64,000 bases of DNA from NCBI GenBank assembly GCA_021730905.1, contig JAKFYK010000025.1, positions 81,377 to 145,376 on the forward strand. Direction: 5' to 3'. Source of the stretch: Betaproteobacteria bacterium. Lineage in GTDB: Bacteria; Pseudomonadota; Gammaproteobacteria; Burkholderiales; SG8-41. How positions within the stretch are numbered: position 1 is the stretch's first letter; the number at the start of each line of letters is the position of its first letter. The notes under the pieces are model-generated. The model made no database searches. It worked only from the letters and a program-made list of their open reading frames with translations, and was not told where the DNA came from. This document shows, piece after piece, positions 1-64,000 of the stretch. A program made the position numbers and the translations under genes.

Positions 1-1305
1 CGCGGACATCTGATCGGCGAGTGGTCAACACTGGTGAACCCGGGTATGAGCATTCCGCCGGCGATACAGGCACTGACGGGGATCAACAACAACATGGTGG
101 CGCTGGCACCCTCATTTGCGGAAATCCAGCGCGAACTGCTGCAACGGCTGGAAGGCAGACTGTTCATCGCGCATAACGCGCGATTTGACTACGGTTTTCT
201 CAAAAACGAATTCCGGCGCTGCGGTGTCAGCTTCAACGCGCGTGTGCTGTGTACGGTAAAGCTCTCGCGCAAACTGTACCCGCAACATGCGCGCCACAAC
301 CTCGACACGCTGCTCGAGCGCCACGGCCTCGACTGCGAGGCGCGCCATCGCGCGCTGGGGGATGCCAGGGTGTTGTGGCTGCTCGCTCAAAAATGGACGG
401 AAGAGCGCGGGTCAACGCTGGTGCAGACAGCAGTCGATGTCCTGATAAAAACGCAAAGCGTGCCGGCGGGCCTGCCCGATCTCGCCTTCGACAATATCCC
501 GGAAACGCCGGGCGTTTACCTTTTTTATGGAGATAACAATGTGGTGCTGTATGTCGGCAAAAGCATCAATATGCGATCGCGCGTGATGTCACATTTTTCG
601 GGAGACCATCGCGTCAACAAGGACATGCGGATCGCGCAACAGATCAAACGCATCGACTGGAAGCAGACCGCCGGCGAGCTGGGTGCGCTGCTGCTGGAAT
701 CGCGGCTGGTAAAACAACTCGCACCGGTGCACAACCGACAACTGCGCCGCAATTCACAGTTGTGCGCGTGGCATTGGCATGATGAGGATATCGGGAATCC
801 GCCGCGGCTCGCGACGGCAGCAGACATCGACCTTGCGCATTTCGGCGAACTATACGGCCTGTTCCGCTCGCGCGCCGCTGCGATCGAAGCGCTGCGCGAC
901 ATCGCCGCCTCCCATGGACTGTGCAATATTCTGCTGGGCATCGAGAAGCGCGAGGGGCCGTGCTTCGCGCATCAGATCAAGCGCTGCCGCGGCGCCTGCG
1001 TCGGGCTGGAATCGCCTGCGCAGCATGCACTGCGCCTGAAACAAGCGCTGCGCTCCCTGCGCACGCTGCCGTGGCCGTACAAGGGACGCATCGGCGTGCG
1101 CGAAAACACGCCCGACGGCGAGAACACTGATCTGCATGTGCTGGATCGCTGGTGTTATCTGGGTACCGTGCGCAGCGAAGCCGAATTGCACGATCTTGCC
1201 GAGAACCGCGCTGCGCCGGTCTTCGACGTAGACACCTACAAGATACTCAAACGGTTTCTGGCCAAGCCGCCGCGCGGCACGGAAATCGTGCGGCTGGCGG
1301 CCTGA
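1..1305 (+). CDS. DnaQ-type 3'-5' exonuclease domain fused to a GIY-YIG (UvrC-N/Cho-like) nuclease domain; 5' end outside window
   Basis: Frame 1 is open from base 1 (RGHLIGEWSTLVNPGMSIPP...). Exonuclease motifs FIAHNARFDYGFL and HRALGDARV are present, followed by the GIY-YIG core PGVYLFYGDNNVVLYVGKSINMRSRV. Confidence 0.8.
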   Translation, partial: RGHLIGEWSTLVNPGMSIPPAIQALTGINNNMVALAPSFAEIQRELLQRLEGRLFIAHNARFDYGFLKNEFRRCGVSFNARVLCTVKLSRKLYPQHARHNLDTLLERHGLDCEARHRALGDARVLWLLAQKWTEERGSTLVQTAVDVLIKTQSVPAGLPDLAFDNIPETPGVYLFYGDNNVVLYVGKSINMRSRVMSHFSGDHRVNKDMRIAQQIKRIDWKQTAGELGALLLESRLVKQLAPVHNRQLRRNSQLCAWHWHDEDIGNPPRLATAADIDLAHFGELYGLFRSRAAAIEALRDIAASHGLCNILLGIEKREGPCFAHQIKRCRGACVGLESPAQHALRLKQALRSLRTLPWPYKGRIGVRENTPDGENTDLHVLDRWCYLGTVRSEAELHDLAENRAAPVFDVDTYKILKRFLAKPPRGTEIVRLAA

Positions 1306-1326
1306 TTCATCAGTGATGGGACAGCG

Positions 1327-2004
1327 CTACTGCAGGTTGGGTCCCGACAAGGCGTCGGCTACTGCTGCCGCACGACGGTCGATAAAAGCGTGCATGCTGA
1401 AAAACCATGGCTCCAGCGTCAGCAGACGCGGGGCAGCTCGCACGCGCAGCGCGGCAAACGCCGCCTGACCGTCCCGCAAAGTCAATTCCCCGCTGATGTT
1501 CCTGATGACGGCTTCTCCCGCGTAGGTCTTGCCATAGGATCCTGCGGCAGCATCGCCGACCGGCGTGAACTGTGGCGCGACATGGGTGACATCGTGGTCT
1601 GTCCCGCGCATTTCCACGGTCACCTCAGGCGTGCGCACCCGGTAGCCGGTGTTTTTTCCTTTGGCAATAGCGCCGGTTAAAACGCGCAGTGACCCGCGCG
1701 TCAGTGCAAGCAACGCCTGATTCTGCGGCGCATCGCCGCTGTCCGTAAAACGGTAAGTCTCGATGCGCATTTCCGTGGACGGACGCACCGTGATCTTTGC
1801 GCCGTCGAGCAGGGACAATACCGCCCACGACTTCTCTCCCGTGCGCACGGTGTCACCTTCTTCAAGGTCGAGACCGTAACGCAAGCCGCACTCCTGCTTG
1901 CCTGAAATGACGTTTACCTGCCCCTCCACGGTAAGCACGATGCCCACCTGGGCGCTCGCCGGCAACGCCACAAGTCCCGCAAACATCGCCAGCAACAATT
2001 TCAT
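1327..2004 (-). CDS. secreted FecR-domain protein (chromosomal paralogue of the island gene 24785-25915)
   Basis: Start chosen at MKLLLAMFAGLVALPASA (signal peptide). FecR-like core EEGDTVRTGEKSWAVLSLLDGAKITVRPSTEMRIETYRF...MRGTDHDV aligns along its length with the 24785-25915 product. Confidence 0.7.
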   Translation of the reverse strand: MKLLLAMFAGLVALPASAQVGIVLTVEGQVNVISGKQECGLRYGLDLEEGDTVRTGEKSWAVLSLLDGAKITVRPSTEMRIETYRFTDSGDAPQNQALLALTRGSLRVLTGAIAKGKNTGYRVRTPEVTVEMRGTDHDVTHVAPQFTPVGDAAAGSYGKTYAGEAVIRNISGELTLRDGQAAFAALRVRAAPRLLTLEPWFFSMHAFIDRRAAAVADALSGPNLQ

Positions 2005-2137
2005 CAGCCAAACTGTTCGCATCAGGTAATGATAGCGCGCTTTGATATCCCCCGTACCTTCGGTTCGCCATCGGGCCTTGCGCATGCGCGGCATCACGGT
2101 AAACTGACGCCGAACAAGCGTTCAATAGGAGAGGTTC

Positions 2138-3103
2138 ATGCTGCACGCCATCCGCGCATTTTTGTTATTGGCCGGGCTCGCCTGCGTGGCGACGGCCCAT
2201 GCGCAAAACTATCCCGCCAAACCGCTACGCTTCATCATTCCGTTTCCGCCTGGCGGGCCGACTGACTTGATGGGTCGCACTGCCGCGGACCGTCTCGCCA
2301 AGGCCTGGAACGTACAGGTCGTCGCCGACAACCGTGCCGGCGCAGGCGGCAACATCGGCACCGAACTGTGCGCGAAGTCGCCGCCCGATGGTTACACCAT
2401 CTGCATGATGACAGTGGCGCAGACAATTTCGCCGGCGGTCTACAAAAAACTGGGCTTCGACCCGATAAAGGATTTCAGCCACATCACGTTGATGGCCATG
2501 CTGCCGAGCATGCTCACCACGCATCCGACACTACCGGTGAAAACGGTGAAAGACGTGGTCGCGCTGGCAAAAAACAGTCCCGGCCAGTTGACGTACGCCT
2601 CCACCGGCAACGGCACCAGCCCGCACATGCTGATGGAGATGTTCAGCGCGATGAGCGGCGTAAAAATGGTGCATGTGCCGTACAAGGGTCAGGCGCCGGC
2701 AGTGATCGATCAGATCGCCGGACAAATACAACTCGCATTCAACACTGCGGCTACGGTGCTGCCTTACGTGCAGGCCGGCAAGTTAAAACCGATCGCGATT
2801 TCGACGCGCGAGCGTTTCCCGCCGATGCCCAATCTGTCGACGGTGGAAGAAGGCGGCATCAAAGGCTTCGACGCCAGTTCGTGGCAGTCGGTGGTAATGC
2901 CCGCGAACACGCCGCGCGAGATCGTCGCCAAGGTCTATCAGGAGCTTTCGGCCATGTTGAAGTCGCAGGAGGTGCGTGACCGGTTTCTGGCACAGGGCGC
3001 GCTCGCCTCCGGCATGCCACCCGAAGATTTCGTGGGCTTTGTGAAACGCGAAATGGACAAGTGGGCAAAGGTTGCAAAATTTGCCAATATACGACTCGAC
3101 TGA
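2138..3103 (+). CDS. Bug/TctC-family tripartite tricarboxylate transporter substrate-binding protein
   Basis: Signal peptide then YPAKPLRFIIPFPPGGPTDLMGR, ADNRAGAGGNIG and VHVPYKGQAPA, typical Bug-family motifs. RBS GGAGAGG lies upstream. Confidence 0.9.
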   Translation: MLHAIRAFLLLAGLACVATAHAQNYPAKPLRFIIPFPPGGPTDLMGRTAADRLAKAWNVQVVADNRAGAGGNIGTELCAKSPPDGYTICMMTVAQTISPAVYKKLGFDPIKDFSHITLMAMLPSMLTTHPTLPVKTVKDVVALAKNSPGQLTYASTGNGTSPHMLMEMFSAMSGVKMVHVPYKGQAPAVIDQIAGQIQLAFNTAATVLPYVQAGKLKPIAISTRERFPPMPNLSTVEEGGIKGFDASSWQSVVMPANTPREIVAKVYQELSAMLKSQEVRDRFLAQGALASGMPPEDFVGFVKREMDKWAKVAKFANIRLD

Positions 3104-3668
3104 AGCTGCGGCGCTGGCGCAGGGCACCGGTTTTCGGGCGCGGCGCACGGGAACCGGGATCGCGCTGGAATTTCCCGTGCTGCGCGCGCCCGGCGTAGCG
3201 TTAGGCCTTGCCGCCTTTGCGCTGCTGTGTGGTTTGATGCCTGCGTTGGGATTGTCGGCGCTGCTGCCGCTGGAAAGTGCCAATGCATCGGCAATGTTGT
3301 CGCTGGCGCTGATCGGCGGATTTGCCGCGCCATTCATGCTCGCAAGCGTTGTTTTCGCGGTACTCGCGATTTATCTACTCGCGAATTCGTTGCGTGTCGA
3401 CATCGACGCCGACGGCATACGCACCGAGCGGTGCATCTTTGGACGCATCACCAGCCTGCGCCAAATCGCACGCGAAGACATCACGGAAGTGGAACCGCGC
3501 ATCGGCGCGCGTTATCAAAATGTTTTCAGTGCCACGCCACGTTATGCGCTGATTGCCCGCCATCGCGAACAACGCAGCAAAGATGTCGTGGTCGCCGAAG
3601 ATCTCGTCGGGCAACCGCTGATGATAGAAGTTCGCGCACTGATTCGTACTGCATTATGTATTAAATAA
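3072..3668 (+). CDS. hypothetical membrane protein
   Basis: ORF with two or three hydrophobic helices (LGLAAFALLCGLMPALGL, FAAPFMLASVVFAVLAIYLLA). No recognisable family; start uncertain because it overlaps the upstream gene end. Confidence 0.4.
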   Translation: MQNLPIYDSTEAAALAQGTGFRARRTGTGIALEFPVLRAPGVALGLAAFALLCGLMPALGLSALLPLESANASAMLSLALIGGFAAPFMLASVVFAVLAIYLLANSLRVDIDADGIRTERCIFGRITSLRQIAREDITEVEPRIGARYQNVFSATPRYALIARHREQRSKDVVVAEDLVGQPLMIEVRALIRTALCIK

Positions 3669-3673
3669 TCATT

Positions 3674-3689
3674 TAAAAACATATAGTTA
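3674..3689 (+). repeat. 16-nt AT-rich box, copy 1 (TAAAAACATATAGTTA)
   Basis: Exact 16-mer, also present as reverse complement at 41790-41805. Ends 4 nt before the ATG at 3694. Confidence 0.85.
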
Positions 3690-3693
3690 TATT

Positions 3694-4443
3694 ATGGCTA
3701 TCGAATCTGACGAAACCCGCGCGCGCATCGATCTCACGGCGGCATTGCGCAGCGCGTCGCGCATGGGTTTGGGCGAAGGCATCTGCAATCATTTCAGTCT
3801 CGCGCTGCCCGCCAAGCCAAACACGCCGAGACATTTTCTGATCAACCCGCAGGGCTTGCACTGGTCGGAAATCACCCCGGCGGATCTGGTCATCGTCGAC
3901 GCGCAGGGACGCAAAGTGTCCGGCAGGCACAGCGTGGAGCCGACAGCGTTTTTCATCCACAGCGCGATTCATCGAGGCAACGCCAATGCCACCTGCGTGA
4001 TGCACACGCATATGCCCCACGCAACAGCGCTCACCGCAGTACAGGGCGGAAAGCTGGAATGGGCGAGCCAGGTTGCACTCAAGTTTTATAATCGCATCGC
4101 CTACGACGAAAACTATCAGGGCCTCGCACTCGACCACGCCGAAGGCGAGCGCATGTGCCGTGAAATGGGTAGCGCCGACGTACTGTTCCTCGGCAATCAC
4201 GGCATCATCGTGTGCGGACCAACGGTGTCAGCGACATTTGACGACCTGTATTACCTCGAACGCGCGTGCATGCTGCAAGTGCTGGCAATGGGCACCGGCA
4301 AGCCATTGCGCATCGTGCCGGAAGCTATCGCAGCCAAAACCGCCCGTCAGATGAACGAAGAGAGCCAACAGGCAATGCTGCACCTCGAGGCACTGAAACG
4401 ACTGCTGGATCGCGACGAGCCGGGCTGGTCGCGGCTCGACTGA
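3694..4443 (+). CDS. class II aldolase/adducin-family protein
   Basis: ICNHFSLALP, FFIHSAIHRG...CVMHTHMPHATAL and LFLGNHGIIVCG match the class II aldolase His-cluster pattern. Confidence 0.85.
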   Translation: MAIESDETRARIDLTAALRSASRMGLGEGICNHFSLALPAKPNTPRHFLINPQGLHWSEITPADLVIVDAQGRKVSGRHSVEPTAFFIHSAIHRGNANATCVMHTHMPHATALTAVQGGKLEWASQVALKFYNRIAYDENYQGLALDHAEGERMCREMGSADVLFLGNHGIIVCGPTVSATFDDLYYLERACMLQVLAMGTGKPLRIVPEAIAAKTARQMNEESQQAMLHLEALKRLLDRDEPGWSRLD

Positions 4444-4460
4444 CTCACGGAGAGAAAATC

Positions 4461-5036
4461 ATGCCCGTCGATACCGAAGCCTTGCGCGCCGCCATCAGCA
4501 ATAAGGCGCCGCCGTTCGACCTGCGAAAAATCGGCCATGTGGTGCTGATGGTGGCCGATCTCAAACGATCGGTGGCGTTTTACACCGGCGTGCTCGGCTT
4601 CAAGGTCTCCGACATCTACGGCGACGACATGATGCCCGGCGGCATGGTGTTCATGCGCTGTAACCCCGATCACCATGGCATTGCGCTGGTCGGCGGCGCG
4701 CCGGGGCCCTCGCAGAAACGCGAACTGCATCACATGGCATTCGAAGTCGGCTCGCTCGACGAGGTTTTCCGCGCGCGCAAGCATCTGCGCGAGTGCGGCG
4801 CGACCATTATTTTTGACGGGCGCCGCCGCGCCGGCGTGCAGATCGCAGTGGAATTTCTCGATCCCGACGGCCACAACCTCGAAATCTACTGGGGGCTCGA
4901 TCAGGTCGGAAGCGACGGCGTCGCGCGTCCGAAAGAACAATGGCGCGGCGCGAAATCACTGGAAGAAGCCGTCGCGAATCCACCACCGGGGCAAACGCCG
5001 CTGTTGCGCGATGCCTCGTTGCTGGAACAAAAGTAG
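4461..5036 (+). CDS. VOC-family (glyoxalase/extradiol dioxygenase-like) protein
   Basis: Start at ATG 4461 after GGAGAG. IGHVVLMVADLKRSVAFYTGVLGFKVSD and LHHMAFEV...GRRRAGVQIAVEFLDPDGHNLEIYW show the VOC fold signature. Confidence 0.8.
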   Translation: MPVDTEALRAAISNKAPPFDLRKIGHVVLMVADLKRSVAFYTGVLGFKVSDIYGDDMMPGGMVFMRCNPDHHGIALVGGAPGPSQKRELHHMAFEVGSLDEVFRARKHLRECGATIIFDGRRRAGVQIAVEFLDPDGHNLEIYWGLDQVGSDGVARPKEQWRGAKSLEEAVANPPPGQTPLLRDASLLEQK

Positions 5037-5050
5037 CACGCAACCCGCGC

Positions 5051-5070
5051 GCGCCGCGCTTCAGCGGCGC
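5051..5070. terminator. GC hairpin between convergent genes
   Basis: GCGCCGC-GCTTCA-GCGGCGC, a 7-bp stem between the 5036 and 5074 gene ends. No clear U-run. Confidence 0.4.
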
Positions 5071-5073
5071 ACT

Positions 5074-5307
5074 TTAGTGCAGTACCAGCGGTTGCCCCAT
5101 CAGCACATCGAAGTTGCCCAGAAACTCGTCGATGTTTTCGGGCGAAGCGTCTTCGGCGATTACGCCGTTGATGGACTGGGCGAACTTCTGCGCCACATCG
5201 CCGTGAAAGAAGGTGCTGCGGCGGCCGTGCTTGTCCACCAGCTCGAAACCGCGCTGGTCGGCATACTCGACCACGTAGTAATTGTCGCTGTTATAGACCA
5301 CGTTCAT
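5074..5307 (-). CDS. small DUF3567-like protein
   Basis: Start at MNVVYNSDNYYVVEY preceded by GGAGGTGG. This N-terminus is how I recall the DUF3567 family. Confidence 0.6.
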   Translation of the reverse strand: MNVVYNSDNYYVVEYADQRGFELVDKHGRRSTFFHGDVAQKFAQSINGVIAEDASPENIDEFLGNFDVLMGQPLVLH

Positions 5308-5472
5308 AAGCCACCTCCTTCTAACGTCAATTAAGCCCTCCAATTCCTGTAACGCACCAGCCAGTAATTCGGTTACGGCTCGCCGGCCAACCATCCTTAA
5401 TCACCACACGCTGCACAGGGATAATGGTCGGCGCAAGGCTATAAATCTGATTTCGGGGTGATAACCTAGTTT

Positions 5473-6369
5473 TCAAGTCCCGCGCCGCCATTGCGACACT
5501 GCAATCCCGAGCAAAATCAGTGCCAGAGCAACATAGGCGTGCAAACCCGGTGTTTCACCGAGCAGCGCCACGCCCAGAAACACCGCCACTGCCGGGCTCA
5601 TGTAGTTGACCAGCGACATGAAGGTTGGCCCGGCCGACGCGATCAGTTTGAAATACACCACTGTGGCAATGGCCGTCGGCCCCACGCCGAGCCACACAAT
5701 CGCCCAAAATGATGCAGCGCTGGCCTGGATCTTCCACGGCTGGTCCACCATCAGCGCCACCGGCAGCGCGATCACGCTGGCAATCAACAACATCGCTGTG
5801 GACGCCACCAGCACGTCGTCGCCACGCGCAAGGATGCGCGTCAGCACGCTGTTGCCGGCGTAGCACAACGCTCCAAACAAAATTGCCAGTTGCGACAATG
5901 TCGCCAGCGACTGACTGCTGATTTTATCGAGCGCCGACGGTCCCATCAACACGATGATGCCCGCGAAGCCGAGGATGAATCCGAGCACACGGTTGCGCGT
6001 CATGTGCTCGCCTTTGACGAAAAAATGCGCGAGCACCATGGTGGCCAGCGGCATCACCGCCATCAGAATGCCAGCGAGCGCGCTGTCGGTGCGTTGCTGG
6101 CCCCAGGTGATCGACGTGAACGGGATACAGTTACCGAGCAGCGCGAGGATGGTGTAGTAGCCCCACACCTTCCCGAACGGCGGCAGTCGCGCGCCGCGCA
6201 GATACACCACTACCAGCAGTATCAGCGCGCCGAGTATCAGCCGCGCCGCCACCAACGTGGAAGTCGGCACCGTCGCGACGCCGAGCTTGATGAACATGAA
6301 CGACGAGCCCCACATCGCCACCAGCGCGGCGAGCAGCAGCCAATCAAGCACGCTGTGGCGTGGCGTCAC
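5473..6369 (-). CDS. EamA/DMT-family transporter
   Basis: About 10 hydrophobic helices in two halves; WGSSFMFIKLGV and GPTFMSLVNYMSPAVAVFLG are typical EamA repeats. Confidence 0.85.
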   Translation of the reverse strand: MTPRHSVLDWLLLAALVAMWGSSFMFIKLGVATVPTSTLVAARLILGALILLVVVYLRGARLPPFGKVWGYYTILALLGNCIPFTSITWGQQRTDSALAGILMAVMPLATMVLAHFFVKGEHMTRNRVLGFILGFAGIIVLMGPSALDKISSQSLATLSQLAILFGALCYAGNSVLTRILARGDDVLVASTAMLLIASVIALPVALMVDQPWKIQASAASFWAIVWLGVGPTAIATVVYFKLIASAGPTFMSLVNYMSPAVAVFLGVALLGETPGLHAYVALALILLGIAVSQWRRGT

Positions 6370-6507
6370 GCGCGAGCCGTCGCCGCGAACACCCGCATGG
6401 CGCGGGGCCGGTGTTCGCGATCACCAATCGATCTACAATTTATTTTGCGTTGCGCGCTTTTCATTCCGCGTTATGCTTGCGTGACGATTCGATGGCGAGA
6501 ATACCTG

Positions 6508-7188
6508 ATGAGCCGAAATTATAGTAACTATTTGTTTTTATTGTATTTTTTGTATTCGCTCTCCTGGCAATCTGCTGTCGCGCAATCCACGGCACCGCGC
6601 TTTGCGCCGGTGCCGCCACCGGCGCCGGGACGCAGCGCAACGCCTGCAAAAGAAATCCCCGGTTCCGAACTGCTCGCTGAATTAAAGCGCGGCGGTTACA
6701 CCCTGTTTTTTCGCCACACTTCAACAGACTTCAGCCGCGACGACGTCAGATCGCGCAGCGACGATGATTGCGAAAACCAGCGCCCGCTTACCGACAAAGG
6801 CCGCGACGAAGCACGTCGCATCGGTCAGGACATGCGTGCGCTCGGCATTCCCATCGGCGAGGTGCTGGCCAGCCCGCGCTGCCGCACGGTTGAAGTCGCC
6901 AAGCTCGCCTTCGGCAATTACAAAATGGCGGAAGCAGCACGCGGCGGCGCAATCACGGCGCAGCCTGCGGAACGTTACAGCGGTCTGCGCGCGCTGTTCG
7001 ACAAAGGCCCCGGCGTGGGAAGAAATACCATCATCGTCAGTCACGGCAATCCGTTCTATGCAACCGCCGGCGCGCCCTATCTCGCGGAGGGCGAAGCCGC
7101 TGTTATCAAACCACTGGATAACGATTTCGAAGTGATTGCGCGCGTGCGCTGGGATGGATGGCAAACCTTGGCGGGTGTGAACCGGTGA
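6508..7188 (+). CDS. secreted histidine phosphatase-family protein
   Basis: GGYTLFFRHTSTDFSRDD (RH catalytic motif) and IIVSHGNPF. Start is either ATG 6508 or TTG 6532. The long upstream part of ORF 5890-7188 is antisense to the EamA gene and is ignored. Confidence 0.7.
   Translation: MSRNYSNYLFLLYFLYSLSWQSAVAQSTAPRFAPVPPPAPGRSATPAKEIPGSELLAELKRGGYTLFFRHTSTDFSRDDVRSRSDDDCENQRPLTDKGRDEARRIGQDMRALGIPIGEVLASPRCRTVEVAKLAFGNYKMAEAARGGAITAQPAERYSGLRALFDKGPGVGRNTIIVSHGNPFYATAGAPYLAEGEAAVIKPLDNDFEVIARVRWDGWQTLAGVNR
6525..6540 (-). repeat. 16-nt AT-rich box, copy 2 (TAAAAACAAATAGTTA on minus)
   Basis: Plus strand reads TAACTATTTGTTTTTA. It lies at the 5' end of the 6508-7188 gene, with a TTG at the same box position as the ATG in copy 41790-41805. 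Confidence 0.8.
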
Positions 7189-7218
7189 TACGCAACATCA
7201 TCCATCGTTCAAAACCGT

Positions 7219-8202
7219 CTATTCAACCGTCATGCCTGTGGCGGCAACCACCTTTGCCCATTTTTCCACTTCATTCTTTACAAATACCGTGAAGGCTTCA
7301 GTAGCCAGCGGCGACGGTTCCGCCCCCTGCGCATTGAGCCGGTCACGCACCTCGGGCAAGCGCATGATGCGCATTATTTCTCCGTTCAGTTTTTCCACCA
7401 CGGCGCGCGGCGTGCCCGTGGGCGCAAACACACCCAGCCAGTTGAGCATCTCGTAGCCCGGGACGCCGCTTTCCGCGATGGTCGGCAAATCCGGCAACGT
7501 TGCCGAGCGCTGGCCGCCGGTGACAGCCAGTCCGCGCAACCGTCCGCTCTTGGTGTGCGGGGAAACCGACGCCGCAGTGCCAAACGTCACCGGCACCTGC
7601 CCGGCAACCACGTCGACGATCATCGGTCCGCCGCCTTTGTACGGCACATGTATAAACTTAACCTGCGCCAGATGCTCAAACAGCGCCGCTGCAAGATGTG
7701 TCGAAGTGCCCGAACCAGCAGACGCATACATGATCTGCCCCGGACGCGCGCGGGAGAGGCCTATGAGTTCCTTCACGGAACGTGCGGGAAACGACGGATG
7801 CACGGCAAGTATGCTCGGCCCATCGGCCAGCCGCGTGACCGGCTGAAAATCGCGCAGCACGTTGTACGGCAGTTTGCGGTAAAGGCTCTGGTTAACGCCG
7901 TGCGTGCCGGCGCTGCCGACGACCAGCGTATGGCCGTCCGCTACGGCACGCGCCGCCAACTCTGTGCCAACGATGCCGCCGGCCCCGCCGCGATTGTCAA
8001 TCACCACCTGCTGTCCGAGGGCAGTACCCAGCGGGCCGGACATGACTCGCGCGCCAAGATCGACGAAACCGCCTGGGGGAAACGCCACGATCACGCGCAC
8101 GGGTTTTAGCGGATAGGTTTCTGCGGCCACGACATGTCCGGCGACAATAGCGCCTGACAATATCAGCGCATCTGCAATGATTCTCCTGATGTAAGTCTCC
8201 AC
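7219..8202 (-). CDS. Bug/TctC-family substrate-binding protein
   Basis: YPLKPVRVIVAFPPGGFVDLGAR, DNRGGAGGIVG and IHVPYKGGGPM. Confidence 0.9.
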   Translation of the reverse strand: METYIRRIIADALILSGAIVAGHVVAAETYPLKPVRVIVAFPPGGFVDLGARVMSGPLGTALGQQVVIDNRGGAGGIVGTELAARAVADGHTLVVGSAGTHGVNQSLYRKLPYNVLRDFQPVTRLADGPSILAVHPSFPARSVKELIGLSRARPGQIMYASAGSGTSTHLAAALFEHLAQVKFIHVPYKGGGPMIVDVVAGQVPVTFGTAASVSPHTKSGRLRGLAVTGGQRSATLPDLPTIAESGVPGYEMLNWLGVFAPTGTPRAVVEKLNGEIMRIMRLPEVRDRLNAQGAEPSPLATEAFTVFVKNEVEKWAKVVAATGMTVE

Positions 8203-8210
8203 TTGGATTC

Positions 8211-9566
8211 TTACAACGCAAAATCCAGCGCGCTGATATCCTTCACGTTCTCCGCATCAGCCAGCTGCGAAAACAGTCTTTCTGCTTTTGGACGCGCGCG
8301 ATGCGCCGTCAGCTTGAGAAATTTCTCCAGCAGTTCGCCGCGTGTCAGTGGCATCGTCGGCGTGCCTTTGAAATTGTCGCCTTCGGCGCTCACCGTCGTG
8401 CCGTTTTTCAGATGCAGCGTGACACGCGTCGCCATGCTCACTTGACTCACCGGGTTTTGCGCTGCGGGCATCGGTTCCAGCGTCGCGGATTTCGACAATG
8501 CACGGATGCGTGGATCGTTCACGTTCTTGTCGCAGAATACCCATGGATCGGTCGGATCGACGAACAACGCCAACGCGGTACTGAACGGCACACTGTATTG
8601 TGCCATCGCCAAATCAGCCGGTTCCGGAATATTGTGATGACTCAAACTTTTTTCATTGACCGCCAGCGCAATGCGCGCCACATCTGCGCCGGTAATACCG
8701 TGTTTTGCCTTGAGATCGAGTATCAATGACACCGGTACCTGTGCATTCGCGTGGCAGGCAAAACGTTTTAGCTTGACCTTCATGGTGTGCCACACCTTGC
8801 CCAGTTCTTTCTGCATGCGCTCCGGCTCCGCATCGCGGCAAAACGTGTTCAGCGAACCATATTTGCCCTCGAGCACTTCAGCAGGCCCAGTGTAGCCGTC
8901 GCGCGCCAATGCCGCCGCCAGAAAACCGCCCTCCGCCGCGCGCCCCAGGTGCAGCCGCTTCACCAGTCCGCCGCTGCGCGAAAATTCCATCAGTCCCGAA
9001 CTCATCGAGCCGGCGATGCCAAAGGCGTGGGCCATCTGTTCCGCGCTCTCGTTAAACAGCTTCGCCACCACTGCCGACACGCCATACACGCCCATCACGC
9101 CAGGCGCGTGAAATCCGAGCTTCTCCGGCGAGTGATGCGTCGCCTGCCCGATGCGGTAAAGAATCTCGAATCCCGCCACGAACGCCTCGATCAATTCGCG
9201 GCCGGATTTCTTGCGCCCCTGCGCTACCGCCAGGCCCGGCACGCCGAGCGCGGCGCTGGGATGCATACCCACACTGGGTTCGCACAAGGCATCCAGTTCG
9301 AAAGCGTGCGCCGCCGCACCATTGCACAAGCAGGCAAACGGCGCACGCACTTTGACGGACGTACCCAGCACATTGGATTCGCCCGGCGCGCTGTTCCTTT
9401 TGGCGTACTCGATCACGGTCTGCGTCCACGGCATCTGCGCGCCCAGCACGCAGGCCGCCACGGTATCGATCAGACAATCCTTGGCGCGCTCCACCACTTC
9501 CGCCGGAATCTGTTCGTATTTGAGATCGGTGGCATAGCGCGCAAGCGCCTGGCTGGCGGTAGTCAT
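8211..9566 (-). CDS. MmgE/PrpD-family protein (2-methylcitrate dehydratase-like)
   Basis: Start at MTTASQALARYATDLKYEQIP. CLIDTVAACVLGA, NGAAAHAFELD and HPSAA match MmgE/PrpD motifs. Lies 8 nt upstream of the Bug gene. Confidence 0.85.
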   Translation of the reverse strand: MTTASQALARYATDLKYEQIPAEVVERAKDCLIDTVAACVLGAQMPWTQTVIEYAKRNSAPGESNVLGTSVKVRAPFACLCNGAAAHAFELDALCEPSVGMHPSAALGVPGLAVAQGRKKSGRELIEAFVAGFEILYRIGQATHHSPEKLGFHAPGVMGVYGVSAVVAKLFNESAEQMAHAFGIAGSMSSGLMEFSRSGGLVKRLHLGRAAEGGFLAAALARDGYTGPAEVLEGKYGSLNTFCRDAEPERMQKELGKVWHTMKVKLKRFACHANAQVPVSLILDLKAKHGITGADVARIALAVNEKSLSHHNIPEPADLAMAQYSVPFSTALALFVDPTDPWVFCDKNVNDPRIRALSKSATLEPMPAAQNPVSQVSMATRVTLHLKNGTTVSAEGDNFKGTPTMPLTRGELLEKFLKLTAHRARPKAERLFSQLADAENVKDISALDFAL

Positions 9567-9631
9567 AGGGTTTCCCTTGAGGTTCAGCGCCGCCACGCTG
9601 ACGTACATTTCGGCGGCAGAGCGTATGTTAA

Positions 9632-11693
<2,062 letters not shown>

Positions 11694-11712
11694 GGGAGCT
11701 GCTACGTAACGC

Positions 11713-12648
11713 TCAACCGGCGGCTTCCGACGGTTTCTTCTCGGCTCGCGCAAGGTCTTCGCGCCGCAGGCCCAGCCACATCAACAAAGGGCTGCCGACC
11801 AACACTGACGAATAAATGCCGAAGCAGATGCCGATGGTCAGCGCGAGCGCAAAATAATGCAGCGTCTCGCCGCCGAAGATCAGCATCGAGCACACCATCA
11901 ACTGCGTGCAACCGTGGGTGATGATGGTGCGCGACATGGTGGCGGTAATTGCGTTGTCGATCACCTGCGGCACTGGTGTGTTGCGAAACTTGCGGTTGCG
12001 GAAATTCTCGCGCACCCGGTCCATCACCACCACCGATTCGTTGACCGAATAACCGAGTATGGCCAGTATCGCCGCCAGCACCGGCAGCGAAAATTCCCAC
12101 TGAAAAATGGAAAAAAAACCGAGGATGATCACCACGTCATGCAGGTTGGCGATGATGGCCGAAACCCCAAACTTCCATTCAAAGCGCAGCGCCAGATACC
12201 CGACAATACCCAGCGACACGAACAACAATGCCATGGCGCCGTTCTCCAGCAGTTCCTTGCCGACCTGCGGGCCGACGAACTCCGTGCGCTTCAGGTTGAC
12301 GCTGCCATCGATCTGCTTCAACTCCGCCAACACCTGCTCCGACAACTTCGCACTGGTCACGCCCTGCTTCACCGGCAGGCGGATCAGCACGTCGCGCGTG
12401 GTGCCGAAATTCTGCACGCTGGCCTCGGTGAAGCCCAGCTTGGCCATCGAGTCGCGTATCTTGTTGAGGTCGGCAGGCTGGCTGTAGCTCACCTCCATCA
12501 CCGTGCCGCCGGTAAAATCCACGCCGAGATGCAAGCCTTTGGTCGACAGTGCCACCACTGCGACGACAAACGTGATCAGTGAGATCACGTTGAAGATCAG
12601 CGCATGGCGCATGAACGGGATATCGCGTTTTATTCTGAAGAATTCCAT
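11713..12648 (-). CDS. secF: protein translocase subunit SecF
   Basis: MEFFRIKRDIPFMRHALIFNVIS, GVDFTGGT and the SecF membrane core. Confidence 0.95.
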   Translation of the reverse strand: MEFFRIKRDIPFMRHALIFNVISLITFVVAVVALSTKGLHLGVDFTGGTVMEVSYSQPADLNKIRDSMAKLGFTEASVQNFGTTRDVLIRLPVKQGVTSAKLSEQVLAELKQIDGSVNLKRTEFVGPQVGKELLENGAMALLFVSLGIVGYLALRFEWKFGVSAIIANLHDVVIILGFFSIFQWEFSLPVLAAILAILGYSVNESVVVMDRVRENFRNRKFRNTPVPQVIDNAITATMSRTIITHGCTQLMVCSMLIFGGETLHYFALALTIGICFGIYSSVLVGSPLLMWLGLRREDLARAEKKPSEAAG

Positions 12649-12679
12649 GATAGTTTTCGCAGGCGGTCAGACGGATGCC

Positions 12680-14575
12680 CTAGGCCCTCTGCTCCTTCTG
12701 CTCCGTGGGTCTCCACACCTGCCCGATCGACACGCTGTCCAGTTTGCGCCGCGTGCCGTACCACAGATTCACCAGCGCGCGCGACAACATCACCGCACTG
12801 AACATTGAAGTCAGAATGCCCAGACAGTGAACCACCGCGAATCCCTTGACCGGCCCGGAGCCGAATGCAAACAGCGCGACGCCCGCTATCAAGGTGGTGA
12901 CGTTGGAATCCAGAATGGTGCCCCACGCGCGTTCGTAGCCGGCAAAGATCGCCGCCTGTGGCGTATTGCCGCCGCGTAACTCCTCGCGCACGCGCTCGTT
13001 GATCAGCACATTGGCGTCGATCGCCATGCCCAGCGCCAGCGCGATGGCCGCAATGCCAGGCAGTGTCAGCGTCGCCTGCAGCATAGACAACAATGCTATT
13101 AAAAACAAAAGGTTACATGCAAGCGCCACAATCGAGATCACGCCAAACAGCCCATAATAAATGACCATGAATACGGCGATGGCGGCAAAACCGTACCACA
13201 TCGACTGGAAACCGATCTTGATATTCTCCGCGCCAAGCGACGGCCCCACTGTGCGCTCCTCCACAATTTCCATCGGCGCCGCCAGCGCACCGGCGCGCAG
13301 CAGCAACGACAAATCCTTGGTCTCGGTGGTGGTCTTGAAACCGGTGATCTGAAAGCGCGCGCCCAGTTCGGACTGAATCACTGGAGCGGTCAGCACTTCC
13401 GCCTTGCCGCGGTCGATCAGCAAAATCGCCATGCGACGCTTGACGGACTCACGCGTCACTTGCGTGACGATGCGCGCCCCCTGCCCATCGACGGTGATAC
13501 TGATAATCGGCCGGTTGTCGGTGGAATCAAACCCCGGCGACGCGTCGGTCAGGCGCTCACCGGTAAGCACCACCTGCTTGCTGAGCAGCAGCGCTTCCTT
13601 GCCGCTGTCGCGCTGCGAGTAGTGCAGCTCGGTGCCGAAAGGCACCTGCCCCTTGACTGCCTGCTCGATTTTCTGCGGATCGTAATTGCGCGAAGCCGGG
13701 TCGCCGGCATGCGCCTCGACCATGCGGATTTCCAGTGTGGCGGTACGGCCCAGAATATCCTTGGCGCGCGTCGTGTCCTGCACGCCGGGCAACTGCACTA
13801 CCACGCGGTCGGAACCCTGCTGCTGAATGATAGGTTCGGCAACACCGAGTTCGTTCACGCGATTGCGCAGCGTCAGAATATTTTGTTGCAGCGCGCTTTC
13901 CTGCGTGCGCCTTTCCGCCTCGAGCTTGAGCCTGCCGGTCACACGGAATTCACCGCCGTCCTCCTGTGACCTCAGCTCGAGATCGGGCATGGATTTTTCG
14001 ATCTCGGCCACGCCCTTGTCGCGCGCATCCTTATCGCGAAAGCGCACGATGACCGTATCCTTGTCACGCGACACACCGGTATATTGAATGCGCTTGTCGC
14101 GTAAGCTGCTGCGGATATCGTTAACCGTGGTATCGATCTTCTTGTTGAGCGCGGCCTTCATGTCCACCTGCAGCAGAAAATGCACGCCGCCGCGCAAATC
14201 CAGCCCCAGATACATCGGCAGCGCGCCGATTGATGACAGCCAGTCCGGACTGCGCGACAGCAAATTGAGCGCCACCACGTAATCTTCGCCCAACTGCGTC
14301 TGCAGCAATTCCTTTGCCTTCAGTTGCGAGTCGGTATCGCCAAAGCGCGCCTTGACGCCGGTGGGATCCTGCACCAACCCATCGGGCTTGAGGCCGCCCT
14401 TCGTCAGCGCATCCTCAACACGGCCCAATAACGTCGAATCCACTTTCGTCGTGGGTTTGATCGGCGACACCTGCACCGCGGGCGATTCGCCAAAAAAGTT
14501 CGGCACGGTATACAAAAAACCGAGCGCGAGCACAGTCAGTATCAGTATGTATTTCCAGAGTGGATAGCGGTTCAT
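12680..14575 (-). CDS. secD: protein translocase subunit SecD
   Basis: MNRYPLWKYILI, LGLDLRGGVHFLLQVD and the C-terminal six-helix core; adjacent to secF. Confidence 0.95.
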   Translation of the reverse strand: MNRYPLWKYILILTVLALGFLYTVPNFFGESPAVQVSPIKPTTKVDSTLLGRVEDALTKGGLKPDGLVQDPTGVKARFGDTDSQLKAKELLQTQLGEDYVVALNLLSRSPDWLSSIGALPMYLGLDLRGGVHFLLQVDMKAALNKKIDTTVNDIRSSLRDKRIQYTGVSRDKDTVIVRFRDKDARDKGVAEIEKSMPDLELRSQEDGGEFRVTGRLKLEAERRTQESALQQNILTLRNRVNELGVAEPIIQQQGSDRVVVQLPGVQDTTRAKDILGRTATLEIRMVEAHAGDPASRNYDPQKIEQAVKGQVPFGTELHYSQRDSGKEALLLSKQVVLTGERLTDASPGFDSTDNRPIISITVDGQGARIVTQVTRESVKRRMAILLIDRGKAEVLTAPVIQSELGARFQITGFKTTTETKDLSLLLRAGALAAPMEIVEERTVGPSLGAENIKIGFQSMWYGFAAIAVFMVIYYGLFGVISIVALACNLLFLIALLSMLQATLTLPGIAAIALALGMAIDANVLINERVREELRGGNTPQAAIFAGYERAWGTILDSNVTTLIAGVALFAFGSGPVKGFAVVHCLGILTSMFSAVMLSRALVNLWYGTRRKLDSVSIGQVWRPTEQKEQRA

Positions 14576-14580
14576 TTTAT

Positions 14581-14657
14581 CGTTAGACGTGAGGCGTGAG
14601 ACGTAAGGCGCGAGTGGGTGATGAAATGCTCCTCACGCCTCACGTCTTTCGCCTCAC
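14581..14657. repeat. heptad-periodic palindromic intergenic element H1
   Basis: Reads in 7-mers as CGTTAGA CGTGAGG CGTGAGA CGTAAGG CGCGAGT ... TCCTCAC GCCTCAC GTCTTTC GCCTCAC. Perfect 16-bp arms at 14585-14600 and 14632-14647. Fills the yajC-secD spacer. Confidence 0.85.
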
Positions 14658-14977
14658 GAGATGTTCTTGATCGTGCCTTTGGGCAGCACCACCTGCACAG
14701 CGGAGCGCTGGAGTACCATTTCCACGCCCTGCGCGACTTCGAGCGTGACGTAGTTCTCATTAATCTTGGACACACGACCCAGTATGCCGCCGCCACTGAT
14801 GACCTCATCGCCTTTTTGCAGCGCCTCGATCATCGCCTTATGTTCCTTGGCGCGCTTCATCTGCGGGCGGATCATCAGGAAATACAGCACGCCGAACATC
14901 AATACGATAAGCAGCATGCTTTCGATGCCGCCGCCCTGCGCCCCGCCGCTCTGGGCCCATGCCTCGCTGATAAACAT
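14654..14977 (-). CDS. yajC: preprotein translocase subunit YajC
   Basis: LLIVLMFGVLYFLMIRPQMKRAKEHKAMIEALQKGDEV is the YajC signature. Confidence 0.9.
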   Translation of the reverse strand: MFISEAWAQSGGAQGGGIESMLLIVLMFGVLYFLMIRPQMKRAKEHKAMIEALQKGDEVISGGGILGRVSKINENYVTLEVAQGVEMVLQRSAVQVVLPKGTIKNIS

Positions 14978-15083
14978 TGCCTCTCCCCGGAATGCTGCTT
15001 TTGGTCAGATTGCGGCAGAACTCAAGAGTTCAAGCCGCAGTCGCAAAACCTTTGTATTTTAACCTATTTTTGCGTTTATCGGC

Positions 15084-16214
<1,131 letters not shown>

Positions 16215-16661
16215 CTACTCCACGCCAGTCGTGCGCAACGCTTCGAGCGCACGGCGTATGTCCGCGGGCATTGCCACCGGGCGCTGCGTCTGCCGGTCAC
16301 AAGCCACGTGCACAAAATGCCCCTGTGCCGCGGCCCGAGGTTCGTCATTGCGGAAAATACCGATCTCATAGCGCACACTGCTGTTGCCCAGATGCGCGAC
16401 GCGCAGGCCGCAATGCACGGTATCCGGAAACGAAATCGGGCTGAAAAACTGGCAACCTGTATCGACCACCAGACACACCACCGGTGAACCCTCAAGATCA
16501 AGCACACCCTGCCGCATCATGAATTCGTTCACCGCAGTATCAAAAAACGAATAATAGACAACGTTATTCACATGGCGATAAACGTCGTTATCCATCCAGC
16601 GCGTGGTGATGGTAATGAAATGCCGATAGGCATCGCGGGTGTTGGGCTGCAGGCGTGTCAA
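16215..16661 (-). CDS. 4HBT/YbgC-like acyl-CoA thioesterase
   Basis: TRWMDNDVYRHVNNVVYYSFFDTAVNEF is a hot-dog thioesterase N-terminal motif. Confidence 0.8.
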   Translation of the reverse strand: MTRLQPNTRDAYRHFITITTRWMDNDVYRHVNNVVYYSFFDTAVNEFMMRQGVLDLEGSPVVCLVVDTGCQFFSPISFPDTVHCGLRVAHLGNSSVRYEIGIFRNDEPRAAAQGHFVHVACDRQTQRPVAMPADIRRALEALRTTGVE

Positions 16662-16677
16662 TGGAGAACTTTTTTGT

Positions 16678-17703
16678 TCAGGCTCGTTCGATCAGCATGG
16701 CATCTCCGTAGCTGAAAAAGCGGTATCGTTTGTCTATGGCATGCCGGTAAGCGCGGCGCACATTATCCATGCCCGCGAACGCCGACACCAGCATCAGCAG
16801 CGTGGATTTCGGCAAATGAAAATTGGTGAGCAGCCGATCCGCCACCTTGAACGCGTAACCCGGTGTGATGAACAAACGCGTGTCGCCGGTTCCCGCCTTC
16901 AAGTCCCCATCCGCCGCAGCCGACTCCAGCGCGCGCAGGCTGGTGGTGCCCACCGCGATGACACGCGAACCGCGTTCGCGCGCCGTGCGTATTGCGTCGA
17001 CCGTGGCCTGCGGCACGTCATACCATTCGCTGTGCATCCGGTGCTCGCGCACATCCGCAACGCGCACCGGCTGAAAGGTGCCCGCGCCCACATGCAGCGT
17101 GATATGTGCGATGGTCACGCCCCGCTGCTTCAGCGCTTCCAGCATCGCCGCATCAAAATGCAGCCCTGCCGTGGGCGCAGCCACGGCACCCGGTGCGCGC
17201 GCATAGACCGTTTGATAGCGCGCTTCGTCCATCGCATCGGCAGCGTGGGCGATGTACGGTGGCAGCGGCACCGCGCCGTGGCGTTCGAGCAAGGCAAAAA
17301 TGTCGGAACAATCCTCAAAGCGCAGTTCAAAAAATTCACCCTGTCTGCCCAGCACAGTGGCGATAGTGCCGCCAGAGAGCATGAACCGGCTGCCGACACG
17401 TGGTGATTTGCTTGCGCGCACCTGCGCCAGCGTCCGGTCACTCGCCAGCACGCGCTCGACCAGCACTTCGACCTTCCCACCGCTGTCCTTGGCTCCGGTG
17501 AGGCGCGCCTTGATCACGCGCGTGTCGTTGAAAACCATCACGTCGCCGCGCACGACGTTTTCAGCAAGATGGCTGAAATGGCTATCGGCCAGCGCTCCCG
17601 TCTTGCCATCGAGCAGCAGCAAACGGCTGGCGCTGCGCTCTTCGGCTGGCGACTGCGCGATCAGTTCCGCTGGCAGCTCAAAATCAAAGTCGTCGAGAAG
17701 CAT
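16678..17703 (-). CDS. queA: S-adenosylmethionine:tRNA ribosyltransferase-isomerase
   Basis: Start at [29 protein letters not shown] and [10 protein letters not shown]. The longer ORF to 17889 runs through the tRNA and is rejected. Confidence 0.95.
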
Positions 17704-17789
17704 CGCGCGGATTATACGTGGCGGAAAATATCGATATCGCGCAACGGCGTTTGCGGCGCTATAATCGCGCCATCCAGTTGGCTTACCTT

Positions 17790-17876
17790 GCCGGGATGGC
17801 GGAATTGGTAGACGCACGGGACTCAAAATCCCGCGCTGGCAACAGCGTGCCGGTTCGATTCCGGCTCCCGGCACCA
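17790..17876 (+). tRNA. tRNA-Leu (anticodon CAA)
   Basis: GCCGGGA acceptor pairs with TCCCGGC+ACCA. Anticodon stem CGGGA/TCCCG has loop CT-CAA-AA. Long variable arm and T-arm GCCGG-TTCGATT-CCGGC. Confidence 0.95.
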
Positions 17877-17979
17877 AGAACACTTCCAAGAACGTCCAAA
17901 CAAGTCCGAGAAAAGCGATTTTCTCCTATCAAAACAGCGAAATTAACGTCCAACGCTGTCCAGGCCGGTTTGTTGACTT

Positions 17980-18040
17980 CTGATGGTATCTGATGGTATT
18001 TCTGCTGGTATCTCAAGACGAGTGCCGACGAGATACCATC
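17980..18040 (+). promoter_or_regulatory. putative integrase arm-type sites, left end
   Basis: CTGATGGTAT at 17980 and 17990, and CTGCTGGTAT at 18002, are direct repeats. An inverted copy ATACCATC at 18033-18040 abuts the int ATG. Confidence 0.5.
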
Positions 18041-19258
18041 ATGCCCCTTACTGACCTCCATGTTAAGAATGCCAAACCTACCAATGCGCCTATCAAGTGC
18101 TCAGACGGTGACGGCATGTACCTACTTGTTCAGCCTAACGGCGGAAAATACTGGCGATTCAATTATCGATTTGCAGGCAAGCAAAAAACACTCGCACTGG
18201 GTACCTATCCTGAGGTGAGCCTCGTAAGCGCGCGCAAGAAGCGCGCAGTCGCCCGCGAACTGCTAGCGGCTGATCCTCCTGTCGATCCGATGATGCAACG
18301 TAAGGCCGACCGACGGGAAAACGCTCAACGCGCCTTGCACACCTTTGAAAACATCGCCCGCGAGTGGTGGGAAACCAAGCGCGGCGGCTGGTCTTCAAGC
18401 CATACCAATGCTGTCTTGTCACGCCTTGAAAAGGAGGTGTTCCCTGACTTGGGCGCACGTCCGCTTGCGGATATCACAGCTCCCGAATTACTCGACGTCA
18501 TCAGGAGTGTTGAACGCCGGGGCGCGCTTGAACTGGCCTCTAAAACCTTAATTATCGCCGGACAGGTATTCCGTTACGCAATTGCCACCGGAAGAGCCAA
18601 AGCAGACGTTTCGCGCGATCTGCGGGGTGCCCTCAAAACACGAGAAGTTAATCACTACGCCAAGCTATCAGAAGGTGAACTACCTGAATTTTTGAGAAAA
18701 CTGGATGACTACGATGGCAATCCTCTAACCCAATACGCTATAAAGCTGCTGGTCCAGACCTTTGTCCGCACAGGCGAACTACGCGGAGCACTTTGGACGG
18801 AGATTGACTTCGATAAGCGCGAATGGCGCATCCCGGCAGAGCGCATGAAGATGGGCGTCGAGCATATAGTGCCCTTGTCTAGCCAGAGCATTACTTTACT
18901 GGAGAGCATCAAAACGCTAAGTGGGAATCGTAGCTACGTATTCCCGAACGAACATCGCCCACAACATTTTATGAGCGAGAATACCGTCCTGTATGCCCTT
19001 TACCGTATGGGATACCGAGGAAGGGCAACCGGCCACGGATTCCGTGCCACCGCCAGCACGATTCTGAATGAACAAGGCTGGAATGCCGATGCGATTGAAC
19101 GACAACTTGCGCATGGCGAAAAAGACAAAGTTCGGGCCGCTTACAATTCTGCACAATATTTGCCGCTGAGACGCAAGATGATGCAGCACTGGGCGGATTA
19201 TCTGGACAAGGTAAAACGCGGGGCTAAGGTAATCCCCTTTCGCAGTAATGCACGCTAA
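18041..19258 (+). CDS. int: tyrosine recombinase, P4-type integrase (DUF4102-like N-domain)
   Basis: MPLTDLHVKNAKP...DGDGMYLLVQPNGGKYWRFNYRFAGKQKTLALGTYPEVSL, catalytic HGFRATAST and LAHGEKDKVRAAY. Confidence 0.9.
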   Translation: MPLTDLHVKNAKPTNAPIKCSDGDGMYLLVQPNGGKYWRFNYRFAGKQKTLALGTYPEVSLVSARKKRAVARELLAADPPVDPMMQRKADRRENAQRALHTFENIAREWWETKRGGWSSSHTNAVLSRLEKEVFPDLGARPLADITAPELLDVIRSVERRGALELASKTLIIAGQVFRYAIATGRAKADVSRDLRGALKTREVNHYAKLSEGELPEFLRKLDDYDGNPLTQYAIKLLVQTFVRTGELRGALWTEIDFDKREWRIPAERMKMGVEHIVPLSSQSITLLESIKTLSGNRSYVFPNEHRPQHFMSENTVLYALYRMGYRGRATGHGFRATASTILNEQGWNADAIERQLAHGEKDKVRAAYNSAQYLPLRRKMMQHWADYLDKVKRGAKVIPFRSNAR

Positions 19259-19260
19259 TC

Positions 19261-19386
19261 TTCAATCGTACCATCGTGCCGAATACCTTCCCGAACACCG
19301 CAAAATGATGCATGCGTGGGCGGACTATCTGGACAAGCTAAAATCCGGGGCGAACGTAATACCGCTACACCGCAACGCAGATTAAC
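19261..19386 (+). pseudogene. C-terminal remnant (~41 codons) of a second, diverged P4-type integrase
   Basis: Translates SYHRAEYLPEHRKMMHAWADYLDKLKSGANVIPLHRNAD*. This aligns with the last residues of the intact integrase (AYNSAQYLPLRRKMMQHWADYLDKVKRGAKVIPFRSNAR*) and starts 3 nt after its stop codon. Confidence 0.75.
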
Positions 19387-19512
19387 GTTTAGCCACACCT
19401 GGCCCTTCCGCACGAAAACTGGAAAACCTTCGCCTCACTACCGTACGCCCGCGATGGCAGGCGTTGAGTGCACGTACTTTGAACCGCACTAATTGCGCTT
19501 TGGGTCGATGTA

Positions 19513-19857
19513 TCAGGTCCGGCTGGCAACGCGGCGGCGGTCTATTAGCACTGCGACTTTGGTCGTGCGGCGATCAGAAAGTCCGGCACGACGGATCAAT
19601 TCGTTCCAGACCTCGTCGCCGTCATCAGCTTTGAATCTGATATACAACGCCACTTCCTCGGGAAAAGCACCACCACAACCAAGGCGATCAAGCCGGTACG
19701 TACCTGCGCCCGAGGAAGTATCGGCCTCCCAAGCCCGCATTATCACCTGCCATAACGCTCGCTCGAACGGCTCGTCATTGTCGTCAAATCCGTACTGCCA
19801 TTTCAGGAAGGACGCTTCTGCAAACGATATATCTTTGCTGCGAGACTCTATACTCAT
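19513..19857 (-). CDS. hypothetical protein (island cargo)
   Basis: 114-aa ORF with a GAGGGG RBS. Acidic, with no family recognised. Confidence 0.5.
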   Translation of the reverse strand: MSIESRSKDISFAEASFLKWQYGFDDNDEPFERALWQVIMRAWEADTSSGAGTYRLDRLGCGGAFPEEVALYIRFKADDGDEVWNELIRRAGLSDRRTTKVAVLIDRRRVASRT

Positions 19858-19893
19858 AGCCCCTCGTATTTATTGATTTTCGAGAGCGATACA

Positions 19894-20115
19894 CTACAAC
19901 AGAATAACCGCGAAATACTGGACAACGTGCCACGCAGCCAGTAGCGCCACACTAACAATCAATAGTCGCCTATGCTTCGAGTAGGCGTGCTTTCCTTCAG
20001 GCGATAGCCAGTCCTCAGCAAATCGAGGGCTTTTCCACAAGTACAATAAGATCAGGAGACTGCCAATCGTTATACAAAAGAGACCTGCGGCATTGAGCAT
20101 CCAATTAACAGTCAT
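19894..20115 (-). CDS. small two-helix membrane protein (island cargo)
   Basis: 73 aa, AAGGA RBS, helices GLFCITIGSLLILLYLW and LLIVSVALLAAWHVVQYFAVILL. Confidence 0.5.
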   Translation of the reverse strand: MTVNWMLNAAGLFCITIGSLLILLYLWKSPRFAEDWLSPEGKHAYSKHRRLLIVSVALLAAWHVVQYFAVILL

Positions 20116-20508
20116 TTATTCCTTTCAGCAATACCGCATTCATGTGATTACAAATTTGATCTATCGACACTATATGCGTGCATCAGCAACCATTGTCACA
20201 TCATTTACGAAACCGCTAAAGTTGATTCGTTTTAGCCGAACCATGGGCCGAGAAAAATTAATATTTACGTCTTTTTGCGTACTAAAATACACGTTCAAAA
20301 TGTAGCGAATCCCTGCCCACTGCAATGCTTAGATGGCCATCTATTGCCACTCGTCAGCAGCTGATACGCGCAAGAGTTATCGCACAATGTATTGTTGACT
20401 ATGTGGATGGGGGCTCCAACGCAGTATGGTTGCTGATCCCAAGCAGTATTTCGCTTCGGCAATCGCTTTGCCGAGCGACTTGGTGATAAGAGTCAGATGA
20501 ACATCGTA

Positions 20509-21444
20509 TTAGAACGCGTAGCTCAGGCCAACGCCAGCTCCCCAATTGGGAACAGCATTGCTTAGTCCTTTGAACACGCTGCCGTTCAGACGCACCGCCT
20601 TGGTTATCCGGTGTGAAACGTATGTGGACACTTCTTGCACCGAAGGTCCGTTGTTGCGTGCGGAACTGGCATGGTCGTAAGACACGCCGATCGTGGTTTC
20701 GGGTGTCACTTTGTAACCACCGCCGAGAGCGCCATACCATACGTTACGCAATGAAATACCAGTGGGGTCTCCCAGCCACTTGTAACCCAAACCAGCGTTG
20801 ATGTAGAACTTGCCTATAGATTTCTCTGCTTCGAATTGCAACGCATAGTCGTTTTTTCCAGAACCCAGGCCGCGTGACTCGCTCGCCGTGGCAAATTTAA
20901 CTTTGCCGGTTACGTCAAGCAGCAAGCCATTGGAATTAATGGCGTTGTATGTTAACGCAGCAACGATGTCGCCAAACCCCTCTTCGGTTCTGCGTGCCGG
21001 TACAACGACGGTGCCACCGCCGGCGGTAACCACGGTCGTTGTGGTTCCTGCGCAAGGGCCATCGTCCTCGGGTTTGCTAGCTCCGCCACGGTTGTCAGCA
21101 GCGCATCCAAAGACGCCTATGCTTCCGCCAGAGCTGTTCGCCGATCCACCCGACGAGCCGCTACTGTCGCTGCCTGATCCACCTATGCCGCCGAGACCGC
21201 TTGGGACGACAGCGCCGGCTCCTGAAATGTGCAGCCACGGCACTGATACTTTGAATGTTACCGGGCCACTGGTATATTTAGCGTGGATAGGCACGCTGGT
21301 GATGGTGGTCCGATCTACACCGCCGTACTTACCACTGGAATAGTCGGAACCTATCCCAAATGAAAATCCGTCTGCATGGCACCATGCAGGTACAACAAAG
21401 CCTGCTGCCGAGACAATCAGTACACGACTAATTAATACTTTCAA
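20509..21444 (-). CDS. outer-membrane beta-barrel protein (MetA/phenol-pathway transporter-like) with a Ser/Gly-rich loop
   Basis: TTG start after GGAGAG, signal peptide, alternating beta-strand pattern and C-terminal ...GAGVGLSYAF (aromatic terminus typical of OMPs). Inserted loop GGIGGSGSDSSGSSGGSANSSGGSIG. Confidence 0.7.
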   Translation of the reverse strand: MKVLISRVLIVSAAGFVVPAWCHADGFSFGIGSDYSSGKYGGVDRTTITSVPIHAKYTSGPVTFKVSVPWLHISGAGAVVPSGLGGIGGSGSDSSGSSGGSANSSGGSIGVFGCAADNRGGASKPEDDGPCAGTTTTVVTAGGGTVVVPARRTEEGFGDIVAALTYNAINSNGLLLDVTGKVKFATASESRGLGSGKNDYALQFEAEKSIGKFYINAGLGYKWLGDPTGISLRNVWYGALGGGYKVTPETTIGVSYDHASSARNNGPSVQEVSTYVSHRITKAVRLNGSVFKGLSNAVPNWGAGVGLSYAF

Positions 21445-21600
21445 GATGCTCTCCTATTCCACTTTTTTTACTTAGCCAATGGCCGAATCGAAATTTGCCG
21501 TCGATTCAGCTATTGGTCGTTTTTAATGCTAATTGTCACATGTAAAGCGTAAATAATTTGTGAAGTCGCTAGGCCAGCGCCCTGCGGAATGTTAAGAATG

Positions 21601-23043
21601 TCAACGTCGGGAACCACGCGTACTGTTACTCGATCCACTGCCACGGCTGGAACCGCTGGAACCCGAGGTGCCAGAGCTCGAACTCCCGGAATTCGATCCG
21701 CTGGAACGTGAACTGCCAGAATTGGAGCCGCTCGCACTCGATCCATCGGATCCAGAACTGGATCGGTTCGAACCGGAGTTGCTTGACCCTGATCCCGACT
21801 GATTTGAGCCAGAACCTGAGCTACTGGAACCGGAGTTACTAGTGTCCGAACGGCCCGAATTCCCGGAATCCGAATTGCCAGAATGACTGCCGCTACCGGA
21901 GTTATCCCGATCACTGCTATCGTGTGAATTACCTCCATCATTGCGTCCCGATCCCTGATTACCGCGCGAATCACTTGAAGTTCCGCCCGGATTTTCGCCG
22001 CGCGTGTTTTCGGAACGCTGCAAGATGACGCGATCCGCCAGCCAGGCATCGCCAACGCGGCGAACCTCAACCTGGACTTTGCGGCCGACCTCCAAATCTC
22101 GGTCATTGCCGCCATTGATACGTACCCGCGAAGATAGTTGCAGAGTGACCGCGCCCACGCTTATCTGATTTCCGCGCTGATTTGTTACATAACCCTCGAC
22201 GATGGCCCGCTGCGCACGGGAAATTGCATGTTGTATGGGTTGTACTTCCGTGCGGCTCGCCTGTAGGGCATTGCCTTTCCATGTGCCTGCGATAAAAACT
22301 TCCGTGCCGACCGAAGGCGGTAAGGTGCCTTGTGGCAGATTGACGCGCGTACCGTTTACGATTGCAGTGCCGGCCTCCACACTCGTTACCGTTCCCGACA
22401 CGCTTGCGCTGGCAGCGGATGTCGCTTCCACACGCGACGCGACGACAACGCCACCATCCGTGCGCAGCCCGCTCACGCGCACCGAAGTGCCGGGTTTGAT
22501 CGATCCGAGGTCGGGGACAATTGCGTTGCCCACGCGTACGGTTTGTCCCATCACCTGTAATTCGCGCGCCACCGCATTGATGCCGGTGACAGGGCCGCTG
22601 ACCGCATCGATGGCACCGATACCGTTGGCACGCAACTGGCCGCCGACAGTGCGCGCATGGACTACAACCAGTTGGCCCACCGCCAGATCGCGCGGCGCCG
22701 CTGTTTGACCATTCACGGAGACTGGTGTGCGATTGTCGTAATGAATTTCAACGCCGTTGACACAAATGCTGGCGAAGCCCGTAATGACGCCGACGATGCC
22801 TGTGCCCCCCATGCCGCCTGATCCGGGTACAAGGGGTGTTGTTGCCTCGGCCATAACACCGGTGCCACCCATGCCACCTTTGGCGACTATGCCAGTGCCA
22901 CCCATACCGCCGGTACCAGTATCGGGATTGGAGAGCGATGCACGGGCGCAGATATTTCCTGTCTCAGCGCCGTGTGCGGGCGCGACAGCACATGCAACAG
23001 TAAAAAGCGCGGTCAGGACAACGCGGTGGAACACGCTACTCAC
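21601..23043 (-). CDS. secreted DUF5666-like repeat protein with N-terminal GGMGGTG triplet and ~135-aa Ser/Gly/Asn/Arg-rich tail
   Basis: GTG start and signal peptide. GGMGGTGI occurs three times, followed by ITGFASICVNGVEIHYD and several beta-rich repeats (recalled as DUF5666). The C-terminus is low complexity, ...SGSGSHSGNSDSGNSGRSD...GSRR. Confidence 0.65.
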   Translation of the reverse strand: MSSVFHRVVLTALFTVACAVAPAHGAETGNICARASLSNPDTGTGGMGGTGIVAKGGMGGTGVMAEATTPLVPGSGGMGGTGIVGVITGFASICVNGVEIHYDNRTPVSVNGQTAAPRDLAVGQLVVVHARTVGGQLRANGIGAIDAVSGPVTGINAVARELQVMGQTVRVGNAIVPDLGSIKPGTSVRVSGLRTDGGVVVASRVEATSAASASVSGTVTSVEAGTAIVNGTRVNLPQGTLPPSVGTEVFIAGTWKGNALQASRTEVQPIQHAISRAQRAIVEGYVTNQRGNQISVGAVTLQLSSRVRINGGNDRDLEVGRKVQVEVRRVGDAWLADRVILQRSENTRGENPGGTSSDSRGNQGSGRNDGGNSHDSSDRDNSGSGSHSGNSDSGNSGRSDTSNSGSSSSGSGSNQSGSGSSNSGSNRSSSGSDGSSASGSNSGSSRSSGSNSGSSSSGTSGSSGSSRGSGSSNSTRGSRR

Positions 23044-23909
23044 GTTGTTTGCTCCGCGGGTACTGTCAATGATTCCTCCTGCGGCTCGTGGTAGAAATAC
23101 ACCCCGAAAGTCATGCGTGTGCGGCGCGCGGGCGGCGTGTCACGTGTTGCCGCCAGCGCTTCAGCTGCCCGCGTATTGACGCCGCGCAGTGCGCGCATGC
23201 CTAATTTGACTGCTGCCTTACTGATGTTGTTGACGGCGTCGGCATCAAGGCCGTCATAATGTATGCAGCGTTCCAGCATAGGAGGCCGTCCGCCCGATAG
23301 GTTATGTGCGATTGCTGCAGCGTGGTCATGCAGATCGTGACCGAAATAAAACATTTTTTCGGTGTACCCTTCCTCGGGGATATAGGCATCGGCTTGTAGG
23401 CAAACCTGGCTTTGCTCGTTTAGCGTGGCAATGCCACTGCGCAACCATTCGTCCAGTAGCGCGCGCGGATGCATATCCGTGCTGATGCTTTTAACCAGCG
23501 CTTCAAATGATTGATCACCGCCGTCCAGCGCGAATCGGGCCAGCGGTTTGGGTACACCTTCCTCGTCAACGTAAGCAGGGTGGGCATTCCACGCAGCGAT
23601 GACCTGCGACCCCAGCGATGTATCGGGTGGTATCGCGGATTTTGCACCGGGTGGCCCATGGCGCAATCGCTTGACGTCCTTGCGATGCACACCGGTTAAC
23701 AGGCTGACGCGTGAATCCGTCTGGCGCTTTTTGTCGAGTGCGAATTCGTGATCAGCTACTTCGACGTAGAGGCTTTTAAGCATTTCCGCAGCGGCGGGGT
23801 AATGCAGTCCGCGCGTCAGCATCAAACGTACAAGCGGCAGCAGCACTCGACGCAATGCGTGCGCGAAGGAAGTCTGAATGTCAGCCGTATCCTTATCCAT
23901 GCACATCAT
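23040..23909 (-). CDS. hypothetical cytoplasmic protein with HTH-like segment; first gene of the island operon
   Basis: No signal peptide. TDSRVSLLTGVHRKDVKRL resembles a helix-turn-helix. Its stop overlaps the start of the downstream gene by 4 nt. Confidence 0.5.
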   Translation of the reverse strand: MMCMDKDTADIQTSFAHALRRVLLPLVRLMLTRGLHYPAAAEMLKSLYVEVADHEFALDKKRQTDSRVSLLTGVHRKDVKRLRHGPPGAKSAIPPDTSLGSQVIAAWNAHPAYVDEEGVPKPLARFALDGGDQSFEALVKSISTDMHPRALLDEWLRSGIATLNEQSQVCLQADAYIPEEGYTEKMFYFGHDLHDHAAAIAHNLSGGRPPMLERCIHYDGLDADAVNNISKAAVKLGMRALRGVNTRAAEALAATRDTPPARRTRMTFGVYFYHEPQEESLTVPAEQTT

Positions 23910-23959
23910 TTCCTATTAAAAACATTAATTTTCATAATGTTACGTGATTTTATCATTTT

Positions 23960-24038
23960 ATGGGAAAAATTACCATATTTATGTTGACGCGGGAAAAATA
24001 CCCATGTATATTCTCAATTGCACGGGAAATATTCCCAT
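23960..24038. promoter_or_regulatory. three related dyad sites in the divergent promoter region
   Basis: ATGGGAAAAATTACCAT (23960-23976), CGGGAAAAATACCCAT (23990-24005) and CGGGAAATATTCCCAT (24023-24038). The third contains the palindrome GGGAA-ATA-TTCCC. Spacing is about three helical turns. Confidence 0.45.
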
Positions 24039-24102
24039 TTCCTTGGCTGGATGAGAAGGTAGACCTTTCATCTACACATTCACTTAAACAGGAGAAATAA
24101 AC

Positions 24103-24519
24103 ATGCTGAAGAAAAAATGGATGACAGCTGTCGTAGGTGCGGTACTTGCTGCTGGTGCTGCAATGTCGTATGCGGCGCTGCCGGAAGGCAGCAGTGCTGT
24201 GGCCCGTGAAGCGGCCGAAGGCCCGCGCGGTGGCGATAACGAGCGTCCCGGAGACCGGCAACGGCGTGGCGGTCGTTTGACGGCGGATTCAGCTCCCGAT
24301 GTCACAGCAGCGAAGGGCTCGGGGCGCGGCAAGACCCGCGTTCCCGGTGGTTCGGGCTGTGATGATCCGCGCGATTTGATCGAGCACCCGGAGTGCCAGA
24401 TCGTTGATGCGATGCAGAACAAGGAATTCGTGGCCCGCGAGGCCGGTGAAGGCCCGCGCGGTGGTGATAACGAGCGTCCTGGTGACCGGCAGCGTCGCGG
24501 TGGTCGCGGTCGCGGCTAG
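24103..24519 (+). CDS. small secreted protein with an internal 26-aa duplication
   Basis: RBS AGGAGA and signal peptide MLKKKWMTAVVGAVLAAGAAMSYA. VAREA(A/G)EGPRGGDNERPGDRQRRGGR occurs twice; the DNA repeats are 24199-24275 and 24430-24506. Confidence 0.6.
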   Translation: MLKKKWMTAVVGAVLAAGAAMSYAALPEGSSAVAREAAEGPRGGDNERPGDRQRRGGRLTADSAPDVTAAKGSGRGKTRVPGGSGCDDPRDLIEHPECQIVDAMQNKEFVAREAGEGPRGGDNERPGDRQRRGGRGRG

Positions 24520-24784
24520 GCACTGCAGTAAGCCATATCAGCTTTGAAATCTGAGTATGGCAGCGTGATGGGGTATTGCCGGAATCTCGAGTGCCGGAAA
24601 TACCTCGTCTCGCGATTTCAAAGATACGTTTTGCAGGAGCGCATGCGTCTTTGAATATTACTTTAAGTTCATCCGGTAGTACTGACGCATCGCGGTCGAT
24701 TTATTAAGAAGAAGTAACAACCTCACGCTGTACCACCGATCGTTACTGTTGCTGATGATCGTCACACTTTCCGATAGATGCTAT

Positions 24785-25915
24785 ATGAAATTAATAGTCG
24801 CGTTTGTCTTTCTTTTCTGGTCTGCGGCAATATTCGCGGCGGTCGGGAGTATTGATTCTTTTGACGGCGATGTGCTCATTCTGTCCAAGGGTGTTACTCG
24901 CACGGCAGGCGAGCGTGGATCCATTGAAGAAGGTGATGTAATTCGCAGCGGCAAAGGGGCGTGGGCCTTGGTTCAAATGATGGATGGTGCTTTACTGACC
25001 GTGCGCCCACAAACCGAATTCAGAATCGAAATGTACCGCTATGCCCCTGAGGCGGATCCTGCAACGATGCGCAGCGTGATCTCGCTGAAGCAAGGGGCGT
25101 TGCGTATCGTTACTGGTCTAATCGGGAAACACAACCGGGCGGGCTATGCGCTGAAGACGCCCACGGCAACCATCGGAATACGAGGCACCGATCACGATAC
25201 GGCGCATATCGGTCGCGATGCAGCTTCAGGCGGCGTCAGTCCCGGCACTTACGATCAGGTTCATTCCGGGGGAACCGTGCTGCGCTCGTCGCGCGGCGAA
25301 GTGCAGATCAATCCCGGTCAGACGGCACATGCGGATCTAACCGGGTTGGCACAGCCACGATTACTGGATCGCGAGCCGCGTTTTTATCAGGTTCACCGCG
25401 AGATTGACAGGCGCGTAGCACCGCGCCGCGAAGAATTGCAACGCAAGTCCGTGCGGCAGCGTGGCGCGTCGGCGACCGGTGCCAAGCTTGTTGATGCGCA
25501 ACCTCGAGGGGGAAATGAAGGTGACTTACGCGAGTCACCATCAGGCAGGAGCAGCGGTTCAGCGGGTGAGTCGTCGGGTTCGCACGGGTCCGGGTCGGGT
25601 GAGTCACGCGACAATGACGCGGGAGCAAGGACAATCGTGGCCGCAGATTCTGAAATACGCAGTCCCAGTGGATCTGGTGGCAGCGATTCCATCAGCAGGT
25701 CCAGCAACAGGTCTGATAGCGGTTCCAATGGTAGCGATGGAAGCAAGGAAGGCTTAAGCGGCGGTTCCAGTGGCAGTTCCAGTTCCACGGGATCCAGGAG
25801 CGGTGGTTCTTTTTCGCGGGAATCTTCAACAGCTTCGGAATCCGGTGGAAACCGCAGTTCAGCACCCAGAAGCAGCGGTGGATTGTCGTCGTCGCATGGC
25901 GGACGGAGTCGCTGA
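24785..25915 (+). CDS. secreted FecR-domain protein with ~140-aa Ser/Gly-rich tail
   Basis: Start at MKLIVAFVFLFWSAAIFA. FecR-like core EEGDVIRSGKGAWALVQMMDGALLTVRPQTEFRIEMYRY...IRGTDHDT. The tail reads ...SSGSAGESSGSHGSGSGESRD...GGSSGSSSSTGSRSGG... Confidence 0.7.
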   Translation: MKLIVAFVFLFWSAAIFAAVGSIDSFDGDVLILSKGVTRTAGERGSIEEGDVIRSGKGAWALVQMMDGALLTVRPQTEFRIEMYRYAPEADPATMRSVISLKQGALRIVTGLIGKHNRAGYALKTPTATIGIRGTDHDTAHIGRDAASGGVSPGTYDQVHSGGTVLRSSRGEVQINPGQTAHADLTGLAQPRLLDREPRFYQVHREIDRRVAPRREELQRKSVRQRGASATGAKLVDAQPRGGNEGDLRESPSGRSSGSAGESSGSHGSGSGESRDNDAGARTIVAADSEIRSPSGSGGSDSISRSSNRSDSGSNGSDGSKEGLSGGSSGSSSSTGSRSGGSFSRESSTASESGGNRSSAPRSSGGLSSSHGGRSR

Positions 25916-25932
25916 AGTGGTTTTAAGCTGAC

Positions 25933-26508
25933 TCAAATACCGAATCGTTCGCCGATTCCAAACAGTGTGGCGATTCCCAGGATTGCGAATATAACGGCAG
26001 CGATAGTATGAACCAGTCGAACAGGCATACGATGTGCGATGCGATCACCCAACAGAACCGCCGGAACATTGGCGATCATCATTCCCAAAGTGGTTCCGGC
26101 TACAACAGAAAAGAAGGCGTGATACTGTGCCGCCAAGGCAACCGTCGCGATCTGAGTCTTGTCGCCCATCTCAGCCAGGAAGAACGCGACCAGCGTCGTG
26201 CCAAAGACCCCGAATCGCGCGAGTTTGGCGTCTTTCTCGTCAAATTTGTCAGGAATCAGCATCCAGATTGCCATCCCGATAAATGAGGCACCTAAAATCC
26301 AGCGAAGTGTTTGTGGGCTCATGAGCGAAGTTATCCACGAACCCATGGCACCGGCAAAGGCGTGGTTCGCTAATGTGGCAACAAGAATGCCGATGACAAT
26401 CGGCAGCGATTTCTGAAACTTGGCTGCCAGAATGAAGGCGAGCAACTGGGTCTTGTCACCTATTTCCGCGAAAGCGACGATACCCGCAGAGATGAGGAAG
26501 GCTTCCAA
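25933..26508 (-). CDS. UPF0016 (GDT1/TMEM165-type) putative Mn2+/Ca2+ exporter
   Basis: Two copies of the E-x-G-D-K-T motif (AEIGDKTQLL and AEMGDKTQIA). Start set at TTG 26508 (MEAFLISAG...) after AAGGGA; the ORF extends to 26547. Confidence 0.85.
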   Translation of the reverse strand: MEAFLISAGIVAFAEIGDKTQLLAFILAAKFQKSLPIVIGILVATLANHAFAGAMGSWITSLMSPQTLRWILGASFIGMAIWMLIPDKFDEKDAKLARFGVFGTTLVAFFLAEMGDKTQIATVALAAQYHAFFSVVAGTTLGMMIANVPAVLLGDRIAHRMPVRLVHTIAAVIFAILGIATLFGIGERFGI

Positions 26509-26559
26509 TGCAATTTCCCTTGGCCGGAAGCAGACAAATGACCACATCGCTTCTCCGGC

Positions 26560-26685
26560 CGTCCGAAGGCGATATGGTCAAAGGTCTTGCCAAGTTCAGG
26601 AAACCGCTTGCGCCATGACCGGTGGGTCAAGTGTGTTGACGCAAACCCCTGCATCTTATGCAGGGCGACTACTCCCCAATGACGT
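26560..26685 (-). promoter_or_regulatory. yybP-ykoY-type Mn2+ riboswitch candidate
   Basis: The minus strand reads ...TTGGGGAGTAGTCGCC...GCGTCAACACACTTGAC...CTTGGCAAGACCTTTGACC... It contains the conserved GGGGAGUAG and GGCAAGACC blocks as I recall them, directly upstream of a UPF0016 gene, which is a classic association. Confidence 0.7.
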
Positions 26686-27677
26686 GGAAATTATAACAAA
26701 GATACCTCGTAAAGTGTTCGCTGCTTTATATGCGGGTTACCCACGGAGCGTGTTCCTTGCGGCGCAAATAGGGTTGCCCAATGGCAAGTACCCGTACAGC
26801 ATATCTCGTTGAAACTTAATTTATGGCGCAAAGTCAGATATGCGAATGCGAGGGAGGCCTTTTTTCCTCCTCGCCGATCCAGAATATTACAAAGGATCTC
26901 TTTGGACGTCACTGGACAACACCGGTTATCCGCTGGCTGAGTCAGCCCGTGTGATGCGCGTTAAGCATCAAAGGCTCGCAAGAGCGCCCAGAGCCGGGAA
27001 GTCCTTCTGTAATCCGGCCGGACCGTAGGCTAGGTCTGAAGATCGTAGTGGCAGCACCGTGATACTGCCCGCATGCCCTCTGTGCCGGCAGCGCAGTAAA
27101 CCGCTTCGCAGTGTGAAGCGGTAGTTTTAAATGGCGCAGTCTGCGCCAGTGGCCAACGATAGCATTTCATCAACGGCTGCTGCGCCAGGGTTCTTCGTGG
27201 TTCTGCGCCAGCCCTCTGGGCCAATGCGCGTCGTGACTAGCCAGTGCCAACTGCTAGTAACGACGCGCACAATCTCTGCGTCGTCAGGCACTTAGGCAGT
27301 AGTTCTGAAAGTGACGACCATCAGTGACGGGCCGTTCTGGCCCGTTAAATCGTAGGGAACCGTGCAATGCGGTTCGTCAATTGCCCGCCTACCGGGTGTC
27401 TAGTACAGCGCTTCCCTGGCGCAACCCGTGAGCCCGGGTACCAGCTCAAACCGATGCGTCTTCACGAAGGCACTATCGGCGCCAATGCCACGTATCGGGC
27501 AGGCCAGTCGTAAACACAACGATACATACCGGGAGTGGTGTCCCGCGGTCCCTCGTAGCGCCCCCCATGCTTAGGCATGAAGGCCGGACAGAAACACTTA
27601 CCTTAAACGCATTACACACCAAGAAGAACCGCAGGACAAGACAGACATCCCCTCGCCTGAATAATTGCGTCGAGGCG

Positions 27678-27765
27678 ACTGCGCTCGTACTGCAGTCCGA
27701 CTGCATTCGTACTGCATTCCGGATGCGCCTGGACTGCAATCCGACTGCGTTCGTACGGCAGGCGA
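27678..27765 (+). repeat. eight tandem 11-bp phased repeats (four 22-bp units)
   Basis: ACTGCGCTCGT ACTGCAGTCCG ACTGCATTCGT ACTGCATTCCG GATGCGCCTGG ACTGCAATCCG ACTGCGTTCGT ACGGCAGGCGA. Confidence 0.85.
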
Positions 27766-27796
27766 TATCGGCAGTGCGAGTTCAAATTCTCAGTTG

Positions 27797-27832
27797 GCAG
27801 GAATACCTCCATCTTGATGGAGGTATTCCTGC
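27797..27832. repeat. perfect 36-nt palindrome (17-bp arms, TT centre)
   Basis: GCAGGAATACCTCCATC-TT-GATGGAGGTATTCCTGC. Confidence 0.9.
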
Positions 27833-27890
27833 TCTCTTGATGGTGGGATTCCCTCCGACTGGGCACGCGCTGTGTTCTGACGCCGCATCA

Positions 27891-28575
27891 CCACAAAAAA
27901 TTTGCCTTTTCCCGGTCAACCCCCCCTGTTTTTGGGGGGAATACAGCACTATTTTTTTATAGACACGCGGCAGAATAGATCATTCATAACTCTTGATCTG
28001 TAGATGTCTATGAGCAAGCTGATCTGCGAGCCACGCCGCTTGTGCCTTTCGACCCGCGCACAAAGGATTCCGTTCGGCGCATGGGCGCGTTCTGCGCGCC
28101 ACAGTACCACTGTCTCGAAAACGCAAAAAAGCCGCTTCTACCAAAAAAATAAATCCTTTTCCGGTCCATCCCCCCTCACTTTTGTGGGGGTGGTTTGAAC
28201 AAGGCTCTGTTGACTCTCGGCACAATTGATCTACGCGAATTTCTGAATTGAGAAAGCCCATGACAAACCTGAACTACAAACTTTCCCTTGTGCGCCCTCC
28301 TGCCCGCGTACTTGCGAGTACGCCCGGATTGACTGCGCGAGAGACGCACACTGCGGCGCAGCCCGATGGCGCCACGCATCAACCGGATTTCGAGACCGCA
28401 GCAGTCCGCCATCAGGCCTGCCCAGAGCTGGCACAGGCCACATGGGGGCATATTTCCTCCAACCCCCCCCTATTTTTGTGAGGGTTACAACCATTTTCTT
28501 TTATTGACACACGCGACAATCGATTCACGTGAAACCCTGATTTCTTAGCCCATGAAAGACCTGAACTACGAACTG
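27891..28575 (+). repeat. triplicated module: A-run, C-run/G-run hairpin, TTGAC-box, AATnGAT dyad and start codon
   Basis: Copies at ~27891-28020, ~28141-28280 and ~28441-28575. Hairpins: CCCCCCCTGTTTTTGGGGGG, CCCCCCTCACTTTTGTGGGGG, CCCCCCCCTATTTTTGTGAGGG. Boxes: ATAGACACGCGGCAGAATAGATCATTC, TTGACTCTCGGCACAATTGATCTAC, TTGACACACGCGACAATCGATTCAC. Copies 2 and 3 share AGCCCATGA(C/A)A(A/G)ACCTGAACTAC(A/G)AAC. Confidence 0.65.
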
Positions 28576-29418
28576 AAGAAACTGTGCCAGCGCAACCGCG
28601 ACGGCAGCTACGCCACCCAGCATGCGCGCGAGCGCATCCTGACCCTGGTCGCCAACCAGCTGCATGAGATGGGATTTAAAGACATGAAGGCAACCAGCCT
28701 AAAACCCAAGCATGTGACCGCGCTGGTAGAACGCTGGAAGACGGAATCCCTGGCCGTGGGTACGATCAAGGTGCGTATGTCGGTGCTGCGCTGGTGGGCC
28801 GATAAAATACAAAAACAAAACGTCATCGCGCGTGACAACGAGCACTACGGCATTCCCAATCGGCAGAATGTCACCAATGTCAGCCGCGCTCGGATTCTGA
28901 CGGCTGAAGATCTGACCAAGGTCACCGATCCCTATACGCGACTATCGCTGAAGTTGCAGGCCGCCTTCGGGCTGCGCCGTGAGGAGTCGATCAAGATCCG
29001 GCCGGAATGGGCTGACCGAGGCGATTTGCTTGCCCTCCGGGACACCTGGACCAAGGGCGGACGGGAGCGGGACATCCCGATCCGCAATGAACAGCAACGG
29101 ATCGTATTGGAAGAAGCCAAACAACTGGCCGGCAAAGGCAGTCTGATTCCGCGAGAGATGAATTACAAGCAGCAAATGGAACGCTTCAAGGCGCAGTGTC
29201 AGGACGCTGGCATTCGGCACGTACATGGACACCGTCATCAGTACGCCCAAGATCGCTATCAGGAGCTAACAGGCTGGCTCTCACCGGCGCAAGGCGGGCC
29301 GACTTTCAGGCAACTGACGCCTGAGCAGAAAATCCTGGATCACAACGCGCGGCTCACCATTAGCATTGAACTCGGGCATGAACGCCTGAGCGTGGTGGCA
29401 GTTTACTGTGGCCGATGA
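28552..29418 (+). CDS. integrase-domain protein (plasmid/ICE-type 'Integrase_1'-like tyrosine recombinase)
   Basis: MKDLNYELKKLCQRNRDGSYATQHARERIL...LKPKHVTALVERW...GLRREESIKIRP...HGHRHQYAQDRY. The R...HxxR...Y-type catalytic pattern is recognised from memory. Confidence 0.7.
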   Translation: MKDLNYELKKLCQRNRDGSYATQHARERILTLVANQLHEMGFKDMKATSLKPKHVTALVERWKTESLAVGTIKVRMSVLRWWADKIQKQNVIARDNEHYGIPNRQNVTNVSRARILTAEDLTKVTDPYTRLSLKLQAAFGLRREESIKIRPEWADRGDLLALRDTWTKGGRERDIPIRNEQQRIVLEEAKQLAGKGSLIPREMNYKQQMERFKAQCQDAGIRHVHGHRHQYAQDRYQELTGWLSPAQGGPTFRQLTPEQKILDHNARLTISIELGHERLSVVAVYCGR

Positions 29419-29501
29419 CAGGACGCCGATGAAAACAAATCCCAAAAGCTGTAAACCCCCTTTACTCAAATTTTTTCTTCACAACTAAAGGAAGTATACG
29501 T

Positions 29502-29729
29502 ATGAAAAACGCTAGTGCACCGCAGCTTTCAATCCTGCGGCGCAAACAGGTACAGGCACGGACAGGACTATCCCGCAGTACGATTTACGCGTTTATAAAG
29601 GCGGGCTTGTTTCCAAAATCCATACCGCTAGGCCCCCGAGCCGTGGGATGGCTGGAATCTGAGGTGAGCAATTGGATCACCGAACGCTTAGACAAGGCTC
29701 GCGGCAGCAGCAAAGATGTCATCAATTAA
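29502..29729 (+). CDS. alpA: AlpA-family transcriptional regulator/excisionase
   Basis: ILRRKQVQARTGLSRSTIYAFIKAGLFPKSIPLGPRAVGWLESEVSNWI is a canonical AlpA/MerR-type HTH. Confidence 0.85.
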   Translation: MKNASAPQLSILRRKQVQARTGLSRSTIYAFIKAGLFPKSIPLGPRAVGWLESEVSNWITERLDKARGSSKDVIN

Positions 29730-29856
29730 CCGCCCCTGCATTACAATTCACATTCGAAGCGATGCGACATTTTTACAACAAGCAAGCATAATTGACCAAG
29801 CCGCATATGCCCCGATCCAGGCATGTTTAAGGGGGCGTTACTCAAGCTGATAGGAT

Positions 29857-29878
29857 CGATGGTATCTTTGATGGTATC
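29857..29878 (+). promoter_or_regulatory. putative integrase arm-type sites, right end
   Basis: CGATGGTATC (29857-29866) and TGATGGTATC (29869-29878), in the same orientation as the left-end copies. Confidence 0.5.
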
Positions 29879-29938
29879 AACCCAAATCGTCTGACCCATT
29901 ATTTTTTGAAATCAGAAAGTTGGGAGCGAAGTGTGGCA

Positions 29939-29953
29939 CCGGCTCCCGCACCA
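29939..29953 (+). repeat. attR: direct repeat of tRNA-Leu 3' end
   Basis: CCGGCTCCCGCACCA versus CCGGCTCCCGGCACCA at 17861-17876 (one-base indel). Confidence 0.7.
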
Positions 29954-30024
29954 GCCCCACTGCGCTTGCCTTCACCTCATTAATTGACCTGTTGCATGCA
30001 GCAGATTTTCAAGGGAGAAACCCA

Positions 30025-30336
30025 GTGATCCACGTTGTAGCCATCATCACCGCCAAGCACGGCATGCGTGAAAAGGTGCTGGAAATAGCAAAAGCCAACA
30101 TTCCGGCCGTACAAGCAGAAGACGGGTGCATCGAGTACAGCCTTGCCATCGACGCCGAAGGACTCGGCAGTTTCCAGACGAAGTTTGGCCCCGATACGTT
30201 CGTCTTCATCGAAAAATGGCGCGATACCGCGGCGCTCAAAGCGCATGCCGCCGCGCCGCACATGGCGGCTTACGCAGCCAAGGTCAAAGACATGCTCGCG
30301 GGCCGCGTGATACACGTTCTTTCGCCTGCAGGCTAA
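30025..30336 (+). CDS. antibiotic-biosynthesis-monooxygenase (ABM) family protein
   Basis: GTG start after AGGGAGA. VIHVVAIITAKHGMREKVLE...FIEKWRDTAALKAHAAAPHM is the ABM ferredoxin-like fold pattern. Confidence 0.75.
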   Translation: MIHVVAIITAKHGMREKVLEIAKANIPAVQAEDGCIEYSLAIDAEGLGSFQTKFGPDTFVFIEKWRDTAALKAHAAAPHMAAYAAKVKDMLAGRVIHVLSPAG

Positions 30337-30355
30337 GGCACTTGCAGCGGGGCAC

Positions 30356-30796
30356 TCAGCGCCAGAAAGCCAGTATCATTCCTGCCGCCAGCAGCGCCAC
30401 CAAATGGTAGCCGGCGTTGATGCCGAACAGCCTCCACGATTTGCTTTCCCACGCCACGCCGCCCAGCAGTACGGGCACATAGAATCCGATCCACGTGAAA
30501 AACGCCGAATAGAAACCATAGGTTTCATTCGGTGCATCGGTGCCCGCGTTCCAGGTTGACGGACGCCACACCGCGACGCTGTGCGCCAGTACGATCGCGG
30601 TCAGAAACGCGCTGACGATCATGATGATCATCGAGCGTTTCATCGCCGCCGGATCGGGCTTATGCTCCGGCGACATGCCCATTTCGCGCATCCATGCTTT
30701 GCCAAACAGCGGGCCGTACCACAAAAAACCAATGATGATGCTGGAACCCACCGCCGCCGCGATCGCCAGCCAGTTCAAGTGGATCACCGGTTGCAT
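30356..30796 (-). CDS. DUF1761-family membrane protein
   Basis: LNWLAIAAAVGSSIIIGFLWYGPLFGKAWMREMG is how I recall the DUF1761 N-terminus. Four helices. Confidence 0.7.
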   Translation of the reverse strand: MQPVIHLNWLAIAAAVGSSIIIGFLWYGPLFGKAWMREMGMSPEHKPDPAAMKRSMIIMIVSAFLTAIVLAHSVAVWRPSTWNAGTDAPNETYGFYSAFFTWIGFYVPVLLGGVAWESKSWRLFGINAGYHLVALLAAGMILAFWR

Positions 30797-30818
30797 GGCG
30801 TCCCTCTTTCAACGGCAA

Positions 30819-31439
30819 CTACTTCGTGGAATACAACTCGGTTTGGTGCCGCGCCCGCATCACCTCCTGCGGTTCAGCCGGTTCCGTCTGCCCAATCTGG
30901 TCGCGCAGCATTTCATTCATCGTCGGCAACACTTTGCGTTCGACTTTCGCCTCCGGCGCCCACAATTGTCCGCGCATGATGGCTTTCGCGCAATGCAGAT
31001 AAGCCTCTTTCACCGTGATATGCACCACCAGCTTGGGAAAGCGTCCGTTAACTTCGCACAATGAGGTAAATGCCTCGTCGTTGCGCAGGCTCGCTACGCC
31101 GTTGATGCGCAACGCTTCATCGACGCCCGGCACCAGAAAAATCGCGCCGATGCGGCCAGTGTCCAGAATATTGGAAAACGTATCGAGACGATTATTGCCG
31201 GTCCAGTCGGGCACGATCACGGTATTGTCGTCGATCACCTTGATGAAACCCGCTTCGCCGCCGCGCGGTGACGCGTCCATATTGCCTTCGGCATCGCAAG
31301 TTGAGAACACGGCAAATCGAACCAGCGCCAGAAAATTCCGGCAATGGTGATCGAGCCGCGGCATTTGCTTTTTTACCGCGCGCTCTTTGGCTGGCAGGTA
31401 CATCGATCGCAGTTGCTGCGTGGTTTCTATCGCCGACAT
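30819..31439 (-). CDS. pyridoxamine 5'-phosphate oxidase-family FMN-binding protein
   Basis: FAVFSTCDAEGNMDASPRGGEAGF...VPDWTGNNRLDTFSNI is a PPOX-type split-barrel motif. Confidence 0.75.
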   Translation of the reverse strand: MSAIETTQQLRSMYLPAKERAVKKQMPRLDHHCRNFLALVRFAVFSTCDAEGNMDASPRGGEAGFIKVIDDNTVIVPDWTGNNRLDTFSNILDTGRIGAIFLVPGVDEALRINGVASLRNDEAFTSLCEVNGRFPKLVVHITVKEAYLHCAKAIMRGQLWAPEAKVERKVLPTMNEMLRDQIGQTEPAEPQEVMRARHQTELYSTK

Positions 31440-31460
31440 GACGGCCTCACAATTATCGTT

Positions 31461-31476
31461 TAAAAACAGATAGTTA
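31461..31476 (+). repeat. 16-nt AT-rich box, copy 3 (TAAAAACAGATAGTTA)
   Basis: Identical to copy 4. Lies in the spacer between the panC stop and the PPOX-gene start. Confidence 0.85.
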
Positions 31477-31495
31477 CTAATGTATGGCTGCGCGC

Positions 31496-32329
31496 TCAGC
31501 CGCGATCTATCTCGACGTTGTCGATCAACCGCGTCCTGCCCAACCGTGCCGCCGCCAGCACCACCAGTTTGCGCTCGCCATTGGCCGGCGGCAACAAATC
31601 GGATTGACGCCGCACTGCGATGTAGTCGGGCTTCCAGCCGTGATGCGCGAGTTCGGCCATGACATCGAGTTCGACGCGCTGGTAATCGAGCGCGCCTGAG
31701 GCCAGTTCCTCGCGCGCCTTGCGCAGCAACTGGTAGAGCCGCGGCGCCTCGCGGCGTTCATCCGGCGACAAATAACTGTTGCGCGACGACAGCGCCAGGC
31801 CGTCTTCCGCGCGCACTGTCTCCGCCAGAATAATCTCGATCGGAAGCGCCAGTTGCCGCACCATGTTATTCAGCACCAGGCACTGCTGATAATCTTTTTT
31901 GCCGAAGATCGCCGAGTGCGGGTTCACCATATTGAACAGTTTCAGCACCACGGTGGCGACGCCGCGAAAATGTCCCGGGCGCACCGCGCCGTCGAGCATG
32001 TGTTGAATATCCGGCGGCTCCACGGTATACATCTGCGGCTCGGGATAAATTTCGCCCTCGTCGGGCGCGAACACCACATCGACGCCTGCGGCATTCAACT
32101 TTTCGCAATCGGCGGTGAGGGTGCGCGGATATTTGTCAAAATCCTCGCGCGGGCCGAATTGCAGGCGGTTGACGAAGATACTCACCACGGTGCACGCGGC
32201 GCGCGGTTTGGCGATGTTGATGAGCTGAATATGCCCGGCGTGCAGATTGCCCATGGTGGGCACGAACACGTTGTTGGGTACGCGCTGCAGGCGCTCGCGC
32301 AGTGCAGCGACGGAGTGAATGATGTCCAT
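31496..32329 (-). CDS. panC: pantoate--beta-alanine ligase
   Basis: FVPTMGNLHAGHIQLI, VSIFVNRLQFGP and FGKKDYQQ. Confidence 0.95.
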   Translation of the reverse strand: MDIIHSVAALRERLQRVPNNVFVPTMGNLHAGHIQLINIAKPRAACTVVSIFVNRLQFGPREDFDKYPRTLTADCEKLNAAGVDVVFAPDEGEIYPEPQMYTVEPPDIQHMLDGAVRPGHFRGVATVVLKLFNMVNPHSAIFGKKDYQQCLVLNNMVRQLALPIEIILAETVRAEDGLALSSRNSYLSPDERREAPRLYQLLRKAREELASGALDYQRVELDVMAELAHHGWKPDYIAVRRQSDLLPPANGERKLVVLAAARLGRTRLIDNVEIDRG

Positions 32330-32334
32330 TTTTT

Positions 32335-32411
32335 GGTGAGGCGTTAGGCGTGAGGAGTGAGGCGCGATGGGTTAGGTGTTGCGAGTCACTCCTCACGCCT
32401 AACGCTTCACA
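32335..32411. repeat. heptad-periodic palindromic intergenic element H2
   Basis: GGTGAGG CGTTAGG CGTGAGG AGTGAGG CGCGATG GGTTAGG TGTTGCG AGTCACT CCTCACG CCTAACG CTTCACA. The 25-nt arms (32336-32360 and 32386-32410) pair with one mismatch. Spans the panB stop and the panC start spacer. Confidence 0.85.
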
Positions 32412-33201
32412 CGAAGGAATGATCGCGGTCAGGAAATGTTTTGGCCTTGACTTCTTTCACGTAGCGTTCGACGGCCGTTTGTATCGAGCCCGCGCCCTGC
32501 ATGAAATTTTTCACGAACTTGGCCTTCTTGCCGGGAAACACATCGAGCATGTCGTGCAGCACCAGCACCTGGCCCGCGCAATCGACGCCGGCGCCGATGC
32601 CGATGGTGGGGATGCGCAGCGCGGCGGTCACTTCCTTTGCCAGCGACGACGGAATCGCTTCCAGCACCACCATGCCGGCACCGGCTTCTTCAATCAGTTT
32701 GGCGTCTTCGAGCAAGCGTTCAGCGTCGCTTTGCTGACGGCCCTGCACTTTGTAGCCGCCCAGTTGATGCACCGACTGCGGTGTTAAGCCAAGGTGCCCG
32801 CACACCGGCACGCCGCGCTGCACCAGATAGGCAATGGTTTCCGCCATCGGCTGGCCGCCCTCGAGCTTCACCATCTGCGCGCCGGCAGCCATGATTTCCG
32901 CGGCGTTGCGGAAGGTTTCCGGCGGACTCAACTGAAACGTGCCGAACGGCATGTCGCCGATAATGAACGCACGTTTCGCGCCGCGCGCCACGCACGCGGT
33001 GTGATACACCATGTCGCGCAGTGTTACTGGAAGTGTCGTCTCGTGCCCCTGCAACACATTGCCCAGCGAGTCGCCGATCAGCAATGTTTCCACACCCGCG
33101 TTTTCCAGCAATGCGGCAAAACTCGCGTCGTAGCAAGTCAGCATGGTGATCTTGTCACCGTCCTGCGTCATCTTTTGCAGCGTGGAAAGCGTAATTCTCA
33201 T
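32407..33201 (-). CDS. panB: 3-methyl-2-oxobutanoate hydroxymethyltransferase
   Basis: [32 protein letters not shown] and GHLGLTPQS. Confidence 0.95.
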
Positions 33202-33215
33202 GGTAAATATACCAA

Positions 33216-33231
33216 TAAAAACAGATAGTTA
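33216..33231 (+). repeat. 16-nt AT-rich box, copy 4 (TAAAAACAGATAGTTA)
   Basis: Begins 14 nt beyond the panB start codon (33201), in the spacer after the kinase gene. Confidence 0.85.
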
Positions 33232-33247
33232 TGTAAATTCACTGGAT

Positions 33248-33892
33248 TCAACGCCCGGAACTGAAGAATTCGCGCGGGCCACGCATGGCGGCAATGCGCT
33301 GCAACAATAAATCAAAATCGTCTGTGGAATCAACAAAGTTTAAATTGTCGGAATTCACGATCAGCAGCGGCGCCGCGTCGTATTGATGGAAATAGCGCGT
33401 GTACGTATCACTCAAGCGCATCAGATAATCGTCGCTGATGTCGCGTTCATAGGTGGCTGCGCGTCGCTGCACGCGATCGATCAGCGTCTGCGGCGTGGCT
33501 TGCAGATAAATCACCAGATCGGGCACCGGCGACTGCAGGCTCAGATGGTCATAAATCTGCCGGTACAGTTTGAGTTCATCGTCACGCAAGGTCAGGCTCG
33601 CGAACAGCGGGTCTTTCTCGAACATGAAATCGGCGAATGTCACCTTGCGGAACAAATCCGACTGCGCCAGGTCGCGCACCTGATTCGCGCGCTGAAACAA
33701 GAAAAACAATTGGGTGGGCAACGCATTGCGCTGTGGATCGCGATAGAAGCCCGCGAGAAACGGATTCGCAGCAGGGTCTTCCAGCAACGGCGTGCCGCCG
33801 CAACGCTCCGCCAGCAGCCGCGTGAGACTGGTTTTGCCCGCGCCGATCGGGCCTTCCACCACCACGTAGCGCAAACGCTCCGGCAGTTTCAT
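33248..33892 (-). CDS. deoxynucleoside kinase
   Basis: P-loop VVEGPIGAGKTSL, DPAANPFLAGFY and FLFQR. Confidence 0.85.
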   Translation of the reverse strand: MKLPERLRYVVVEGPIGAGKTSLTRLLAERCGGTPLLEDPAANPFLAGFYRDPQRNALPTQLFFLFQRANQVRDLAQSDLFRKVTFADFMFEKDPLFASLTLRDDELKLYRQIYDHLSLQSPVPDLVIYLQATPQTLIDRVQRRAATYERDISDDYLMRLSDTYTRYFHQYDAAPLLIVNSDNLNFVDSTDDFDLLLQRIAAMRGPREFFSSGR

Positions 33893-34401
33893 GCAGCAGT
33901 TTTCCGCTGCGTGTCAATCCGTCTGACGCTGTTGACGTCCACGCCAGCCAGCAGTTCACGCACGCGCCCACGACCGGGTACGATGGCGTCCGGTGCGATT
34001 TCCGCCAGCGGCACCATGACGAATGCGCGCTCATGCATGCGCGGATGCGGGATCGACAGTCCAGGTTCGTGGATGATCTGCTCGCCATAGAGCGCGATGT
34101 CAAGATCCAGCGTGCGCGGCGCATTGGGAAACTCGCGCACGCGTCCATGCGCGCGCTCGATGGCGAGCAGTGCATCGAGCAACCCGCGCGGCGCCAGTGC
34201 CGTGCGTATCGCCGCTACCGCATTGATGAAATCCGGTTGATCCGCATAACCCACGGGCGCGCTGCGAACCAGCGACGATTGAGCGACCAGTTGCGTGTCC
34301 GGCAAACGCGCCAATGCCGCGAACCCGGACTGCAACTGGCGCTGCGGCTCTTTGAGATTGCTGCCGAGCGCGATGTACGCAGTTTCCACAACTGCACTCA
34401 C
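33889..34401 (-). CDS. folK: 2-amino-4-hydroxy-6-hydroxymethyldihydropteridine diphosphokinase
   Basis: AYIALGSNL, PRTLDLDIALYG, HPRMHERAFVMVPLAEI. Confidence 0.9.
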   Translation of the reverse strand: MSAVVETAYIALGSNLKEPQRQLQSGFAALARLPDTQLVAQSSLVRSAPVGYADQPDFINAVAAIRTALAPRGLLDALLAIERAHGRVREFPNAPRTLDLDIALYGEQIIHEPGLSIPHPRMHERAFVMVPLAEIAPDAIVPGRGRVRELLAGVDVNSVRRIDTQRKTAA

Positions 34402-35789
34402 GCTTCAGGCGCAACTGCGGCGTTGCCATGCACCTTGGGCTTTCTGCGCCGGCGGCGCTTCTTCGGCCCGCTGTCGGGCATCAGCATGCGTTCGCGTTCG
34501 GCTTCGTTGGCATCCTGAAACCGCGTCCACCACTCGCCGATTTCCTTGTCGAGTTCGCCGCTCTCGCAACGCAGCAGCAGAAAATCGTAACCAGCGCGAA
34601 AGCGTGGCAGCTCCAGCAGGCGATACGGGCGCCGCCCGGAACGCTGTTCAAAGCGCGGCTGCATCGCCCAGATTTCTTTCATGTCGCCGCCGAAGCGCCG
34701 CGGAATCGCCAGCTTTTCGGCCTGCATCTGCATCACCTGATCCATCGCCTTGTAGAGCGCCGGAATTGCCGGCACGCCGCCTGCTTCGATGGATTTCCAC
34801 GCCGCAAGCACTTCATGCCACAACAACGTCGCAAATAAAAACGCGGGAGAAACGCCTTTCTCGCCGCGAATGCGCGTGTCGGTATTCTTCAGCGCCAGCA
34901 TCACAAAGCGCTCGCCCAGCGGCTGCTCCAGTATCACATCCAGCAACGGCAACAGGCCGCCATGCAACCCGTCCCTGCGCAGCCGCTTCACCGTTTCGAC
35001 CGCATGGCCGGACAGCAGCAGCTTCAGCATTTCTTCGAACAGGCGCGCCGGTGGCACGTTCGACAGCAAATCCGCCAGTTCGCGTATCGGCTTGCGGGTC
35101 GCCGCATCGATTTCAAAATCCAGCGCCGCCGCAAACCGCACCGCGCGTAGCATGCGCACCGGATCTTCGCGGTAGCGCTGCACCGGATCGCCAATCATGC
35201 GCAGCCGCTTTTTCTTCAGATCGGCCACACCGCCGTGGTAATCATGCACCTGCTGCGTCGCAGGATCGTAGAACAACGCATTGATGGTGAGATCGCGCCG
35301 CGTCGCATCCTGCTGCTGATTGCCGAACACATTGTCACGCAGGATGCGGCCATGTTCGTCGGTCTTGCCTTTTTCGCTGTCTGTCGAGTTGCTGCTTTCG
35401 CTATCGCTATCCTTGCCACTGGTATCGTGCCCCGCGCGGAATGTCGACACTTCCACCGTCTCACGCCCGCACATCACATGCACGATTTGAAACCGCCGCC
35501 CGATAATGCGTGAGCGGCGAAACAGCCCGCGCACCTCATCCGGCGTGGCATTGGTGGCCACGTCAAAATCCTTGGGCTCGCGTTTGAGCAGCAAATCACG
35601 TACCGCGCCGCCCACCACGAACGCGGCAAAGCCCTTGGCCTGCAACGTATCGGTGACGCTCAATGCACAGGAACTGATCTGCCCGCGCGCGACGCCGTGA
35701 TCCTTGAACGGAATCACCTGCGCGCGCGATTTGCCGCGCCCCCCGAACATCCTCCCGGAAAACACCCGGCCGATCAGCTTTTTAATCAT
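34398..35789 (-). CDS. pcnB: poly(A) polymerase I
   Basis: Start at MIKKLIGRVF. AFVVGGAVRDLLL..PKDFDVATNATP, RRDLTINALFYD and RFAAALDF. Confidence 0.9.
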   Translation of the reverse strand: MIKKLIGRVFSGRMFGGRGKSRAQVIPFKDHGVARGQISSCALSVTDTLQAKGFAAFVVGGAVRDLLLKREPKDFDVATNATPDEVRGLFRRSRIIGRRFQIVHVMCGRETVEVSTFRAGHDTSGKDSDSESSNSTDSEKGKTDEHGRILRDNVFGNQQQDATRRDLTINALFYDPATQQVHDYHGGVADLKKKRLRMIGDPVQRYREDPVRMLRAVRFAAALDFEIDAATRKPIRELADLLSNVPPARLFEEMLKLLLSGHAVETVKRLRRDGLHGGLLPLLDVILEQPLGERFVMLALKNTDTRIRGEKGVSPAFLFATLLWHEVLAAWKSIEAGGVPAIPALYKAMDQVMQMQAEKLAIPRRFGGDMKEIWAMQPRFEQRSGRRPYRLLELPRFRAGYDFLLLRCESGELDKEIGEWWTRFQDANEAERERMLMPDSGPKKRRRRRKPKVHGNAAVAPEA

Positions 35790-35799
35790 GAGGCGCGGA

Positions 35800-36573
35800 T
35801 TATAGCGCGGGCACAAAACCAGCCTGCGGTTTATCACCCGCAGGTTGTAACGCACAACCGAACAATGCCTCAAGATTGGCCTGCGTCAGTATCTCGCGTG
35901 CCGCGCCTGAGTGGACACTACCCGAGCCATCCAGTAGCAGCGCATGAGTGCACACCCGCGCAGGCCACAACACATCGTGCAGTACCACGATCACGCCTCT
36001 GCATTGCTGTTTATCCCGCGCCAGCGCCGCCATCAGATCAAGCATTTGAATCTGATAGCGCAAATCCAGATGCTGCAAAGGCTCATCGAGCAACCAATAA
36101 CGCGGGGACTGCGCCAGCAACTGCGCCATGCGCACGCGCTGGCGTTCGCCGCCCGACAGGGTGGCATAACGGCGCCCTGCGAAATCCGCCAACCCCACTT
36201 GATTCAACGCGGTCTGAGCAACGGCTTCGTCGTCGCGCTGCCAGCCGAGCCACGCCGGTGCATGCGGAAAGCAGCCGAGGGAAACGTATTCAAGCGCTGT
36301 TCCCCAGAATTCACTCTCTTCATGCTGCGGCAACACGCCGATGGCACGCGCACGTGTGATGGCATTCATAGCCGCAAGTGGCTGACCATCGATCGCAATG
36401 CTGCCGCCCTCCGGCTGCGCAAGCCCTGCAAGAACGTTGAGCAACGTAGTCTTGCCGCTGCCATTGGGGCCGAGTACTCCCCACACTTCGCCCGGCTTCA
36501 CCGTCCATTCGAGATCGCGGCACAGGGTGCGGCTGGCAACCTTGAGCACGAGGCTTTTGCACGCGAGTGTCAT
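35800..36573 (-). CDS. ABC transporter ATP-binding protein (iron-chelate/cobalamin type)
   Basis: Walker A GPNGSGKTTLL, signature LSGGERQRV and Walker B YWLLDEP. Overlaps the permease stop. Confidence 0.85.
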   Translation of the reverse strand: MTLACKSLVLKVASRTLCRDLEWTVKPGEVWGVLGPNGSGKTTLLNVLAGLAQPEGGSIAIDGQPLAAMNAITRARAIGVLPQHEESEFWGTALEYVSLGCFPHAPAWLGWQRDDEAVAQTALNQVGLADFAGRRYATLSGGERQRVRMAQLLAQSPRYWLLDEPLQHLDLRYQIQMLDLMAALARDKQQCRGVIVVLHDVLWPARVCTHALLLDGSGSVHSGAAREILTQANLEALFGCALQPAGDKPQAGFVPAL

Positions 36574-37538
36574 GCACGCCTCGTCAGCAAATAAAGCATG
36601 CACGGCACGCCGATCAGCGCAGTGAAAATCCCCACCGGCAACTGCTGCGGTGCCATCAACGTGCGCGCGCAGGTATCCGCCAGCGTGAGAAAGCTGCCGC
36701 CCGCCAGCACCGCCACCGGCAGCAGCAAACGATGGCGCACCACGCCCAGTAGTCGAACCGCGTGCGGTATCATCAGTCCGACAAAACCAATAGCGCCGCC
36801 CAGCATCACCGCCGCTACGGTCGCCAGCGCCGCGCCAAAGAAAACCGTGAGTTGCAGTGAAACGACGCTCACGCCGAGTGAACGCGCCTTGGCGTCACCC
36901 AAACCCAGAATATCAAGTCGGGCCGCCAGCGCCACTGCGCCCAGCGTCAGCACCAGCAACAACACGCCAGCGGCGAGCGGATTCTCGGCATAGGACAGAT
37001 CACCCATCAGCCAGAACAGCATGCTCTTGACCTGCGCGCTGGGCGCGATCACCAGTATTAGACTGGTCAGCGCCGCGAATCCAGCCGACAGCACTACGCC
37101 CGACAACAACAACCGATAAATATTCCACGGCCCGCCGCGAAACGTCACGCCAAACACGATGGCAATTGCCGCTATCGCACCCGCCAGCGCGACAGCGTTG
37201 ACCATCGCCATGCCAAAGCCCAGCGTAATCGCGCCCAGCGCGCCGAGTGATGCGCCACCCGACACACCGAGGATGTAGGAATCCGCCAGCGCGTTGCGCA
37301 ACAGCGCCTGCAACAGCACTCCCGCCAACGCAAGCAGTCCGCCGCAGGCAAACGCCGCCAGCGCGCGCGGCAATCGCAGCTGCCACACGATATCGTGCGC
37401 GATACCCGACGGCGCATCGAACAGGCCCGTGAACACTTCGCCCAGTGTCAGCGGCGCCGAGCCCCACGCCAGCGCCACGAACAGACTCAACACCGCAACG
37501 CCCGCGCCCGCCGCAAGTACAGGTATGGCGCGCATCAA
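36570..37538 (-). CDS. FecCD/BtuC-family ABC transporter permease
   Basis: LRLPRALAAFACGGLLALAGVLLQALLRNALADSYILGVSGGASLGA is the FecCD signature. No binding-protein gene is adjacent. Confidence 0.85.
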   Translation of the reverse strand: MMRAIPVLAAGAGVAVLSLFVALAWGSAPLTLGEVFTGLFDAPSGIAHDIVWQLRLPRALAAFACGGLLALAGVLLQALLRNALADSYILGVSGGASLGALGAITLGFGMAMVNAVALAGAIAAIAIVFGVTFRGGPWNIYRLLLSGVVLSAGFAALTSLILVIAPSAQVKSMLFWLMGDLSYAENPLAAGVLLLVLTLGAVALAARLDILGLGDAKARSLGVSVVSLQLTVFFGAALATVAAVMLGGAIGFVGLMIPHAVRLLGVVRHRLLLPVAVLAGGSFLTLADTCARTLMAPQQLPVGIFTALIGVPCMLYLLTRRA

Positions 37539-37542
37539 CCGC

Positions 37543-38202
37543 TCATGTGTTGAGCGACATCACCGGCCACCCGTGCGATGCCGCATGCGCACGCAGCTTG
37601 TCATCAGGGTCTACCGCCACCGGATGACTCACCAACTCCAGCAGCGGCAAATCATTATGCGAATCACTGTAGAAAAAAGCTTTCTCATAAGACCGCAAGG
37701 TCTCGCCACGCACCGCTAGCCACGCTTCCAGCCGCCTGGGTTTGCCTTCCCTGAAACACGGCAATCCGCTGACGCCGCCGGTGAATTCGCCATTGCGATG
37801 TTCCGGCTCGGTGGCGATCAAATGCTCGATGCCGAACAGCCGCGCAATCGGCGCCGTGACAAAGCTGTTGGTCGCCGTCACCACCACGCGCACATCATTC
37901 TTGTGCTTGTCCACCAGGGCACGCGCGGTATCGCGCAGCATGGGATGAATTTTTTTCTTCATGTATTCGCCGTGCCACTGGTCAAGCACCTTGCGCGGAT
38001 GGCGCGACAACGGCTTTAACTGAAAATCGAGGAACTCGTGGATGTCGAGCGTGCCCGCCTTGTACTGATCGTAGAACGCCTGGTTCTGCGCTTCATATAC
38101 TTCGCGGTCGAGCACGCCCTGTTCGATCAAAAACTGCGCCCACTCGAAATCGGAATCGCCGGCGAGCAGGGTGTTGTCGAGGTCAAATAAAGCCAGATTC
38201 AT
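37543..38202 (-). CDS. HAD-IB family hydrolase (SerB-like)
   Basis: LALFDLDNTLL (DxDxT), VVTATNSF and FYSDSHNDLPLL. Confidence 0.8.
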   Translation of the reverse strand: MNLALFDLDNTLLAGDSDFEWAQFLIEQGVLDREVYEAQNQAFYDQYKAGTLDIHEFLDFQLKPLSRHPRKVLDQWHGEYMKKKIHPMLRDTARALVDKHKNDVRVVVTATNSFVTAPIARLFGIEHLIATEPEHRNGEFTGGVSGLPCFREGKPRRLEAWLAVRGETLRSYEKAFFYSDSHNDLPLLELVSHPVAVDPDDKLRAHAASHGWPVMSLNT

Positions 38203-38204
38203 GT

Positions 38205-38220
38205 TAAGTATTTGTTTTTA
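38205..38220 (-). repeat. 16-nt AT-rich box, copy 5 (TAAAAACAAATACTTA on minus)
   Basis: Ends 2 nt before the HAD-gene ATG. Identical to copy 7. Confidence 0.85.
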
Positions 38221-38228
38221 TTCATAAT

Positions 38229-38885
38229 TTATAAAACGCTTTGCAGCAACTCACGCACCATCGGCACCGTCACCGCGCGCTTGGCCTCCAGCGAATGGCG
38301 ATCCAGCGCGTCCAGCGTCGAGAACAGTGCGCCCATGTCGCGCGGTGCGTGGGTAAGCAGATAGGCAATCACTTCATCGGACAACACAAAGCCGCGCGCT
38401 TGCGCGTGTTGCGCCAGCGCCCGCGCTTTTTCTTCGTCGCTCAATGCATGCATCTGCACCACCAATCCCCATCCGAGTCGCGTCAACAGGTCGGCGCGCA
38501 GCGTGAGCTGTACGGGCGGCACGGTGCCGCTGGCGATCAAGCCGCCGCCCTGCTCACGCAGCGTGTTGTAGCGGTTAAACAACGCCACCTGCGCATCGGC
38601 GCCGAGGCGCTCGACATCGTCCGTGGCCAGCAGTAACACATCCCCGTCAAACACGCTGTTCGCACCACAGGCGACATAGGCTGCGTTCGCGCCCGCCGTC
38701 GCTATGGCAGCTTTGAGCAAATGCGTGCGGCCGCTGCCGGGCTCGCCCCACAGGTAGACAAAGCGCTCGCCACTGCCGGCGATTGCCGCACGCAGATGCG
38801 TCAGCACTTCCGCATTGCGGCCGACGACGAAATTATCGAACGTCGGCGCGGGCGGCGACGTGATGTCCAGCGCAAGTTGCCTCAT
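38229..38885 (-). CDS. hda: DnaA regulatory inactivator Hda
   Basis: Start at MRQLALDI. FDNFVVGRNAEV, LWGEPGSGRTHLL and the DnaA-like AAA+ core. The upstream part of the ORF is Cys/Arg-rich junk. Confidence 0.85.
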   Translation of the reverse strand: MRQLALDITSPPAPTFDNFVVGRNAEVLTHLRAAIAGSGERFVYLWGEPGSGRTHLLKAAIATAGANAAYVACGANSVFDGDVLLLATDDVERLGADAQVALFNRYNTLREQGGGLIASGTVPPVQLTLRADLLTRLGWGLVVQMHALSDEEKARALAQHAQARGFVLSDEVIAYLLTHAPRDMGALFSTLDALDRHSLEAKRAVTVPMVRELLQSVL

Positions 38886-38889
38886 CGTG

Positions 38890-40014
38890 TCACGGCGCAG
38901 GGTTGTTGCCCTGGTACATCCCGCTGGCGAGATATTTCGCGCGTACGCGCCGCAGCCACACCAGCAGCGCGGCGCTTGCCGGCAGCGCCAGCAGAACACC
39001 GGTGAACCCGAACAATTGCCCGAATGCGAGCAATGCAAAAATCACCGCCACCGGATGCAGACCGATGCGGTCGCCCACCAGCCACGGCACGAACACATTG
39101 CCCTCCATCACGTTGGCAACCACAAACACCAGCCAGATCCACATCAGGTGCGTGAGATCACCGAATTGCAGCAAGCCCATCAGCGTGGCCAGTACCACGC
39201 CGATGATCACGCCCAGATAAGGCACGAAGGTGAGAAATCCGGCAATCAACCCGACGGACAGCGCATAATTCAGCCCGGCCAGCCACAGGCCTACCGAATA
39301 GAACACCGCCATCAGCAGCATCACCAGCAGCTGCCCGCGCAGGAATTCGCCGAGCACGGCATCGATGTCCTTCAGCAGGGAGGATACGGTGTCGCTCCAG
39401 TTGCGCGGAATCAGTTCCGCCACGCGCGCGAGCATGCCATCCCAGTCGCGCATGAAATAAAACAGCACCACGGGTATCAGCAGCAGGTTGGCGGCGAGTT
39501 CCAGCAGCGCAAGGCCGCCAGTCTTCAGCGACGGCAGCAGGCTCAGCGCAACACCCTGGATTTCCTTCGTGTGTTCGGTCAGCCAGTCCTTCACCAGCGC
39601 GGTATCGAGTTCGACGCCGAAATACTGCTGCACCAGCGGCCCGAGATGCAGCCGTATCCAATCAACGTACTGCGGCACCTGCGTGACGATCGCCTTGATC
39701 TGGCGCACGATCAGGGGCAGCAGCACCAGCAGCAGGACCAGGATCACGCCGGCGATGATCGCCAACGCAGCACACACCGCCAGCGTACGCGGCACACGCC
39801 GCGACATGCGCGTCACCAGCGGATTGAGTATGTAGGCCAGCGTCGCCGCGCACAAAAACGGCGCAAGGATCGGCGCCAGCAGATAGAGCAACCCGGCAGC
39901 GAGCGCGGCTGCGCCCAGCCAAAGCCATGCCTGCGTGTTGTTCGAAATGCCGGGGTCCGGAGTAGTCATTTGCGTTAAAATTGTCGGTGCCGGTGCTGAG
40001 CGAAAATGCATCAA
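38890..40014 (-). CDS. AI-2E/PerM-family transporter
   Basis: Eight helices. FLTFVPYLGVIIGVVLATL and GVLLALPASAALLVWL are typical of the family. Start uncertain (40014 or 39969). Confidence 0.8.
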   Translation of the reverse strand: MMHFRSAPAPTILTQMTTPDPGISNNTQAWLWLGAAALAAGLLYLLAPILAPFLCAATLAYILNPLVTRMSRRVPRTLAVCAALAIIAGVILVLLLVLLPLIVRQIKAIVTQVPQYVDWIRLHLGPLVQQYFGVELDTALVKDWLTEHTKEIQGVALSLLPSLKTGGLALLELAANLLLIPVVLFYFMRDWDGMLARVAELIPRNWSDTVSSLLKDIDAVLGEFLRGQLLVMLLMAVFYSVGLWLAGLNYALSVGLIAGFLTFVPYLGVIIGVVLATLMGLLQFGDLTHLMWIWLVFVVANVMEGNVFVPWLVGDRIGLHPVAVIFALLAFGQLFGFTGVLLALPASAALLVWLRRVRAKYLASGMYQGNNPAP

Positions 40015-40081
40015 TCAGGATGCCGATGCCAGCGCGCAACACCGCCCGCACACTTTATATTGAAGCACTGGACAACTCAAC

Positions 40082-41128
40082 TTGAAAACCCGCAAGCCGA
40101 CCCGGGGCCTGACCTACCGCGATGCGGGCGTGGACATCGACGCCGGCGACAATCTCGTCGAAAACATCAAGCCTTACGCCCAACGCACGCTGCGTCCCGG
40201 CGTGATGGCGGGCATCGGCGGTTTCGGCGCGTTGTTTCGCGTGCCGCGCGGCTACAAGGATCCGGTGCTGGTGTCGGGCACCGACGGGGTTGGCACCAAA
40301 CTCAAACTCGCGTTTGAACTGAAGCGCCATGACACCGTCGGCATTGACCTGGTGGCGATGAGCGTCAACGACATACTGACGCTGGGCGCCGAACCGCTGT
40401 TTTTTCTGGATTACTACGCCTGCGGCAAGCTCGACGTGAAATCTGCGACGCAGGTGATCAAGGGCATCGCCGCGGGCTGCGAACAGGCCGGCTGTGCGCT
40501 GATCGGCGGCGAAACGGCGGAAATGCCCGGCATGTATGCGGCGGGCGAATACGATCTGGCTGGATTCGCGGTGGGTGTCGCGGAAAAATCGAAAATCATT
40601 ACCGGCAAAAACATCAAGCCCGGCGACGTGATACTGGGCCTCGCCAGCAACGGCGCACACTCCAACGGCTATTCGCTGATCCGCAAAATCCTCACCACGC
40701 GCCGCGTCAACTTGTCAGCCAAACTCGGCGGCAAACCGCTGAAAGACCTGATTCTCGCGCCCACGCGCATTTACGTGAAGCCGGTGCTGGCGCTGGCAAA
40801 AAAAATGCCGCTCAAGGGCATCGCACACATCACCGGCGGCGGCCTTGTCGAAAACATTCCACGCGTATTGTCCAAGGGCTTGTGCGCGCGCATTGACAAA
40901 AGCGCGTGGCCGATGCCGCCGTTGTTCACCTGGCTGCAACGCGAAGGCAATGTCGCCGAGGCCGAAATGCACCGCGTGTTTAATTGCGGCATCGGGCTGA
41001 TCGTTGTAGTAAGCGAACGTGATGCGGCGCGCGCGCAAGCCATGTTGGCTCGCGCCGGTGAAAAAGTCTGGCGCATCGGTGTAGTCACACGCCGCGCACG
41101 CGGCGCGCCGCAAACCATCGTCGTGTGA
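40082..41128 (+). CDS. purM: phosphoribosylformylglycinamidine cyclo-ligase
   Basis: TTG start. [25 protein letters not shown] and GGETAEMPG. Confidence 0.95.
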
Positions 41129-41784
41129 GCGGGAGCGCTACTTTGAAGCGCATCGTCATCCTGATTTCCGGCCGCGGCTCGAACATGGAAACGATGTTGA
41201 AAACGCGCCTGCCTGCGGAGATTGCCGCGGTGATCAGCAACGAGGCCGACGCCCGGGGACTGACCACCGCGCAGGATCAGGGCATCGCCACGGCGGTCGT
41301 GCCGCACCGCGCTTTCGCGGATCGTGCCGTGTTCGATGCGGCACTTGCCGCCGAGATGGATCGATATACGCCCGATCTGATCGTGCTCGCCGGATTCATG
41401 CGGGTGTTAACAGAAGGATTCGTCGCGCGTTATGCGGGACGTATGATCAATATTCATCCGTCGCTGTTGCCGTCATTTCCCGGCCTGCACACGCACCGGC
41501 GCGCGCTGGAGGCCGGCGTGCGCGTTCACGGCTGCACGGTGCATTTTGTGACGCCCGGCCTCGACAGTGGTCCAATCATCGTTCAGGCTGCCGTACCGGT
41601 ACTCGCGGGCGACACCGAAGACAGCCTCGCCGCGCGCGTGCTGCGAGAGGAACACCGCATTTACCCGCAGGCTGTGCGCTGGATTTGCGCGGGGCGGGTG
41701 AAACTTGGTGCAAACGGCACGGTCACCATCACAGATGCTGTTACACCCTCTGCGGCGCTGATTGCACCCGCACTGGATACGTGA
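41125..41784 (+). CDS. purN: phosphoribosylglycinamide formyltransferase
   Basis: GTG overlapping the purM stop. [26 protein letters not shown] and [13 protein letters not shown]. Confidence 0.95.
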
Positions 41785-41789
41785 TATCG

Positions 41790-41805
41790 TAACTATATGT
41801 TTTTA
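41790..41805 (-). repeat. 16-nt AT-rich box, copy 6 (TAAAAACATATAGTTA on minus)
   Basis: Plus strand reads TAACTATATGTTTTTA and contains the ATG (41797) of the downstream secreted protein. Confidence 0.85.
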
Positions 41806-42504
41806 ATAAGAATTTTACTAATTCTGATCACGGCTTTTGCAGCCGGCTTATGCGTTGCGGCAACACCGGTCGCGGCATCGATTTCGTACAACCTGTTGCG
41901 CAACGGCACGCACATCGGCGTCATCAATGAAAACTTCGAGATCAAAGACGGCGCCTACATTGCCACCAGTGTAGCCACGGCGATCGGGCTGTTTGCGCTG
42001 GCGCAACGCCGCCCGATTACCTACTCCAGCGCGGGTGAAGCCACCAGGGAAGGCCTGCGCCCGACGCGTTTCGAAGGCCGTCGCAATAACACCACCGCCA
42101 CCGCCGATTTCGACTGGAAAACCGACAAGCTTACGATGACGCACGATGGCGTGAATCAAACCGTTGCGCTGCCGCCCGCGACACAGGACCGGCTTTCGGC
42201 CATGTATCAGTTCATGCATCTGGTGCAAAACAAGCCGGGCGCGGCAACTACGGTCGAGATGCCGATGACCACCGGCCGCAAGCTCGACCGTTACCGCTAC
42301 GACATCAATCCGGATGTGGTCATCGACACGCCGTTAAAACGGCTCACCACGCTGCATCTGGCGAAACAACGCGATCAAAATGATTCGCATACTGAAATCT
42401 GGCTGGCGCCGGAATATCATTATTTGCCGGTCAAAATCGTTATTGTTGAAAGCGATGGCGTGCGCTACGAACAAGTGGTCACGCGGCTGGACGTCCGGCT
42501 TTGA
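41797..42504 (+). CDS. DUF3108-like secreted protein
   Basis: Signal peptide MFLIRILLILITAFAAGLCVA. Beta-rich, with YNLLRNGTHIGVINENFEIKDGAY...; family assignment is from memory. Confidence 0.65.
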   Translation: MFLIRILLILITAFAAGLCVAATPVAASISYNLLRNGTHIGVINENFEIKDGAYIATSVATAIGLFALAQRRPITYSSAGEATREGLRPTRFEGRRNNTTATADFDWKTDKLTMTHDGVNQTVALPPATQDRLSAMYQFMHLVQNKPGAATTVEMPMTTGRKLDRYRYDINPDVVIDTPLKRLTTLHLAKQRDQNDSHTEIWLAPEYHYLPVKIVIVESDGVRYEQVVTRLDVRL

Positions 42505-43577
42505 AACCGCCTTTCTCACGTGCGCGCCCACTGCTTGCCGCGGCGGTACTGTCGACGCTGGCGCATGCGCTGATGTTGTCGGGCGGCTGGCTGCCGATGC
42601 CGTTCAGCGCAAGTGATGCGCCGCCGTTGCAGGCACGGCTGGAGCATTTACCGGAACCGCCGCCCGCCGCGCTGGCACCCCCGCCGCCTCCACCGGTAAA
42701 ACCGGCCGCAACACCTGCAAAAAAACAAGTCGTCGCGGCAGCGCCGCTTGCCGTGTTTTCCGACACTCTGAGTCCGTTCTCCGTTCCCGCTCCCATCACG
42801 GCGGCGCCGGAGTCCGCGGAAGCCGACGCGCCCGCAACCGAGACACCCGCTTCACCGTCGGAGCCGATCGTGATCGCCGATGCCGCACCGAGCACCTTCA
42901 TGCCGGAGCGCGCCGCGATCAAAAGCCTGCCGCGCCGCGGCCGCATCACCTATGCGCTGTACATGGGTACCAACAAATTTGAAGTCGGGCGCACCACGCA
43001 AAGCTGGGAAACCAGCGCCGACAACTACACGCTCGAAAGCACCTCGGGCACCAGCGGCCTGGTCAGCGTATTTCGCTCGGAGCAGCGCGTGTTCCGCAGC
43101 AGCGGGCGCATGACCGAACACGGATTACGCCCGCAGAGTTTTGTGTCGAGCCGCGTCCGCCGCGGCCAGTCCGACGAAGCGATGGCGCGATTCGACTGGG
43201 ACAGGAACAGCATCACGCTCGGCCGCGGTGAAGCGCAACGCAGCGCGGCACTGCCTGCCGGCAGCCAGGACATTCTGAGTTTCATGTATCACCTGGCGCT
43301 CGCGCCGCCGCCGCCGGGTCGCGTGCAGATCGCCATCACCAATGGCTCGCGCTTCGAGACCTACGCTCTCGATGTGCTGGCCGAGGAAACACTGGAAACG
43401 CCGATGGGCAACATCCGCACGCTGCCCGTGAAACAATTGCGGCGCGAGGGCGCGGAAAGTATGGAGATCTGGCTCGCCGCCGACTATCGCTACCTGCCGG
43501 TGCGCATACGCTTCATCGGACGCGACGGCGCGCCGGCGGGCGAGCAGATCGTCACTGAAATCAATATCAGCGACTGA
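42501..43577 (+). CDS. DUF3108-like protein with Pro/Ala-rich N-terminal linker
   Basis: Start overlaps the upstream stop. PEPPPAALAPPPPPPVKPAATPAKK is followed by ITYALYMGTNKFEVGRTTQSWETSADNYTLES, paralogous to the preceding gene. Confidence 0.6.
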   Translation: MKPPFSRARPLLAAAVLSTLAHALMLSGGWLPMPFSASDAPPLQARLEHLPEPPPAALAPPPPPPVKPAATPAKKQVVAAAPLAVFSDTLSPFSVPAPITAAPESAEADAPATETPASPSEPIVIADAAPSTFMPERAAIKSLPRRGRITYALYMGTNKFEVGRTTQSWETSADNYTLESTSGTSGLVSVFRSEQRVFRSSGRMTEHGLRPQSFVSSRVRRGQSDEAMARFDWDRNSITLGRGEAQRSAALPAGSQDILSFMYHLALAPPPPGRVQIAITNGSRFETYALDVLAEETLETPMGNIRTLPVKQLRREGAESMEIWLAADYRYLPVRIRFIGRDGAPAGEQIVTEINISD

Positions 43578-43587
43578 TTAAAACCTG

Positions 43588-43623
43588 TTTCATAATTATT
43601 CACGGGTGCGAATAATTATGAAA
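43588..43623. repeat. AT-rich perfect inverted repeat (14-bp arms, 8-nt loop)
   Basis: TTTCATAATTATTC-ACGGGTGC-GAATAATTATGAAA. Confidence 0.85.
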
Positions 43624-43692
43624 TAGGTTCTGGGAAACACGCCGTCAATTTAATCACATCGGGCGCGAACCATCGCGCGTCAGGCATTCATT

Positions 43693-44958
43693 TTGAAATT
43701 CACTTCTGCGCAGTTTGAAGCCGCGGTTCATGTATTGACCGCGGTATTGAAATTCGACTATCCCGCCGACGGCATCGTCAGCCGTCATTTTCACGAGCAC
43801 CGCGAACTCGGCCAGAACGACCGGGCTTTCATCGCCAACGCCGTGTTCGGCGTGCTGCGCAAAAAGCGGCTGCTCGATCATCTTACTGCCGGCGCTGGCG
43901 TGTCGTCGGCACGCGCGCTGCTGCTGGCGTGGCTGGCGCGCGTGCAAGGACTCAATTCGCGCGAGCTGGCGCCGGTACTGCGGCGCGGCGATGACGAAAT
44001 AGTCGCGACAATCAAACGCGTGAGCAATGCTGACCTGCCGTTGGCGGTGCAGGCGGAACTGCCGGACTGGGTGGTCGAAAAGCTCTTGCCGCACACTTCC
44101 GAAACGGAAATACTCGAATTAGGCCGGGGGCTGGCTGTGCCCGCGCCGCTGGATTTGCGGGTGAATACGCTGCGCGCCAAACGCGATGAAGTGATCGCGA
44201 CGCTTGCGGCGGACCACATCGCCGCGACCCCCACGCCGTACTCGCCGTATGGCTTGCGTATCGAAGGCCGGCCGGTGATCAATCGTAACGCGCTATTCCT
44301 GGATGGCACGATTGAAGTTCAGGACGAAGGCAGCCAGTTGCTGTGCTGCCTGCTCGCACCGACGCGTCACGATTTCGTCGTCGATTTCTGCGCGGGCGCA
44401 GGCGGCAAGACGCTGATGCTGGGGGCAATGATGCACAACCATGGACGCCTCTACGCGTTCGACACGTCTGCGGCGCGCCTGAAAAAACTGCAGCCGCGGC
44501 TGGCGCGCTCGGGACTGTCCAATCTGCGCGCGCAGGTGATTGCGCGCGAAAGCGATATCCGCATAAAGCGCCTGGCGGGTAAAGTGAACCGCGTGCTGGT
44601 GGACGCGCCGTGCAGCGGATTGGGCACACTGCGCCGCAATCCCGATTTGAAATGGCGCCAATCGCCGCAAAGCGTGGCAGAACTGGTGCAAAAGCAAACC
44701 GCTATCCTGCGCGCGGCGGCGGCACTGGTAAAACCCGGCGGGCGGCTGGTCTATGCCACGTGCAGCCTGCTGGCCGAGGAAAACGAATCCATCGTCGACA
44801 CATTTTGCGCAGCCGACCCCGCGTTCAAAATCATCGATTGCGATGCTGTTTTCACGCAACAGAAAATTGCGCTGCGCACCGGCAAATACCTGCGCCTCAC
44901 GCCGCATCAGCATGGCACCGATGGATTTTTCGGCGCAGTACTTACACGCGAGCAGTAG
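43693..44958 (+). CDS. RsmB/NOL1/NOP2/Sun-family RNA cytosine-C5 methyltransferase
   Basis: VVDFCAGAGGKTL (SAM site), VLVDAPCSGLGTLRRNPD and YATCSLLAEENE (catalytic Cys motifs). Confidence 0.8.
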   Translation: MKFTSAQFEAAVHVLTAVLKFDYPADGIVSRHFHEHRELGQNDRAFIANAVFGVLRKKRLLDHLTAGAGVSSARALLLAWLARVQGLNSRELAPVLRRGDDEIVATIKRVSNADLPLAVQAELPDWVVEKLLPHTSETEILELGRGLAVPAPLDLRVNTLRAKRDEVIATLAADHIAATPTPYSPYGLRIEGRPVINRNALFLDGTIEVQDEGSQLLCCLLAPTRHDFVVDFCAGAGGKTLMLGAMMHNHGRLYAFDTSAARLKKLQPRLARSGLSNLRAQVIARESDIRIKRLAGKVNRVLVDAPCSGLGTLRRNPDLKWRQSPQSVAELVQKQTAILRAAAALVKPGGRLVYATCSLLAEENESIVDTFCAADPAFKIIDCDAVFTQQKIALRTGKYLRLTPHQHGTDGFFGAVLTREQ

Positions 44959-45097
44959 CGCGCGTTCGTGCTTTCGCGCGGGTAATATTGTGCTTTGGTG
45001 CTTTCGTGCAGACAGCAATGCGTGTTCGTACCTGTGCGCGAATAGCTTGTTACCTGCGTGCTAGAATCTCCACAAGCAATTTCCATCATTCAATACG

Positions 45098-46393
45098 ATG
45101 CCTAGCTCCACGCCATTGCCCAACCTGCTGGTCAATCTCTGGACCGATCTGCACAATGTCGCGTTTCTGTGGCAGGTCGCCGTCACGCTGGCGAGTCTGC
45201 TGCTGGCGTGGCTCGCCGGCAAAGCGTTGCAGCCGCGCATTGCCTCGATGGAAAAATCACCTACCGTTGGGCGCGATGCGCTTGCCGCAATCCAGTTTCC
45301 GCTGGTTGCGCTGCTGCTGGTTCTGTGCGCACGCGCAGTGATGAATATCGGCGCCCTGACGCTGCTGGACCTGATGGTGGCGCTGCTCACCGCCGCGATC
45401 ATGATCCGGCTGGTGGTGGTGATGCTGCGCCAGGTGTTCGCGCCCAGCGGCTGGCGCGATACGCTGATCCGCTTTATCGCCGCTGCGGTATGGATCGGGT
45501 TCGCGCTGTATGTTGCCGGACTGCTGCCGGACTTGCTGAAATTTCTCGACGGGCTGGGATTTTCGGTCGGCAAACAACGCATATCGCTGCTGCTGATTGC
45601 GCAGGCGCTGCTGTCGGTACTGGCCACGCTGTTGATCGCGCTATGGCTGGGGCGTTTTATCGAAGCGCGCGCGATGACCGCCACCGATCTCGATATCAAT
45701 CTGCGCGTGATGATTTCCAAACTCGCGCAGGCGCTGCTGCTGGTGCTCGCCATACTGATCGCGCTGCCGGCGGTGGGCATCGATCTGACCGTGCTGTCGG
45801 TGTTCGGCGGCGCGCTCGGCGTAGGGCTCGGCTTCGGCCTGCAAAAAATCGCCAGCAACTACATCAGCGGTTTTATCATCCTGATGGATCGTTCGGTAGC
45901 GCTCGGCGATCTGGTGACGATCGACGGTCACACCGGTCAGTTGAGCAAGATGACCGCGCGTTATGTGGTGGTGCGCAGCCTCGCGGGCGTCGAGGCCATT
46001 ATCCCGAACGACACGCTGATTACTTCGACCGTGGTCAACCAGTCGTACACGGACAAACGCGTGCGCCAGGCCCTGTCAGTGCAGGTCGGGTATGACAGCG
46101 ACCTTGAACACGCGATGCGCCTGCTGGAAGAAGTGGCGGTACGACAACCGCGCATACTCGGGGACCCCGCGCCCAAGGCTGTGCTGGTGCGCCTGGGCGA
46201 CAACGGCGTGGACCTTGAACTGGGTTTCTGGGTGGATGATCCGCAGGCCGGCACCGTCACGCTGCGCTCCGACCTGCAACTGGACATCTGGCGGGCGTTC
46301 CGGCTGCACCATATCGAGATTCCCTATCCGCAACGCACCGTGCGGCTGGCAGGCGCACCGGCCGAGGGTGTAAACAAGGCTGGAACGGCCTGA
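45098..46393 (+). CDS. MscS-family mechanosensitive channel
   Basis: Several N-terminal helices, then LQKIASNYISGFIILMDRSVALGDLVTIDGHTGQL..., the MscS pore/beta-domain signature. Confidence 0.85.
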   Translation: MPSSTPLPNLLVNLWTDLHNVAFLWQVAVTLASLLLAWLAGKALQPRIASMEKSPTVGRDALAAIQFPLVALLLVLCARAVMNIGALTLLDLMVALLTAAIMIRLVVVMLRQVFAPSGWRDTLIRFIAAAVWIGFALYVAGLLPDLLKFLDGLGFSVGKQRISLLLIAQALLSVLATLLIALWLGRFIEARAMTATDLDINLRVMISKLAQALLLVLAILIALPAVGIDLTVLSVFGGALGVGLGFGLQKIASNYISGFIILMDRSVALGDLVTIDGHTGQLSKMTARYVVVRSLAGVEAIIPNDTLITSTVVNQSYTDKRVRQALSVQVGYDSDLEHAMRLLEEVAVRQPRILGDPAPKAVLVRLGDNGVDLELGFWVDDPQAGTVTLRSDLQLDIWRAFRLHHIEIPYPQRTVRLAGAPAEGVNKAGTA

Positions 46394-46499
46394 AATGCGG
46401 CAATAAATCAATCCCTTGATATACCTCAAATTCACCCTCATATAGCACTATCCGCGCCTGATAAACTTCGGTAGACTTGACGCGTATAACTAGCTGTAA

Positions 46500-47672
46500 A
46501 TGAGGAGATTTATGTTCTCAGGATTGCTGGACCTGCCGTGGTGGGGTTACCTACTTGCCACGCTGGGATTGACCCACATCACCATCGCTGCGGTGACGAT
46601 TTATCTGCACCGCCATTCCGCACATCGCGCGCTGGACCTGCATCCTATTGTCAGTCATTTCTTCCGCTTCTGGCTGTGGGCGACCACCGGCATGACCACT
46701 AAAGCCTGGACCGCCATTCACCGCAAGCACCACGCTAAATGCGAAACCGTTGAAGACCCGCATAGCCCGCAGATCTTCGGCATTCGCAAATTGCTGCTGG
46801 AAGGCGCGGAACTCTACCGCGTCGAAGGCGCTAACAAGGAAACGCTGGAACACTACGGCCACGGCACGCCTGACGACTGGCTGGAAAAACATGTCTACGG
46901 CAAACACGACCGTATCGGCATCGGCTCGATGCTGATCGTGGATGTCATTCTGTTCGGCCCGATCGGCATCACTATCTGGGCGGTGCAAATGATGTGGATA
47001 CCGTTTCTTGCTGCCGGTGTCATCAACGGCATCGGCCACTGGTGGGGCTACCGTAATTTCCAGTCCGAGGACGCCAGCACCAACGTGGTTCCGTGGGGCA
47101 TCCTGATCGGCGGCGAAGAACTGCATAACAACCATCATGCTTACGCCACCTCGGCAAAGCTTTCCAATCGCTGGTACGAGTTTGATATCGGCTGGATGTA
47201 CATCCGCATTCTAGAGACGCTAGGCCTGGCCACGGTGAAAAAAATCGCGCCGAAGGTAAAACTCGTCGCCAAGACGCAATGCGATTCGGACACCTTGCAG
47301 GCCGTGATCACCCACCGCTACGACGTGGTGACACGTTATGCGCGCTCGTTGCGCGACACCTGTGCTGCCGAGATGCAGGCGTTGAAGGCGCGTGCCGTCA
47401 GCGTGGACAGCGCGCGGTTGCGGCGCTGGCTCCACATCGATGCTGCCGCGCTGCCCGAGAAGGAACTCGCGGAGCGTGCGCAAGTGATCAGCCAGAGCAA
47501 TGTGCTTTCGACGGTATACACCATGCGCGACGAACTCGCCGGCGTATGGCAGCGCTCCACTGCCAGCAAGGAACAGTTGGTGCACAAGCTCGAAGACTGG
47601 TGCCGTCGCGCCGAGCACAGCGGCATCGTGCCGCTGCAGGAATTTTCGAAGCGCTTACGCTGCTACGCGTGA
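46500..47672 (+). CDS. membrane fatty-acid (acyl-CoA/lipid delta-9-type) desaturase
   Basis: Three His boxes: HRHSAH, HRKHH and HNNHH. Confidence 0.85.
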   Translation: MRRFMFSGLLDLPWWGYLLATLGLTHITIAAVTIYLHRHSAHRALDLHPIVSHFFRFWLWATTGMTTKAWTAIHRKHHAKCETVEDPHSPQIFGIRKLLLEGAELYRVEGANKETLEHYGHGTPDDWLEKHVYGKHDRIGIGSMLIVDVILFGPIGITIWAVQMMWIPFLAAGVINGIGHWWGYRNFQSEDASTNVVPWGILIGGEELHNNHHAYATSAKLSNRWYEFDIGWMYIRILETLGLATVKKIAPKVKLVAKTQCDSDTLQAVITHRYDVVTRYARSLRDTCAAEMQALKARAVSVDSARLRRWLHIDAAALPEKELAERAQVISQSNVLSTVYTMRDELAGVWQRSTASKEQLVHKLEDWCRRAEHSGIVPLQEFSKRLRCYA

Positions 47673-47677
47673 AAGAC

Positions 47678-47750
47678 AGTTGGGAGTTTAGCGTCTGGCG
47701 TTGAGAGTAAAAGCGAACCGCGGTTACTTCCGACTCTCAACTCCGAACTC
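47678..47750. repeat. heptad-periodic palindromic intergenic element H4 (diverged)
   Basis: AGTTGGG AGTTTAG CGTCTGG CGTTGAG AGTAAAA GCGAACC, then the complement arm. GTTGAGAGT pairs with ACTCTCAAC around the apex AACCGCGGTT. Confidence 0.6.
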
Positions 47751-47756
47751 CATACC

Positions 47757-47785
47757 AAAAAAGCCCGCTTTCGCGGGCTTTTTTT
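47757..47785. terminator. bidirectional intrinsic terminator
   Basis: AAAAAA-GCCCGC-TTTC-GCGGGC-TTTTTTT, between the desaturase (+) and rpmG (-). Confidence 0.85.
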
Positions 47786-47948
47786 ACTTGATCTTCGCTT
47801 CCTTGTAGATCACGTGCTTGCGCGCAACGGGATCGAACTTAAGGATTTCCATCTTCTCCGGCATGGTGCGCTTGTTCTTCGATGTGGTGTAGTAATGCCC
47901 CGTGCCCGCAGAAGATTCCAGCTTGATTTTGTCTCGTTTGCTTGCCAT
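47784..47948 (-). CDS. rpmG: 50S ribosomal protein L33
   Basis: Hand translation: [54 protein letters not shown]. It falls below the ORF-track length cut-off. Confidence 0.9.
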
Positions 47949-47959
47949 ATCCGGCTCCT

Positions 47960-48196
47960 TTAAACTTCAACGCCCTGGCCGCGCAGATCGGCGAGCACAA
48001 CGTCAATGCCCTTCTTGTCGATAGTACGCAGGCCGGCTTGCGAAACCCGCAGGCTCACCCAGCGGTTTTCGGTTTCCACCCAGAAACGGCGGTAATGCAG
48101 ATTCGGCAGAAAACGCCGCTTGGTCTTGTTATTGGCATGGGAAACATTGTTCCCTGTCATCGGCTTCTTGCCGGTGACCTGACATACGCGTGACAT
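47960..48196 (-). CDS. rpmB: 50S ribosomal protein L28
   Basis: [33 protein letters not shown]. Confidence 0.95.
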
Positions 48197-48349
48197 GGTG
48201 AATCCTCGGGACTAAAAAAGTGACATGCGCAAAGCATGCCCAAAGGGGGCGGATTCTACACGAAATCAGGGCGTTCACTCAAGGATTTAGCAGTATTTCG
48301 GCGTGTTTTCCCAAACAACCGGCCCAATAGCGTAAGTAAAATAAATATT

Positions 48350-48365
48350 TAAAAACAAATACTTA
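48350..48365 (+). repeat. 16-nt AT-rich box, copy 7 (TAAAAACAAATACTTA)
   Basis: Overlaps the radC stop codon and lies upstream of rpmB. Confidence 0.85.
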
Positions 48366-49037
48366 CAATATTCCACGCTCAGCAAACGACATGGTGCTGT
48401 CTGCGCCAATCACAAAATGATCCAGCACGTTCACGTCCACCAGCGCCAAAGCGCGCTTTAAGGTCGCGGTCAGCGTCTCGTCGGCGCGACTGGGTTCTGC
48501 CACGCCCGACGGATGGTTGTGCGCAAAAATCACCGCCGCGGCATTGTGATGCAGCGCGCGTTTGACCACTTCGCGCGGATACACGCTGGTCTGGGTCAAC
48601 GTGCCGCTGAACAGGTCCTCCACCGCCAGCACGCGATTCTGCGCATCGAGAAAAACGCCGACAAACACTTCATGCGGACGATGGTGCAACCGCAGCCGCA
48701 GATAATCGCGCACCGCCTGCGGTGAATTGAGCGCCACGCCCTGCTTCAGTTTTTCGCCCAGCGCGCGCTGTGCCATTTCCAGCACTGCCTGCAACTGCAC
48801 GAACTTCGCTGCACCCAGGCCATGAATGTTGCAGAAGGTTTTTTGATCTGCGCCGCACAACGCCGACAGCGAACCAAATTGCGCCACCACATCGCGCGCC
48901 AGATCGACTGCGGATTTTCCGCTAACGCCGGTGCGCAAAAAAATCGCCACCAGTTCCGCGTCGGAAAGCATCGCTGCGCCCTTGGACAGCAGCTTTTCGC
49001 GGGGACGGTCGTCGACGGGCCAGTCGGTGATTGCCAT
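48363..49037 (-). CDS. radC: RadC-family JAB-domain protein
   Basis: [22 protein letters not shown] and HNHPSG (JAMM motif). Confidence 0.9.
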
Positions 49038-49044
49038 TTTTGAA

Positions 49045-49130
49045 AGTCGAAACGTGAAATGTGCGACGTGACCCGTAATGAACGGGGCGGCAAGCTTATG
49101 GTTTACTGTTCATGTCTCACATTTCACGTT
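49045..49130. repeat. heptad-periodic palindromic intergenic element H3 (variant)
   Basis: AGTCGAA ACGTGAA ATGTGCG ACGTGAC CCGTAAT ... The arm AACGTGAAATGTGCGACGTG (49051-49070) pairs with CATGTCTCACATTTCACGTT (49111-49130) with two mismatches. Lies in the divergent radC/coaBC spacer. Confidence 0.7.
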
Positions 49131-49188
49131 GTTTTACGTTCTGCCGCAGTACGTTACACTCACGGCTGATTCGCGCAGAAAGCGCTAT

Positions 49189-50394
49189 ATGGCTGATATT
49201 TCAAGCAAAAAAGTGGTTTTGGGCGTCACTGGCGGAGTCGCGGCTTACAAGGCCGCCGAACTGGTGCGCCGTCTGGCCGACCACGGCATCGACGTGCATG
49301 TGGTGATGACACAGGCTGCTTGCAGCTTCATCACGCCAGCCACCATGCAGGCGCTTTCCGGCAATCCGGTTTACACCGACATGTGGGATGCGCGCATCAA
49401 CAACAGCATGGCGCACATCGAATTGTCGCGCGACAAAGCCGCGATCGTGATCGCGCCCGCGACGGCGGATTTCATGGCCAAGCTCGTTCATGGGCACGCC
49501 GACGACCTACTATCGACGTTGTGCCTTGCGCGCGACTGCGCGCTGCTCGTTGCACCCGCGATGAACCGCCAGATGTGGGATCACCCGGCAACACAGCGCA
49601 ACGCGGTGCAGCTTGAAAAGGATGGCGTCACGCTGCTCGGTCCCGTCAGCGGCGATCAGGCCTGCGGCGAAACCGGCGCAGGGCGCATGCTGGAGGCGCA
49701 GGACATCGCCGATGCCGTTGCCGCTTTCCTTGCGCCGAAAACCCTCGCGGGCGTACGCGTGTTGATGACCGCAGGCCCCACGTTTGAACCTATCGATGCA
49801 GTGCGTGGCATCACCAATCGCAGCTCGGGCAAAATGGGCTACGCCATCGCGCGCGCGGCTATCGGCGCCGGCGCGAAGGTCACGCTGGTTTCCGGCCCCA
49901 GCAGCCAGCCCGTGCCAGCAGGCGCGTCGGTAACGCACGTGCAAAGCGCTGCGGAAATGTTCGATGCGGTTAAACGCAACGCCAAACAAGCGGACATATT
50001 TATTGGCGTCGCTGCCGTCGCTGATTATCGTGTAGACAAGCCGCGCGAACACAAAATCAAGAAGACGGATAAGTCACAACTGACTTTGAAGCTGGTGTCC
50101 AATCCCGACATCCTCGGCTGGGTTGCGGCACAGGCCACGCCGCCATTCACCGTCGGCTTTGCCGCGGAAAGCCAAAACCTTGAAACCTACGCCGACGAAA
50201 AACGCCGCCGCAAGAAAGTAAACCTGATCGTCGCCAATCTCGCGCAGAGCGCTATCGGCGCCGACGACAATGAGGTTATGCTGCTGGACGATACCGGCAC
50301 GCATAAACTGGTTCGCGCGCCGAAGGAAGTAGTAGCAAAAGATATTGTTGCGCGTATTGCAACGCTTTATAAAGCCGGAAAGAAACGGCGTTAG
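49189..50394 (+). CDS. coaBC: bifunctional phosphopantothenoylcysteine decarboxylase/synthetase
   Basis: Start at MADISSKKVVLGVTGGVAAYKA. APAMN, ITNRSSGKMG and AAVADY. Confidence 0.95.
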   Translation: MADISSKKVVLGVTGGVAAYKAAELVRRLADHGIDVHVVMTQAACSFITPATMQALSGNPVYTDMWDARINNSMAHIELSRDKAAIVIAPATADFMAKLVHGHADDLLSTLCLARDCALLVAPAMNRQMWDHPATQRNAVQLEKDGVTLLGPVSGDQACGETGAGRMLEAQDIADAVAAFLAPKTLAGVRVLMTAGPTFEPIDAVRGITNRSSGKMGYAIARAAIGAGAKVTLVSGPSSQPVPAGASVTHVQSAAEMFDAVKRNAKQADIFIGVAAVADYRVDKPREHKIKKTDKSQLTLKLVSNPDILGWVAAQATPPFTVGFAAESQNLETYADEKRRRKKVNLIVANLAQSAIGADDNEVMLLDDTGTHKLVRAPKEVVAKDIVARIATLYKAGKKRR

Positions 50395-50459
50395 CTGCGC
50401 AAATCAGGGTGGCCTAGATACGCCCACGGCCATCGCTTCCATAGCCTGTTCGCAAGCGC

Positions 50460-50909
50460 ATGAAAAAAATCGACGTCAAAATCCTCGACTCGCGCCTGCG
50501 CGATCAATTGCCGCAATACGCCACGCCAGGCTCAGCCGGCCTTGACCTGCGTGCCTGTGTCGATGTGCCGCTGACGCTGAATCCGGGTCAATGCGAACTG
50601 ATACCCGCCGGCATCGCAATCCACATCGCCGATCCGGGCTACGCGGCAGTGATCCTGCCGCGCTCCGGACTCGGCCACAAACACGGCATCGTGCTGGGCA
50701 ACCTGGTCGGTCTCATTGATTCCGACTACCAGGGACAGTTGTTTGTTTCAACCTGGAATCGCGGCAACACGCCTTTCATCGTCAACCCGATGGAGCGGCT
50801 GGCGCAACTGGTAGTAATCCCGGTGATGCAGGTTGATTTCAATGTGGTTGAAGCGTTCGACACCTCGGATCGCGGGGCGGGCGGATTCGGCAGCACAGGA
50901 AAATCCTGA
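50460..50909 (+). CDS. dut: dUTP diphosphatase
   Basis: [35 protein letters not shown] and GFGSTG. Confidence 0.95.
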
Positions 50910-50922
50910 CTCTCTGCCGTCG

Positions 50923-52212
50923 CTAGGCCACCTTGATCTTGAACCCTCCCGCATACACCGCGGGATTCCTGCCGTCCCACACCACGCCGTCGATCAGCTT
51001 TGACGAGCGCATCGGATCCTTGGGCACGCTCACCTTGACCTGAGACGCCGCCTCTTTGTAAAGGTCAATCTTGTTAATCTGCTTGGCCACCGCGAGGTAA
51101 TCCGGATCCTGCTTCATCAATCCCCAGCGCTTGTGCTGGGTGAGGAACCACATGCCGTCCGACAGGTACGGAAAGTTGACCGCGCCGTCGTTGAAAAATT
51201 TCATGTGGTCTTTATCGTCCCAGGTCTTGCCGAGGCCGTTTTGGTAACGGCCGAGGATGCGCTGGTTGATGACATCCACCGAAGTGTTCACGTAGGCGGT
51301 GTTCGATACCACTTCCGCCATTTTCGAGCGGTTGGACAACGACGCATCAATCCAGCGGCTGGCTTCCAGCACCGCCATAATCATGGCACGCGCGGTGTTG
51401 GGATATTTCTGCACAAACTCGTTGGTCGTCCCCAGCACTTTTTCCGGATGATCTTTCCATACCTCCTGCGAGGTGGCCGCCGTGATGCCTATGCCATCGG
51501 CAATGGCGCGGTGGTTCCAAGGCTCACCCACTGAAAAACCGTCCATGTTACCAATGCGCATGTTGGCCACCATTTGCGGTGGCGGCACGGTGATGATTTT
51601 CGCGTCGCGGAAGGGATTGATGCCGACGGAGGCCATCCAGTAGTACAGCCACATCGCGTGCGTGCCGGTGGGGAATGTTTGCGCAAAGGTGTACTCGCGC
51701 TTTTCTGTGGTCATCAACTTTGCAAGCGAGGGTCCATCAACCGCCCCCTTGTCGGCAAGCTTTTTCGACAGCGAAATCGCCTGTCCGTTATTGTTGATCG
51801 TCATCAGCACCGCCATGTCCTTGCGCGGTCCGCCGTTGCCCAGATGCACGCCGTAGATCAGCCCATAGAGGACGTGCGCGGCGTCCAGTTCGCCGTTCAC
51901 GACCTTGTCGCGCACGCCGGCCCACGACGATTCCTTGGTCGGAATGATCTTGATGCCGTACTTCTCGTCGAACTTGAGCACCGATGCCATCACCACCGAC
52001 GCGCAATCGGTCAGCGGTATGAAGCCGATCTTCACTTCCTTTTTCTCCGGGCCATCGGAGCCCGCGGCCCACGCGGCCTGACGCACACCCGGCGGCACCA
52101 GGCCCATGATGCCCGTCGCCGCAGCCTGTTTGAGAAACGCGCGCCGCGTGCCACGTCGCGCATCGGGCAGGACGGGTTTTCGGGTTTCATTGTTGCGCAT
52201 GCTGTTCTCCAC
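50923..52212 (-). CDS. Tat-signal NrtA/CmpA-like nitrate/nitrite-binding protein, without cognate permease/ATPase genes
   Basis: RRGTRRAFLKQAAATG (twin-arginine) followed by KIGFIPLTDCASVVMA and FAQTFPTGTHAMWLYYW, NrtA-type motifs. The next gene downstream is convergent dut. Confidence 0.8.
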   Translation of the reverse strand: MENSMRNNETRKPVLPDARRGTRRAFLKQAAATGIMGLVPPGVRQAAWAAGSDGPEKKEVKIGFIPLTDCASVVMASVLKFDEKYGIKIIPTKESSWAGVRDKVVNGELDAAHVLYGLIYGVHLGNGGPRKDMAVLMTINNNGQAISLSKKLADKGAVDGPSLAKLMTTEKREYTFAQTFPTGTHAMWLYYWMASVGINPFRDAKIITVPPPQMVANMRIGNMDGFSVGEPWNHRAIADGIGITAATSQEVWKDHPEKVLGTTNEFVQKYPNTARAMIMAVLEASRWIDASLSNRSKMAEVVSNTAYVNTSVDVINQRILGRYQNGLGKTWDDKDHMKFFNDGAVNFPYLSDGMWFLTQHKRWGLMKQDPDYLAVAKQINKIDLYKEAASQVKVSVPKDPMRSSKLIDGVVWDGRNPAVYAGGFKIKVA

Positions 52213-52230
52213 GGTTCAGTCGTTGACTCA

Positions 52231-52264
52231 ATAAAAAAGGTGCCCATTCGCGGCGCATGGCACC
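52231..52264 (-). terminator. intrinsic terminator inside the nrtA-like leader (attenuator candidate)
   Basis: Minus strand GGTGCC-AUGCGCCGCGAAUG-GGCACC followed by UUUUUUAU, about 20 nt before the ATG. An alternative CGCGG...CCGCG pairing overlaps its 5' arm. Confidence 0.55.
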
Positions 52265-52367
52265 GCGCATGAACACCTTTGTCCTTGAACAAGCCCTCGT
52301 TGGCTTGCGTTCACTAATCACTATCGCAAGTCGCGTGCCAGCTGCTCCACGGCTGTTGAATATTATT

Positions 52368-52383
52368 TAAGTATTTGTTTATA
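52368..52383 (-). repeat. 16-nt AT-rich box, copy 8 (TATAAACAAATACTTA on minus)
   Basis: One mismatch to consensus. Lies between the redox operon end and the nrtA-like leader. Confidence 0.75.
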
Positions 52384-52510
52384 AACAATATTTATACATT
52401 ACCCGCGATTAGTGCAGCATGCTTATCACGCCCTGTTGCGATGCACCAATTCGTTGATGCGCACCATCGCTGCGCGCTGGCAGAAAACCCAAGGTAGTAA
52501 GGCAGAGAAT

Positions 52511-53116
52511 TTATGCCGAGCGGAAGCGCGGCACACCGCCGAACATCGGCCGCCAACTGACTGCGACCGCGTACACCGCGCCCAGCCACAGCAGCAGCAT
52601 CCCTGTGCGCTGCTGGTCGTCGGCGAGATAGGCGAGACACAAGCGTTCGTCCGCCGCGAGGTATCCCCATCCGAAGCGCAGCAGCGTGGCGATCACTTCC
52701 AAGTGGACCACCGCGCGCGCGATCACCGGCAGCCGCGGCCACGATAACGCCACCGCGAGACCCGCAGCAGGCACCGACAGAAACTTGATTGCATCAACCG
52801 TAGTATCAAGCCGGGCGAGATCGAGCAGCCGGGGCAACATCCACAACACCATCACAAAACTCGCCGCAATAAGCCCGGAGATACCTCCCGCGTTAAGCAA
52901 TTGGGCATGCTTCAACACGCGCCCTGCGGCCATATCCGGCGCTGAGCGCAGCCATGCCCTGCCCACTGCGTAGCCGGTCAGCGCCAGCAGCGGCAACTGC
53001 ACCAGCATGTGCAACGCCATGCTGCTTTCCATCCACGAGCGCGTTGCGGGTGCGGCCAAAACCAACCAGCCACTCGCGATCCACAACAAGCACCGCCAAG
53101 GTTCAACGTGTTGCAT
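52511..53116 (-). CDS. CtaG(caa3-type)-like membrane protein (possible oxidase assembly factor; 'orf1' of sNOR-type clusters)
   Basis: Start at MQHVEPW (overlaps the SCO gene end by 14 nt). About six helices; MALHMLVQLPLLALTGYAVG is CtaG-like as I recall it. Confidence 0.5.
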   Translation of the reverse strand: MQHVEPWRCLLWIASGWLVLAAPATRSWMESSMALHMLVQLPLLALTGYAVGRAWLRSAPDMAAGRVLKHAQLLNAGGISGLIAASFVMVLWMLPRLLDLARLDTTVDAIKFLSVPAAGLAVALSWPRLPVIARAVVHLEVIATLLRFGWGYLAADERLCLAYLADDQQRTGMLLLWLGAVYAVAVSWRPMFGGVPRFRSA

Positions 53117-53744
53117 TATCGGGTTTCGTCCTGGCGAGTATTCCACGCACCGTGTCCACCACTCTTCCTCCATCCTGCAGGTCGTGAATCGCGACCAGCC
53201 TGCGATCCGGCCCGACCACATGCACCGCCGCGTTATGTGCATAGCCGCCGAGCCCGTCGGGAATCACCACCACGCCGAATGCCGACAGCCAGCGCTGCAT
53301 GTCCGCGCCGGATGCCGGACGCCCGAGTTCCCAGCCCGCCGCGTCTGCGCTGTAGCGTGCACGATAGGCCCGCAGCTGCGCCGGGCCGTCGTGTTCCGGA
53401 TCGAAAGTCACCGACAGCAGGCGCACTTTTCCGGCCGCAATCTCCGCAGCAAGGCGCTGACCGAGCTGCACGTACACCGAACCCAGCGCCCCACAAACCG
53501 TCGGGCAACGGGTGTAAACAAAATCCACCAGCAGCACCTGTCCCGGCAACCCGGCCAACCCGCTACGACCGCCATCCGCAAGGTCAAGCGGCAAGTCCGG
53601 AACCGCAGCCGGCGCACGCAGCGCCTGGAGCCGGCGCGCCGACTCCAGCGTGTACGCCTCGAAGCCGTCGGTTATGCTGTGCGCGACCGCGAGACCCGCG
53701 GCGAACACCAGCGCAGCAGCGACTGCGGTGCGCTTCGCGCTCAC
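53103..53744 (-). CDS. SCO/SenC-family copper chaperone
   Basis: GTG start in a GTGA overlap with the upstream stop. Membrane anchor, LVDFVYTRCPTVCGALG (CxxxC) and distal His (YAHNAAVHVV). Confidence 0.8.
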   Translation of the reverse strand: MSAKRTAVAAALVFAAGLAVAHSITDGFEAYTLESARRLQALRAPAAVPDLPLDLADGGRSGLAGLPGQVLLVDFVYTRCPTVCGALGSVYVQLGQRLAAEIAAGKVRLLSVTFDPEHDGPAQLRAYRARYSADAAGWELGRPASGADMQRWLSAFGVVVIPDGLGGYAHNAAVHVVGPDRRLVAIHDLQDGGRVVDTVRGILARTKPDNATR

Positions 53745-55195
53745 GCCGAAAGCGATACGCGCGGCAACCGTGCAAGCAAACGCACGCACAGCACGACCGC
53801 CGCAACCAGCAGCAGGGCCGCAGCCAGCGTGCCGACCTGCGCGTAGCCCAGCCACGGCGCATCGTGCACGGCAAAGCGCCGCGGCACGCCCTGCCAGCCG
53901 GCCGCGAGAAACACCAGGCAGAACACGGCACCCGCGACGCCATAGGTCCAGAACGACGCACGATCGAGCGCAGTCTCGCGCCAGTCACTGCGCGTGCACA
54001 CGTAGAGCATGGTTCCCAGCAGCATCGGCACCAGGCCAAGCAGCAAATAGAAATGGAAGTGTCCCGGCACCCACTGCGTGTTATGCATGACCAGATTGAC
54101 GCGCACCATGCCGTCGATGATCGCCGGGATCACGCCCGCCACCCATCCGAACAACGAAAAGATCATGAGTCGCAGTGGCAAGTCCCACTTCAGCCCCGAG
54201 CGATGGATGTTGACTAGCGCACCATAAGCCGTCACCAGCAGCACCGGGATGCCGCTCAGATACGACAGCACCTGGCCCATCACCATCATCCACTTCGGCA
54301 TCACGTAATCCATCAGCAGGTGATGCGGATAGACCGCCATCACGATCAGCGTCACCGCCGCCCACGACGCCAGGAACGGCCGGCTGATCAGCCACGGCCG
54401 CCCGGTGTAGCGCGGCACAATTTCGTAAACGCCGATCACTGCCATGTAAATCGTGGCATTGATGAACACATGGCCGAAGAAAAAGATCAGGTTCTTCATC
54501 AGCAGCGCATCGAACACCACGCCCGGCACATAGATGTTGATCAAACTCATCACCAGCACCACCGCGCCGGCGAGGATGCCGAGGATGTTGATGATCACCA
54601 CCATGGTGCTCGCCACCACCGTCGGCGGCAAAGAAGTATCGACTGGCCCGGAACCGAACAACTGGTTGAGGCCCAACGCTTTGGCAAGACTGCCATAGCG
54701 GCGCAGGAGGGCCAGCGCACAATCGAGATAAAACAACAGGAAACCGACGCCGATGAACACCAGTCCGCCGACGAAAGCGCCGGCGGCGTGCGGCCCCCAC
54801 ACGCCCATGCTCTTAGCCGGCAGAGGGTACAAAAACGTCCAGCCGCCCGCGAAACGACCGATGCCAATCGCGGCCAGTATCATCACCACGCCGATCAGCG
54901 AGAGCACGAGCATGGTGAGGAACATTCCGGTAGAAAGCTTGACGTAGCGGCGCAGGAAGTACCACATGACCGCGGCACCGGCGAGGCCGGAAACACCGAC
55001 CATGCCCGCGCCGTGCAACGTCATGATCTCATAGACGAAATTGGGTGGAATCGGCAGCCAGGTGGCCTGCGCGCCGCGAAATACCGCGCCGGCAATCATC
55101 ATCAGCATGTATACCGCGATGCCGATGGCGACATAAAGCTGAAACGCTAATTTGGCGGAAGGCGTGTCGGCGGAGGGTGTGACGGATGTGTTCAT
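53741..55195 (-). CDS. haem-copper oxidase superfamily subunit I (sNOR-like; Asn at the cross-linked Tyr position)
   Basis: 12+ helices. His ligands H61 (TLHGAG), H242 (FFFGHVFIN), H291/H292 (YPHHLL) and H379/H381 (GHFHF). Residue 246 is Asn where A/B-type enzymes have GHPEVY. Confidence 0.85.
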   Translation of the reverse strand: MNTSVTPSADTPSAKLAFQLYVAIGIAVYMLMMIAGAVFRGAQATWLPIPPNFVYEIMTLHGAGMVGVSGLAGAAVMWYFLRRYVKLSTGMFLTMLVLSLIGVVMILAAIGIGRFAGGWTFLYPLPAKSMGVWGPHAAGAFVGGLVFIGVGFLLFYLDCALALLRRYGSLAKALGLNQLFGSGPVDTSLPPTVVASTMVVIINILGILAGAVVLVMSLINIYVPGVVFDALLMKNLIFFFGHVFINATIYMAVIGVYEIVPRYTGRPWLISRPFLASWAAVTLIVMAVYPHHLLMDYVMPKWMMVMGQVLSYLSGIPVLLVTAYGALVNIHRSGLKWDLPLRLMIFSLFGWVAGVIPAIIDGMVRVNLVMHNTQWVPGHFHFYLLLGLVPMLLGTMLYVCTRSDWRETALDRASFWTYGVAGAVFCLVFLAAGWQGVPRRFAVHDAPWLGYAQVGTLAAALLLVAAVVLCVRLLARLPRVSLSA

Positions 55196-55208
55196 GATGG
55201 TTCTCCCC

Positions 55209-55739
55209 TTACGATCCGGCGCGGACTTTGATTACCGTGCGCATGGCGTGATGCGCAGCGCCGCAGTATTCGAGGCACAGCACTTCGTATTCGCCTGGTT
55301 CAGTAAAGCGCACCTGCAGCTTGTTGACGTAGCCGGGCATGGCCTGGGCTTGCGCTATCATCTCGGTCTTGTTTTTGTAGATCGCAAAGCCGTGGTTCAC
55401 GTCGGATGCGGTGAGTTCAAACTCCACCAGCTTGCCGACGGGTACCGTGTCCTTGTCGAGTTCCCAGCGCCATTGATGACCAACGGCACGTATGGTCACG
55501 TCGGGTTTGGCGCCTGACGCCGCGTGTCCTGCAATTGGCCAGTCCCACAAGGTCGCGAATGACAGCACAATGCCGGCGACAATCGCCAGCCAGAACAAAC
55601 GACCGCGCCATTGATACGCGGTCTTGGCCATGGCGCCGGCCTCGCCACCCGTGCGGCTTGCGCCGGCGACGACCCACAGAAACACGGCGGCGACTACCGC
55701 CATCAAGATCAGACTTGATACCCACGCAAGACTTTGCAT
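55209..55739 (-). CDS. haem-copper oxidase subunit II with complete CuA site
   Basis: Two N-terminal helices, cupredoxin DVNHGF and CLEYCGAAHHAM (C-x-E-x-C-G-x2-H-x2-M). Confidence 0.8.
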   Translation of the reverse strand: MQSLAWVSSLILMAVVAAVFLWVVAGASRTGGEAGAMAKTAYQWRGRLFWLAIVAGIVLSFATLWDWPIAGHAASGAKPDVTIRAVGHQWRWELDKDTVPVGKLVEFELTASDVNHGFAIYKNKTEMIAQAQAMPGYVNKLQVRFTEPGEYEVLCLEYCGAAHHAMRTVIKVRAGS

Positions 55740-55772
55740 AAAGCTACCCCCCCTTTGGCCGGTTAGCCGTTC

Positions 55773-56162
55773 CTATTTGACGATAGCCGCCATATAGTCA
55801 ACCGCCGCCTTGACCTGGTCGTCGGTAAGTTTGTCATTGCCGCCACGCGGCGGCATTTGCGTACCCTTGGGACCGGTAAGCCCGCCGAGCGCGCTCTTGT
55901 ATAAAGCGTCCTTCCCTTTCGCCAGTCGCGGCGCCCACGCTGATTTGTTCGTAACCAGCGGCGCGCCGGCGACGTCGTTGGCATGACAGGCTTCGCAGGT
56001 TCCCAACCAGATCGTGCGTCCCTGCTTCAGACGCGCATCGGGAAACTCCGGAAATTTCTGCGCGCTTGCCGGCGTCGCAGCTAGTGAGGCAAAAACAGCC
56101 GCTGCCGCAAGCGCTCCCGCGGGGAGCGCCGCACGCAGCAGTCCTTCCATGTAACGGTTCAC
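55773..56162 (-). CDS. cytochrome c5-family monohaem cytochrome
   Basis: Signal peptide, GTCEACHANDVAGAP, and the axial-Met region GTQMPPRGGNDKLTDDQVKAAVDYM. Confidence 0.8.
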   Translation of the reverse strand: MNRYMEGLLRAALPAGALAAAAVFASLAATPASAQKFPEFPDARLKQGRTIWLGTCEACHANDVAGAPLVTNKSAWAPRLAKGKDALYKSALGGLTGPKGTQMPPRGGNDKLTDDQVKAAVDYMAAIVK

Positions 56163-56169
56163 GTTGCAC

Positions 56170-56733
56170 CTACTTCATCGGAATGCGTATCACCACGCCG
56201 CCCATGGTTTGCCCCAGTTTAAAGTCCTTTTTCGGGGTGTCCTTGTGGTCGTTGTGGCAGCTCACGCACGCAGGTGCGATCGCCTTGTCGGCATAGATCG
56301 CAGTGAAGTACTTGGTTTTACCGAGGGTTTCCTCGCCATAGAACGGTTTGGTGTTGTCCTTGGCGACCGCATCGAGACCCTTTTTTTCCAGCGCTGTCTT
56401 TGGCAAATTCTGCTTGTTGATCGGCCATAGCGACTGCAGCGAATAGCTGAACGGCATTTTCTTTTCCGCCACCATCTCCGCGCCGAAGCGGAACATCTGC
56501 GCCGGCAGCGGTAGTGACTTATCGTCCTTGAAGTGCTCGGTGGCCTTGATCACCTTCTCTTCATTCTGCAGGCGATTGACCACCATGCGCGTGTACACCG
56601 TGCGGTCGGCTTCCATCACCGCATGCATTGCGTCTGCCATTTCCTTGTAACTCACCTGGGCATGTGCGCCTGTTGCCGCTGCAAATCCCGCCATCGCCAG
56701 TGCTGTTACTACTGTTTTCCTCGTCGTCATCAT
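56170..56733 (-). CDS. periplasmic DUF3365/Tll0287-like protein with one CxxCH haem site
   Basis: Start at MMTTRKTV after AAGGAG. Signal peptide, then C-terminal APACVSCHNDHKD. Domain name is from memory. Confidence 0.6.
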   Translation of the reverse strand: MMTTRKTVVTALAMAGFAAATGAHAQVSYKEMADAMHAVMEADRTVYTRMVVNRLQNEEKVIKATEHFKDDKSLPLPAQMFRFGAEMVAEKKMPFSYSLQSLWPINKQNLPKTALEKKGLDAVAKDNTKPFYGEETLGKTKYFTAIYADKAIAPACVSCHNDHKDTPKKDFKLGQTMGGVVIRIPMK

Positions 56734-56779
56734 ATGCTCCTTTTCAAGTTGAATCACATCCGCTGTCGCGGAATTTCGG

Positions 56780-58219
56780 TCACTTCTTTCCCGTAGCAGC
56801 GTTCCCTTGCTGCCGCTTTTCATCTGCCTCTTTCACCCGCTGCGCAACCATCTCCAGACTCTTGATGTGCACCCCCGGCTTGCCGGCAAAGTTGTTCGCC
56901 ACCAGCTTGCGGTCGGCCAGCGCATCGGTGGCAAAACCGAGTCCGTGGCAATTCATGCATACCGGCCGCAGCATCTTTTCGCTGGGACGCAGGTTGTCGT
57001 TCTGGTTGTGCTGCACCAGCACGCGCTTGGCATCGAGATCCCGCACGCGATATTCGTCGCGCGGCAGATGACAACTGGCACAGGACACGCCGCTTCCGGC
57101 TGGCGCTTCTCCCGCCAGTTCCTTTTTCCACAGTGCGTAATGCGGCGAACGTTGATAGGCAATCGTGTGGTCGTCGCGATGACAGCCGGCGCAGGCTTCC
57201 ACCGCCGCTTTTTTTGTATCGAAGCGGTGTGCGCTGTGACAGGTGGTGCAGGTCAGTTCCGTGCTGCGCGCCTTCGTGTGCATGGGCTGGCGCGCGCGGC
57301 CCGGCGTCATCGGTGAAAGTCCTTCTGCGACACGCATGCCGTGCTTGCCGGCAAGAAATCCCTTGGTTTCCGGTTCGTGGCAGGTCGCGCACACCTTCTG
57401 GTCGGGGCGCTGCACCCAGCCCTTTGCACCCTCCTTTTCATCCTGATGACAGCCGCTGCAATTGACGCCCGAGCGTGCATGCGAAGTTGCCAGCCAGTCG
57501 TTAACTGTTTCCTGCGATTTCATGAGATGCGCCGGCGCGTCAGGCTTGGTCTGCGGCTTGAGCGGAAAACGGTCCGAGGGATAGCCGGGGAAATCGGCAG
57601 CGACCGCACGGAAGTTGCGTCCCGGCAACGAAGCGCGTCCCAGCAGGTCCGGCTCGTTCATATGCTTGGCCAGAAAATCCTCATAGAGCGCGCGATTGTC
57701 ATGAAATTTATGACAGCCGGCGGAGTTGCAGGTATCGAACGCCATGCCGACGTGGCTGGGTCGATCCTTGCTGATGTCCTGATGGCAGTGAAAACAAAAA
57801 TCGCCGGCCAGCGTGACGCCCATGGTCTTGGTGATTTCGGGACGATGTTCGATGTGGCAAGTGACACACAAAGTGGCGTCGAGTTTTTCCGCCAGTTCGG
57901 CGTTGCGCGGATCGGTGAATTTGCTGCGTGGATGCTTGTCCACCGCATCCTTCAGTTCCTGTCCATGGCAGCGCTCGCAGGCTTCCTGAATTTTCTCGCG
58001 GCCGCTAAATGCGCTGACGTGGCAACTCTCACAGGCGAGTTCGATCTGGTAGTGGCCGTGACTGGTTTTCCCGGGGAGAAACATCGAGCGCGCAGGCGTC
58101 AGCAGCGGATTGCTGGCCGCGCTTTTCATCAACAATCCCGCCGCGAGATATCCGCTGACCGCCATGCTCAGCACCCCCCACCAGATCCAGAAGATCTTTC
58201 GCCGCGCCGGTTTTGCCAT
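56780..58219 (-). CDS. membrane-anchored multihaem cytochrome c (10 CxxCH + 1 CxxxxCH)
   Basis: N-terminal helix IFWIWWGVLSMAVSGYLAAGLL. Haem motifs: CESCH, CERCH, CVTCH, CFHCH, CNSAGCH, CSGCH, CATCH, CTTCH, CAGCH, CASCH and CMNCH. Confidence 0.85.
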   Translation of the reverse strand: MAKPARRKIFWIWWGVLSMAVSGYLAAGLLMKSAASNPLLTPARSMFLPGKTSHGHYQIELACESCHVSAFSGREKIQEACERCHGQELKDAVDKHPRSKFTDPRNAELAEKLDATLCVTCHIEHRPEITKTMGVTLAGDFCFHCHQDISKDRPSHVGMAFDTCNSAGCHKFHDNRALYEDFLAKHMNEPDLLGRASLPGRNFRAVAADFPGYPSDRFPLKPQTKPDAPAHLMKSQETVNDWLATSHARSGVNCSGCHQDEKEGAKGWVQRPDQKVCATCHEPETKGFLAGKHGMRVAEGLSPMTPGRARQPMHTKARSTELTCTTCHSAHRFDTKKAAVEACAGCHRDDHTIAYQRSPHYALWKKELAGEAPAGSGVSCASCHLPRDEYRVRDLDAKRVLVQHNQNDNLRPSEKMLRPVCMNCHGLGFATDALADRKLVANNFAGKPGVHIKSLEMVAQRVKEADEKRQQGNAATGKK

Positions 58220-58231
58220 ACGAATCCCGGC

Positions 58232-60289
58232 TCAGAAGTAGTAGGTCTTGAGCACATGGAACGCGAGCAATACCGGTATCGGCCAGGCGATCAGGATGTG
58301 CGACCACAACCAGGTACGGCGTAGCCGCGCAGCACCGGCGCCCAACCGATGTTCCAGCGCAATCACGCCGCCAGCGACGGCGCCCAGCGCCACTACACCG
58401 AGAAATGACGCCATCAGCAGGAGATTCAGATTGGCCCCCAGTCGCCCGCCGGTGTGCACGGCAATACCCGCCACCGTCAACACGCCCAGCACCGCATGCG
58501 CAACGCGCCACACCGGAAAATCCCCCAGTGTGAATCGCCGTATGCGTTTTCGCAGCGACATGACGGAAAGCAGTACGGCCAAACCCAGCACCGTAAAGCC
58601 GCTCACCTGTTTCCAGAAGCTTTCGCGCCACAACATGTCCCATTGCCACGGCACCTGTACCGTGGCGGCATACGGTACGGCGACCAGCAGGACCAGCAGC
58701 GCCGTAGGCAACGCCAGCCCGCCGGCACCGAGCAAAGTTTTCCAGCCGCGCGCAGGCTCGGCGGGAGTACTCGCGCCCACCAGTTCCGTCAGCAACGGCC
58801 GGCACGACCCGCATACAGTGGAAGCGCCGGTACGAGCGGCCAGCGTTTCGACCGTGACACAACCTTCGTTCAATGCGCGCCCCAAGTCACCGCGCGTGAC
58901 GCCAGTACAGTTGCACACCGCCGTAGCTGCGGGCCACGCCACCACGCTGCCCAGTTCCTCTTCCGGCCATAGTGATCCTGTACGAATAAATCGCCACAGT
59001 TGCCACGGCCACACGTTGCGCTGGCGCATCGCTGCTTCCTGCAAGCGGCTGAGGTCGGGACATTCCCCCACAGCAACAGCGCCAATCAGGCGTCCGCGCA
59101 AGGTCACCAGCTTGCGGTACGTCGGTCCGTCGCGGTACGTCCAGGTGCGGGCAAAGTCAGGCGTTTCCTCCTCGGTAACCGGCCCCATGCTGAACACTGG
59201 CAGATCGACCACTTTCAGGCGCGTGGCAATCGTCGACCCGTTGTAGCGCGCGCGGCCGCCAGCAATAACATGCGCCGCCACCGTAGCCTGCTCCAGCCCC
59301 GGCGCCACAATGCCGTAAACGCGCTTGCGATGTTCAACACATTCCCCAACCGCATAGATATCTAGATCGGAGGTCTGCAAACTGTCGTTCACGCGTATGC
59401 CGCGCCCGATCGGCAGACCCGCCGCCAGTGCAAGTTCAGTGTTAGGTAATATGCCGGTAGCGACGATCAGCGTGTCACACTCCATGATCAGATCGCTGCG
59501 CAACTGTATGCCGGTTACCCGCACATCGCCGAGCACCTGCTTCACGCCGTCGCCCATCACCACCTTGATGCCCAGCGCTTCCACGTGAGTAAGCAGGTCC
59601 CTGGACGCCGCAACGTCGAGTTGACGCATCATCAGCCGGCTGTAATGTTCGACCACGCAAACTTCCGTGTTGAAACGCTGCATCGCGCGCGCCGCTTCCA
59701 GTCCCAGCAGGCCGCCGCCCAGCACCACGGTGCGGCGGCTGCGTACGCGGCGCGCAAGCAACTGATGCGCATCGCGCACATCGCGGAAGGTATAGACCCC
59801 GGGCAGGCGAATCCCCGGAAGATCGGGCACGTACGGACGCGAACCGGTGGCCAGCACCACCCTGGAATAGGGCTGCACAAAACCCAGGGCGTCGCGCACG
59901 CAGCGATTCTCGCGGTCTATGGCGGTGACGCGGCAACCGAAACGCCTGTCGATGTTTGCCTCTGGCGGCAACACCAGGTCGCGCGTCAATGCCTGCCAAT
60001 TCGCTTCACCGACCAGAAACGACGACAGGCGTACGCGGTTGTATGGCTCCGACGCCTCTTCGCCATACAGTACAACCCGCGTCGCCGGACTGCGGCGGTA
60101 CAATTCCTGCGCAACGCGAATACCCACGGGACCAGCGCCGATGATGACTATCGGCGCGTTGTCGTCACCGCGCTGCGCTTGCAATGACAGTACCGGTTGA
60201 GTTGCCGTTGCCAAAGTCAATCCTAAAAAAAAGCGCCCATGGCCGCCGTCACTGTCTGCGGAAATGGACGCCGTTGCCCCTTGCTTCAT
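58232..60289 (-). CDS. NirB-N-terminal-like FAD/NAD(P) oxidoreductase + BFD-type [2Fe-2S] domain fused to a C-terminal five-helix membrane domain with two H-x13-H pairs
   Basis: Start set at ATG 60289 (AGGA RBS); the ORF extends to TTG 60355. IVIIGAGPVG and TVVLGGGLLG Rossmann motifs. CNCTGV...CGSCRP. Helices with VAHAVLGVLTVAGIAVH and WSHILIAWPIPVLLAFH. Confidence 0.8.
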   Translation of the reverse strand: MKQGATASISADSDGGHGRFFLGLTLATATQPVLSLQAQRGDDNAPIVIIGAGPVGIRVAQELYRRSPATRVVLYGEEASEPYNRVRLSSFLVGEANWQALTRDLVLPPEANIDRRFGCRVTAIDRENRCVRDALGFVQPYSRVVLATGSRPYVPDLPGIRLPGVYTFRDVRDAHQLLARRVRSRRTVVLGGGLLGLEAARAMQRFNTEVCVVEHYSRLMMRQLDVAASRDLLTHVEALGIKVVMGDGVKQVLGDVRVTGIQLRSDLIMECDTLIVATGILPNTELALAAGLPIGRGIRVNDSLQTSDLDIYAVGECVEHRKRVYGIVAPGLEQATVAAHVIAGGRARYNGSTIATRLKVVDLPVFSMGPVTEEETPDFARTWTYRDGPTYRKLVTLRGRLIGAVAVGECPDLSRLQEAAMRQRNVWPWQLWRFIRTGSLWPEEELGSVVAWPAATAVCNCTGVTRGDLGRALNEGCVTVETLAARTGASTVCGSCRPLLTELVGASTPAEPARGWKTLLGAGGLALPTALLVLLVAVPYAATVQVPWQWDMLWRESFWKQVSGFTVLGLAVLLSVMSLRKRIRRFTLGDFPVWRVAHAVLGVLTVAGIAVHTGGRLGANLNLLLMASFLGVVALGAVAGGVIALEHRLGAGAARLRRTWLWSHILIAWPIPVLLAFHVLKTYYF

Positions 60290-60384
60290 CGATCCTAGCC
60301 AACACTGGCCTTCGCGCGCTCCAAACAAGCGCGCTTTCACACTGTGGTTCAGCAACCTCTATGCCAATCACTGAGGATATATAT

Positions 60385-60400
60385 TAACTATTTGATTTTA
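60385..60400 (-). repeat. 16-nt AT-rich box, copy 9 (TAAAATCAAATAGTTA on minus)
   Basis: One mismatch. Lies upstream of the redox operon, downstream of nasT. Confidence 0.75.
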
Positions 60401-60524
60401 AACATATTTAAATAATATAGACAGAAAGACCCACGAGTCGAGAAGCTCCTTATGGCACCACTCTGGCGCGATGCAACATTTCGGGGCACCAAAACCGACA
60501 GTTGGATCGCGCAGTATTCCGCGG

Positions 60525-61100
60525 CTATCCAAGCAATCTGGAAACCGCGATGACCTGTTCGGCCACCGTACCCATCGACGCACTGCGATCCATCGCCAGT
60601 TTGCGCAGCGCATGGTAGGCCTGCGCTTCGGACATTTTTCGGCCCGTCATCAATATGCCCTTGGCACGCTCCACCAGCTTGCGTTCGGACAGCTTGCTGC
60701 GGGTTTGCGCGAGTTCCGTTTGCACCGACTGGAATGCTTCGAACCGCGCGTGCGCGGCTTCGATAATGGGCTCAATACGCTCCGCGGCAAGCCCATCCAC
60801 GACGTAGGCGGTGACCCCCGCGCGCACGGCCTGACGTATGGATTCGCGCTTGGCATCTTGCGTGAACATGACGATGGGCCGCGGGCAGCTTTCGGTGATC
60901 ATGCACAAATGCTCCAGCGTGTCGCGGCTGGGCGACGCCGTATCGACGATGATGGTATCAGGCGCGTGCTGATTCACCGCGTCGTACAGTTTTCGCGGAT
61001 TGGACACTTCCGCGACGACTTCGTAGCCCAAGCGCTCAAGCATCAGCCGCAAGCCCAAAGACCGTTCCGCGGATTCATCGACCAGCATGATGCGTAACAT
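60525..61100 (-). CDS. nasT: ANTAR-domain response regulator (NasT/AmiR-like antiterminator)
   Basis: Receiver domain (IMLVDES...IIVDTASP) plus ANTAR (LSERKLVERAKGILMTGRKMSEAQAYHALRKLAMD). Confidence 0.85.
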   Translation of the reverse strand: MLRIMLVDESAERSLGLRLMLERLGYEVVAEVSNPRKLYDAVNQHAPDTIIVDTASPSRDTLEHLCMITESCPRPIVMFTQDAKRESIRQAVRAGVTAYVVDGLAAERIEPIIEAAHARFEAFQSVQTELAQTRSKLSERKLVERAKGILMTGRKMSEAQAYHALRKLAMDRSASMGTVAEQVIAVSRLLG

Positions 61101-61399
61101 GCTTTAAGGCTCGCAAAATACGTGCCAGCATGTGCCCTTGCGTGGGGCTGGGGCAGGCCTTAGCACCCGTTCAGGCAGGTGATGCAAATGGCTCTCATTT
61201 GAGCATGTTCAGGAAAAGCGCCGTGCCGATGTCAGGTGCAAGTCGTTGGCAATCTGCACGGCAAGCGGCCCCAACAACACCCATACCATGAAGCTCAGAT
61301 CACAATATAAAAACCTGCGAACAGCGTAGGCGTATGGCCCGCTTTCAAGAACGATGATTTCATTGAGGGCTGAAAGAAAATTACTAAGGGGAAATTCTA

Positions 61400-61415
61400 C
61401 AAGTATTTGTTTTTA
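61400..61415 (-). repeat. 16-nt AT-rich box, copy 10 (TAAAAACAAATACTTG on minus)
   Basis: Overlaps the nirD stop codon. Confidence 0.75.
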
Positions 61416-61781
61416 TTTATTAATATGTATATTCACCAAAACCATGCCCCCTTCAACACGCGTCGGGAATACCGCGATACGCACGTCCGCCTCTTCGAGG
61501 CACTGACCGCTGGCAAGGCTGAAATGTTGCTTGTACACGGGGGAAGCAATGACGCATTCGCCCTTCAAATCGCCAACGATGCCGCGGGACAACACGTTCG
61601 CCCGCGAGAAAGGATCGTGATTGTCGATGGCATAAACACTGTCGTCATGGAGGCGGAACACCGCGACCTGACGTCCATCCACCAGCGCACACACGCCGGT
61701 GTCGGGCACGATGTCGGTGAGTTTGCACACCGCGACCCACTCTTGCCCAATGTCCATTTGGACCTTCGGACGCGCACTCAT
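61413..61781 (-). CDS. nirD: nitrite reductase [NAD(P)H] small subunit
   Basis: WVAVCKLTDIVPDTGVCALVDGRQVAVFRL...ASPVYKQHFSLASGQC is Rieske-like NirD. Confidence 0.9.
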   Translation of the reverse strand: MSARPKVQMDIGQEWVAVCKLTDIVPDTGVCALVDGRQVAVFRLHDDSVYAIDNHDPFSRANVLSRGIVGDLKGECVIASPVYKQHFSLASGQCLEEADVRIAVFPTRVEGGMVLVNIHINK

Positions 61782-64000
61782 ACAACGGATTCCGCTTTCA
61801 TCTCGCGTTCCTCACGTTCATCCGCACGCGCAGGCCGTATCTGCCCGCGTTCGGCGACAAACACCACGTTGCGGTCCGGCTCCTCGCTGTTAACGAAGTG
61901 GCGGAAGCGCTTGAGCGTCTCCGGGTCGTTGATGGCCTTCTTCCATTCGCACTCGTAACTGTCTACGAATTTTTGCATATCGGCTTCGAGTTCGGCACCG
62001 AGGCCCAGCGAGTCCTCGCATACCACCTTGCGCACATAGTCGATGCCGCCTTCGAGGTTCTCCAGCCACGTCGCCGTGCGCTGCAAGCGGTCGCCGGTAC
62101 GGATGTAGAACATCAGGAAGCGGTCGATGTACTGGACGAGCGTCCGGTCGTCGAGGTCTTTCGCCAGCAGGTCGGCGTGGCGTGGTTTGATGCCGCCGTT
62201 GCCGCACACGTAAAGATTCCAGCCCTTCTCCGTGGCGATAATGCCGACATCCTTGCCCTGCGCTTCCGCGCATTCGCGGGTGCAGCCCGATACCGCCATC
62301 TTCAGCTTGTGCGGTGAGCGCAGCCCGCGGTAGCGGTTCTCGATATTGATTGCCATGGTCACGGAATCCTGCACGCCGTAGCGGCACCAGGTGCTGCCGA
62401 CGCACGATTTCACCGTGCGCAGCGCCTTGCCGTAGGCGTGGCCGGATTCAAAGCCCGCATCGACCAGATCCTTCCAGATCAGCGGCAGTTGTTCCACGCG
62501 CGCACCGAATAAATCAATACGCTGCGCGCCGGTGATCTTAGTATAGAGGCCGAATTTTTTCGCCACTTCGCCCAGCACGATCAGCTTCTCCGGCAGAATT
62601 TCGCCGCCCGGCACGCGCGGCACTATGGAATAGGTGCCATCCTTCTGCAAATTGGCGAGGTAGTAATCGTTGGTGTCCTGCAACGGTGCGTGCTTGGGCT
62701 TGAGGATGTATTCGTTCCAGCATGCCGCCAGTATGGAAGCCACGGCCGGCTTGCAGATATCGCAGCCGCGCCCCTGGCCGTGTTTGGTAATGATCTGGTC
62801 GAAGGTCTTCAAGCCGCCGACGCGCGTCAGATGAAACAGTTCCTGGCGCGAATACGCAAAATGCTCGCACAGATAATTTTTGACATCCACGCCCTGTTTC
62901 TTCAATTCGCTGTCGAGGATTTGCTTCACCATCGGCCCGCAGCCGCCGCACGAGGTGGCTGCTTTGGTGCCTTTTTTCAGCGCCCCGAGGCTGGTCGCGC
63001 CTGCGGCAATGGCACTGCACAGGCCGCCCTTGGACACGTTGTTGCAGGAGCAAATCAATGCCGTGTCCGGCAACGCATCGACACCCAGACCCTTGCTTGC
63101 CCCGCCTTCGCGCGCGGGGAGAATCAGGTCTTCGGGATGTTCCGGCAACGGAATCGCATTGAGCGTCAGTTGCAGCAAGCTGCCGTAGTCATTGGCCTCG
63201 CCGACCAGCACGGCGCCGAGCAAACGTTTGCGGTCGCCCGACACCACCAGTTTTTTGTAGATGCCCGACGCCTCATCGGTGAACACGTAGTTGAGGGCAT
63301 CCGGGGCCACGCCGTGCGCGTCGCCGATGGATGCCACATCCACACCCAGTAGTTTTAGCTTGGTGCTCATGTCGGCGCCGGGAAAACGCGCATCGTGTTC
63401 GCCCGTAAGATGGCGCGCCGTGACTTCCGCCATCTGATAGCCGGGCGCGACCAGACCGTAGAGGCGTCCGCTCCACAGCGCGCATTCGCCAAGGGCATAG
63501 ATGTCGGCGTCGTTGGTCTGGCAATGGTCGTTGACCGCGATGCCGCCACGCTCGCCAATCGAGAGCCCAGCCGCTTTCGCAAGTTGATCGCGCGGACGGA
63601 TGCCCGCCGAGAACACGATGAGGTCCGTTTCCAGCATGCTGCCATCGGCGAACAATAATTTGTGACGGCAGGTTTCACCCTTGACGATTTCCCTGGTCTG
63701 CTTGGAGGTATGCACCGCAACACCCAGTGCCTCAATCTTGTGGCGCAGCAGACGCCCGCCCGAATCATCCAGTTGCACCGCCATCAAACGCGGCGCGAAC
63801 TCCACCACGTGCGTTTTGAGACCCAGATCGTGCAGCGCTTTGGCCGCCTCAAGTCCGAGCAAACCACCGCCGATTACCGTGCCGACTCTTGCCTGGGAAG
63901 CCGCCATGCGTATCGCTTCCAGATCCTCGATCGCGCGGTAGACAAAGCAATCCTGCCATTCGGTGCCGGGCACCTTCGGCACGAACGGATAAGAACCGGT
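61778..64000 (-). CDS. nirB: nitrite reductase [NAD(P)H] large subunit; N-terminus beyond window
   Basis: The frame stays open to base 64000 (TGSYPFVPKVPGTE...). BFD Cys cluster CSCNNVSKG...CGGCGP and the sirohaem/[4Fe-4S] region SCVGSTWCRYG...VSGCTRECAEAQ. Confidence 0.95.
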   Translation of the reverse strand, partial: TGSYPFVPKVPGTEWQDCFVYRAIEDLEAIRMAASQARVGTVIGGGLLGLEAAKALHDLGLKTHVVEFAPRLMAVQLDDSGGRLLRHKIEALGVAVHTSKQTREIVKGETCRHKLLFADGSMLETDLIVFSAGIRPRDQLAKAAGLSIGERGGIAVNDHCQTNDADIYALGECALWSGRLYGLVAPGYQMAEVTARHLTGEHDARFPGADMSTKLKLLGVDVASIGDAHGVAPDALNYVFTDEASGIYKKLVVSGDRKRLLGAVLVGEANDYGSLLQLTLNAIPLPEHPEDLILPAREGGASKGLGVDALPDTALICSCNNVSKGGLCSAIAAGATSLGALKKGTKAATSCGGCGPMVKQILDSELKKQGVDVKNYLCEHFAYSRQELFHLTRVGGLKTFDQIITKHGQGRGCDICKPAVASILAACWNEYILKPKHAPLQDTNDYYLANLQKDGTYSIVPRVPGGEILPEKLIVLGEVAKKFGLYTKITGAQRIDLFGARVEQLPLIWKDLVDAGFESGHAYGKALRTVKSCVGSTWCRYGVQDSVTMAINIENRYRGLRSPHKLKMAVSGCTRECAEAQGKDVGIIATEKGWNLYVCGNGGIKPRHADLLAKDLDDRTLVQYIDRFLMFYIRTGDRLQRTATWLENLEGGIDYVRKVVCEDSLGLGAELEADMQKFVDSYECEWKKAINDPETLKRFRHFVNSEEPDRNVVFVAERGQIRPARADEREEREMKAESVV

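Follow-up and report, generated by a model that had tools for sequence, protein, structure and literature searches.

The window, that is the whole 64-kb stretch analysed here (G000:C3:81377-145376), belongs to a 5.1-Mb draft genome (G000) made of 182 contigs, with 59% GC and a completeness of 92%. Four of its spacers carry inverted repeats, numbered 1 to 4 in Table 1, whose flanking genes were assigned by Pfam to YajC/SecD, PanB/PanC, a fatty-acid desaturase and RadC/CoaBC. These contexts agree with a preliminary description of the locus, which had also located the second element correctly and noticed its overlap with the panB stop codon; the panC-panB order that it gave has to be reversed, the operon running panB then panC.

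Table 1. Coordinates of the repeat elements and associated features (positions without contig number refer to the window, the others to contigs of G000, outside the window for the octad hairpins)
Feature	Position	Strand	Units and remarks
Element 1, heptad array	14581..14615	+	CGTTAGA CGTGAGG CGTGAGA CGTAAGG CGCGAGT; 3' arm on the transcribed (-) strand
Element 1, loop	14616..14630		no conservation between loci
Element 1, complementary array	14631..14658	+/-	+ CCTCACG CCTCACG TCTTTCG CCTCACG; - CGTGAGG CGAAAGA CGTGAGG CGTGAGG (5' arm)
yajC stop	14654..14656	-	TGA of the first heptad (tcG TGA GG)
secD start	14573..14575	-	MNRYPLWKY; 5 nt past the array
Element 2, heptad array	32335..32376	+	GGTGAGG CGTTAGG CGTGAGG AGTGAGG CGCGATG GGTTAGG
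Element 2, complementary array	32384..32411	-	TGTGAAG CGTTAGG CGTGAGG AGTGACT
panB stop	32407..32409	-	TGA of the first heptad (tGTGAag)
Element 3	47678..47750		3' of the desaturase ORF; AGTTGGG AGTTTAG CGTCTGG CGTTGAG, weak degenerate AGTTnAG-type inverted repeat
Element 4	49051..49130		divergent radC/coaBC spacer; CGTGAAA TGTGCGA CGTGACC CGTAATG, degenerate heptad hairpin
Octad hairpins	C2:169547-169623, C4:19718-19781, C9:19843-19913, C9:32712-32775		
Octad hairpins	C14:67005-67065, C19:9714-9787, C25:14750-14841, C30:21687-21746		
Octad hairpins	C50:18082-18181, C60:6893-6970, C145:3017-3145, C10:~11380-11450		
~9-nt-unit hairpins	C127:779-850, C109:2904-2972, C48:17581-17656, C28:41125-41200, C2:197633-197741		
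Fixed-sequence palindromes, examples of copies	C13:4401-4484, C3:31745-31828, C146:3270-3352; C28:12801-12868, C153:2442-2499		

Elements 1 and 2 have the same layout: four to six tandem CGTGAGG-type units, a loop of 15-25 nt and the complementary units. Element 1 (14581-14658, yajC-secD) folds as RNA at -47.9 kcal/mol on either strand, with z-scores of -9.5 and -7.1 against dinucleotide shuffles, and element 2 (32335-32411, panB-panC) at -49.9 and -62.1 kcal/mol (z = -12). Element 4 has a 28-bp stem with 24 matches, a lag-7 identity of 0.62 and a strong fold (z = -5.7 and -4.7). As for element 3, its fold is weak (z = -2.2) and it is at best one of two copies of a small AGTTnAG sub-family, the other being G000:C2:31619-31701. 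The set of four initially grouped together therefore stands in part: elements 1, 2 and 4 were found at the positions first reported, the first two as clean, canonical CGTGAGG hairpins and element 4 as a degenerate yet folding member, whereas element 3 is a weak one.

The spacing to the genes is tight. The secD start follows an A-rich tract devoid of a Shine-Dalgarno sequence, and panC begins at 32329, 5 nt beyond the hairpin of element 2 (CACCAAAAA ATG). Strong GC-rich hairpins placed right after stop codons could be intrinsic transcription terminators or attenuators acting between cistrons, but this we judge very improbable: there is no U-tract after elements 1, 2 and 4 on either strand, within essential operons the hairpins immediately precede the next start codon, and element 3 has a separate canonical terminator on its 3' side. 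The latter, a hairpin followed by a T-run, lies just after element 3, at about 47757-47787.

Concerning the rest of the window, an Rfam scan at gathering thresholds gave no match at the elements and found just a manganese (yybP-ykoY) riboswitch (26512-26689, minus strand, 107 bits) and a tRNA. A 22-nt unit (CGACTGCGCTCGTACTGCAGTC) is repeated 3.9 times in tandem at 27676-27761. A 20-bp AT-rich, near-perfect palindrome, AACCTGTTTCATAATTATTC-N8-GAATAATTATGAAATAGGTT (43582-43629, i.e. G000:C3:124958-125005), looks like an operator, and a similar one is found at C1:204419-204477. The ORF at 46500-47672 (+) encodes a fatty-acid desaturase domain (residues 13-217) joined to part of an ISL3-type DDE transposase (residues 269-387); an IS remnant has probably truncated this gene or become fused to it.

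At the scale of the 5.1-Mb genome, a scan for arms of four heptads with at least 17 of the 20 fixed positions of the nGTnAGG pattern yielded 36 arms of 4-7 units each, in about 22 loci, vs. none in the block-shuffled genome. The heptad hairpins are thus, as the preliminary description had proposed, a real family and not isolated coincidences; the heptad register is indeed retained while the sequence drifts. With at least three tandem 7-nt units, a large excess over chance and a mainly intergenic location, the arms also qualify as long simple-sequence repeats. Among the 164 long hairpins of the genome (stem of at least 18 bp), 27 records are periodic at lag 7 and 17 at lag 8, and each of the other lags accounts for 0-4 (a periodic hairpin being one with a lag self-identity of at least 0.7). 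The stems measure 19-32 bp. An 8-nt sister family was identified, made of GTGAAGGN/GTGAACGN units mostly arranged around a palindromic GGGGTACCCC centre; it was absent from the preliminary description, as were the array-flanked PF05635 genes and the TGA, GTG and GAGG signals within the unit, presented below. A third periodic hairpin family, with a unit of about 9 nt (GGAACACnC / CAGATnAACA), was also recorded, and no partner gene was found for it.

The elements occupy very short operon spacers, most loci lying between co-directional genes, and the downstream gene begins a few nt after the hairpin. At 17 of 18 loci, the stop codon of the upstream host gene falls within the first heptad or at most 5 nt before it. 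In all 14 paired loci, on both strands, the CGTGAGG array comes before the CCTCACG array; base pairing by itself would permit the opposite order of the arms, which was seen in none of the 14. Folding of the sense and antisense strands is equal, with 44 vs. 48 G.U pairs (p = 0.42; 14 co-directional loci). Since neither the fold nor the G.U pairs favour the sense strand, no selection on RNA structure is claimed.

Being palindromic, intergenic, multi-copy and patchily distributed, the elements might belong to a REP/REPIN family moved by a RAYT (Y1 transposase), or be MITEs moved by an IS transposase. Such an origin is extremely improbable: PF01797 had no match in G000 (92% complete), vs. 6 of 14 control genomes scoring, and the copies have only the repeat unit in common, with no conserved head motif or core and no target-site duplication. 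No fixed palindrome of 20-40 nt with a head tetranucleotide was found, as the number of units, their variants and the loops differ by locus; nor did the copies show the fixed terminal inverted repeats, target-site duplication or cognate transposase of MITEs, no transposase being associated with them. Given the lack of a PF01797 gene and of any conserved core beyond the repeats, they are distinct from REP/BIME/RAYT systems, which is what had been supposed from the window. Two palindromic repeats of fixed sequence also occur in G000, one (TGTCATTCCCGCGAAGGCGGGAATCCAT) resembling the neisserial dRS3 (ATTCCC-N8-GGGAAT) and the other consisting of CCGTTCGGGCTGAGCTTGTCGAAG-N20-reverse complement. 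Also, REP-like hairpins of the GTAGGGCGCAATCC type are present in this genome despite the absence of a RAYT gene.

The unit itself carries translation signals, since CGTGAGG contains TGA (stop), GTG (start) and GAGG (Shine-Dalgarno). With a period of 7, which 3 does not divide, an array places TGA in all three frames, so that the 5' arm halts translation in 3/3 frames, whichever strand is transcribed; the palindrome presents its stop-rich arm first on either strand. CCTCACG has no stop in any frame, and a downstream gene can therefore be read through the 3' arm; that of element 1, on the transcribed strand, is open in 3/3 frames. Because neither 7 nor 8 is a multiple of 3, one unit gained or lost re-tunes the frame. 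Position 4 of the unit, left free in the scan, is G in 130 cases, A in 24, T in 13 and C in 2 (T vs. C, p ~0.004), i.e. TGA, TAA or TAG is retained, a pattern to which mutation bias could contribute. Among the units with a single variant, 42 of 51 keep the stop, vs. 67% expected. We abandoned the proposal that the loop leaves the downstream frame open in every hairpin, since about 50% would be expected to do so by chance.

Two loci of G000 have widely spaced arrays. At C15:9794-10215, in the yebC-ruvC spacer, three CGTGAGG units on one side and three CCTCACG units on the other enclose a 120-aa ORF (G000:C15:9831-10193), which matches PF05635 (S23p, '23S rRNA intervening-sequence protein'; E = 5e-35) and TIGR02436, and more weakly the Avd profiles PF22296 and NF033474. 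The closest solved structure is PDB 2GSC, the S23p of X. campestris; S23p forms a homopentamer in the published structure (Lin et al. 2006, as cited in PMC4990558). The second of the two PF05635 genes of G000 (C9:~21974-22279) lies in the nadK-recN spacer, in a cassette (C9:~21930-22365) bounded by GTGAAGGN-type octads, so that S23p genes carry the units of both main hairpin families. In these two cassettes the PF05635 ORF is located inside inverted repeats, as in the intervening sequences (IVSs) of 23S rRNA genes, and the four window elements are ORF-less. All copies lie between protein-coding genes, none being in helix 25 or 45 of the 23S rRNA, and no 23S rRNA gene was found in the G000 assembly.

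The association was found again in 17 relatives, where 24 of 28 PF05635 genes scoring above the Pfam cut-off have inverted arrays of 7- or 8-nt units on both sides. The flanking units vary by locus and by genome, most of them with a TGA[AG] core. A CGTGAGG-S23p-CCTCACG cassette is present between ahcY and metF in the complete genome G058, from another family. The signals of the unit are used at both ends of the 5' array: the host stop falls in the first unit, and the S23p GTG start in the last one, 8 nt past GAGG. Orthologous S23p genes have dN/dS values of 0.04-0.18, i.e. they are under purifying selection, which indicates that the protein is maintained. The S23p copies inside one genome are just 40-57% identical, and in the S23p tree, whose backbone is unresolved, the genes group by host locus; of the sister pairs that cross families, only one has a common unit, GGACTGA (L165 and L180). 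In a separate observation, fdhD, located between moaA and mobA (G000:C40:23483-24416), is bracketed by arrays, with a CGTGAGG array and a short internal hairpin in its 5' spacer and a solo CCTCACG x4 in its 3' spacer; a host gene is found there in the position that S23p holds in the cassettes.

The yebC-ruvC spacer provides a series of states. In seven relatives the site is empty and the ruvC start overlaps the yebC stop (TTGA/GTGA in five of them) or follows it by a few nt. G000 and G005 hold the full cassette, and G022, from another genus, has S23p between CGTGAGG arrays at the same spacing of ~387 nt. In G009 and G010 the spacer holds a gene-less heptad hairpin whose loop, GGCGCGAACACCAGG|AG|ATGAGCGGTGTCGCC, retains ~15 nt from the beginning of the S23p ORF and ~12 nt from its end; the deletion preserves the reading frame between the array GTG and ruvC. 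The hairpin of G013 is more decayed, and in G002 the 3' array stands alone. At occupied sites, the sole in-frame start of ruvC is an ATG overlapping the S23p stop (ATGA), and the 3' array then reads as SRLTPH before the conserved IRILGIDP. Comparing empty with occupied sites, the spacer and the last two codons are replaced, and no target-site duplication could be defined. A different insertion of 212 nt, rich in CCCCTCCCCCTTGACGGGGGAGGG-type palindromes, occupies this spacer in G011 (L191/L206), and the junction appears to be a recurrent landing site of unrelated small elements.

Other spacers were also compared among relatives. The dnaK-dnaJ spacer and the one upstream of leuB hold gene-less hairpins in G000 and S23p cassettes in relatives. 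In the yajC-secD spacer, almost all members of the genus have a hairpin, always beginning at the yajC stop, with CGTGAGG heptads in most genomes and GTGAACnn octads in G005 and G006; G015, the most divergent species, has none. As for the loops, those of the octad hairpins resemble the 3' inner junction of the octad cassette (GGTACCTCATTCAC), and a few others retain ACACCAG, a remnant of the S23p 5' end; most gene-less loops show no clear likeness to a cassette. It is through the shared unit and the yebC-ruvC deletion series that the window elements are placed in the S23p cassette family.

Slippage offers another origin for the arrays, as simple-sequence repeats grown locally when replication slippage expands heptamers in both arms of existing intercistronic hairpins, which selection would retain as mRNA stabilisers or decay barriers, as for the REP in malE-malF, S23p genes being unrelated passengers that by chance enter such hairpins or are kept in them. 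Heptanucleotides are the commonest long simple-sequence repeats of prokaryotes and abundant in Burkholderia (Mrazek 2007, as cited in PMC4679880), the loops are locus-specific, some array-rich genomes have no PF05635 gene, and the yajC-secD hairpin, present in nearly the whole genus with differing units, looks like a conserved structure with a free sequence. This explanation is nevertheless unlikely in our view, as it does not account for the 24 of 28 S23p genes standing exactly between inverted arrays, for the units of two hairpin families borne by two S23p genes, for the gene-less yebC-ruvC hairpins that keep both ends of the S23p ORF, for the 14:0 polarity with the TGA arm first, or for the lack of a sense-strand pairing bias.

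Eighteen of 41 close relatives have CGTGAGG arrays; for the order as a whole the figure is 27 of 201 genomes (21 of 116 genera), with a very patchy distribution even within genera; the reversed-pattern control gave none in all 201 genomes. PF05635 is present in 18 of the 27 genomes with arrays vs. 35 of the 174 without (odds ratio 7.9, p = 2.4e-6; 201 genomes), a statistic that ignores kinship, and the association within the genus is weak and not significant (p = 0.12). Three array-rich genomes, G001, G009 and G012, the last being the richest, have no PF05635 gene, which shows that arrays can persist without S23p. Beyond the order, the exact 21-mer (CGTGAGG)3 occurs in more than 119 contigs (L009-L127) of many phyla, including Chloroflexota, Planctomycetota, Bacteroidota, Acidobacteriota and Actinomycetota, mostly as direct arrays, the longest with ~34 units (L027). 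Within the examined flanks of the (CGTGAGG)3 loci L001-L127, an S23p gene was found at L002 only, so most of these arrays are gene-less.

Another reading is a regulatory role, in which the arrays would be the periodic binding platform of a host-beneficial regulator, the S23p pentamer or another RNA- or DNA-binding protein, and would form a post-transcriptional regulon over housekeeping operons instead of selfish DNA. Across families, the unit keeps its length and its TGA[AG]G core, purifying selection on S23p is strong, and in diversity-generating retroelements both nucleic acid and reverse transcriptase are bound by Avd, a relative of S23p (the matches to Avd profiles being weak here). A translational regulator was proposed by MacGregor for the TAACTGA repeats (PMC4679880). 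We find such a regulon decidedly unlikely, however, given the patchy occupancy of the spacers among close relatives, the switches between 7- and 8-nt units at orthologous sites, the absence of S23p from some array-rich genomes and the lack of a common functional theme among the occupied genes.

On balance, we consider it moderately probable that the hairpins belong, as members without an ORF, to a family of S23p cassettes residing at operon junctions. The complete cassette would consist of a PF05635 gene between inverted arrays of 7- or 8-nt units, its product being an Avd-like pentameric four-helix bundle. It would be the same kind of element as the S23p-bearing IVSs of the 23S rRNA, placed in the intercistronic spacers of housekeeping operons. 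Internal deletion of the cassette would leave a gene-less hairpin. With stops in every frame of the 5' arm and in none of the 3' arm, the elements would be tolerable inside operons. They would be transcribed as part of the operon mRNAs, and their stems of 20-30 bp may be cut by RNase III like those of IVSs, which would uncouple the stability of the flanking cistrons; for the host, they may be mostly selfish or near-neutral passengers. By analogy, the hairpins are probably RNase III substrates, and among the roles first suggested for them, that of a processing site, for RNase III, seems to fit best, S23p being a candidate for that of protein-binding platform.

Neither near-identical copies at different loci nor target-site duplications were found. 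Together with the 40-57% identity of the S23p copies and the locus-wise tree, this gives no demonstration of recent transposition, and the data agree just as well with elements that were inherited vertically for a long time and then decayed. A bolder form of the cassette reading is offered as a tentative conjecture: the S23p pentamer would be the missing trans partner of the heptamer and octamer arrays, forming with them a class of mobile cassettes that spans phyla and has no known transposase. These cassettes would home to operon stop-start junctions and rRNA helices, restore translational coupling by GTGA/ATGA overlaps, and leave ORF-less hairpins and solo arrays behind. If true, this would account for the origin of the rRNA intervening sequences and for the first rank of 7-nt repeats among the long simple repeats of prokaryotes.

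To our knowledge, heptamers have been on record as the most abundant long simple repeats of prokaryotes since 2007 (the STRRs since 1990), and we know of no mechanism or partner protein for them; likewise, we know of no explanation, in more than 30 years, for the rRNA intervening sequences and their S23p ORF. The present locus family ties the two together, with the full cassette, its deletion derivative and the solo array at one orthologous site, and the S23p cassette would provide a testable origin for bacterial heptamer repeats. The design rule, one arm stopping all frames, the other open, and a unit length not divisible by 3, would explain life inside essential operons. At a practical level, the hairpins extend or re-start the neighbouring ORFs, e.g. 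ruvC with its predicted MSSDASRLTPHV leader, and will cause errors of gene calling and operon prediction for Burkholderiales MAGs.

Regarding known systems, heptamer STRRs were reportedly described in cyanobacteria by Mazel in 1990. The TAACTGA repeats of Beggiatoaceae, Cyanobacteria and Bacteroidetes are heptamers situated directly upstream of starts (MacGregor, PMC4679880). As here, STRR/TAACTGA repeats are intergenic tandem heptamers, often before operon starts, including those of ribosomal-protein operons, patchy across phyla and with stop triplets within the unit; unlike here, they are nearly all direct arrays (1 inverted pair in 170), with neither hairpins nor a known associated gene. 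Xanthomonas genomes hold 70-75 convergent inverted pairs of heptamers each, with a preference for spacers between co-directional genes (Rehm et al. 2015, PMC4692102). The Xanthomonas GGGAATC and Nostoc GGGGAYT arrays share with ours tandem heptamers of ~4 units, co-directional spacers and a distance of at most 50 bp from stops or starts, and their repeat number shifts between species while the single or paired type is kept (PMC4692102). Their unit is rich in G-tracts and has been read as G-quadruplex forming, whereas CGTGAGG cannot form a G-quadruplex; no link to S23p is drawn in PMC4692102 for the Xanthomonas arrays, although the S23p of structure 2GSC is from X. campestris.

The preliminary description regarded the repeats as an undescribed class, a view that is not supported, since inverted heptamer pairs are published for Xanthomonas (PMC4692102) and S23p-linked heptamers for Coxiella (PMC4990558): heptamer-array palindromes and IVS-type cassettes are an already known, if poorly understood, kind. 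A full-text literature search retrieved no paper in which CGTGAGGCGTGAGG or its complement is spelt out, and no paper was found in the literature search that links intergenic heptamer hairpins to S23p cassettes.

Like the present elements, REP/BIME and REPIN-RAYT elements are intergenic multi-copy palindromes inside operons, but REPs have a conserved sequence of 20-40 nt, a GTAG-type head and a cognate Y1 transposase, whereas here there is no RAYT and the 7-nt unit alone is conserved. REPs act as mRNA decay barriers. The gene-less yebC-ruvC copies recall MITEs in being internal deletions of a gene-bearing element, but lack a transposase, fixed terminal inverted repeats and target-site duplications. 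As for mycobacterial MIRUs, which are direct repeats of 40-100 bp and not hairpins, they resemble the elements in filling intercistronic gaps, overlapping the flanking stop and start codons and preserving translational coupling.

The likeness to the 23S IVSs of Coxiella burnetii and Leptospira (PMC4990558) includes a PF05635 ORF between terminal inverted repeats and a stem of 20-30 bp. In the Coxiella burnetii IVS, RNase III cuts a 28-bp terminal stem, and a variable number of tandem GACAGAT heptamers precede the start of its S23p ORF (PMC4990558). RNase III cleavage is established for the Coxiella stem, and for the present hairpins we infer it from the likeness of the stems. IVSs lie in helix 25 or 45 of the 23S rRNA and the present cassettes in mRNA intercistronic spacers, where, unlike in IVSs, most copies are ORF-less, both arms are pure multi-unit arrays and the unit carries stop, start and Shine-Dalgarno signals; also, S23p is here under purifying selection, whereas that of Coxiella is decaying. 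Both, finally, include ORF-less forms, and in both, tandem heptamers of variable copy number stand just 5' of the ORF, whose start and ribosome-binding region lie inside the repeats.

Follow-up and report, generated by a model that had tools for sequence, protein, structure and literature searches.

What is the function of a tract that holds no credible gene, is crowded with hairpins and lies upstream of an integrase-like gene? This question is raised by positions 26700–27677 of the DNA analysed here (a stretch of 64,000 nucleotides, hereafter the window), which the original prediction regarded as a large structured RNA or a region active as single-stranded DNA. We found a conserved, covarying and strand-polarised non-coding element that is tied to the gene, in line with that proposal, but about 380 of the 978 nt originally noted are not conserved. 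The conserved non-coding unit is 26928–27625; 26700–26788 falls outside it and adjoins a manganese riboswitch. In our judgement this unit is probably, though far from certainly, the cis-acting non-coding leader of a MOB_M-type mobilisation module, that is, an oriT together with a folded RNA.

Extent of the tract and the gene behind it

The interval 26548–28551 extends from a GDT1-family gene on the minus strand (25933–26547), its left neighbour, to a 288-aa gene on the plus strand, and holds no long ORF. Upstream of the GDT1-family gene, and likewise on the minus strand, the manganese riboswitch was matched in Rfam (RF00080, 26512–26689, 107 bits). None of the ORFs lying wholly inside 26913–27566 is longer than 64 aa, and no coding signature emerged from an alignment of 47 homologous tracts, so that the description of the tract as ORF-free holds. 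Column variability in this alignment lacked 3-base periodicity (phase means 0.211, 0.202 and 0.229), and multiples of three were not enriched among the indels (668, 331 and 325 with lengths of 1, 2 and 0 modulo 3). The adjacent 288-aa gene served as a control: its two in-genome copies differ 8, 5 and 44 times at the first, second and third codon positions, respectively.

Rfam covariance models were applied to the window and 13 related loci (gathering score and E ≤ 10). Only the manganese riboswitch and tRNAs were detected and the tract stayed unmatched. BLASTN of the tract against plasmids gave no match. Every hairpin named at the outset is present, within 1–2 nt of where it had been placed, and the tract is indeed hairpin-dense. 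Several hairpins are conserved with compensatory changes in relatives (26973–26985, 27225–27269, 27326–27346, 27358–27374 and 27566–27579), but those of ACCGCTTC and GGCGCA sit in an unconserved spacer (27046–27195) and CCTCG...CGAGG belongs to a lineage-specific insert.

The search for homologues returned more than 60 loci in Burkholderiales and relatives, with 26928–27625 at 66–86% identity and with stems that covary in modules A and C and in the middle region, as described below. Among 61 related genomes, 16 carry the tract (69–86% nucleotide identity), and its distribution is patchy. A protein-based scan with one genome per species yielded 80 loci with the 288-aa gene (43–90% identity), mostly in Burkholderiales and Rhodocyclales-type MAGs, some of them on short contigs binned to unrelated phyla. 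Nearly all loci with the gene and sufficient upstream DNA carry the tract on the same strand. Its start is marked by the motif GCTG(A/T)GTCAGCCCG, which is found 700–930 nt before the start codon of the 288-aa gene homologues, and in most relatives the gene begins about 25–90 nt past the equivalent of window position 27620.

The gene itself (28552–29418, plus strand) had been called integrase-like. Its product has the tyrosine-recombinase fold: an N-terminal SAM-like domain of the core-binding type (PF12834, 3.7e-17) precedes the catalytic domain, and the residues R142, K168, H225, R228, H276 and Y285 show no variation across 70 homologues. By PF12835 (1e-11; 45.4 bits versus a cut-off of 23), however, the protein is a candidate relaxase of the MpsA/MOB_M type, a class assignment read from the Pfam profile, residues and gene context. 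PF12835 has served as the signature by which MpsA-like relaxases ('INT_DTR_like') are recognised (PMC10484663). A 2026 preprint reports MOB_M to be the most frequent relaxase class of chromosomes; its members are mostly annotated as integrases, 96% of them have a true integrase nearby, and they are abundant in chromosomal islands and are found in MPF_G ICEs or relaxase-only islands (bioRxiv 10.64898/2026.01.13.699239). A sequence search of the PDB with the 288-aa protein gave no informative relative, its exact sequence was not found in public assemblies, and it aligns weakly to the box I region of IntI4.

The genomic setting points to conjugative transfer. On plasmids of Pleionea (PF02534, 1.6e-42) and Acinetobacter, with proteins of 46–54% identity, a gene for a type IV coupling protein (T4CP) comes immediately after the homologue. 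In ICE-like relatives the gene stands next to an ICE gene of the PFL_4669 family, and the DUF932 and radC genes run towards it. In the window, the gene belongs to a 12-kb island at a tRNA-Leu with a P4-type integrase and AlpA. The genome of the window (G000; 182 contigs, with the window on contig C3) is 92% complete and comprises two PF12835 genes; a PF02534 T4CP was not found in it. Because the genome shows no such coupling protein, its islands would need an outside helper. We also considered that loci on short contigs might represent small circular plasmids and rejected this, as terminal overlap was found in 0 of 20 short contigs.

Folding strand, modules and copies of the leader

For 26924–27640, the MFE of the plus strand was −294 kcal/mol versus −261.6 ± 7.1 for dinucleotide shuffles (z −4.6), and the minus strand reached a z of −2.6 against its shuffles. 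In three curated alignments, minority variants at Watson-Crick pairs of the plus-strand fold comprised 71 G-U versus 25 A-C, and the mirror fold of the minus strand 29 G-U versus 39 A-C. An earlier strand test with RNAalifold on the whole tract had shown no bias (151 G-U versus 130 A-C), with a structure that included many unsupported long-range pairs. Since wobble variants favour it, the plus strand, which is the sense of the gene, is the folding strand. This bias is no proof of RNA, because single-stranded DNA, when folded, likewise has stable loops and G-T wobble pairs.

Module A (26928–27045, plus strand) forms a pseudoknotted element of about 115 nt. Its P1 (GGCUG-AGU-CAGCC) and P2 (GAUGC...GCAUC) are short, invariant hairpins, and P3 is a variable, covarying hairpin with a GCAA tetraloop here and GAAA, UUCG or other loops elsewhere. 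P4 (GCCGG/CCGGC) carries the loop AUCUCC, which pairs with a downstream GGAGAU-type segment and thereby gives rise to the pseudoknot; P5, placed in between, is a GNRA-capped hairpin with the loops GCAA, GAAA or GCGA. In alignment A1 (39 sequences), 96.6% of the cells were paired versus at most 41% with partners slid, and 9 pairs were changed on both sides, a number reached in 0 of 500 shuffles.

Module A also occurs apart from the tract. Covariance model R1 detected three copies in the genome (on C3, C20 and C5), and the C5 copy lies upstream of a PF00589 integrase gene beside a tRNA. In ICE-like loci the module recurs in inverted orientation before radC-DUF932 genes, and such copies lack the variable hairpin. 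Beyond the order it is rare: in the class, 2 of 400 genomes have it. The resulting inverted blocks of 40–115 nt had raised the possibility of a Tn3-like transposon with terminal inverted repeats, which we rejected: the blocks are module A copies at the heads of convergent gene sets, the DNA between them encodes no transposase, and a right-hand copy is missing from the window.

Rfam lists several orphan structured motifs, namely the radC, STAXI and EFASI RNA motifs, that have integrase, radC and antirestriction genes as neighbours on mobile elements of proteobacteria, and for them, too, the question of RNA versus single-stranded DNA has been raised. They resemble our tract in neighbourhood (integrase-like, radC and mobile-element genes) and in having a covarying structure of unknown function. 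Their Rfam models (radC, RF01754) gave no match even at an E-value of 10 in the window and one relative. By this test, neither module A nor the remainder of the tract belongs to these families.

Downstream of module A follows a variable spacer (27046–27195, plus strand; conservation 0.26–0.41) with two lineage-specific hairpins, a terminator-like one at 27100–27122 and one at 27133–27147. Relatives do not conserve the spacer, and the identity of 81.6% between its two copies on C3 and C20 is close to the 84.8% of third codon positions, that is, a near-neutral rate.

Module B (27196–27350, plus strand), the candidate oriT core, combines an inverted repeat, further short repeats and a covarying hairpin (27326–27346). 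The inverted repeat consists of 17-bp arms (27225–27241 and 27253–27269; 94% complementary) with the near-invariant motif GTCGTSACTA. In most relatives the arms read GCGTCGTCACTAC and GTAGTGACGACGC; their sequence is invariant in 34 relatives, and the loop between them is variable. Repeats of the GTGACGAC type follow at 27275–27282, 27310–27318 and 27324–27331. The arm motif, as GTC(G/A)T(C/G)ACTA, was also detected in the leaders of plasmid homologues from Pleionea, Francisella, Acinetobacter and Agrobacterium (proteins 46–54% identical). These leaders are 660–1200 bp long and gene-free, and their arms are spaced 4 to about 80 nt apart.

Orphan copies of module B were found on two further contigs of the same genome, one on an island with a P4-type integrase (C48) and one near a DUF3631 gene (C33), both without a PF12835 gene. 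Because its conservation is sequence-specific and family-wide and because orphan copies exist, module B is the best candidate for an oriT. The orphan copies suggest islands that may be mobilisable without a relaxase of their own, a pattern that fits the oriT-only hitchers (iOriTs) named in a 2026 preprint (bioRxiv 10.64898/2026.01.13.699239).

Between modules B and C, a series of plus-strand hairpins with compensatory changes occupies 27351–27520 (27358–27374, 27383–27396, 27408–27422, 27428–27447, 27451–27479 and 27487–27501). In the RNAalifold consensus of alignment A3, 16 of the 53 pairs of these middle hairpins were changed on both sides. Module C (27521–27625, plus strand) contains the invariant hairpin CGGGA-GUGGUG-UCCCG (27530–27545). 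A closing helix GUCC/GGAC (27548–27551 and 27586–27589) then encloses a strongly covarying two-part stem (27558–27585), and towards its end the module comprises the invariant box GGACAGAAACACTTACC (27586–27602). Alignment A2 (36 sequences) had 94.4% of its cells paired versus at most 53% when slid; 9 pairs and 55 cells were changed on both sides, which none of the 500 shuffles reproduced. In the homologues from Pleionea, Francisella, Acinetobacter and Agrobacterium, the start codon is preceded at a distance of 55–95 nt by a AACACTTACC-type box. As their stems covary, their loops are of the GNRA and UUCG types and wobble favours this strand, modules A and C are probably parts of a structured plus-strand RNA.

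The unit ends at 27625 and is followed by an insert of about 930 bp (27626–28551, plus strand) that is absent in most relatives and lies outside the conserved unit. It contains 11-bp iterons (27678–27765), a 36-nt palindrome (27797–27832) and a triplicated promoter/5'-end module (to 28551), and is confined to the window, the C20 copy and one related genome (G020). Since the gene of the relatives starts about 25–90 nt after the equivalent of 27620, we regard these features as a lineage-specific insert. The tract had been proposed to go together with the iterons, the palindrome and the integrase-like gene; the link to the gene on the same strand is upheld, but the iterons and the palindrome belong to the insert.

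At the other end, a block on the plus strand (26789–26927) shows conserved stretches in a six-copy alignment and is common only to the closest relatives and the C5 copy; BLAST matches to it begin at 26789–26800 in three related genomes (G020, G028 and G005) and on C5. The promoter of the leader may be located here. A consensus sigma-70 promoter was not found in this block by promoter scan, and scans of the tract ends revealed no conserved sigma-70-like promoter or terminator.

The copies within the genome allowed us to compare the modules with each other. A second copy of 26889–29465 is located on C20 (90% identical), and partial copies lie on C5 (26789–27025) and on C48 and C33 (about 27203–27343). 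Between C3 and C20, third codon positions diverged by 15.2%, module B by 3.2% (96.8% identity), module C by 4.8%, the middle hairpins by 7.6%, module A by 10.7% and the spacer by 18.4%; across the insert the two copies are 87.7% identical. Modules B and C are under purifying selection in this genome, despite the insert that separates them from the gene.

Likeness to known mobilisation systems and competing explanations

The closest published counterpart is mobSGI1 of Salmonella Genomic Island 1, which consists of oriT_SGI1, sgm-sRNA, mpsA and mpsB (Kiss 2019, PMC6414798; Nagy 2021, PMC9299015). In that module, a primary RNA of 650–700 nt starts at a promoter about 730 bp before mpsA and reads towards this gene, a 125-bp oriT with inverted repeats is located about 290–410 bp upstream of mpsA, and the last ~280 nt of the RNA, next to mpsA, form the core of sgm-sRNA, without which transfer fails for reasons not yet understood (PMC6414798, PMC9299015). 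Likened to this published layout, our leader, which is known from its sequence alone, shares a series of features. The relaxase, a candidate in our case, has the tyrosine-recombinase fold and is recognised by PF12835. Its gene is preceded, in the same orientation, by about 700 nt that hold no functional ORF and that are, in our case, conserved with it. Inverted repeats, the oriT in SGI1, lie a few hundred bp upstream (here ~350–400 nt before the end of the leader), and a conserved structured part, the sgm-sRNA core in SGI1, lies just before the gene. Both systems reside on small non-autonomous islands with an integrase of their own. It is because the tract matches mobSGI1 in length, orientation and internal order that we favour a mobilisation leader.

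The two systems also differ. MpsA has no core-binding domain and needs MpsB, whereas the protein studied here brings such a domain with it at the N terminus, and its gene has no mpsB-like gene behind it. Module A also stands before other genes, and reports on SGI1 describe no such reuse. While SGI1 depends on IncA/C helper plasmids, the tract occurs in Burkholderiales and relatives, and its ICE-borne relatives carry an MPF_G-family gene. Two further MOB_M relaxases, MobK of pIGRK and TcpM of pCW3, likewise have the tyrosine-recombinase fold with a catalytic tyrosine and an oriT in the intergenic region just upstream that is rich in inverted and direct repeats, but they lack core-binding domains, and their oriT regions are 150–456 bp long with no RNA described (PMC8152469). 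As MobK, TcpM and MpsA share no significant sequence similarity with each other, relatedness to them is a matter of fold and Pfam level only.

The oriT function of module B and the position of its nick, transcription of the leader and any role of its RNA are what we infer. The relaxase would assemble and nick at the inverted repeat of module B and the GTGACGAC repeats, which would thus constitute the oriT of a non-autonomous island that relies on a helper conjugation system for its movement. Transcription of the leader, in the same direction as the gene, would also yield a long structured RNA. Module A, at its 5' end, might be a portable regulatory or processing element common to radC-DUF932 and island integrase genes, and module C, at its 3' end, would occupy the place that the core of sgm-sRNA, needed for SGI1 transfer, has in SGI1. 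Against this explanation, the leader in the window is cut off from the gene by the 930-bp insert. The ends of the tract show no conserved sigma-70-like promoter or terminator, the protein has a domain and catalytic set that a true recombinase could have, and with no PF02534 T4CP in the genome a helper is not in sight.

In a further-reaching version, which we put forward tentatively and consider rather unlikely to hold as a whole, the leader would be a large modular RNA acting as working partner of MOB_M relaxases in Burkholderiales ICEs and islands. Module C with its invariant AACACUUACC would then be the RNA part of the relaxosome, and module A a shared pseudoknotted riboregulator that joins relaxase, integrase and radC/DUF932 in one transfer regulon.

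Covariation and the wobble bias towards one strand fit a folded DNA equally well. The transferred plus strand might therefore fold into a site like ssi/sso or like Frpo of plasmid F, for priming of complementary-strand synthesis or for early transcription in the recipient, with module B still serving as oriT. The module does belong to a conjugative transfer unit, and module A precedes radC and DUF932 genes. Genes of both kinds are typical of plasmid leading regions. We nevertheless regard folded DNA as an unlikely account: inverted module A copies heading convergent genes cannot both be active on one transferred strand, no −35/−10 pair is formed within any conserved stem, and the equivalent region of SGI1 acts as an RNA that can be supplied in trans (PMC9299015).

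Given its own N-terminal domain and full catalytic set, the 288-aa protein could also be a true recombinase that acts in resolution, inversion or integration. In this case the inverted repeat would be its core site and the GTGACGAC repeats its arm sites. The complete invariant R-K-H-R-H-Y set, the SAM-like domain and the sequence-conserved arms of the inverted repeat would suit such an enzyme, as would homologues on small plasmids typed as non-mobilisable and the opposite orientation of the two in-genome copies relative to the neighbouring GDT1 gene. But the distance between the arms ranges from 4 to ~80 nt among homologues, unlike a fixed crossover region of 6–8 bp, and a duplex recombination site would not be expected to have, beyond the repeat, some 450 nt of structure that covaries and is strand-biased. 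With T4CP genes directly coupled to the gene, and with islands that already possess their own integrases, we consider a true recombinase distinctly unlikely.

A purely regulatory 5' UTR, controlling attenuation, stability or translation and being neither an oriT nor a trans-acting RNA, appears improbable to us. The same strand and fixed position, the lack, in relatives, of any promoter-like site from module C up to the start codon, and the use of module A as a leader for other genes are what such a UTR would predict. It conflicts with the orphan module B copies, which have no downstream gene of the relaxase-candidate family, and with the 930 bp, including promoter-like modules of their own, that separate leader and gene in the window and on C20. 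In addition, modules B and C are still 95–97% identical between these copies versus 85% at third codon positions, and the sequence-invariant repeat arms point to recognition by a protein. Finally, a decayed protein-coding gene, for which nothing speaks beyond short chance ORFs, was ruled out almost entirely by the lack of codon periodicity and of an excess of in-frame indels in the 47 homologues, by conservation that tracks stems and loops, and by the corresponding region being gene-free in annotated plasmid homologues too.

Meaning for the MOB_M relaxases

Although MOB_M relaxases are reported to be the commonest on chromosomes, their oriTs and cofactors are known from three systems only, and a need for RNA only from SGI1, where its role is unexplained. 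The tract analysed here most likely holds the transfer origin of its island together with a folded RNA, a combination that has been experimentally shown only for SGI1. On the best reading of our comparative data, it is the Burkholderiales counterpart of the SGI1 module of oriT, sgm-sRNA and mpsA.

The locus adds a second, unrelated-looking leader family that is environmentally widespread and shows clear covariation. Its GTCGTSACTA motif and invariant AACACTTACC box are concrete candidates for binding and nick sites, and its module A is a portable pseudoknotted element of 115 nt without an Rfam entry. If the leader RNA were indeed a working partner of these relaxases, RNA-assisted processing of conjugative DNA would be general to the commonest chromosomal relaxase class and not an oddity of SGI1.

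Distribution of the relaxase module

Eleven short contigs (L047, L048, L052, L063, L064, L069, L072, L087, L091, L098 and L107) carry the relaxase module, that is, the leader and the relaxase-like gene, at 66-72% protein identity. These contigs were binned into Lysobacterales, Cyanobacteria-like, Planctomycetota, Bdellovibrio-like, Acidobacteriota, Gemmatimonas, Actinomycetes, Anaerolineales, Binatia and Verrucomicrobia MAGs. The probable explanation for such scattered assignment is that a multi-copy mobile element was mis-binned; no circular contig is among those listed. Elsewhere, the gene occurs twice on one contig. In L041 (G015:C88), the copies (5270-6136 and 6974-7840) lie tail to tail on opposite strands, about 840 bp apart, and on a Thauera sinica contig (L074/L086) they are separated by about 56 kb. 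This pairing suggests tandem or nested elements.

Surroundings of the two copies in one genome

The genome of the window (G000) has two copies of the relaxase module, one in the window and one on contig C20. Each adjoins a Mn riboswitch-GDT1 unit (window 25933-26689; G000:C20:5517-6277), and these units are 81% identical. Their orientation relative to the module is opposite: the leader start faces the riboswitch in the window, but the GDT1 3' end on C20, at a distance of about 550 bp. The arrangement of the sequences points to a shared ancestral island segment that would have been inverted or reshuffled. About 700 bp past the relaxase gene copy on C20, we also observed a large serine recombinase gene (G000:C20:89-1708) with Resolvase, Recombinase and Zn-ribbon domains, which may encode the integrase of the C20 island.

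Between leader and gene, a 930-bp insert (window 27626-28551) comprises the iterons, a 36-nt palindrome and three promoter/5'-end modules. It is limited to the window, C20 and genome G020, and most relatives have 25-90 nt in its place. The window and C20 inserts are 87.7% identical, near the neutral benchmark (84.8% at third codon positions of the relaxase-like gene).

Leader modules at other sites

Module B, the candidate oriT composed of the inverted repeat and GTGACG repeats, also occurs at two sites without a relaxase gene: G000:C48:27772-27907, within an island carrying a P4-type integrase, and G000:C33:36606-36744, close to a DUF3631 gene. Both are candidate oriT-only hitcher islands.

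The pseudoknotted module A (115 nt), for which there is no Rfam model, stands alone on contig C5 (G000:C5:7465-7577, L042), ahead of a PF00589 integrase gene adjoining a tRNA; other copies are found in L057 (7564-7657) and L035 (615-731). Upstream of module A, a block of 140 nt (window 26789-26927) is conserved in the C5 copy and the closest relatives alone; it includes the invariant stretches TTGAAACTT, TGGCGCAAAGTCAA and CACTGGACA, and no consensus promoter was found in it. In ICE-like relatives, module A heads radC-DUF932 operons. Module A behaves as a leader common to transfer-related genes.

Follow-up and report, generated by a model that had tools for sequence, protein, structure and literature searches.

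We identified an array of eight head-to-tail 11-bp units (27677-27764, plus strand) in a 64,000-nucleotide stretch of betaproteobacterial DNA, hereafter the window. Each unit consists of a (G/T)ACTGC(A/G) core followed by four free bases. Judging from sequence comparison, the array is a real, non-coding element that is kept by selection. It forms part of a mobilization module, along with a structured leader (a putative oriT) and a gene predicted to encode an MpsA-type relaxase. With a probability of about 0.45, we predict that the array is a lineage-specific, helically phased platform for a putative DNA-binding protein, which would act in relaxosome assembly or in the control of mpsA.

Structure of the repeat array

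The initial annotation placed eight 11-mers at positions 27678 (ACTGCGCTCGT), 27689 (ACTGCAGTCCG), 27700 (ACTGCATTCGT), 27711 (ACTGCATTCCG), 27722 (GATGCGCCTGG), 27733 (ACTGCAATCCG), 27744 (ACTGCGTTCGT) and 27755 (ACGGCAGGCGA), and all eight were confirmed there. As it also reported, six of the eight start with ACTGC(A/G). The alternation of ..TCGT and ..TCCG endings holds for units 1-4 and 6-7; units 5 and 8 are degenerate. The repeat is better described in a register shifted one base upstream of 27678, over the interval 27677-27764. The grouping into four 22-bp units is backed by Tandem Repeats Finder (period 22 with 3.9 copies and a score of 95, along with period 11 with 5.5 copies) and by a second, independent repeat search that returned four 22-nt copies at 27676-27763. 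The three-unit pattern ACTGCR-N5-ACTGCR-N5-ACTGCR, allowing at most one mismatch, has three matches in the array and none in 100 dinucleotide-preserving shuffles of the whole 64-kb window.

For the information content, 69 units from 10 arrays were compared. Unit positions 1-7 have 1.0-1.9 bits each, values somewhat inflated by the partial use of the core in selecting the units, and positions 8-11 have 0.05-0.28 bits. The architecture of phased protein sites that had been proposed is thus recovered as a conserved core of 7 bp, four free spacer bases and a strictly kept period of 11 bp. With one box per 11 bp, successive boxes lie on nearly the same face of the helix. The 22-bp super-period arises from an alternation of G and T at unit position 1, which is limited to the window, the second copy of the module (on contig C20, see below) and locus L031; the other arrays have G throughout.

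A peptide-coding role was rejected, as the open reading frames that cross the array are 68-85% identical as protein, compared with 84-92% as DNA. The reading frames across the array also differ between arrays. A role as an uptake sequence or Chi-like site was likewise rejected, given that the core occurs 255 and 236 times on the two strands of the genome, compared with about 311 expected. No array was found elsewhere in this genome beyond the two module copies.

The mobilization module and its host island

The gene downstream of the array (28552-29418, plus strand) encodes a protein with matches to PF12834 (3.7e-17) and PF12835 (1e-11). PF12835 is the signature by which Burrus and colleagues recognize MpsA, the atypical relaxase of Salmonella Genomic Island 1 (SGI1; PMC10484663), and tyrosine-recombinase-related relaxases are now grouped as MOB_M. 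The initial annotation called this product integrase-like. The kinship to tyrosine recombinases stands, but the functional label does not: by its domains, the product is predicted to be an MpsA/MOB_M-type relaxase. The residues R142, K168, H225, R228, H276 and Y285 are invariant in 66-68 homologues (those with a residue at the respective column). The MpsA-like protein of the window has only a core-binding-type N-terminal domain and a catalytic domain; lacking is an arm-binding domain. Burkholderiales genomes are rich in this family, with 80 loci retrieved, and its members sit on islands beside integrases. Given this neighbor, the context of the array is conjugative mobilization (oriT, leader, mpsA) rather than replication or partition.

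The leader, the array and mpsA make up a 2.6-kb module (26889-29465) that has been duplicated as a unit. The second copy is on the minus strand of contig C20 of genome G000 (C20:2368-4968), has 90% identity to the first and adjoins a large serine recombinase rather than a P4-type integrase. Across islands with different integrases, the array, the leader/oriT region and the mpsA-like gene move together. A gene for the partner protein MpsB, found 3' of mpsA in SGI1, was not identified at this place in the window or on C20. In the window, mpsA is followed after 83 bp by alpA, and on C20 by two small open reading frames without family matches. A 78-amino-acid open reading frame between mpsA and the serine recombinase gene on C20, also without a family match, has 93% protein identity in L031. 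The C20 locus (L010, C20:1-8400) has the module copy between the serine recombinase gene (89-1708, minus strand) and a gene for a GDT1-type Mn exporter (5520-6230). The module copy in the window also abuts a GDT1 exporter gene with a Mn riboswitch (25933-26689), in the opposite orientation.

In the window, the array lies within a 12-kb island inserted at tRNA-Leu(CAA) (17790-17876). A gene for a P4-type integrase (17993-19258) adjoins the tRNA gene, and the right attachment site, near 29939-29953, is a copy, short of one base, of the final 16 nt of the tRNA. The arm-type repeats of the integrase (GATGGTATC) are just inside both island ends (17983-18000 and 29858-29880). The alpA gene (29502-29729, plus strand; PF05930, 6.1e-22) lies outside the module and probably encodes the excision factor of the island.

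The structured leader and putative oriT

Upstream of the array is a structured non-coding leader (26925-27621, plus strand), recognized by conservation and covariation, that we consider a putative oriT. Its parts, in order, are a short 5' element at 26925-27017, a hairpin resembling a terminator at 27100-27122, a long conserved inverted repeat at 27225-27269 that is flanked by GTGACG repeats, and a 3' core at 27475-27621. The leader occurs upstream of mpsA in about 60 Burkholderiales loci at 70-95% nucleotide identity. The layout in these loci is fixed, with a short conserved element 700-900 nt upstream of mpsA and a conserved non-coding region that stops 26-90 nt before the mpsA start codon. 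GTGACG repeats and the motif TGGCGCA recur in all leaders, and the leader in the window has several TGGCGCA/CTGCGCCAG motifs.

An alignment of 61 leader regions supports 12 helices, with 98% of the cells paired. Compensatory change was detected in 25 pairs, compared with 11.5 in shuffles and 4-7 in controls with slid partners. G-U pairs are far more frequent than A-C mismatches, indicating that it is the plus strand that is folded. Searches against Rfam at gathering and permissive thresholds returned only the Mn riboswitch and tRNA, with no match for the array or the leader. The array, with its fixed box spacing, adjoins the conserved hairpin and this leader, in which the oriT itself is a prediction. 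Partial leader copies were identified at G000 C5:7481-7720, C48:27772-27907 and C33:36606-36744 (74-79% identity). They correspond to the 5' element (26789-27025) and the hairpin region (27203-27343), and the DNA search found no full module at these places.

The region between the array and mpsA

A perfect palindrome with 17-bp arms and a 2-nt gap (27797-27832) begins 33 bp downstream of the array. The right arm occurs again as a third, direct copy 23 bp further on (CTTGATGGTGGGATTCC at 27836-27852, the same as CTTGATGGAGGTATTCC at 27813-27829). The resulting arrangement of two inverted copies and one direct copy (27797-27852) is reminiscent of recombinase sites such as FRT. The C20 copy has the identical palindrome, that of L031 is decayed, and L041 has an unrelated palindrome at the same place relative to its array.

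Three tandem promoter-like modules follow (27892-28551, plus strand), each with an A-run, a hairpin formed by TCCGGTCCA with a C-run and a G-run, and a TTGAC box. After each comes an mpsA 5' end that is intact only in the third case. In order, the encoded ends are MSKLICE.., MTNLNYKL.. and the intact MKDLNYEL.., with the remnants starting near 28004 and 28260. This tandem arrangement suggests repeated recombination at the 5' end of mpsA. The module with the C-run is found at most array-bearing loci and at no array-free locus of the set. A strict link between the array and the C-run module is broken by L334 and L156, where the array is present without the module.

Just upstream of mpsA, both module copies have a parS-like site (CGATTCACGTGAAACC, 28521-28536 in the window and C20:3297 in the second copy) that shares 13 of 16 positions with the parS consensus; in the window it falls within the third promoter-like module. 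Across the 5.1-Mb genome, three or fewer mismatches to this consensus are found at just eight sites. The TTCACGTGAAA portion of the site is kept in L029, L031, L033 and L375. Between the array and the mpsA promoter module, the related loci L033 (3480-3720) and L375 have a conserved 75-amino-acid open reading frame on the minus strand (MRKYSLSEVEHWTDHLHGDYV...).

Recurrence and conservation of the array

The initial annotation named absence from related islands as evidence against its reading; the array recurs in such islands. At least 11 further arrays have the same core and unrelated spacers. Array-bearing loci are the C20 copy, L031 (from the metagenome-assembled genome UBA5216), L033/L375, L029, L016, L019, L041, L036, L162, L334, L156 and L183. 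The number of units is steady at eight in the window, the C20 copy and L031. All but three of the further arrays have an MpsA-like gene or its leader as a neighbor. The scans for arrays extended over 185,579 species genomes and a size-limited metagenome sample. Each array with diverse spacers in these scans lies beside an MpsA-like gene or leader or, in the case of L183, at a contig end, and none was seen on other mobile elements in the same genomes and metagenome sample. The other scan matches are simple tandem repeats in unrelated taxa, with spacers shared between units. One ambiguous scan match, L116, sits between two luciferase-like genes.

A BLAST search with 27300-28550 against a plasmid collection gave no match at the DNA level, and the small plasmids with MpsA homologues (pSIO1 and a Pseudolysobacter plasmid) have no comparable array. 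Plasmid pSIO1 (L231, Vibrio paracholerae, NC_006860.1) is 4.9 kb in length and has only four annotated genes. PLSDB types it as non-mobilizable, so standard typing misses the MpsA-type class of relaxases.

Most family members lack an array. Eight of the nine array-linked MpsA proteins are in one well-supported clade of 17 members, and the protein of L162 is a long-branch outlier. The same core is kept across MpsA proteins that are only 61-74% identical. Between the window and the C20 copy, the arrays are 97.7% identical, the mpsA coding sequences 93.4% and the flanking spacers 59-87%; between the window and L031, the corresponding values are 92.0%, 87.8% and 59-75%. Thus, the array is as conserved as coding sequence and its flanks decay, while spacers differ between arrays and the core is kept. 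By these comparisons, purifying selection acts on the core and the period of the array and not on the 4-bp spacer.

The orientation of the array is that of mpsA in every case, and its position varies. It follows the leader in loci of the window type and in L033, L029, L016 and L156, and is just past the mpsA stop codon in L041 and L036. In L162 and L334, it comes after the conserved oriT-type inverted repeat and upstream of the 5' element of the leader, so an RNA started at that element would exclude the array. The distance between the array and the conserved hairpin ranges from 0.25 to 1.6 kb across loci. Two of the loci, L334 and L156, are serine-recombinase-type islands with an array and adjoin the glutathione synthetase gene gshB. 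In the 6.9-kb locus L156, which has no mpsA, the serine recombinase comes immediately after the leader and an array of four units.

Possible functions of the array

The combination of a 7-bp core and a 4-bp spacer at a strict 11-bp period marks proteins that bind direct repeats head to tail, and it is on this ground that we read the array as a possible cooperative platform. One small, sequence-specific protein would bind the boxes cooperatively and head to tail, as monomers or dimers, in a mode like that of winged-helix or ribbon-helix-helix proteins on direct repeats. Once bound, the protein would coat the DNA and bend it over about 90 bp adjoining the transfer origin. The complex could then help to assemble or position the relaxosome, or could act as a gate for transcription between leader and mpsA promoters. 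As most relatives of the module do without an array, it is an optional, lineage-specific add-on. Against the platform stands the position of the array, which is looser than that of classical relaxosome accessory sites.

As to the protein involved, the initial annotation suggested the adjacent integrase-like protein or a factor supplied in trans. With the first corrected to an MpsA-type relaxase, this stays the best available statement. Among proteins encoded within about 4 kb of the array, none except MpsA is common to the array-bearing loci, and a local accessory gene was rejected as the source of a binder, since no open reading frame besides mpsA is shared by these loci. MpsA is therefore the only constant partner of the array; otherwise the binder would be a factor from another element, acting in trans.

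Binding by the MpsA-like relaxase itself, with the boxes as extra loading, scaffolding or auto-regulatory sites of one clade, is unlikely in our judgment but has several points in its favor. The mpsA gene alone accompanies the array across islands with different integrases, and the MpsA proteins of array-bearing loci cluster on the tree. In L029, L033 and L016, what is left of the ancestral start codon and ribosome-binding site of mpsA lies at the beginning of the array or shortly before it. Of the related relaxases, MobK gives multiple shifts on its own oriT, and both MobK and TcpM form several or higher-order complexes on theirs (PMC8152469). On the other hand, GACTGCR is nearly absent from the leaders of 54 array-free modules (one plus-strand match, compared with 6.6 expected), and the motifs found in all leaders (GTGACG, TGGCGCA) are different ones, which argues against the box representing the normal specificity of MpsA. 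The missing arm-binding domain also counts against this option.

The array may instead be a docking platform that recruits a factor of a helper conjugative element or of the coupling machinery, and so sets helper specificity or the timing of transfer, much as the direct repeats of pAD1 oriT2 reportedly do. We give this only a small chance. Alternatively, the array could mark a junction at which the recombinase-like relaxase inserts cassettes. Both ideas are kept because the array is selected, portable with the module and optional, and has no locally encoded binder. Mimicry of a site of the helper element found no support: in the 185,579 species genomes and the size-limited metagenome sample, with the exception of L183 at its contig end, there is no array with diverse spacers away from MpsA-like genes or leaders. 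Pairs of boxes at 11-bp spacing occur six times in the host genome outside the two arrays, compared with 2-8 times at other spacings (7-16 bp). This lack of enrichment argues against a host regulator with its own regulon.

Function as RNA is similarly doubtful. In this case the leader transcript (in L041, the mpsA mRNA) would include the array as its 3' tail and end at the downstream hairpin, and the repeated GACUGCA word would bind an RNA-binding protein or a complementary RNA. The orientation of the array, always that of the leader and mpsA, is consistent with such a role, as are its placement directly after a structure folded on the plus strand (window) or directly after mpsA (L041 and L036) and the presence of a hairpin after the array in the window, C20, L041, L029 and L016. 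SGI1, moreover, needs RNA from the equivalent region (PMC9299015). There, a primary RNA of 650-700 nt directed towards mpsA covers oriT; it includes a terminator-like hairpin near the 5' end, and the essential sgm-sRNA corresponds to its 3' part (PMC6414798, PMC9299015). Opposed to an RNA function are the arrays of L162 and L334, upstream of the 5' element of the leader, and the lack of an Rfam family match. The strict 11-nt period, the free spacers and the lack of pairing potential also suit the helical repeat of DNA better than they do known RNA-protein sponges.

The initial annotation likened the array to iterons and to the centromere parC of plasmid R1, and we regard it as improbable that the boxes are replication-origin iterons or a parC-type centromere for the excised island, served by an initiator or ParR-like protein in trans. 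The 11-bp register and 22-bp super-period are like those of iterons and R1 parC, and direct repeats in helical phase (about 11 or 22 bp), an iteron trait, are present. As with the ParR-bound 11-bp iterons of R1, the sites lie on one face and would suit a cooperative protein filament. A parS-like site is located 0.76 kb downstream of the array, and genes for RepA-like AAA_25 ATPases lie 1-3 kb from the arrays in L041, L162 and L183. These ATPases were rejected as binders: they are 34% identical or undetectably related to one another, while the box is constant, and none is encoded in this genome. The claimed absence of rep and par genes from the island holds for the open reading frames scanned with Pfam, and such scans found no Rep gene in the island, the 2.6-kb module or the C20 copy, which speaks against iterons. 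Likewise, no parR/parM or parAB gene was identified. R1 parC has two blocks of five iterons that flank the parMR promoter, with parR adjacent, whereas here there is a single block in a mobilization context, and the only promoter-like match near the array is at chance level. No DnaA box was detected within 1.3 kb of the array (the nearest 9-mer with one mismatch is at 26331, and the count in the window is at chance). Nor was an AT-rich unwinding element found adjoining the array. The GC content in 40-bp windows is 0.43-0.65 across 27640-27879, and the minimum of 0.35 is 180 bp away. As the defining features of iterons and centromeres are missing, we file the array under neither, and the likeness in 11-bp, one-face arrangement stands.

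Still more improbable is a functionless minisatellite or recombination scar, which a hot spot at the start of mpsA would have generated and recombination between modules would have spread. The arrays do lie at breaks in gene order between otherwise conserved blocks, with remnants of mpsA 5' ends and duplicated promoter modules around them, and most of the family manages without one. However, slippage products share their spacers, as do the tandem repeats found in other phyla, and here spacers differ and the core is kept. Conservation at the level of coding sequence beside decaying spacers, and persistence of the core across such divergent MpsA proteins, also argue against a neutral scar.

Binding by the recombination proteins of the island, either the AlpA excision factor or the P4-type integrase via its arm-binding domain, is largely refuted and now hardly credible. 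Excision factors of the AlpA and Cox/Xis types bind direct repeats in helical phase, and mpsA and alpA flank the array in L041 and L036, but the co-occurrence of AlpA and array fails: the array-bearing genomes G001, G005 and G016 have no AlpA homologue (E <= 1e-8), and G009 has AlpA next to a module that lacks an array. The alpA gene is also outside the duplicated module, the C20 copy of which adjoins a serine recombinase. As for the integrase, its arm repeats (GATGGTATC) differ from the boxes in sequence and are at the two island ends, 2-10 kb from the array.

Comparison with known systems and significance

For the platform that we favor, the closest mechanistic precedent is TcpK of the Clostridium perfringens plasmid pCW3. 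This winged-helix protein recognizes 9-nt boxes, repeated in tandem with 3 nt between them, in the oriT on which the tyrosine-recombinase-type relaxase TcpM acts (PMC6137059). Both systems have short direct boxes at fixed spacing in or next to the oriT (here a predicted one) of a tyrosine-recombinase-related relaxase, and the boxes of pCW3 are bound by a small accessory protein and not by an HUH relaxase. Plasmid pCW3 has two 9-nt boxes with a 12-bp period, compared with 8-10 boxes here that have a 7-bp core and an 11-bp period. The tcpK gene is next to oriT, whereas the putative binding sites described here have no adjacent accessory gene. The multiple shifts that MobK produces on its oriT (PMC8152469) are a second precedent for the platform.

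The mobilization region of SGI1 (oriT, sgm-sRNA, mpsA, mpsB) resembles the module in having a structured region of about 700 nt with inverted repeats and a terminator-like hairpin near its 5' end, read towards a gene for a PF12835-type relaxase on a mobilizable island. Unlike the module, SGI1 has no described array of phased direct repeats. In turn, the module has no mpsB-like gene after mpsA, and the nucleotide sequences of the two are unrelated. In Enterococcus, Francia and Clewell reportedly described in 2002 a large inverted repeat beside short direct repeats in oriT2 of plasmids pAD1 and pAM373, and exchange of the repeats is said to change which plasmid can mobilize the origin. That system has a different relaxase family (TraX), host phylum and repeat sequence from the one considered here, so the likeness is one of architecture only.

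Pho boxes, bound by winged-helix regulators of the PhoB/OmpR type, are 11-bp direct repeats with 7 bp conserved and 4 bp less conserved. They are used as 22-bp pairs and tandem pairs that replace the -35 element of the scattered promoters of a regulon. The unit grammar of the array is identical to that of Pho-box arrays, but unlike Pho boxes, GACTGCR has no regulon in this genome.

The array is made of direct-repeat boxes beside a transfer origin, an arrangement of an already known kind, and the structured MOB_M leader is the more general feature. Experimental work on systems of this class is limited to three. If the array is only a regulatory add-on of one betaproteobacterial lineage, its interest would be local. 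The array predicts a specific DNA-binding partner, and phased boxes that are portable, optional and conserved, beside a poorly understood transfer origin, would provide a handle on how MOB_M modules work.

Follow-up and report, generated by a model that had tools for sequence, protein, structure and literature searches.

A putative NO-handling operon in a betaproteobacterial nitrate-assimilation locus, combining a flavoprotein–multihaem cytochrome module with an sNOR cassette

The sNOR of ammonia oxidisers, encoded by a norS-norY-senC-orf1 cluster, was reportedly described by Stein et al. in 2007. It is also documented in Nitrococcus mobilis Nb-231, as the only NOR candidate in this N2O producer (PMC5665590). 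One study argues that the sNOR of Nitrosomonas is a high-affinity O2 reductase (bioRxiv 10.1101/765727); a cross-linked active-site tyrosine on helix VI is needed for O2 reduction by the criterion of Murali et al. 2024 (PMC11214002). In Bradyrhizobium, the NasS-NasT-controlled genes narK-bjgb-flp-nasC link NO detoxification to nitrate assimilation (Cabrera et al. 2016, PMC4724949). In NOX, FRE and MsrQ, proteins of the NADPH oxidase/ferric-reductase-domain type, a flavin domain for NAD(P)H on the cytoplasmic side is linked to a membrane domain with two bis-His sites, 13 residues apart, on two helices. Finally, in Rfam narK RNA (RF03032) and ANTAR-target leaders, nitrate genes are preceded by a sigma-54 promoter, hexaloop hairpins of the AAYGRC type and then a terminator.

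The window, by which we mean the whole 64,000-nucleotide stretch that was analysed, contains a locus that shares features with all of these systems. Eight ORFs lie on the minus strand between 52511 and 60214 (Table 1). Inspection of the ORFs revealed tight spacing: five gaps measure 12, 46, 7, 33 and 13 nt, and two gene pairs overlap, one in a GTGA at 53741-53744 and the other by 14 nt at 53103-53116, exactly as counted in the original prediction. That genes 1-8 form one operon is supported by these overlaps and gaps of at most 46 nt, and by the single promoter and leader upstream. The genes are placed between nirBD-nasT and a gene for a Tat-exported NrtA-like protein, which confirms the proposed setting within a nas locus, and other uncultured Betaproteobacteria have kept the same arrangement of eight genes. 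Pfam and NCBIfam profile matches, together with motif reading, bore out the domain content proposed for genes 1-7, in the case of gene 4 (originally called cytochrome c5) to the level of class I cytochrome c. Judged from its gene content, the operon is made up of two modules, A (genes 1-3, usually with gene 4) and B (genes 5-8). Our preferred reading, to which we give roughly even confidence, is that it is an NO-handling (detoxification) unit of the nitrate-assimilation regulon, in which sNOR is perhaps fed by NAD(P)H.

Table 1. Features of the locus and its flanks, in window coordinates
Feature	Position	Strand	Basis or remark
Gene 1 (660 aa), NirB-like FAD/NAD(P)H domain followed by BFD [2Fe-2S] and a C-terminal five-helix membrane domain	58232..60214	-	profiles, alignment
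Gene 2 (479 aa), membrane-anchored 11-haem cytochrome c	56780..58219	-	10 CxxCH and 1 CxxxxCH, N-terminal anchor
Gene 3 (187 aa), periplasmic stand-alone sCache_heme (DUF3365/Tll0287-like) haem c protein	56170..56733	-	PF11845
Gene 4 (129 aa), periplasmic monohaem class I cytochrome c	55773..56162	-	PF13442
Gene 5 (176 aa), norS, CuA subunit II	55209..55739	-	COX2; full CuA motif H...CxExCGxxHxxM in translation
Gene 6 (484 aa), norY, haem-copper subunit I	53741..55195	-	COX1/PF00115, 150 bits
Gene 7 (213 aa), SCO1/SenC copper chaperone with CxxxC	53103..53744	-	profile match
Gene 8 (201 aa), conserved 'orf1' membrane protein of sNOR clusters	52511..53116	-	synteny
Putative sigma-54 (-24/-12) promoter TGGCATAGAGGTTGC of the eight-gene operon	60352..60366	-	motif scan and conservation
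Leader RNA of the operon	60225..60310	-	hairpins, terminator, U8
NirB (true)	61778-63982		profile match; cut by window end
nasT-like REC-ANTAR antiterminator	60525..61100	-	own sigma-54 motif at 61113-61127
Tat-exported NrtA-like (NMT1_2) binding protein	50923..52200	-	probable ATG start at 52200
Separate promoter and leader of the nrtA-like gene	52233..52340	-	sigma-54 52326-52340; hexaloop hairpins 52307-52290 and 52284-52271; terminator 52277-52239; U6 52238-52233

The distal four genes had been likened to sNOR clusters, and comparison across genomes upholds this. The order norS-norY-senC-orf1 was found at all 80 genome loci with a relative, including N. mobilis Nb-231, whose homologue is 56% identical to NorY of the window. 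The His ligands of NorY (H61, H242, H291, H292, H379 and H381) are invariant. Alignment with R. sphaeroides aa3 sets HPEVY against GHVFIN; the position of the cross-link Tyr is taken by Asn246, without exception in the 81 relatives. No chain of solved structure, whether from the A, B or C family or from a NOR, scores above 30 bits with NorY; this and the N. mobilis identity are indirect support for placing NorY with sNOR, apart from B-family oxidases, eNOR, bNOR and gNOR. Gene 8 was originally called CtaG-like, a name that found no support: there is no CtaG profile match, the sole Pfam match is a weak one to DUF1404 (E 0.0025, below cut-off), and no NCBIfam model was matched. The orf1 gene follows senC wherever the contig allows. 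By the six His, the loss of the Tyr, the CuA gene upstream and senC and orf1 downstream, genes 5-8 are very probably a genuine sNOR cassette, and NO would be the substrate of this putative NO reductase. The sNOR of ammonia and nitrite oxidisers has the same four-gene order, CuA subunit II and Tyr-less, six-His subunit I. By contrast with the nitrifier clusters, the window cassette appears to be transcribed behind an NAD(P)H-flavoprotein/multihaem module, in a nas locus and under sigma-54 and NasT-type control, and its host is a heterotroph-like uncultured betaproteobacterium.

Module A begins with the flavoprotein-membrane fusion. Its start, first placed at 60355, was corrected to a TTG at 60214, which gives a protein of similar length to 119 homologues (615-710 aa); the 141 nt formerly counted in gene 1 (60215-60355) are leader, next to the sigma-54 promoter, and include a terminator hairpin followed by U8. 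The product matches Pyr_redox_2 (E 1e-51), Fer2_BFD and the N-terminal half of NirB (TIGR02374 positions 1-470 of 794). It is not a full NirB, having no NIR_SIR domain and a TIGR02374 score of 354 bits against a cut-off of 578. Cys434, 436, 468 and 471 and His573, 587, 639 and 653 are invariant among the 119 homologues, and the histidines form two H-x13-H pairs in the membrane domain (H573/H587 and H639/H653), a spacing which suggests that this domain binds haem b. Loop charges fit an N-terminus in the cytoplasm. The membrane domain had no Pfam match even at E 10, and its model (pLDDT 77) matched no PDB fold better than E 0.27; neither sequence nor fold thus points to homology with ferric-reductase/NOX (PF01794-type) membrane domains. 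The resemblance to NOX, FRE and MsrQ, with two His pairs on two helices, is an analogy only, and gene 1 differs from these proteins in its N-terminal, NirB-like dehydrogenase with BFD, its five helices and its proposed acceptor, a multihaem cytochrome. The BFD-plus-membrane unit was also found fused to an unrelated FNR-type FAD/NAD module, as expected if the unit takes electrons from NAD(P)H flavoproteins. Across 64 orthologues, the adjoining cytochrome of gene 2 has kept each of its 11 haem motifs and, outside them, 11 His without exception; the haems are apparently all bis-His.

Our preferred reading would have electrons pass from cytoplasmic NAD(P)H through FAD to the BFD [2Fe-2S] centre of gene 1, cross the membrane by way of two b haems held on the H-x13-H helix pairs, and follow the gene 2 wire to the sCache_heme protein and/or the small cytochrome c. 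Expression would depend on two signals: nitrogen limitation, acting through sigma-54 (an analogy with NtrC control), and nitrate/nitrite, to which the neighbouring ANTAR protein NasT would respond by relieving the terminator in the leader. NO formed as a by-product of nitrate/nitrite assimilation would be reduced to N2O by sNOR, possibly with electrons from module A instead of the quinol/bc1 route. In most bacteria the partner of module A is a cytoplasmic Hmp-like globin. Both the direction of electron flow and the hand-over from module A to sNOR are what we infer from this arrangement.

Judged from its distribution, the set of genes 1-3 or 1-4 is a separate, widespread and uncharacterised module. 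A cytochrome homologue lies 3' of the fusion in 70 of 80 metagenome loci, most exceptions falling at contig ends. Module A is followed in 39 of the 80 by an Hmp-like globin (Hmp haem domain, E 3.5e-21) and in 7 by sNOR; gene 4 is found in many globin-type loci too. In a tree of the fusion protein the sNOR types make up one terminal clade nested among globin types, which indicates that the sNOR cassette replaced the globin once, in the lineage of the window, and that the sNOR version is a derived clade. The proposal of a dedicated electron-transfer chain for a reactive nitrogen oxide stands in part. Its nitrogen-oxide link is strengthened, because an Hmp-like, NO-detoxifying globin fills the sNOR position in sister lineages; module A, however, is no accessory of sNOR and mostly occurs without it, and nitrite and hydroxylamine, also suggested as substrates, gained no specific support. 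A bolder view is that genes 1-3 represent an undescribed class of bacterial transmembrane electron exporter, in which NAD(P)H flavoproteins drive a membrane unit with a [2Fe-2S] centre and two b haems that supplies periplasmic haem proteins directly, bypassing quinones and bc1, and that with sNOR they form an NAD(P)H-dependent NO-reductase chain protecting cells during nitrate assimilation, a proposal we regard as possible yet doubtful. If true, the clean replacement of an Hmp-type globin by sNOR would be the first comparative evidence for sNOR acting on NO in vivo. Counting against the preferred reading, the usual partner globin of module A is cytoplasmic, yet the 12-haem branch is periplasmic.

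Module A lacks sNOR in at least 44 of the 80 metagenome loci and in Cupriavidus necator, and sNOR cassettes stand alone, without module A, in 73 of the 80 genome loci. Since each thus occurs mostly without the other, a chain that ends at sNOR is one possibility, not a demonstrated fact, and the adjacency seen here may reflect co-regulation only. sNOR would then be fed by the ordinary cytochrome c/bc1 pool, as must be so in the 73 loci without module A, and module A otherwise employed in the periplasm, the two sharing a nitrogen/nitrate promoter. The same conclusion is favoured by the absence of gene 4 from several sNOR-type loci, and by the L099 locus, where a divergent module A (genes 1-2 at 55-57% identity) accompanies an 85%-identical norY, suggesting modular shuffling. 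We nevertheless consider co-regulation without coupling unlikely: in the sNOR clade at least 14 loci, with fusion identities of 61-89%, keep the two modules side by side in a single transcription unit, and the CuA electron-entry subunit begins exactly at the end of the periplasmic c-haem chain.

A further alternative centres on gene 3. Module A could itself be the catalyst, the 11-haem wire feeding several electrons to an sCache_heme protein that reduces periplasmic NO, nitrite or hydroxylamine whilst globin or sNOR clears leftover NO. Of the non-wire periplasmic parts, only the sCache_heme protein is never missing; its conservation is 52-91%, with some Arg, Lys and Tyr residues invariant, and the cytochrome beside it seems to serve purely as a wire, with 11 distal His for its 11 motifs. 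Gene 3 scores 71.6 bits against PF11845 (cut-off 24.1) and has one CxxCH, with C156, C159 and H160 invariant. No Cys beyond this motif is present in the window protein and no third Cys is conserved across 64 orthologues, so Cys/His axial ligation, as in Tll0287 and the stand-alone protein of P. putida, was rejected; of two characterised family members, the one that lacks the axial Cys binds NO tightly. However, the characterised stand-alone sCache_heme proteins are redox proteins with weak NO binding, according to the description of the family (bioRxiv 10.64898/2026.02.01.703092). Invariant Met80, Met177 and His163 could also make the gene 3 haem six-coordinate, of the electron-transfer type. 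We know of no enzyme in which this fold is catalytic, and find it improbable that module A is the catalyst.

The proposed link to nitrate assimilation proved real at the regulatory level, through the sigma-54 promoter and the NasT/ANTAR-type leader. The sigma-54 motif occurs five times in the window, against 0.66 expected, and precedes nasT, gene 1 and the nrtA-like gene. Upstream of gene 1 it is invariant in an alignment of 10 homologous regions, and TGGCATAGAGGTTGC is assigned as the putative operon promoter from its position and this conservation. The leader then forms a hairpin GGCC-AGUGUU-GGCU at 60310-60297 and a hexaloop hairpin GGGC-AACGGC-GUCC at 60279-60266, the 3' half of which doubles as the 5' arm of the terminator: GGCGUCCAU (60272-60264) pairs with AUGGGCGCU (60240-60232) ahead of U8 at 60232-60225. 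The hexaloop begins with A and has G as its fourth nucleotide, and its hairpin overlaps the intrinsic terminator. Covariation supports the hairpins, with 84% paired against 66% in shuffles and 72 double changes against 23; none of 500 shuffles scored as high. A matching design was found in six loci (L001, L008, L081, L082, L084 and L166) and in many metagenome loci. In many loci a nasT-like gene immediately precedes the fusion gene; this and the terminator point to nitrate/nitrite control. The element differs from Rfam narK RNA in preceding a redox operon, not a transporter or reductase, and in scoring below the gathering threshold of 43.2 bits, at which the Rfam search found nothing; the gene 1 leader reaches 17.7 bits against RF03032 and the nrtA-like leader 26.9 bits (E 0.0013).

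The genome of C. necator H16 offers a useful comparison. Module A is present as H16_B0948-B0951, and shares with the window the fusion (61% and 55% identity), the 11-haem cytochrome (55%), the sCache_heme protein (70%) and the leader design. It differs in being followed by an Hmp-like globin and ccmA2-I in place of cytochrome c plus sNOR, and no nas genes adjoin it. Once nitrogen is depleted, expression of H16_B0948, B0950, B0951 and B0952 is higher by log2 4.5-5.2 (PMC3734047 Table S2). This 22-37-fold induction on nitrogen depletion without added nitrate fits sigma-54 control and has no bearing on NasT or NO. That it accompanied mere nitrogen depletion during PHB accumulation could, with the oxidase role proposed for sNOR in Nitrosomonas, suggest that surplus NAD(P)H is burnt under nitrogen limitation and excess carbon by an uncoupled route to an O2-reducing haem-copper oxidase or O2-binding globin, nitrogen oxides being incidental, but this is improbable given Asn for the cross-link Tyr in every family member, the leader terminator and neighbouring nasT, and a globin of the Hmp NO-dioxygenase type.

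Parallels can also be drawn with Bradyrhizobium, where the nitrate-assimilation genes likewise include one for an NO-detoxifying protein and one for a flavoprotein that uses NAD(P)H, NasT acts by antitermination, and the rationale is the clearing of by-product NO. The terminal enzyme of the window would, by contrast, be a membrane sNOR, not a globin, and its flavoprotein carries, in the same polypeptide, a [2Fe-2S] centre and a membrane domain, and comes with 12-13 periplasmic c haems.

The flanks are those of a nitrate/nitrite assimilation locus. Beside the true NirB, the upstream flank encodes NirD and the REC-ANTAR regulator. Downstream, the description of the NrtA-like protein as a Tat substrate without transporter partners was accurate: it matches NMT1_2 and bears a twin-arginine signal (RRAFLK...AWA), and no transporter genes were found beside it in the flank. 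An orthologue with 60% identity lies 3' of the globin in L081.

Eight minus-strand open reading frames occupy 52511–60355, as originally predicted, and their spacing is exactly as had been described, with gaps of 12, 46, 7, 33 and 13 nt, one GTGA overlap and one 14-nt overlap. Profile searches of the eight products confirmed the domain content proposed for them (see the table). The start assigned to gene 1 at 60355, that of the longest open reading frame, did not survive: its homologues are 615–710 residues long, mostly about 660, and the first 141 nt hold a leader next to a sigma-54 promoter and an intrinsic terminator. The start is a TTG at 60214, with AGGA ahead of it, giving a protein of 660 residues, and the interval therefore divides into an operon body and a regulatory segment. 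The flanks are as anticipated. Upstream are genes for NirB (truncated at the window end), NirD and the REC-ANTAR regulator NasT; downstream is a gene for an NrtA-like binding protein (NMT1_2) that bears a twin-arginine signal and is unaccompanied by transporter genes, and beyond it lies dut on the opposite strand. A frameshifted and truncated remnant of about 50 codons from a NarK-family nitrate/nitrite transporter (TIGR00886 positions 2–38, E 1.7e-7) lies between nirD and nasT, which suggests that the locus was rearranged in the past.

Features of the operon and its surroundings, with two features of related loci from other genomes
Feature	Position	Strand	Content
Operon body	52511–60214	minus	genes 1–8
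Regulatory segment	60215–60366		
Gene 1		minus	N-terminal half of NirB only: Pyr_redox_2, Rubredoxin_C, BFD [2Fe-2S] (TIGR02374 positions 1–470 of 794); then hydrophobic C-terminal domain
Gene 2		minus	10 CxxCH and 1 CxxxxCH, holding all 22 Cys; N-terminal membrane anchor
Gene 3		minus	Tll0287-like/DUF3365; signal peptide; one CxxCH
Gene 4		minus	class I cytochrome c
Gene 5		minus	COX2 protein, complete CuA motif
Gene 6	53741–55195	minus	COX1 protein
Gene 7		minus	SCO1/SenC
Gene 8		minus	membrane protein; only profile match DUF1404, weak
nrtA-like gene	50923–52340	minus	Tat signal; own sigma-54 promoter; two-hairpin leader
Half-site repeats	60440–60520; 52440–52480	minus	TGGTGC/GCACCA-like
NarK remnant	61200–61365	minus	
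Desaturase/transposase ORF	46500–47672	plus	fatty-acid desaturase N-terminal part and ISL3 transposase fragment
Riboswitch	26512–26689	minus	manganese (yybP-ykoY), full-length, 107 bits
Solimonas aquatica NorR	L010 4612–6177		full-length, 747 bits
Cupriavidus necator ccmA2-I	L166 14551–21306		second cytochrome c maturation cluster, H16_B0952–B0959

The likeness of the distal four genes to the sNOR layout was upheld. With each species represented by a single genome, a search with gene 6 brought up 264 relatives, and in the best 80 loci, for which gene order was read, the order CuA subunit, subunit I, SCO and orf1 recurs wherever the contig allows. Nitrococcus mobilis Nb-231 is among them; its homologue is 56% identical to gene 6, and its two-subunit oxidase is the published sNOR; the organism produces N2O and has no other NOR candidate (PMC5665590). 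Gene 6 matches none of the solved oxidases and NORs at more than 30 bits. The GHVFIN motif of gene 6 aligns with HPEVY of the R. sphaeroides aa3 oxidase, so that the CuB histidine is kept and the cross-linking tyrosine is replaced by asparagine, while the six metal and haem histidines, Asn246 and Glu258 are invariant in an alignment of 81 family members. Loss of this tyrosine is the criterion by which Murali et al. split proposed NO reductases from O2 reductases, and a conserved glutamate is, by their account, peculiar to sNOR (PMC11214002). The substrate of sNOR, an enzyme common in soils and nitrifiers, is disputed between NO and O2. Solimonas aquatica DSM 25927 also encodes NorR, 3.3 kb ahead of a 77%-identical sNOR cassette; a search ahead of norS found no sigma-54 motif, and this NorR was set aside as evidence.

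The upstream genes proved not to be an addition to sNOR. Among the best 80 of the 264 loci, the fusion, cytochrome and DUF3365 genes precede sNOR only in the seven closest (norY 85–88%), all from uncultured Betaproteobacteria/Burkholderiales; the gene set as a whole is conserved. Homologues of the fusion protein are themselves very numerous, and the neighbourhoods of five of them follow two layouts. Three (L082, L083, L085) have the eight-gene arrangement or a seven-gene form, often followed by cobA-nirB-nirD. The other two (L081, L084) have an ANTAR regulator, the fusion, the cytochrome, the DUF3365 protein, sometimes a cytochrome c, and then a globin of 138 residues, after which come nrtA-like, nrtABC, cobA and nirB. 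A metagenome scan seeded on the membrane domain of gene 1 gave 80 loci at 31–88% identity. The cytochrome follows the fusion in 70 of these, the exceptions being mostly contig ends, and an ANTAR gene is often immediately upstream; 39 have the globin and seven sNOR, and five lead directly into nitrate-transporter genes. A plasmid collection searched for fusion relatives yielded true NirB paralogues only. Genes 1–3, usually with gene 4, are a separate and widespread module (module A), distinct from the sNOR cassette and found mostly with the globin and without sNOR. A literature search for functional studies of module A found none, returning transcriptome and annotation-table entries only.

The globin resembles the haem domain of Hmp, the NO-inducible flavohaemoglobin (E 3.5e-21), and no signal peptide was found in it. 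In a neighbour-joining tree of 76 full-length fusion proteins, the 14 of sNOR type form a single terminal clade. Its sister is a betaproteobacterial globin-type group, and all deeper branches are globin-type or truncated. The simplest reading of this nesting is that the sNOR cassette took the globin's place once. The nearest sNORs outside the clade (L007, L009, L010; 77–82% identity) are without module A, and the genes sampled beside sNOR in L007 and L010 are not nas genes. In one derived clade sNOR fills the exact slot of an Hmp-like, NO-detoxifying globin, under nitrate-assimilation control. This position is independent comparative evidence bearing on the disputed function of sNOR, in favour of a role with NO, and for N2O production by nitrate-assimilating heterotrophs. 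One further contig (L099) joins an 85%-identical norY to a module A that has diverged (57% identity in the membrane domain, 55% in the cytochrome), which hints at recombination between the module and the cassette.

The NrtA-like gene of the window, an orphan, has an orthologue (60% identity) in the globin-type relatives, co-transcribed directly after the globin and ahead of a second NrtA with NrtBCD. The label NasS was dropped for this NMT1_2 protein because its Tat signal makes cytoplasmic NasT an unlikely partner.

The fusion protein has a distinctive membrane part. Across 119 homologues the four BFD cysteines are invariant, as are four histidines of the membrane domain; helix 3 bears H573 and H587, and helix 5 bears H639 and H653, with a spacing of 13 residues within each pair. 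Arg/Lys-rich loops (RKRIRR, RLRR) lie on the flavoprotein-domain side, thereby placing one histidine of each helix near each membrane face, the layout that a membrane-spanning stack of two b haems would be expected to have. A Pfam search with this domain at E values up to 10 gave no match, and its AlphaFold model (pLDDT 77) found nothing better than E 0.27 among PDB folds; we consequently claim no homology to domains of the NOX/FRD, cytochrome b561 or NarI type. The family comprises 595 clusters at 50% identity, always C-terminal, and is thus widespread yet lacks a Pfam model or solved relative. The BFD-membrane unit also occurs as a protein of about 225 residues, and fused to the end of an FNR-type FAD/NAD module that bears EF-hand or cNMP-binding domains. 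Since two unrelated NAD(P)H flavoprotein modules attach to it, we argue that the unit would receive electrons from them. Three representative-library proteins of the FNR-type arrangement (P0270, P0327, P0329), which carry EF-hand or cyclic-nucleotide-binding domains ahead of the four-histidine unit, resemble NOX5/DUOX in domain logic, although the membrane part is non-homologous.

Conservation in 64 orthologues of the gene 2 cytochrome extends to its 11 haem motifs and exactly 11 further histidines, so that it seems to serve as a bis-His wire and not as an enzyme. Its sole match among PDB sequences is NrfA, marginal and local (E 4e-4 over 68 residues), and an Nrf-like catalytic role was rejected on account of the 11 invariant distal histidines. 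The gene 3 protein has no match among PDB sequences. Its family, DUF3365, has recently been redefined as sCache_heme; a characterised stand-alone member has Cys/His ligation and binds NO weakly, and a signalling member without the cysteine binds it tightly (bioRxiv 10.64898/2026.02.01.703092). Gene 3 is likewise stand-alone but has no cysteine outside its CxxCH. Met80, Met177 and His163, conserved in its orthologues, are possible sixth haem ligands, and the protein may be a carrier, an NO binder or a catalyst.

Within the window the motif TGGCAY-N5-TTGC is found five times, where 0.66 would be expected; three of the copies are on the minus strand, immediately ahead of nasT, gene 1 and the nrtA-like gene. 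This sigma-54 motif shows no variation across an alignment of ten regions upstream of fusion genes. Repeated half-sites, possibly NtrC enhancer sites, stand some 100 nt before the sigma-54 promoters of gene 1 and nrtA-like. Downstream of the motif, the leader of gene 1 contains a hexaloop hairpin (GGGC-AACGGC-GUCC) whose 3' half doubles as the 5' arm of a terminator, and U8 comes next; the leader of the nrtA-like gene contains two hexaloop hairpins (loops AACGAG and AAAGGU), a terminator and U6. ANTAR targets, as described by Ramesh et al. in 2012, are reportedly loops in which position 1 is A and position 4 is G and which overlap a terminator. The same leader precedes nirB in locus L001 and the fusion gene in L008, L081, L082, L084 and C. 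necator, and is present in most metagenome loci (T-run in 46 of 61 fusion upstream regions, with the motif seen by eye in many). Covariation was tested on 84 distinct 18-mers picked by loop-closing pair and loop only. In the four-pair stem 84% of cells hold a pair, compared with 66% in shuffles, with 72 double-sided changes against 23, a value reached in none of 500 shuffles; sliding the register by one to three columns collapses pairing to 34–55%. A search of the locus against Rfam returned no element at the gathering threshold. The narK RNA model, whose promoter-plus-hairpin arrangement is like that of both leaders, scores 26.9 bits with the nrtA-like leader and 17.7 with that of gene 1, below its threshold of 43.2.

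Cupriavidus necator H16 carries module A on chromosome 2, making its function directly testable in a tractable model. H16_B0948, a tag assigned from its neighbours selB (H16_B0947, upstream) and mrp (H16_B0960, downstream), belongs to the fusion family, with 61% identity to gene 1 in the flavoprotein part and 55% in the membrane part. B0949, which has 10 + 1 haem motifs, shares 55% identity with gene 2; the figure for B0950 and gene 3 is 70%, and B0951 is the globin. B0948, B0950, B0951 and B0952 are among the most induced genes of the nitrogen-depleted phase by RNA-seq (log2 4.5–5.2), and B0948 was grouped with sigma-54-dependent nitrogen-stress genes (PMC3734047). No functional study of H16_B0948–B0952 was found in the literature. 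The ccmA2-I cluster abuts module A and the globin, as if a dedicated System I served the 11-haem cytochrome, and ccmA2 is co-induced under nitrogen depletion (PMC3734047).

The operon is a variation on a known theme, NO detoxification within nitrate assimilation. In Bradyrhizobium the NasST-controlled narK-bjgb-flp-nasC genes encode a globin and a flavoprotein which clear the NO that the assimilatory nitrate reductase produces (PMC4724949); the operon described here fits that logic, with other parts. Nitrogen limitation together with nitrate or nitrite would turn the operon on. On our reading, transmembrane electron transfer is the likeliest mechanism: module A would pass electrons from NAD(P)H to c haems in the periplasm, and these would feed the CuA site of the proposed NO reductase at the end of the operon, where relatives have an NO-dioxygenase-type globin. 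Module A is probably a new kind of membrane electron-transfer module and, if it truly moves NAD(P)H electrons to the periplasm, a new route in bacterial bioenergetics. The original interpretation was right in direction; its reading of the upstream genes as an accessory of sNOR fails on the independence of module A.

The coupling of the two parts has a weak point, as module A and sNOR each occur without the other elsewhere, and they might instead be co-regulated without being coupled. A periplasmic branch also has no evident purpose beside a cytoplasmic globin, a further weak point of the mechanism. Alternatively, the sCache_heme protein might itself be catalytic, one of the three roles considered for gene 3. 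The missing cross-link tyrosine and a leader of the nitrate type both speak against a role in redox overflow or as an oxidase.

About 3 kb beyond the locus, the desaturase/transposase reading frame is probably an insertion-sequence scar. Elsewhere in the window lies the manganese riboswitch listed in the table.
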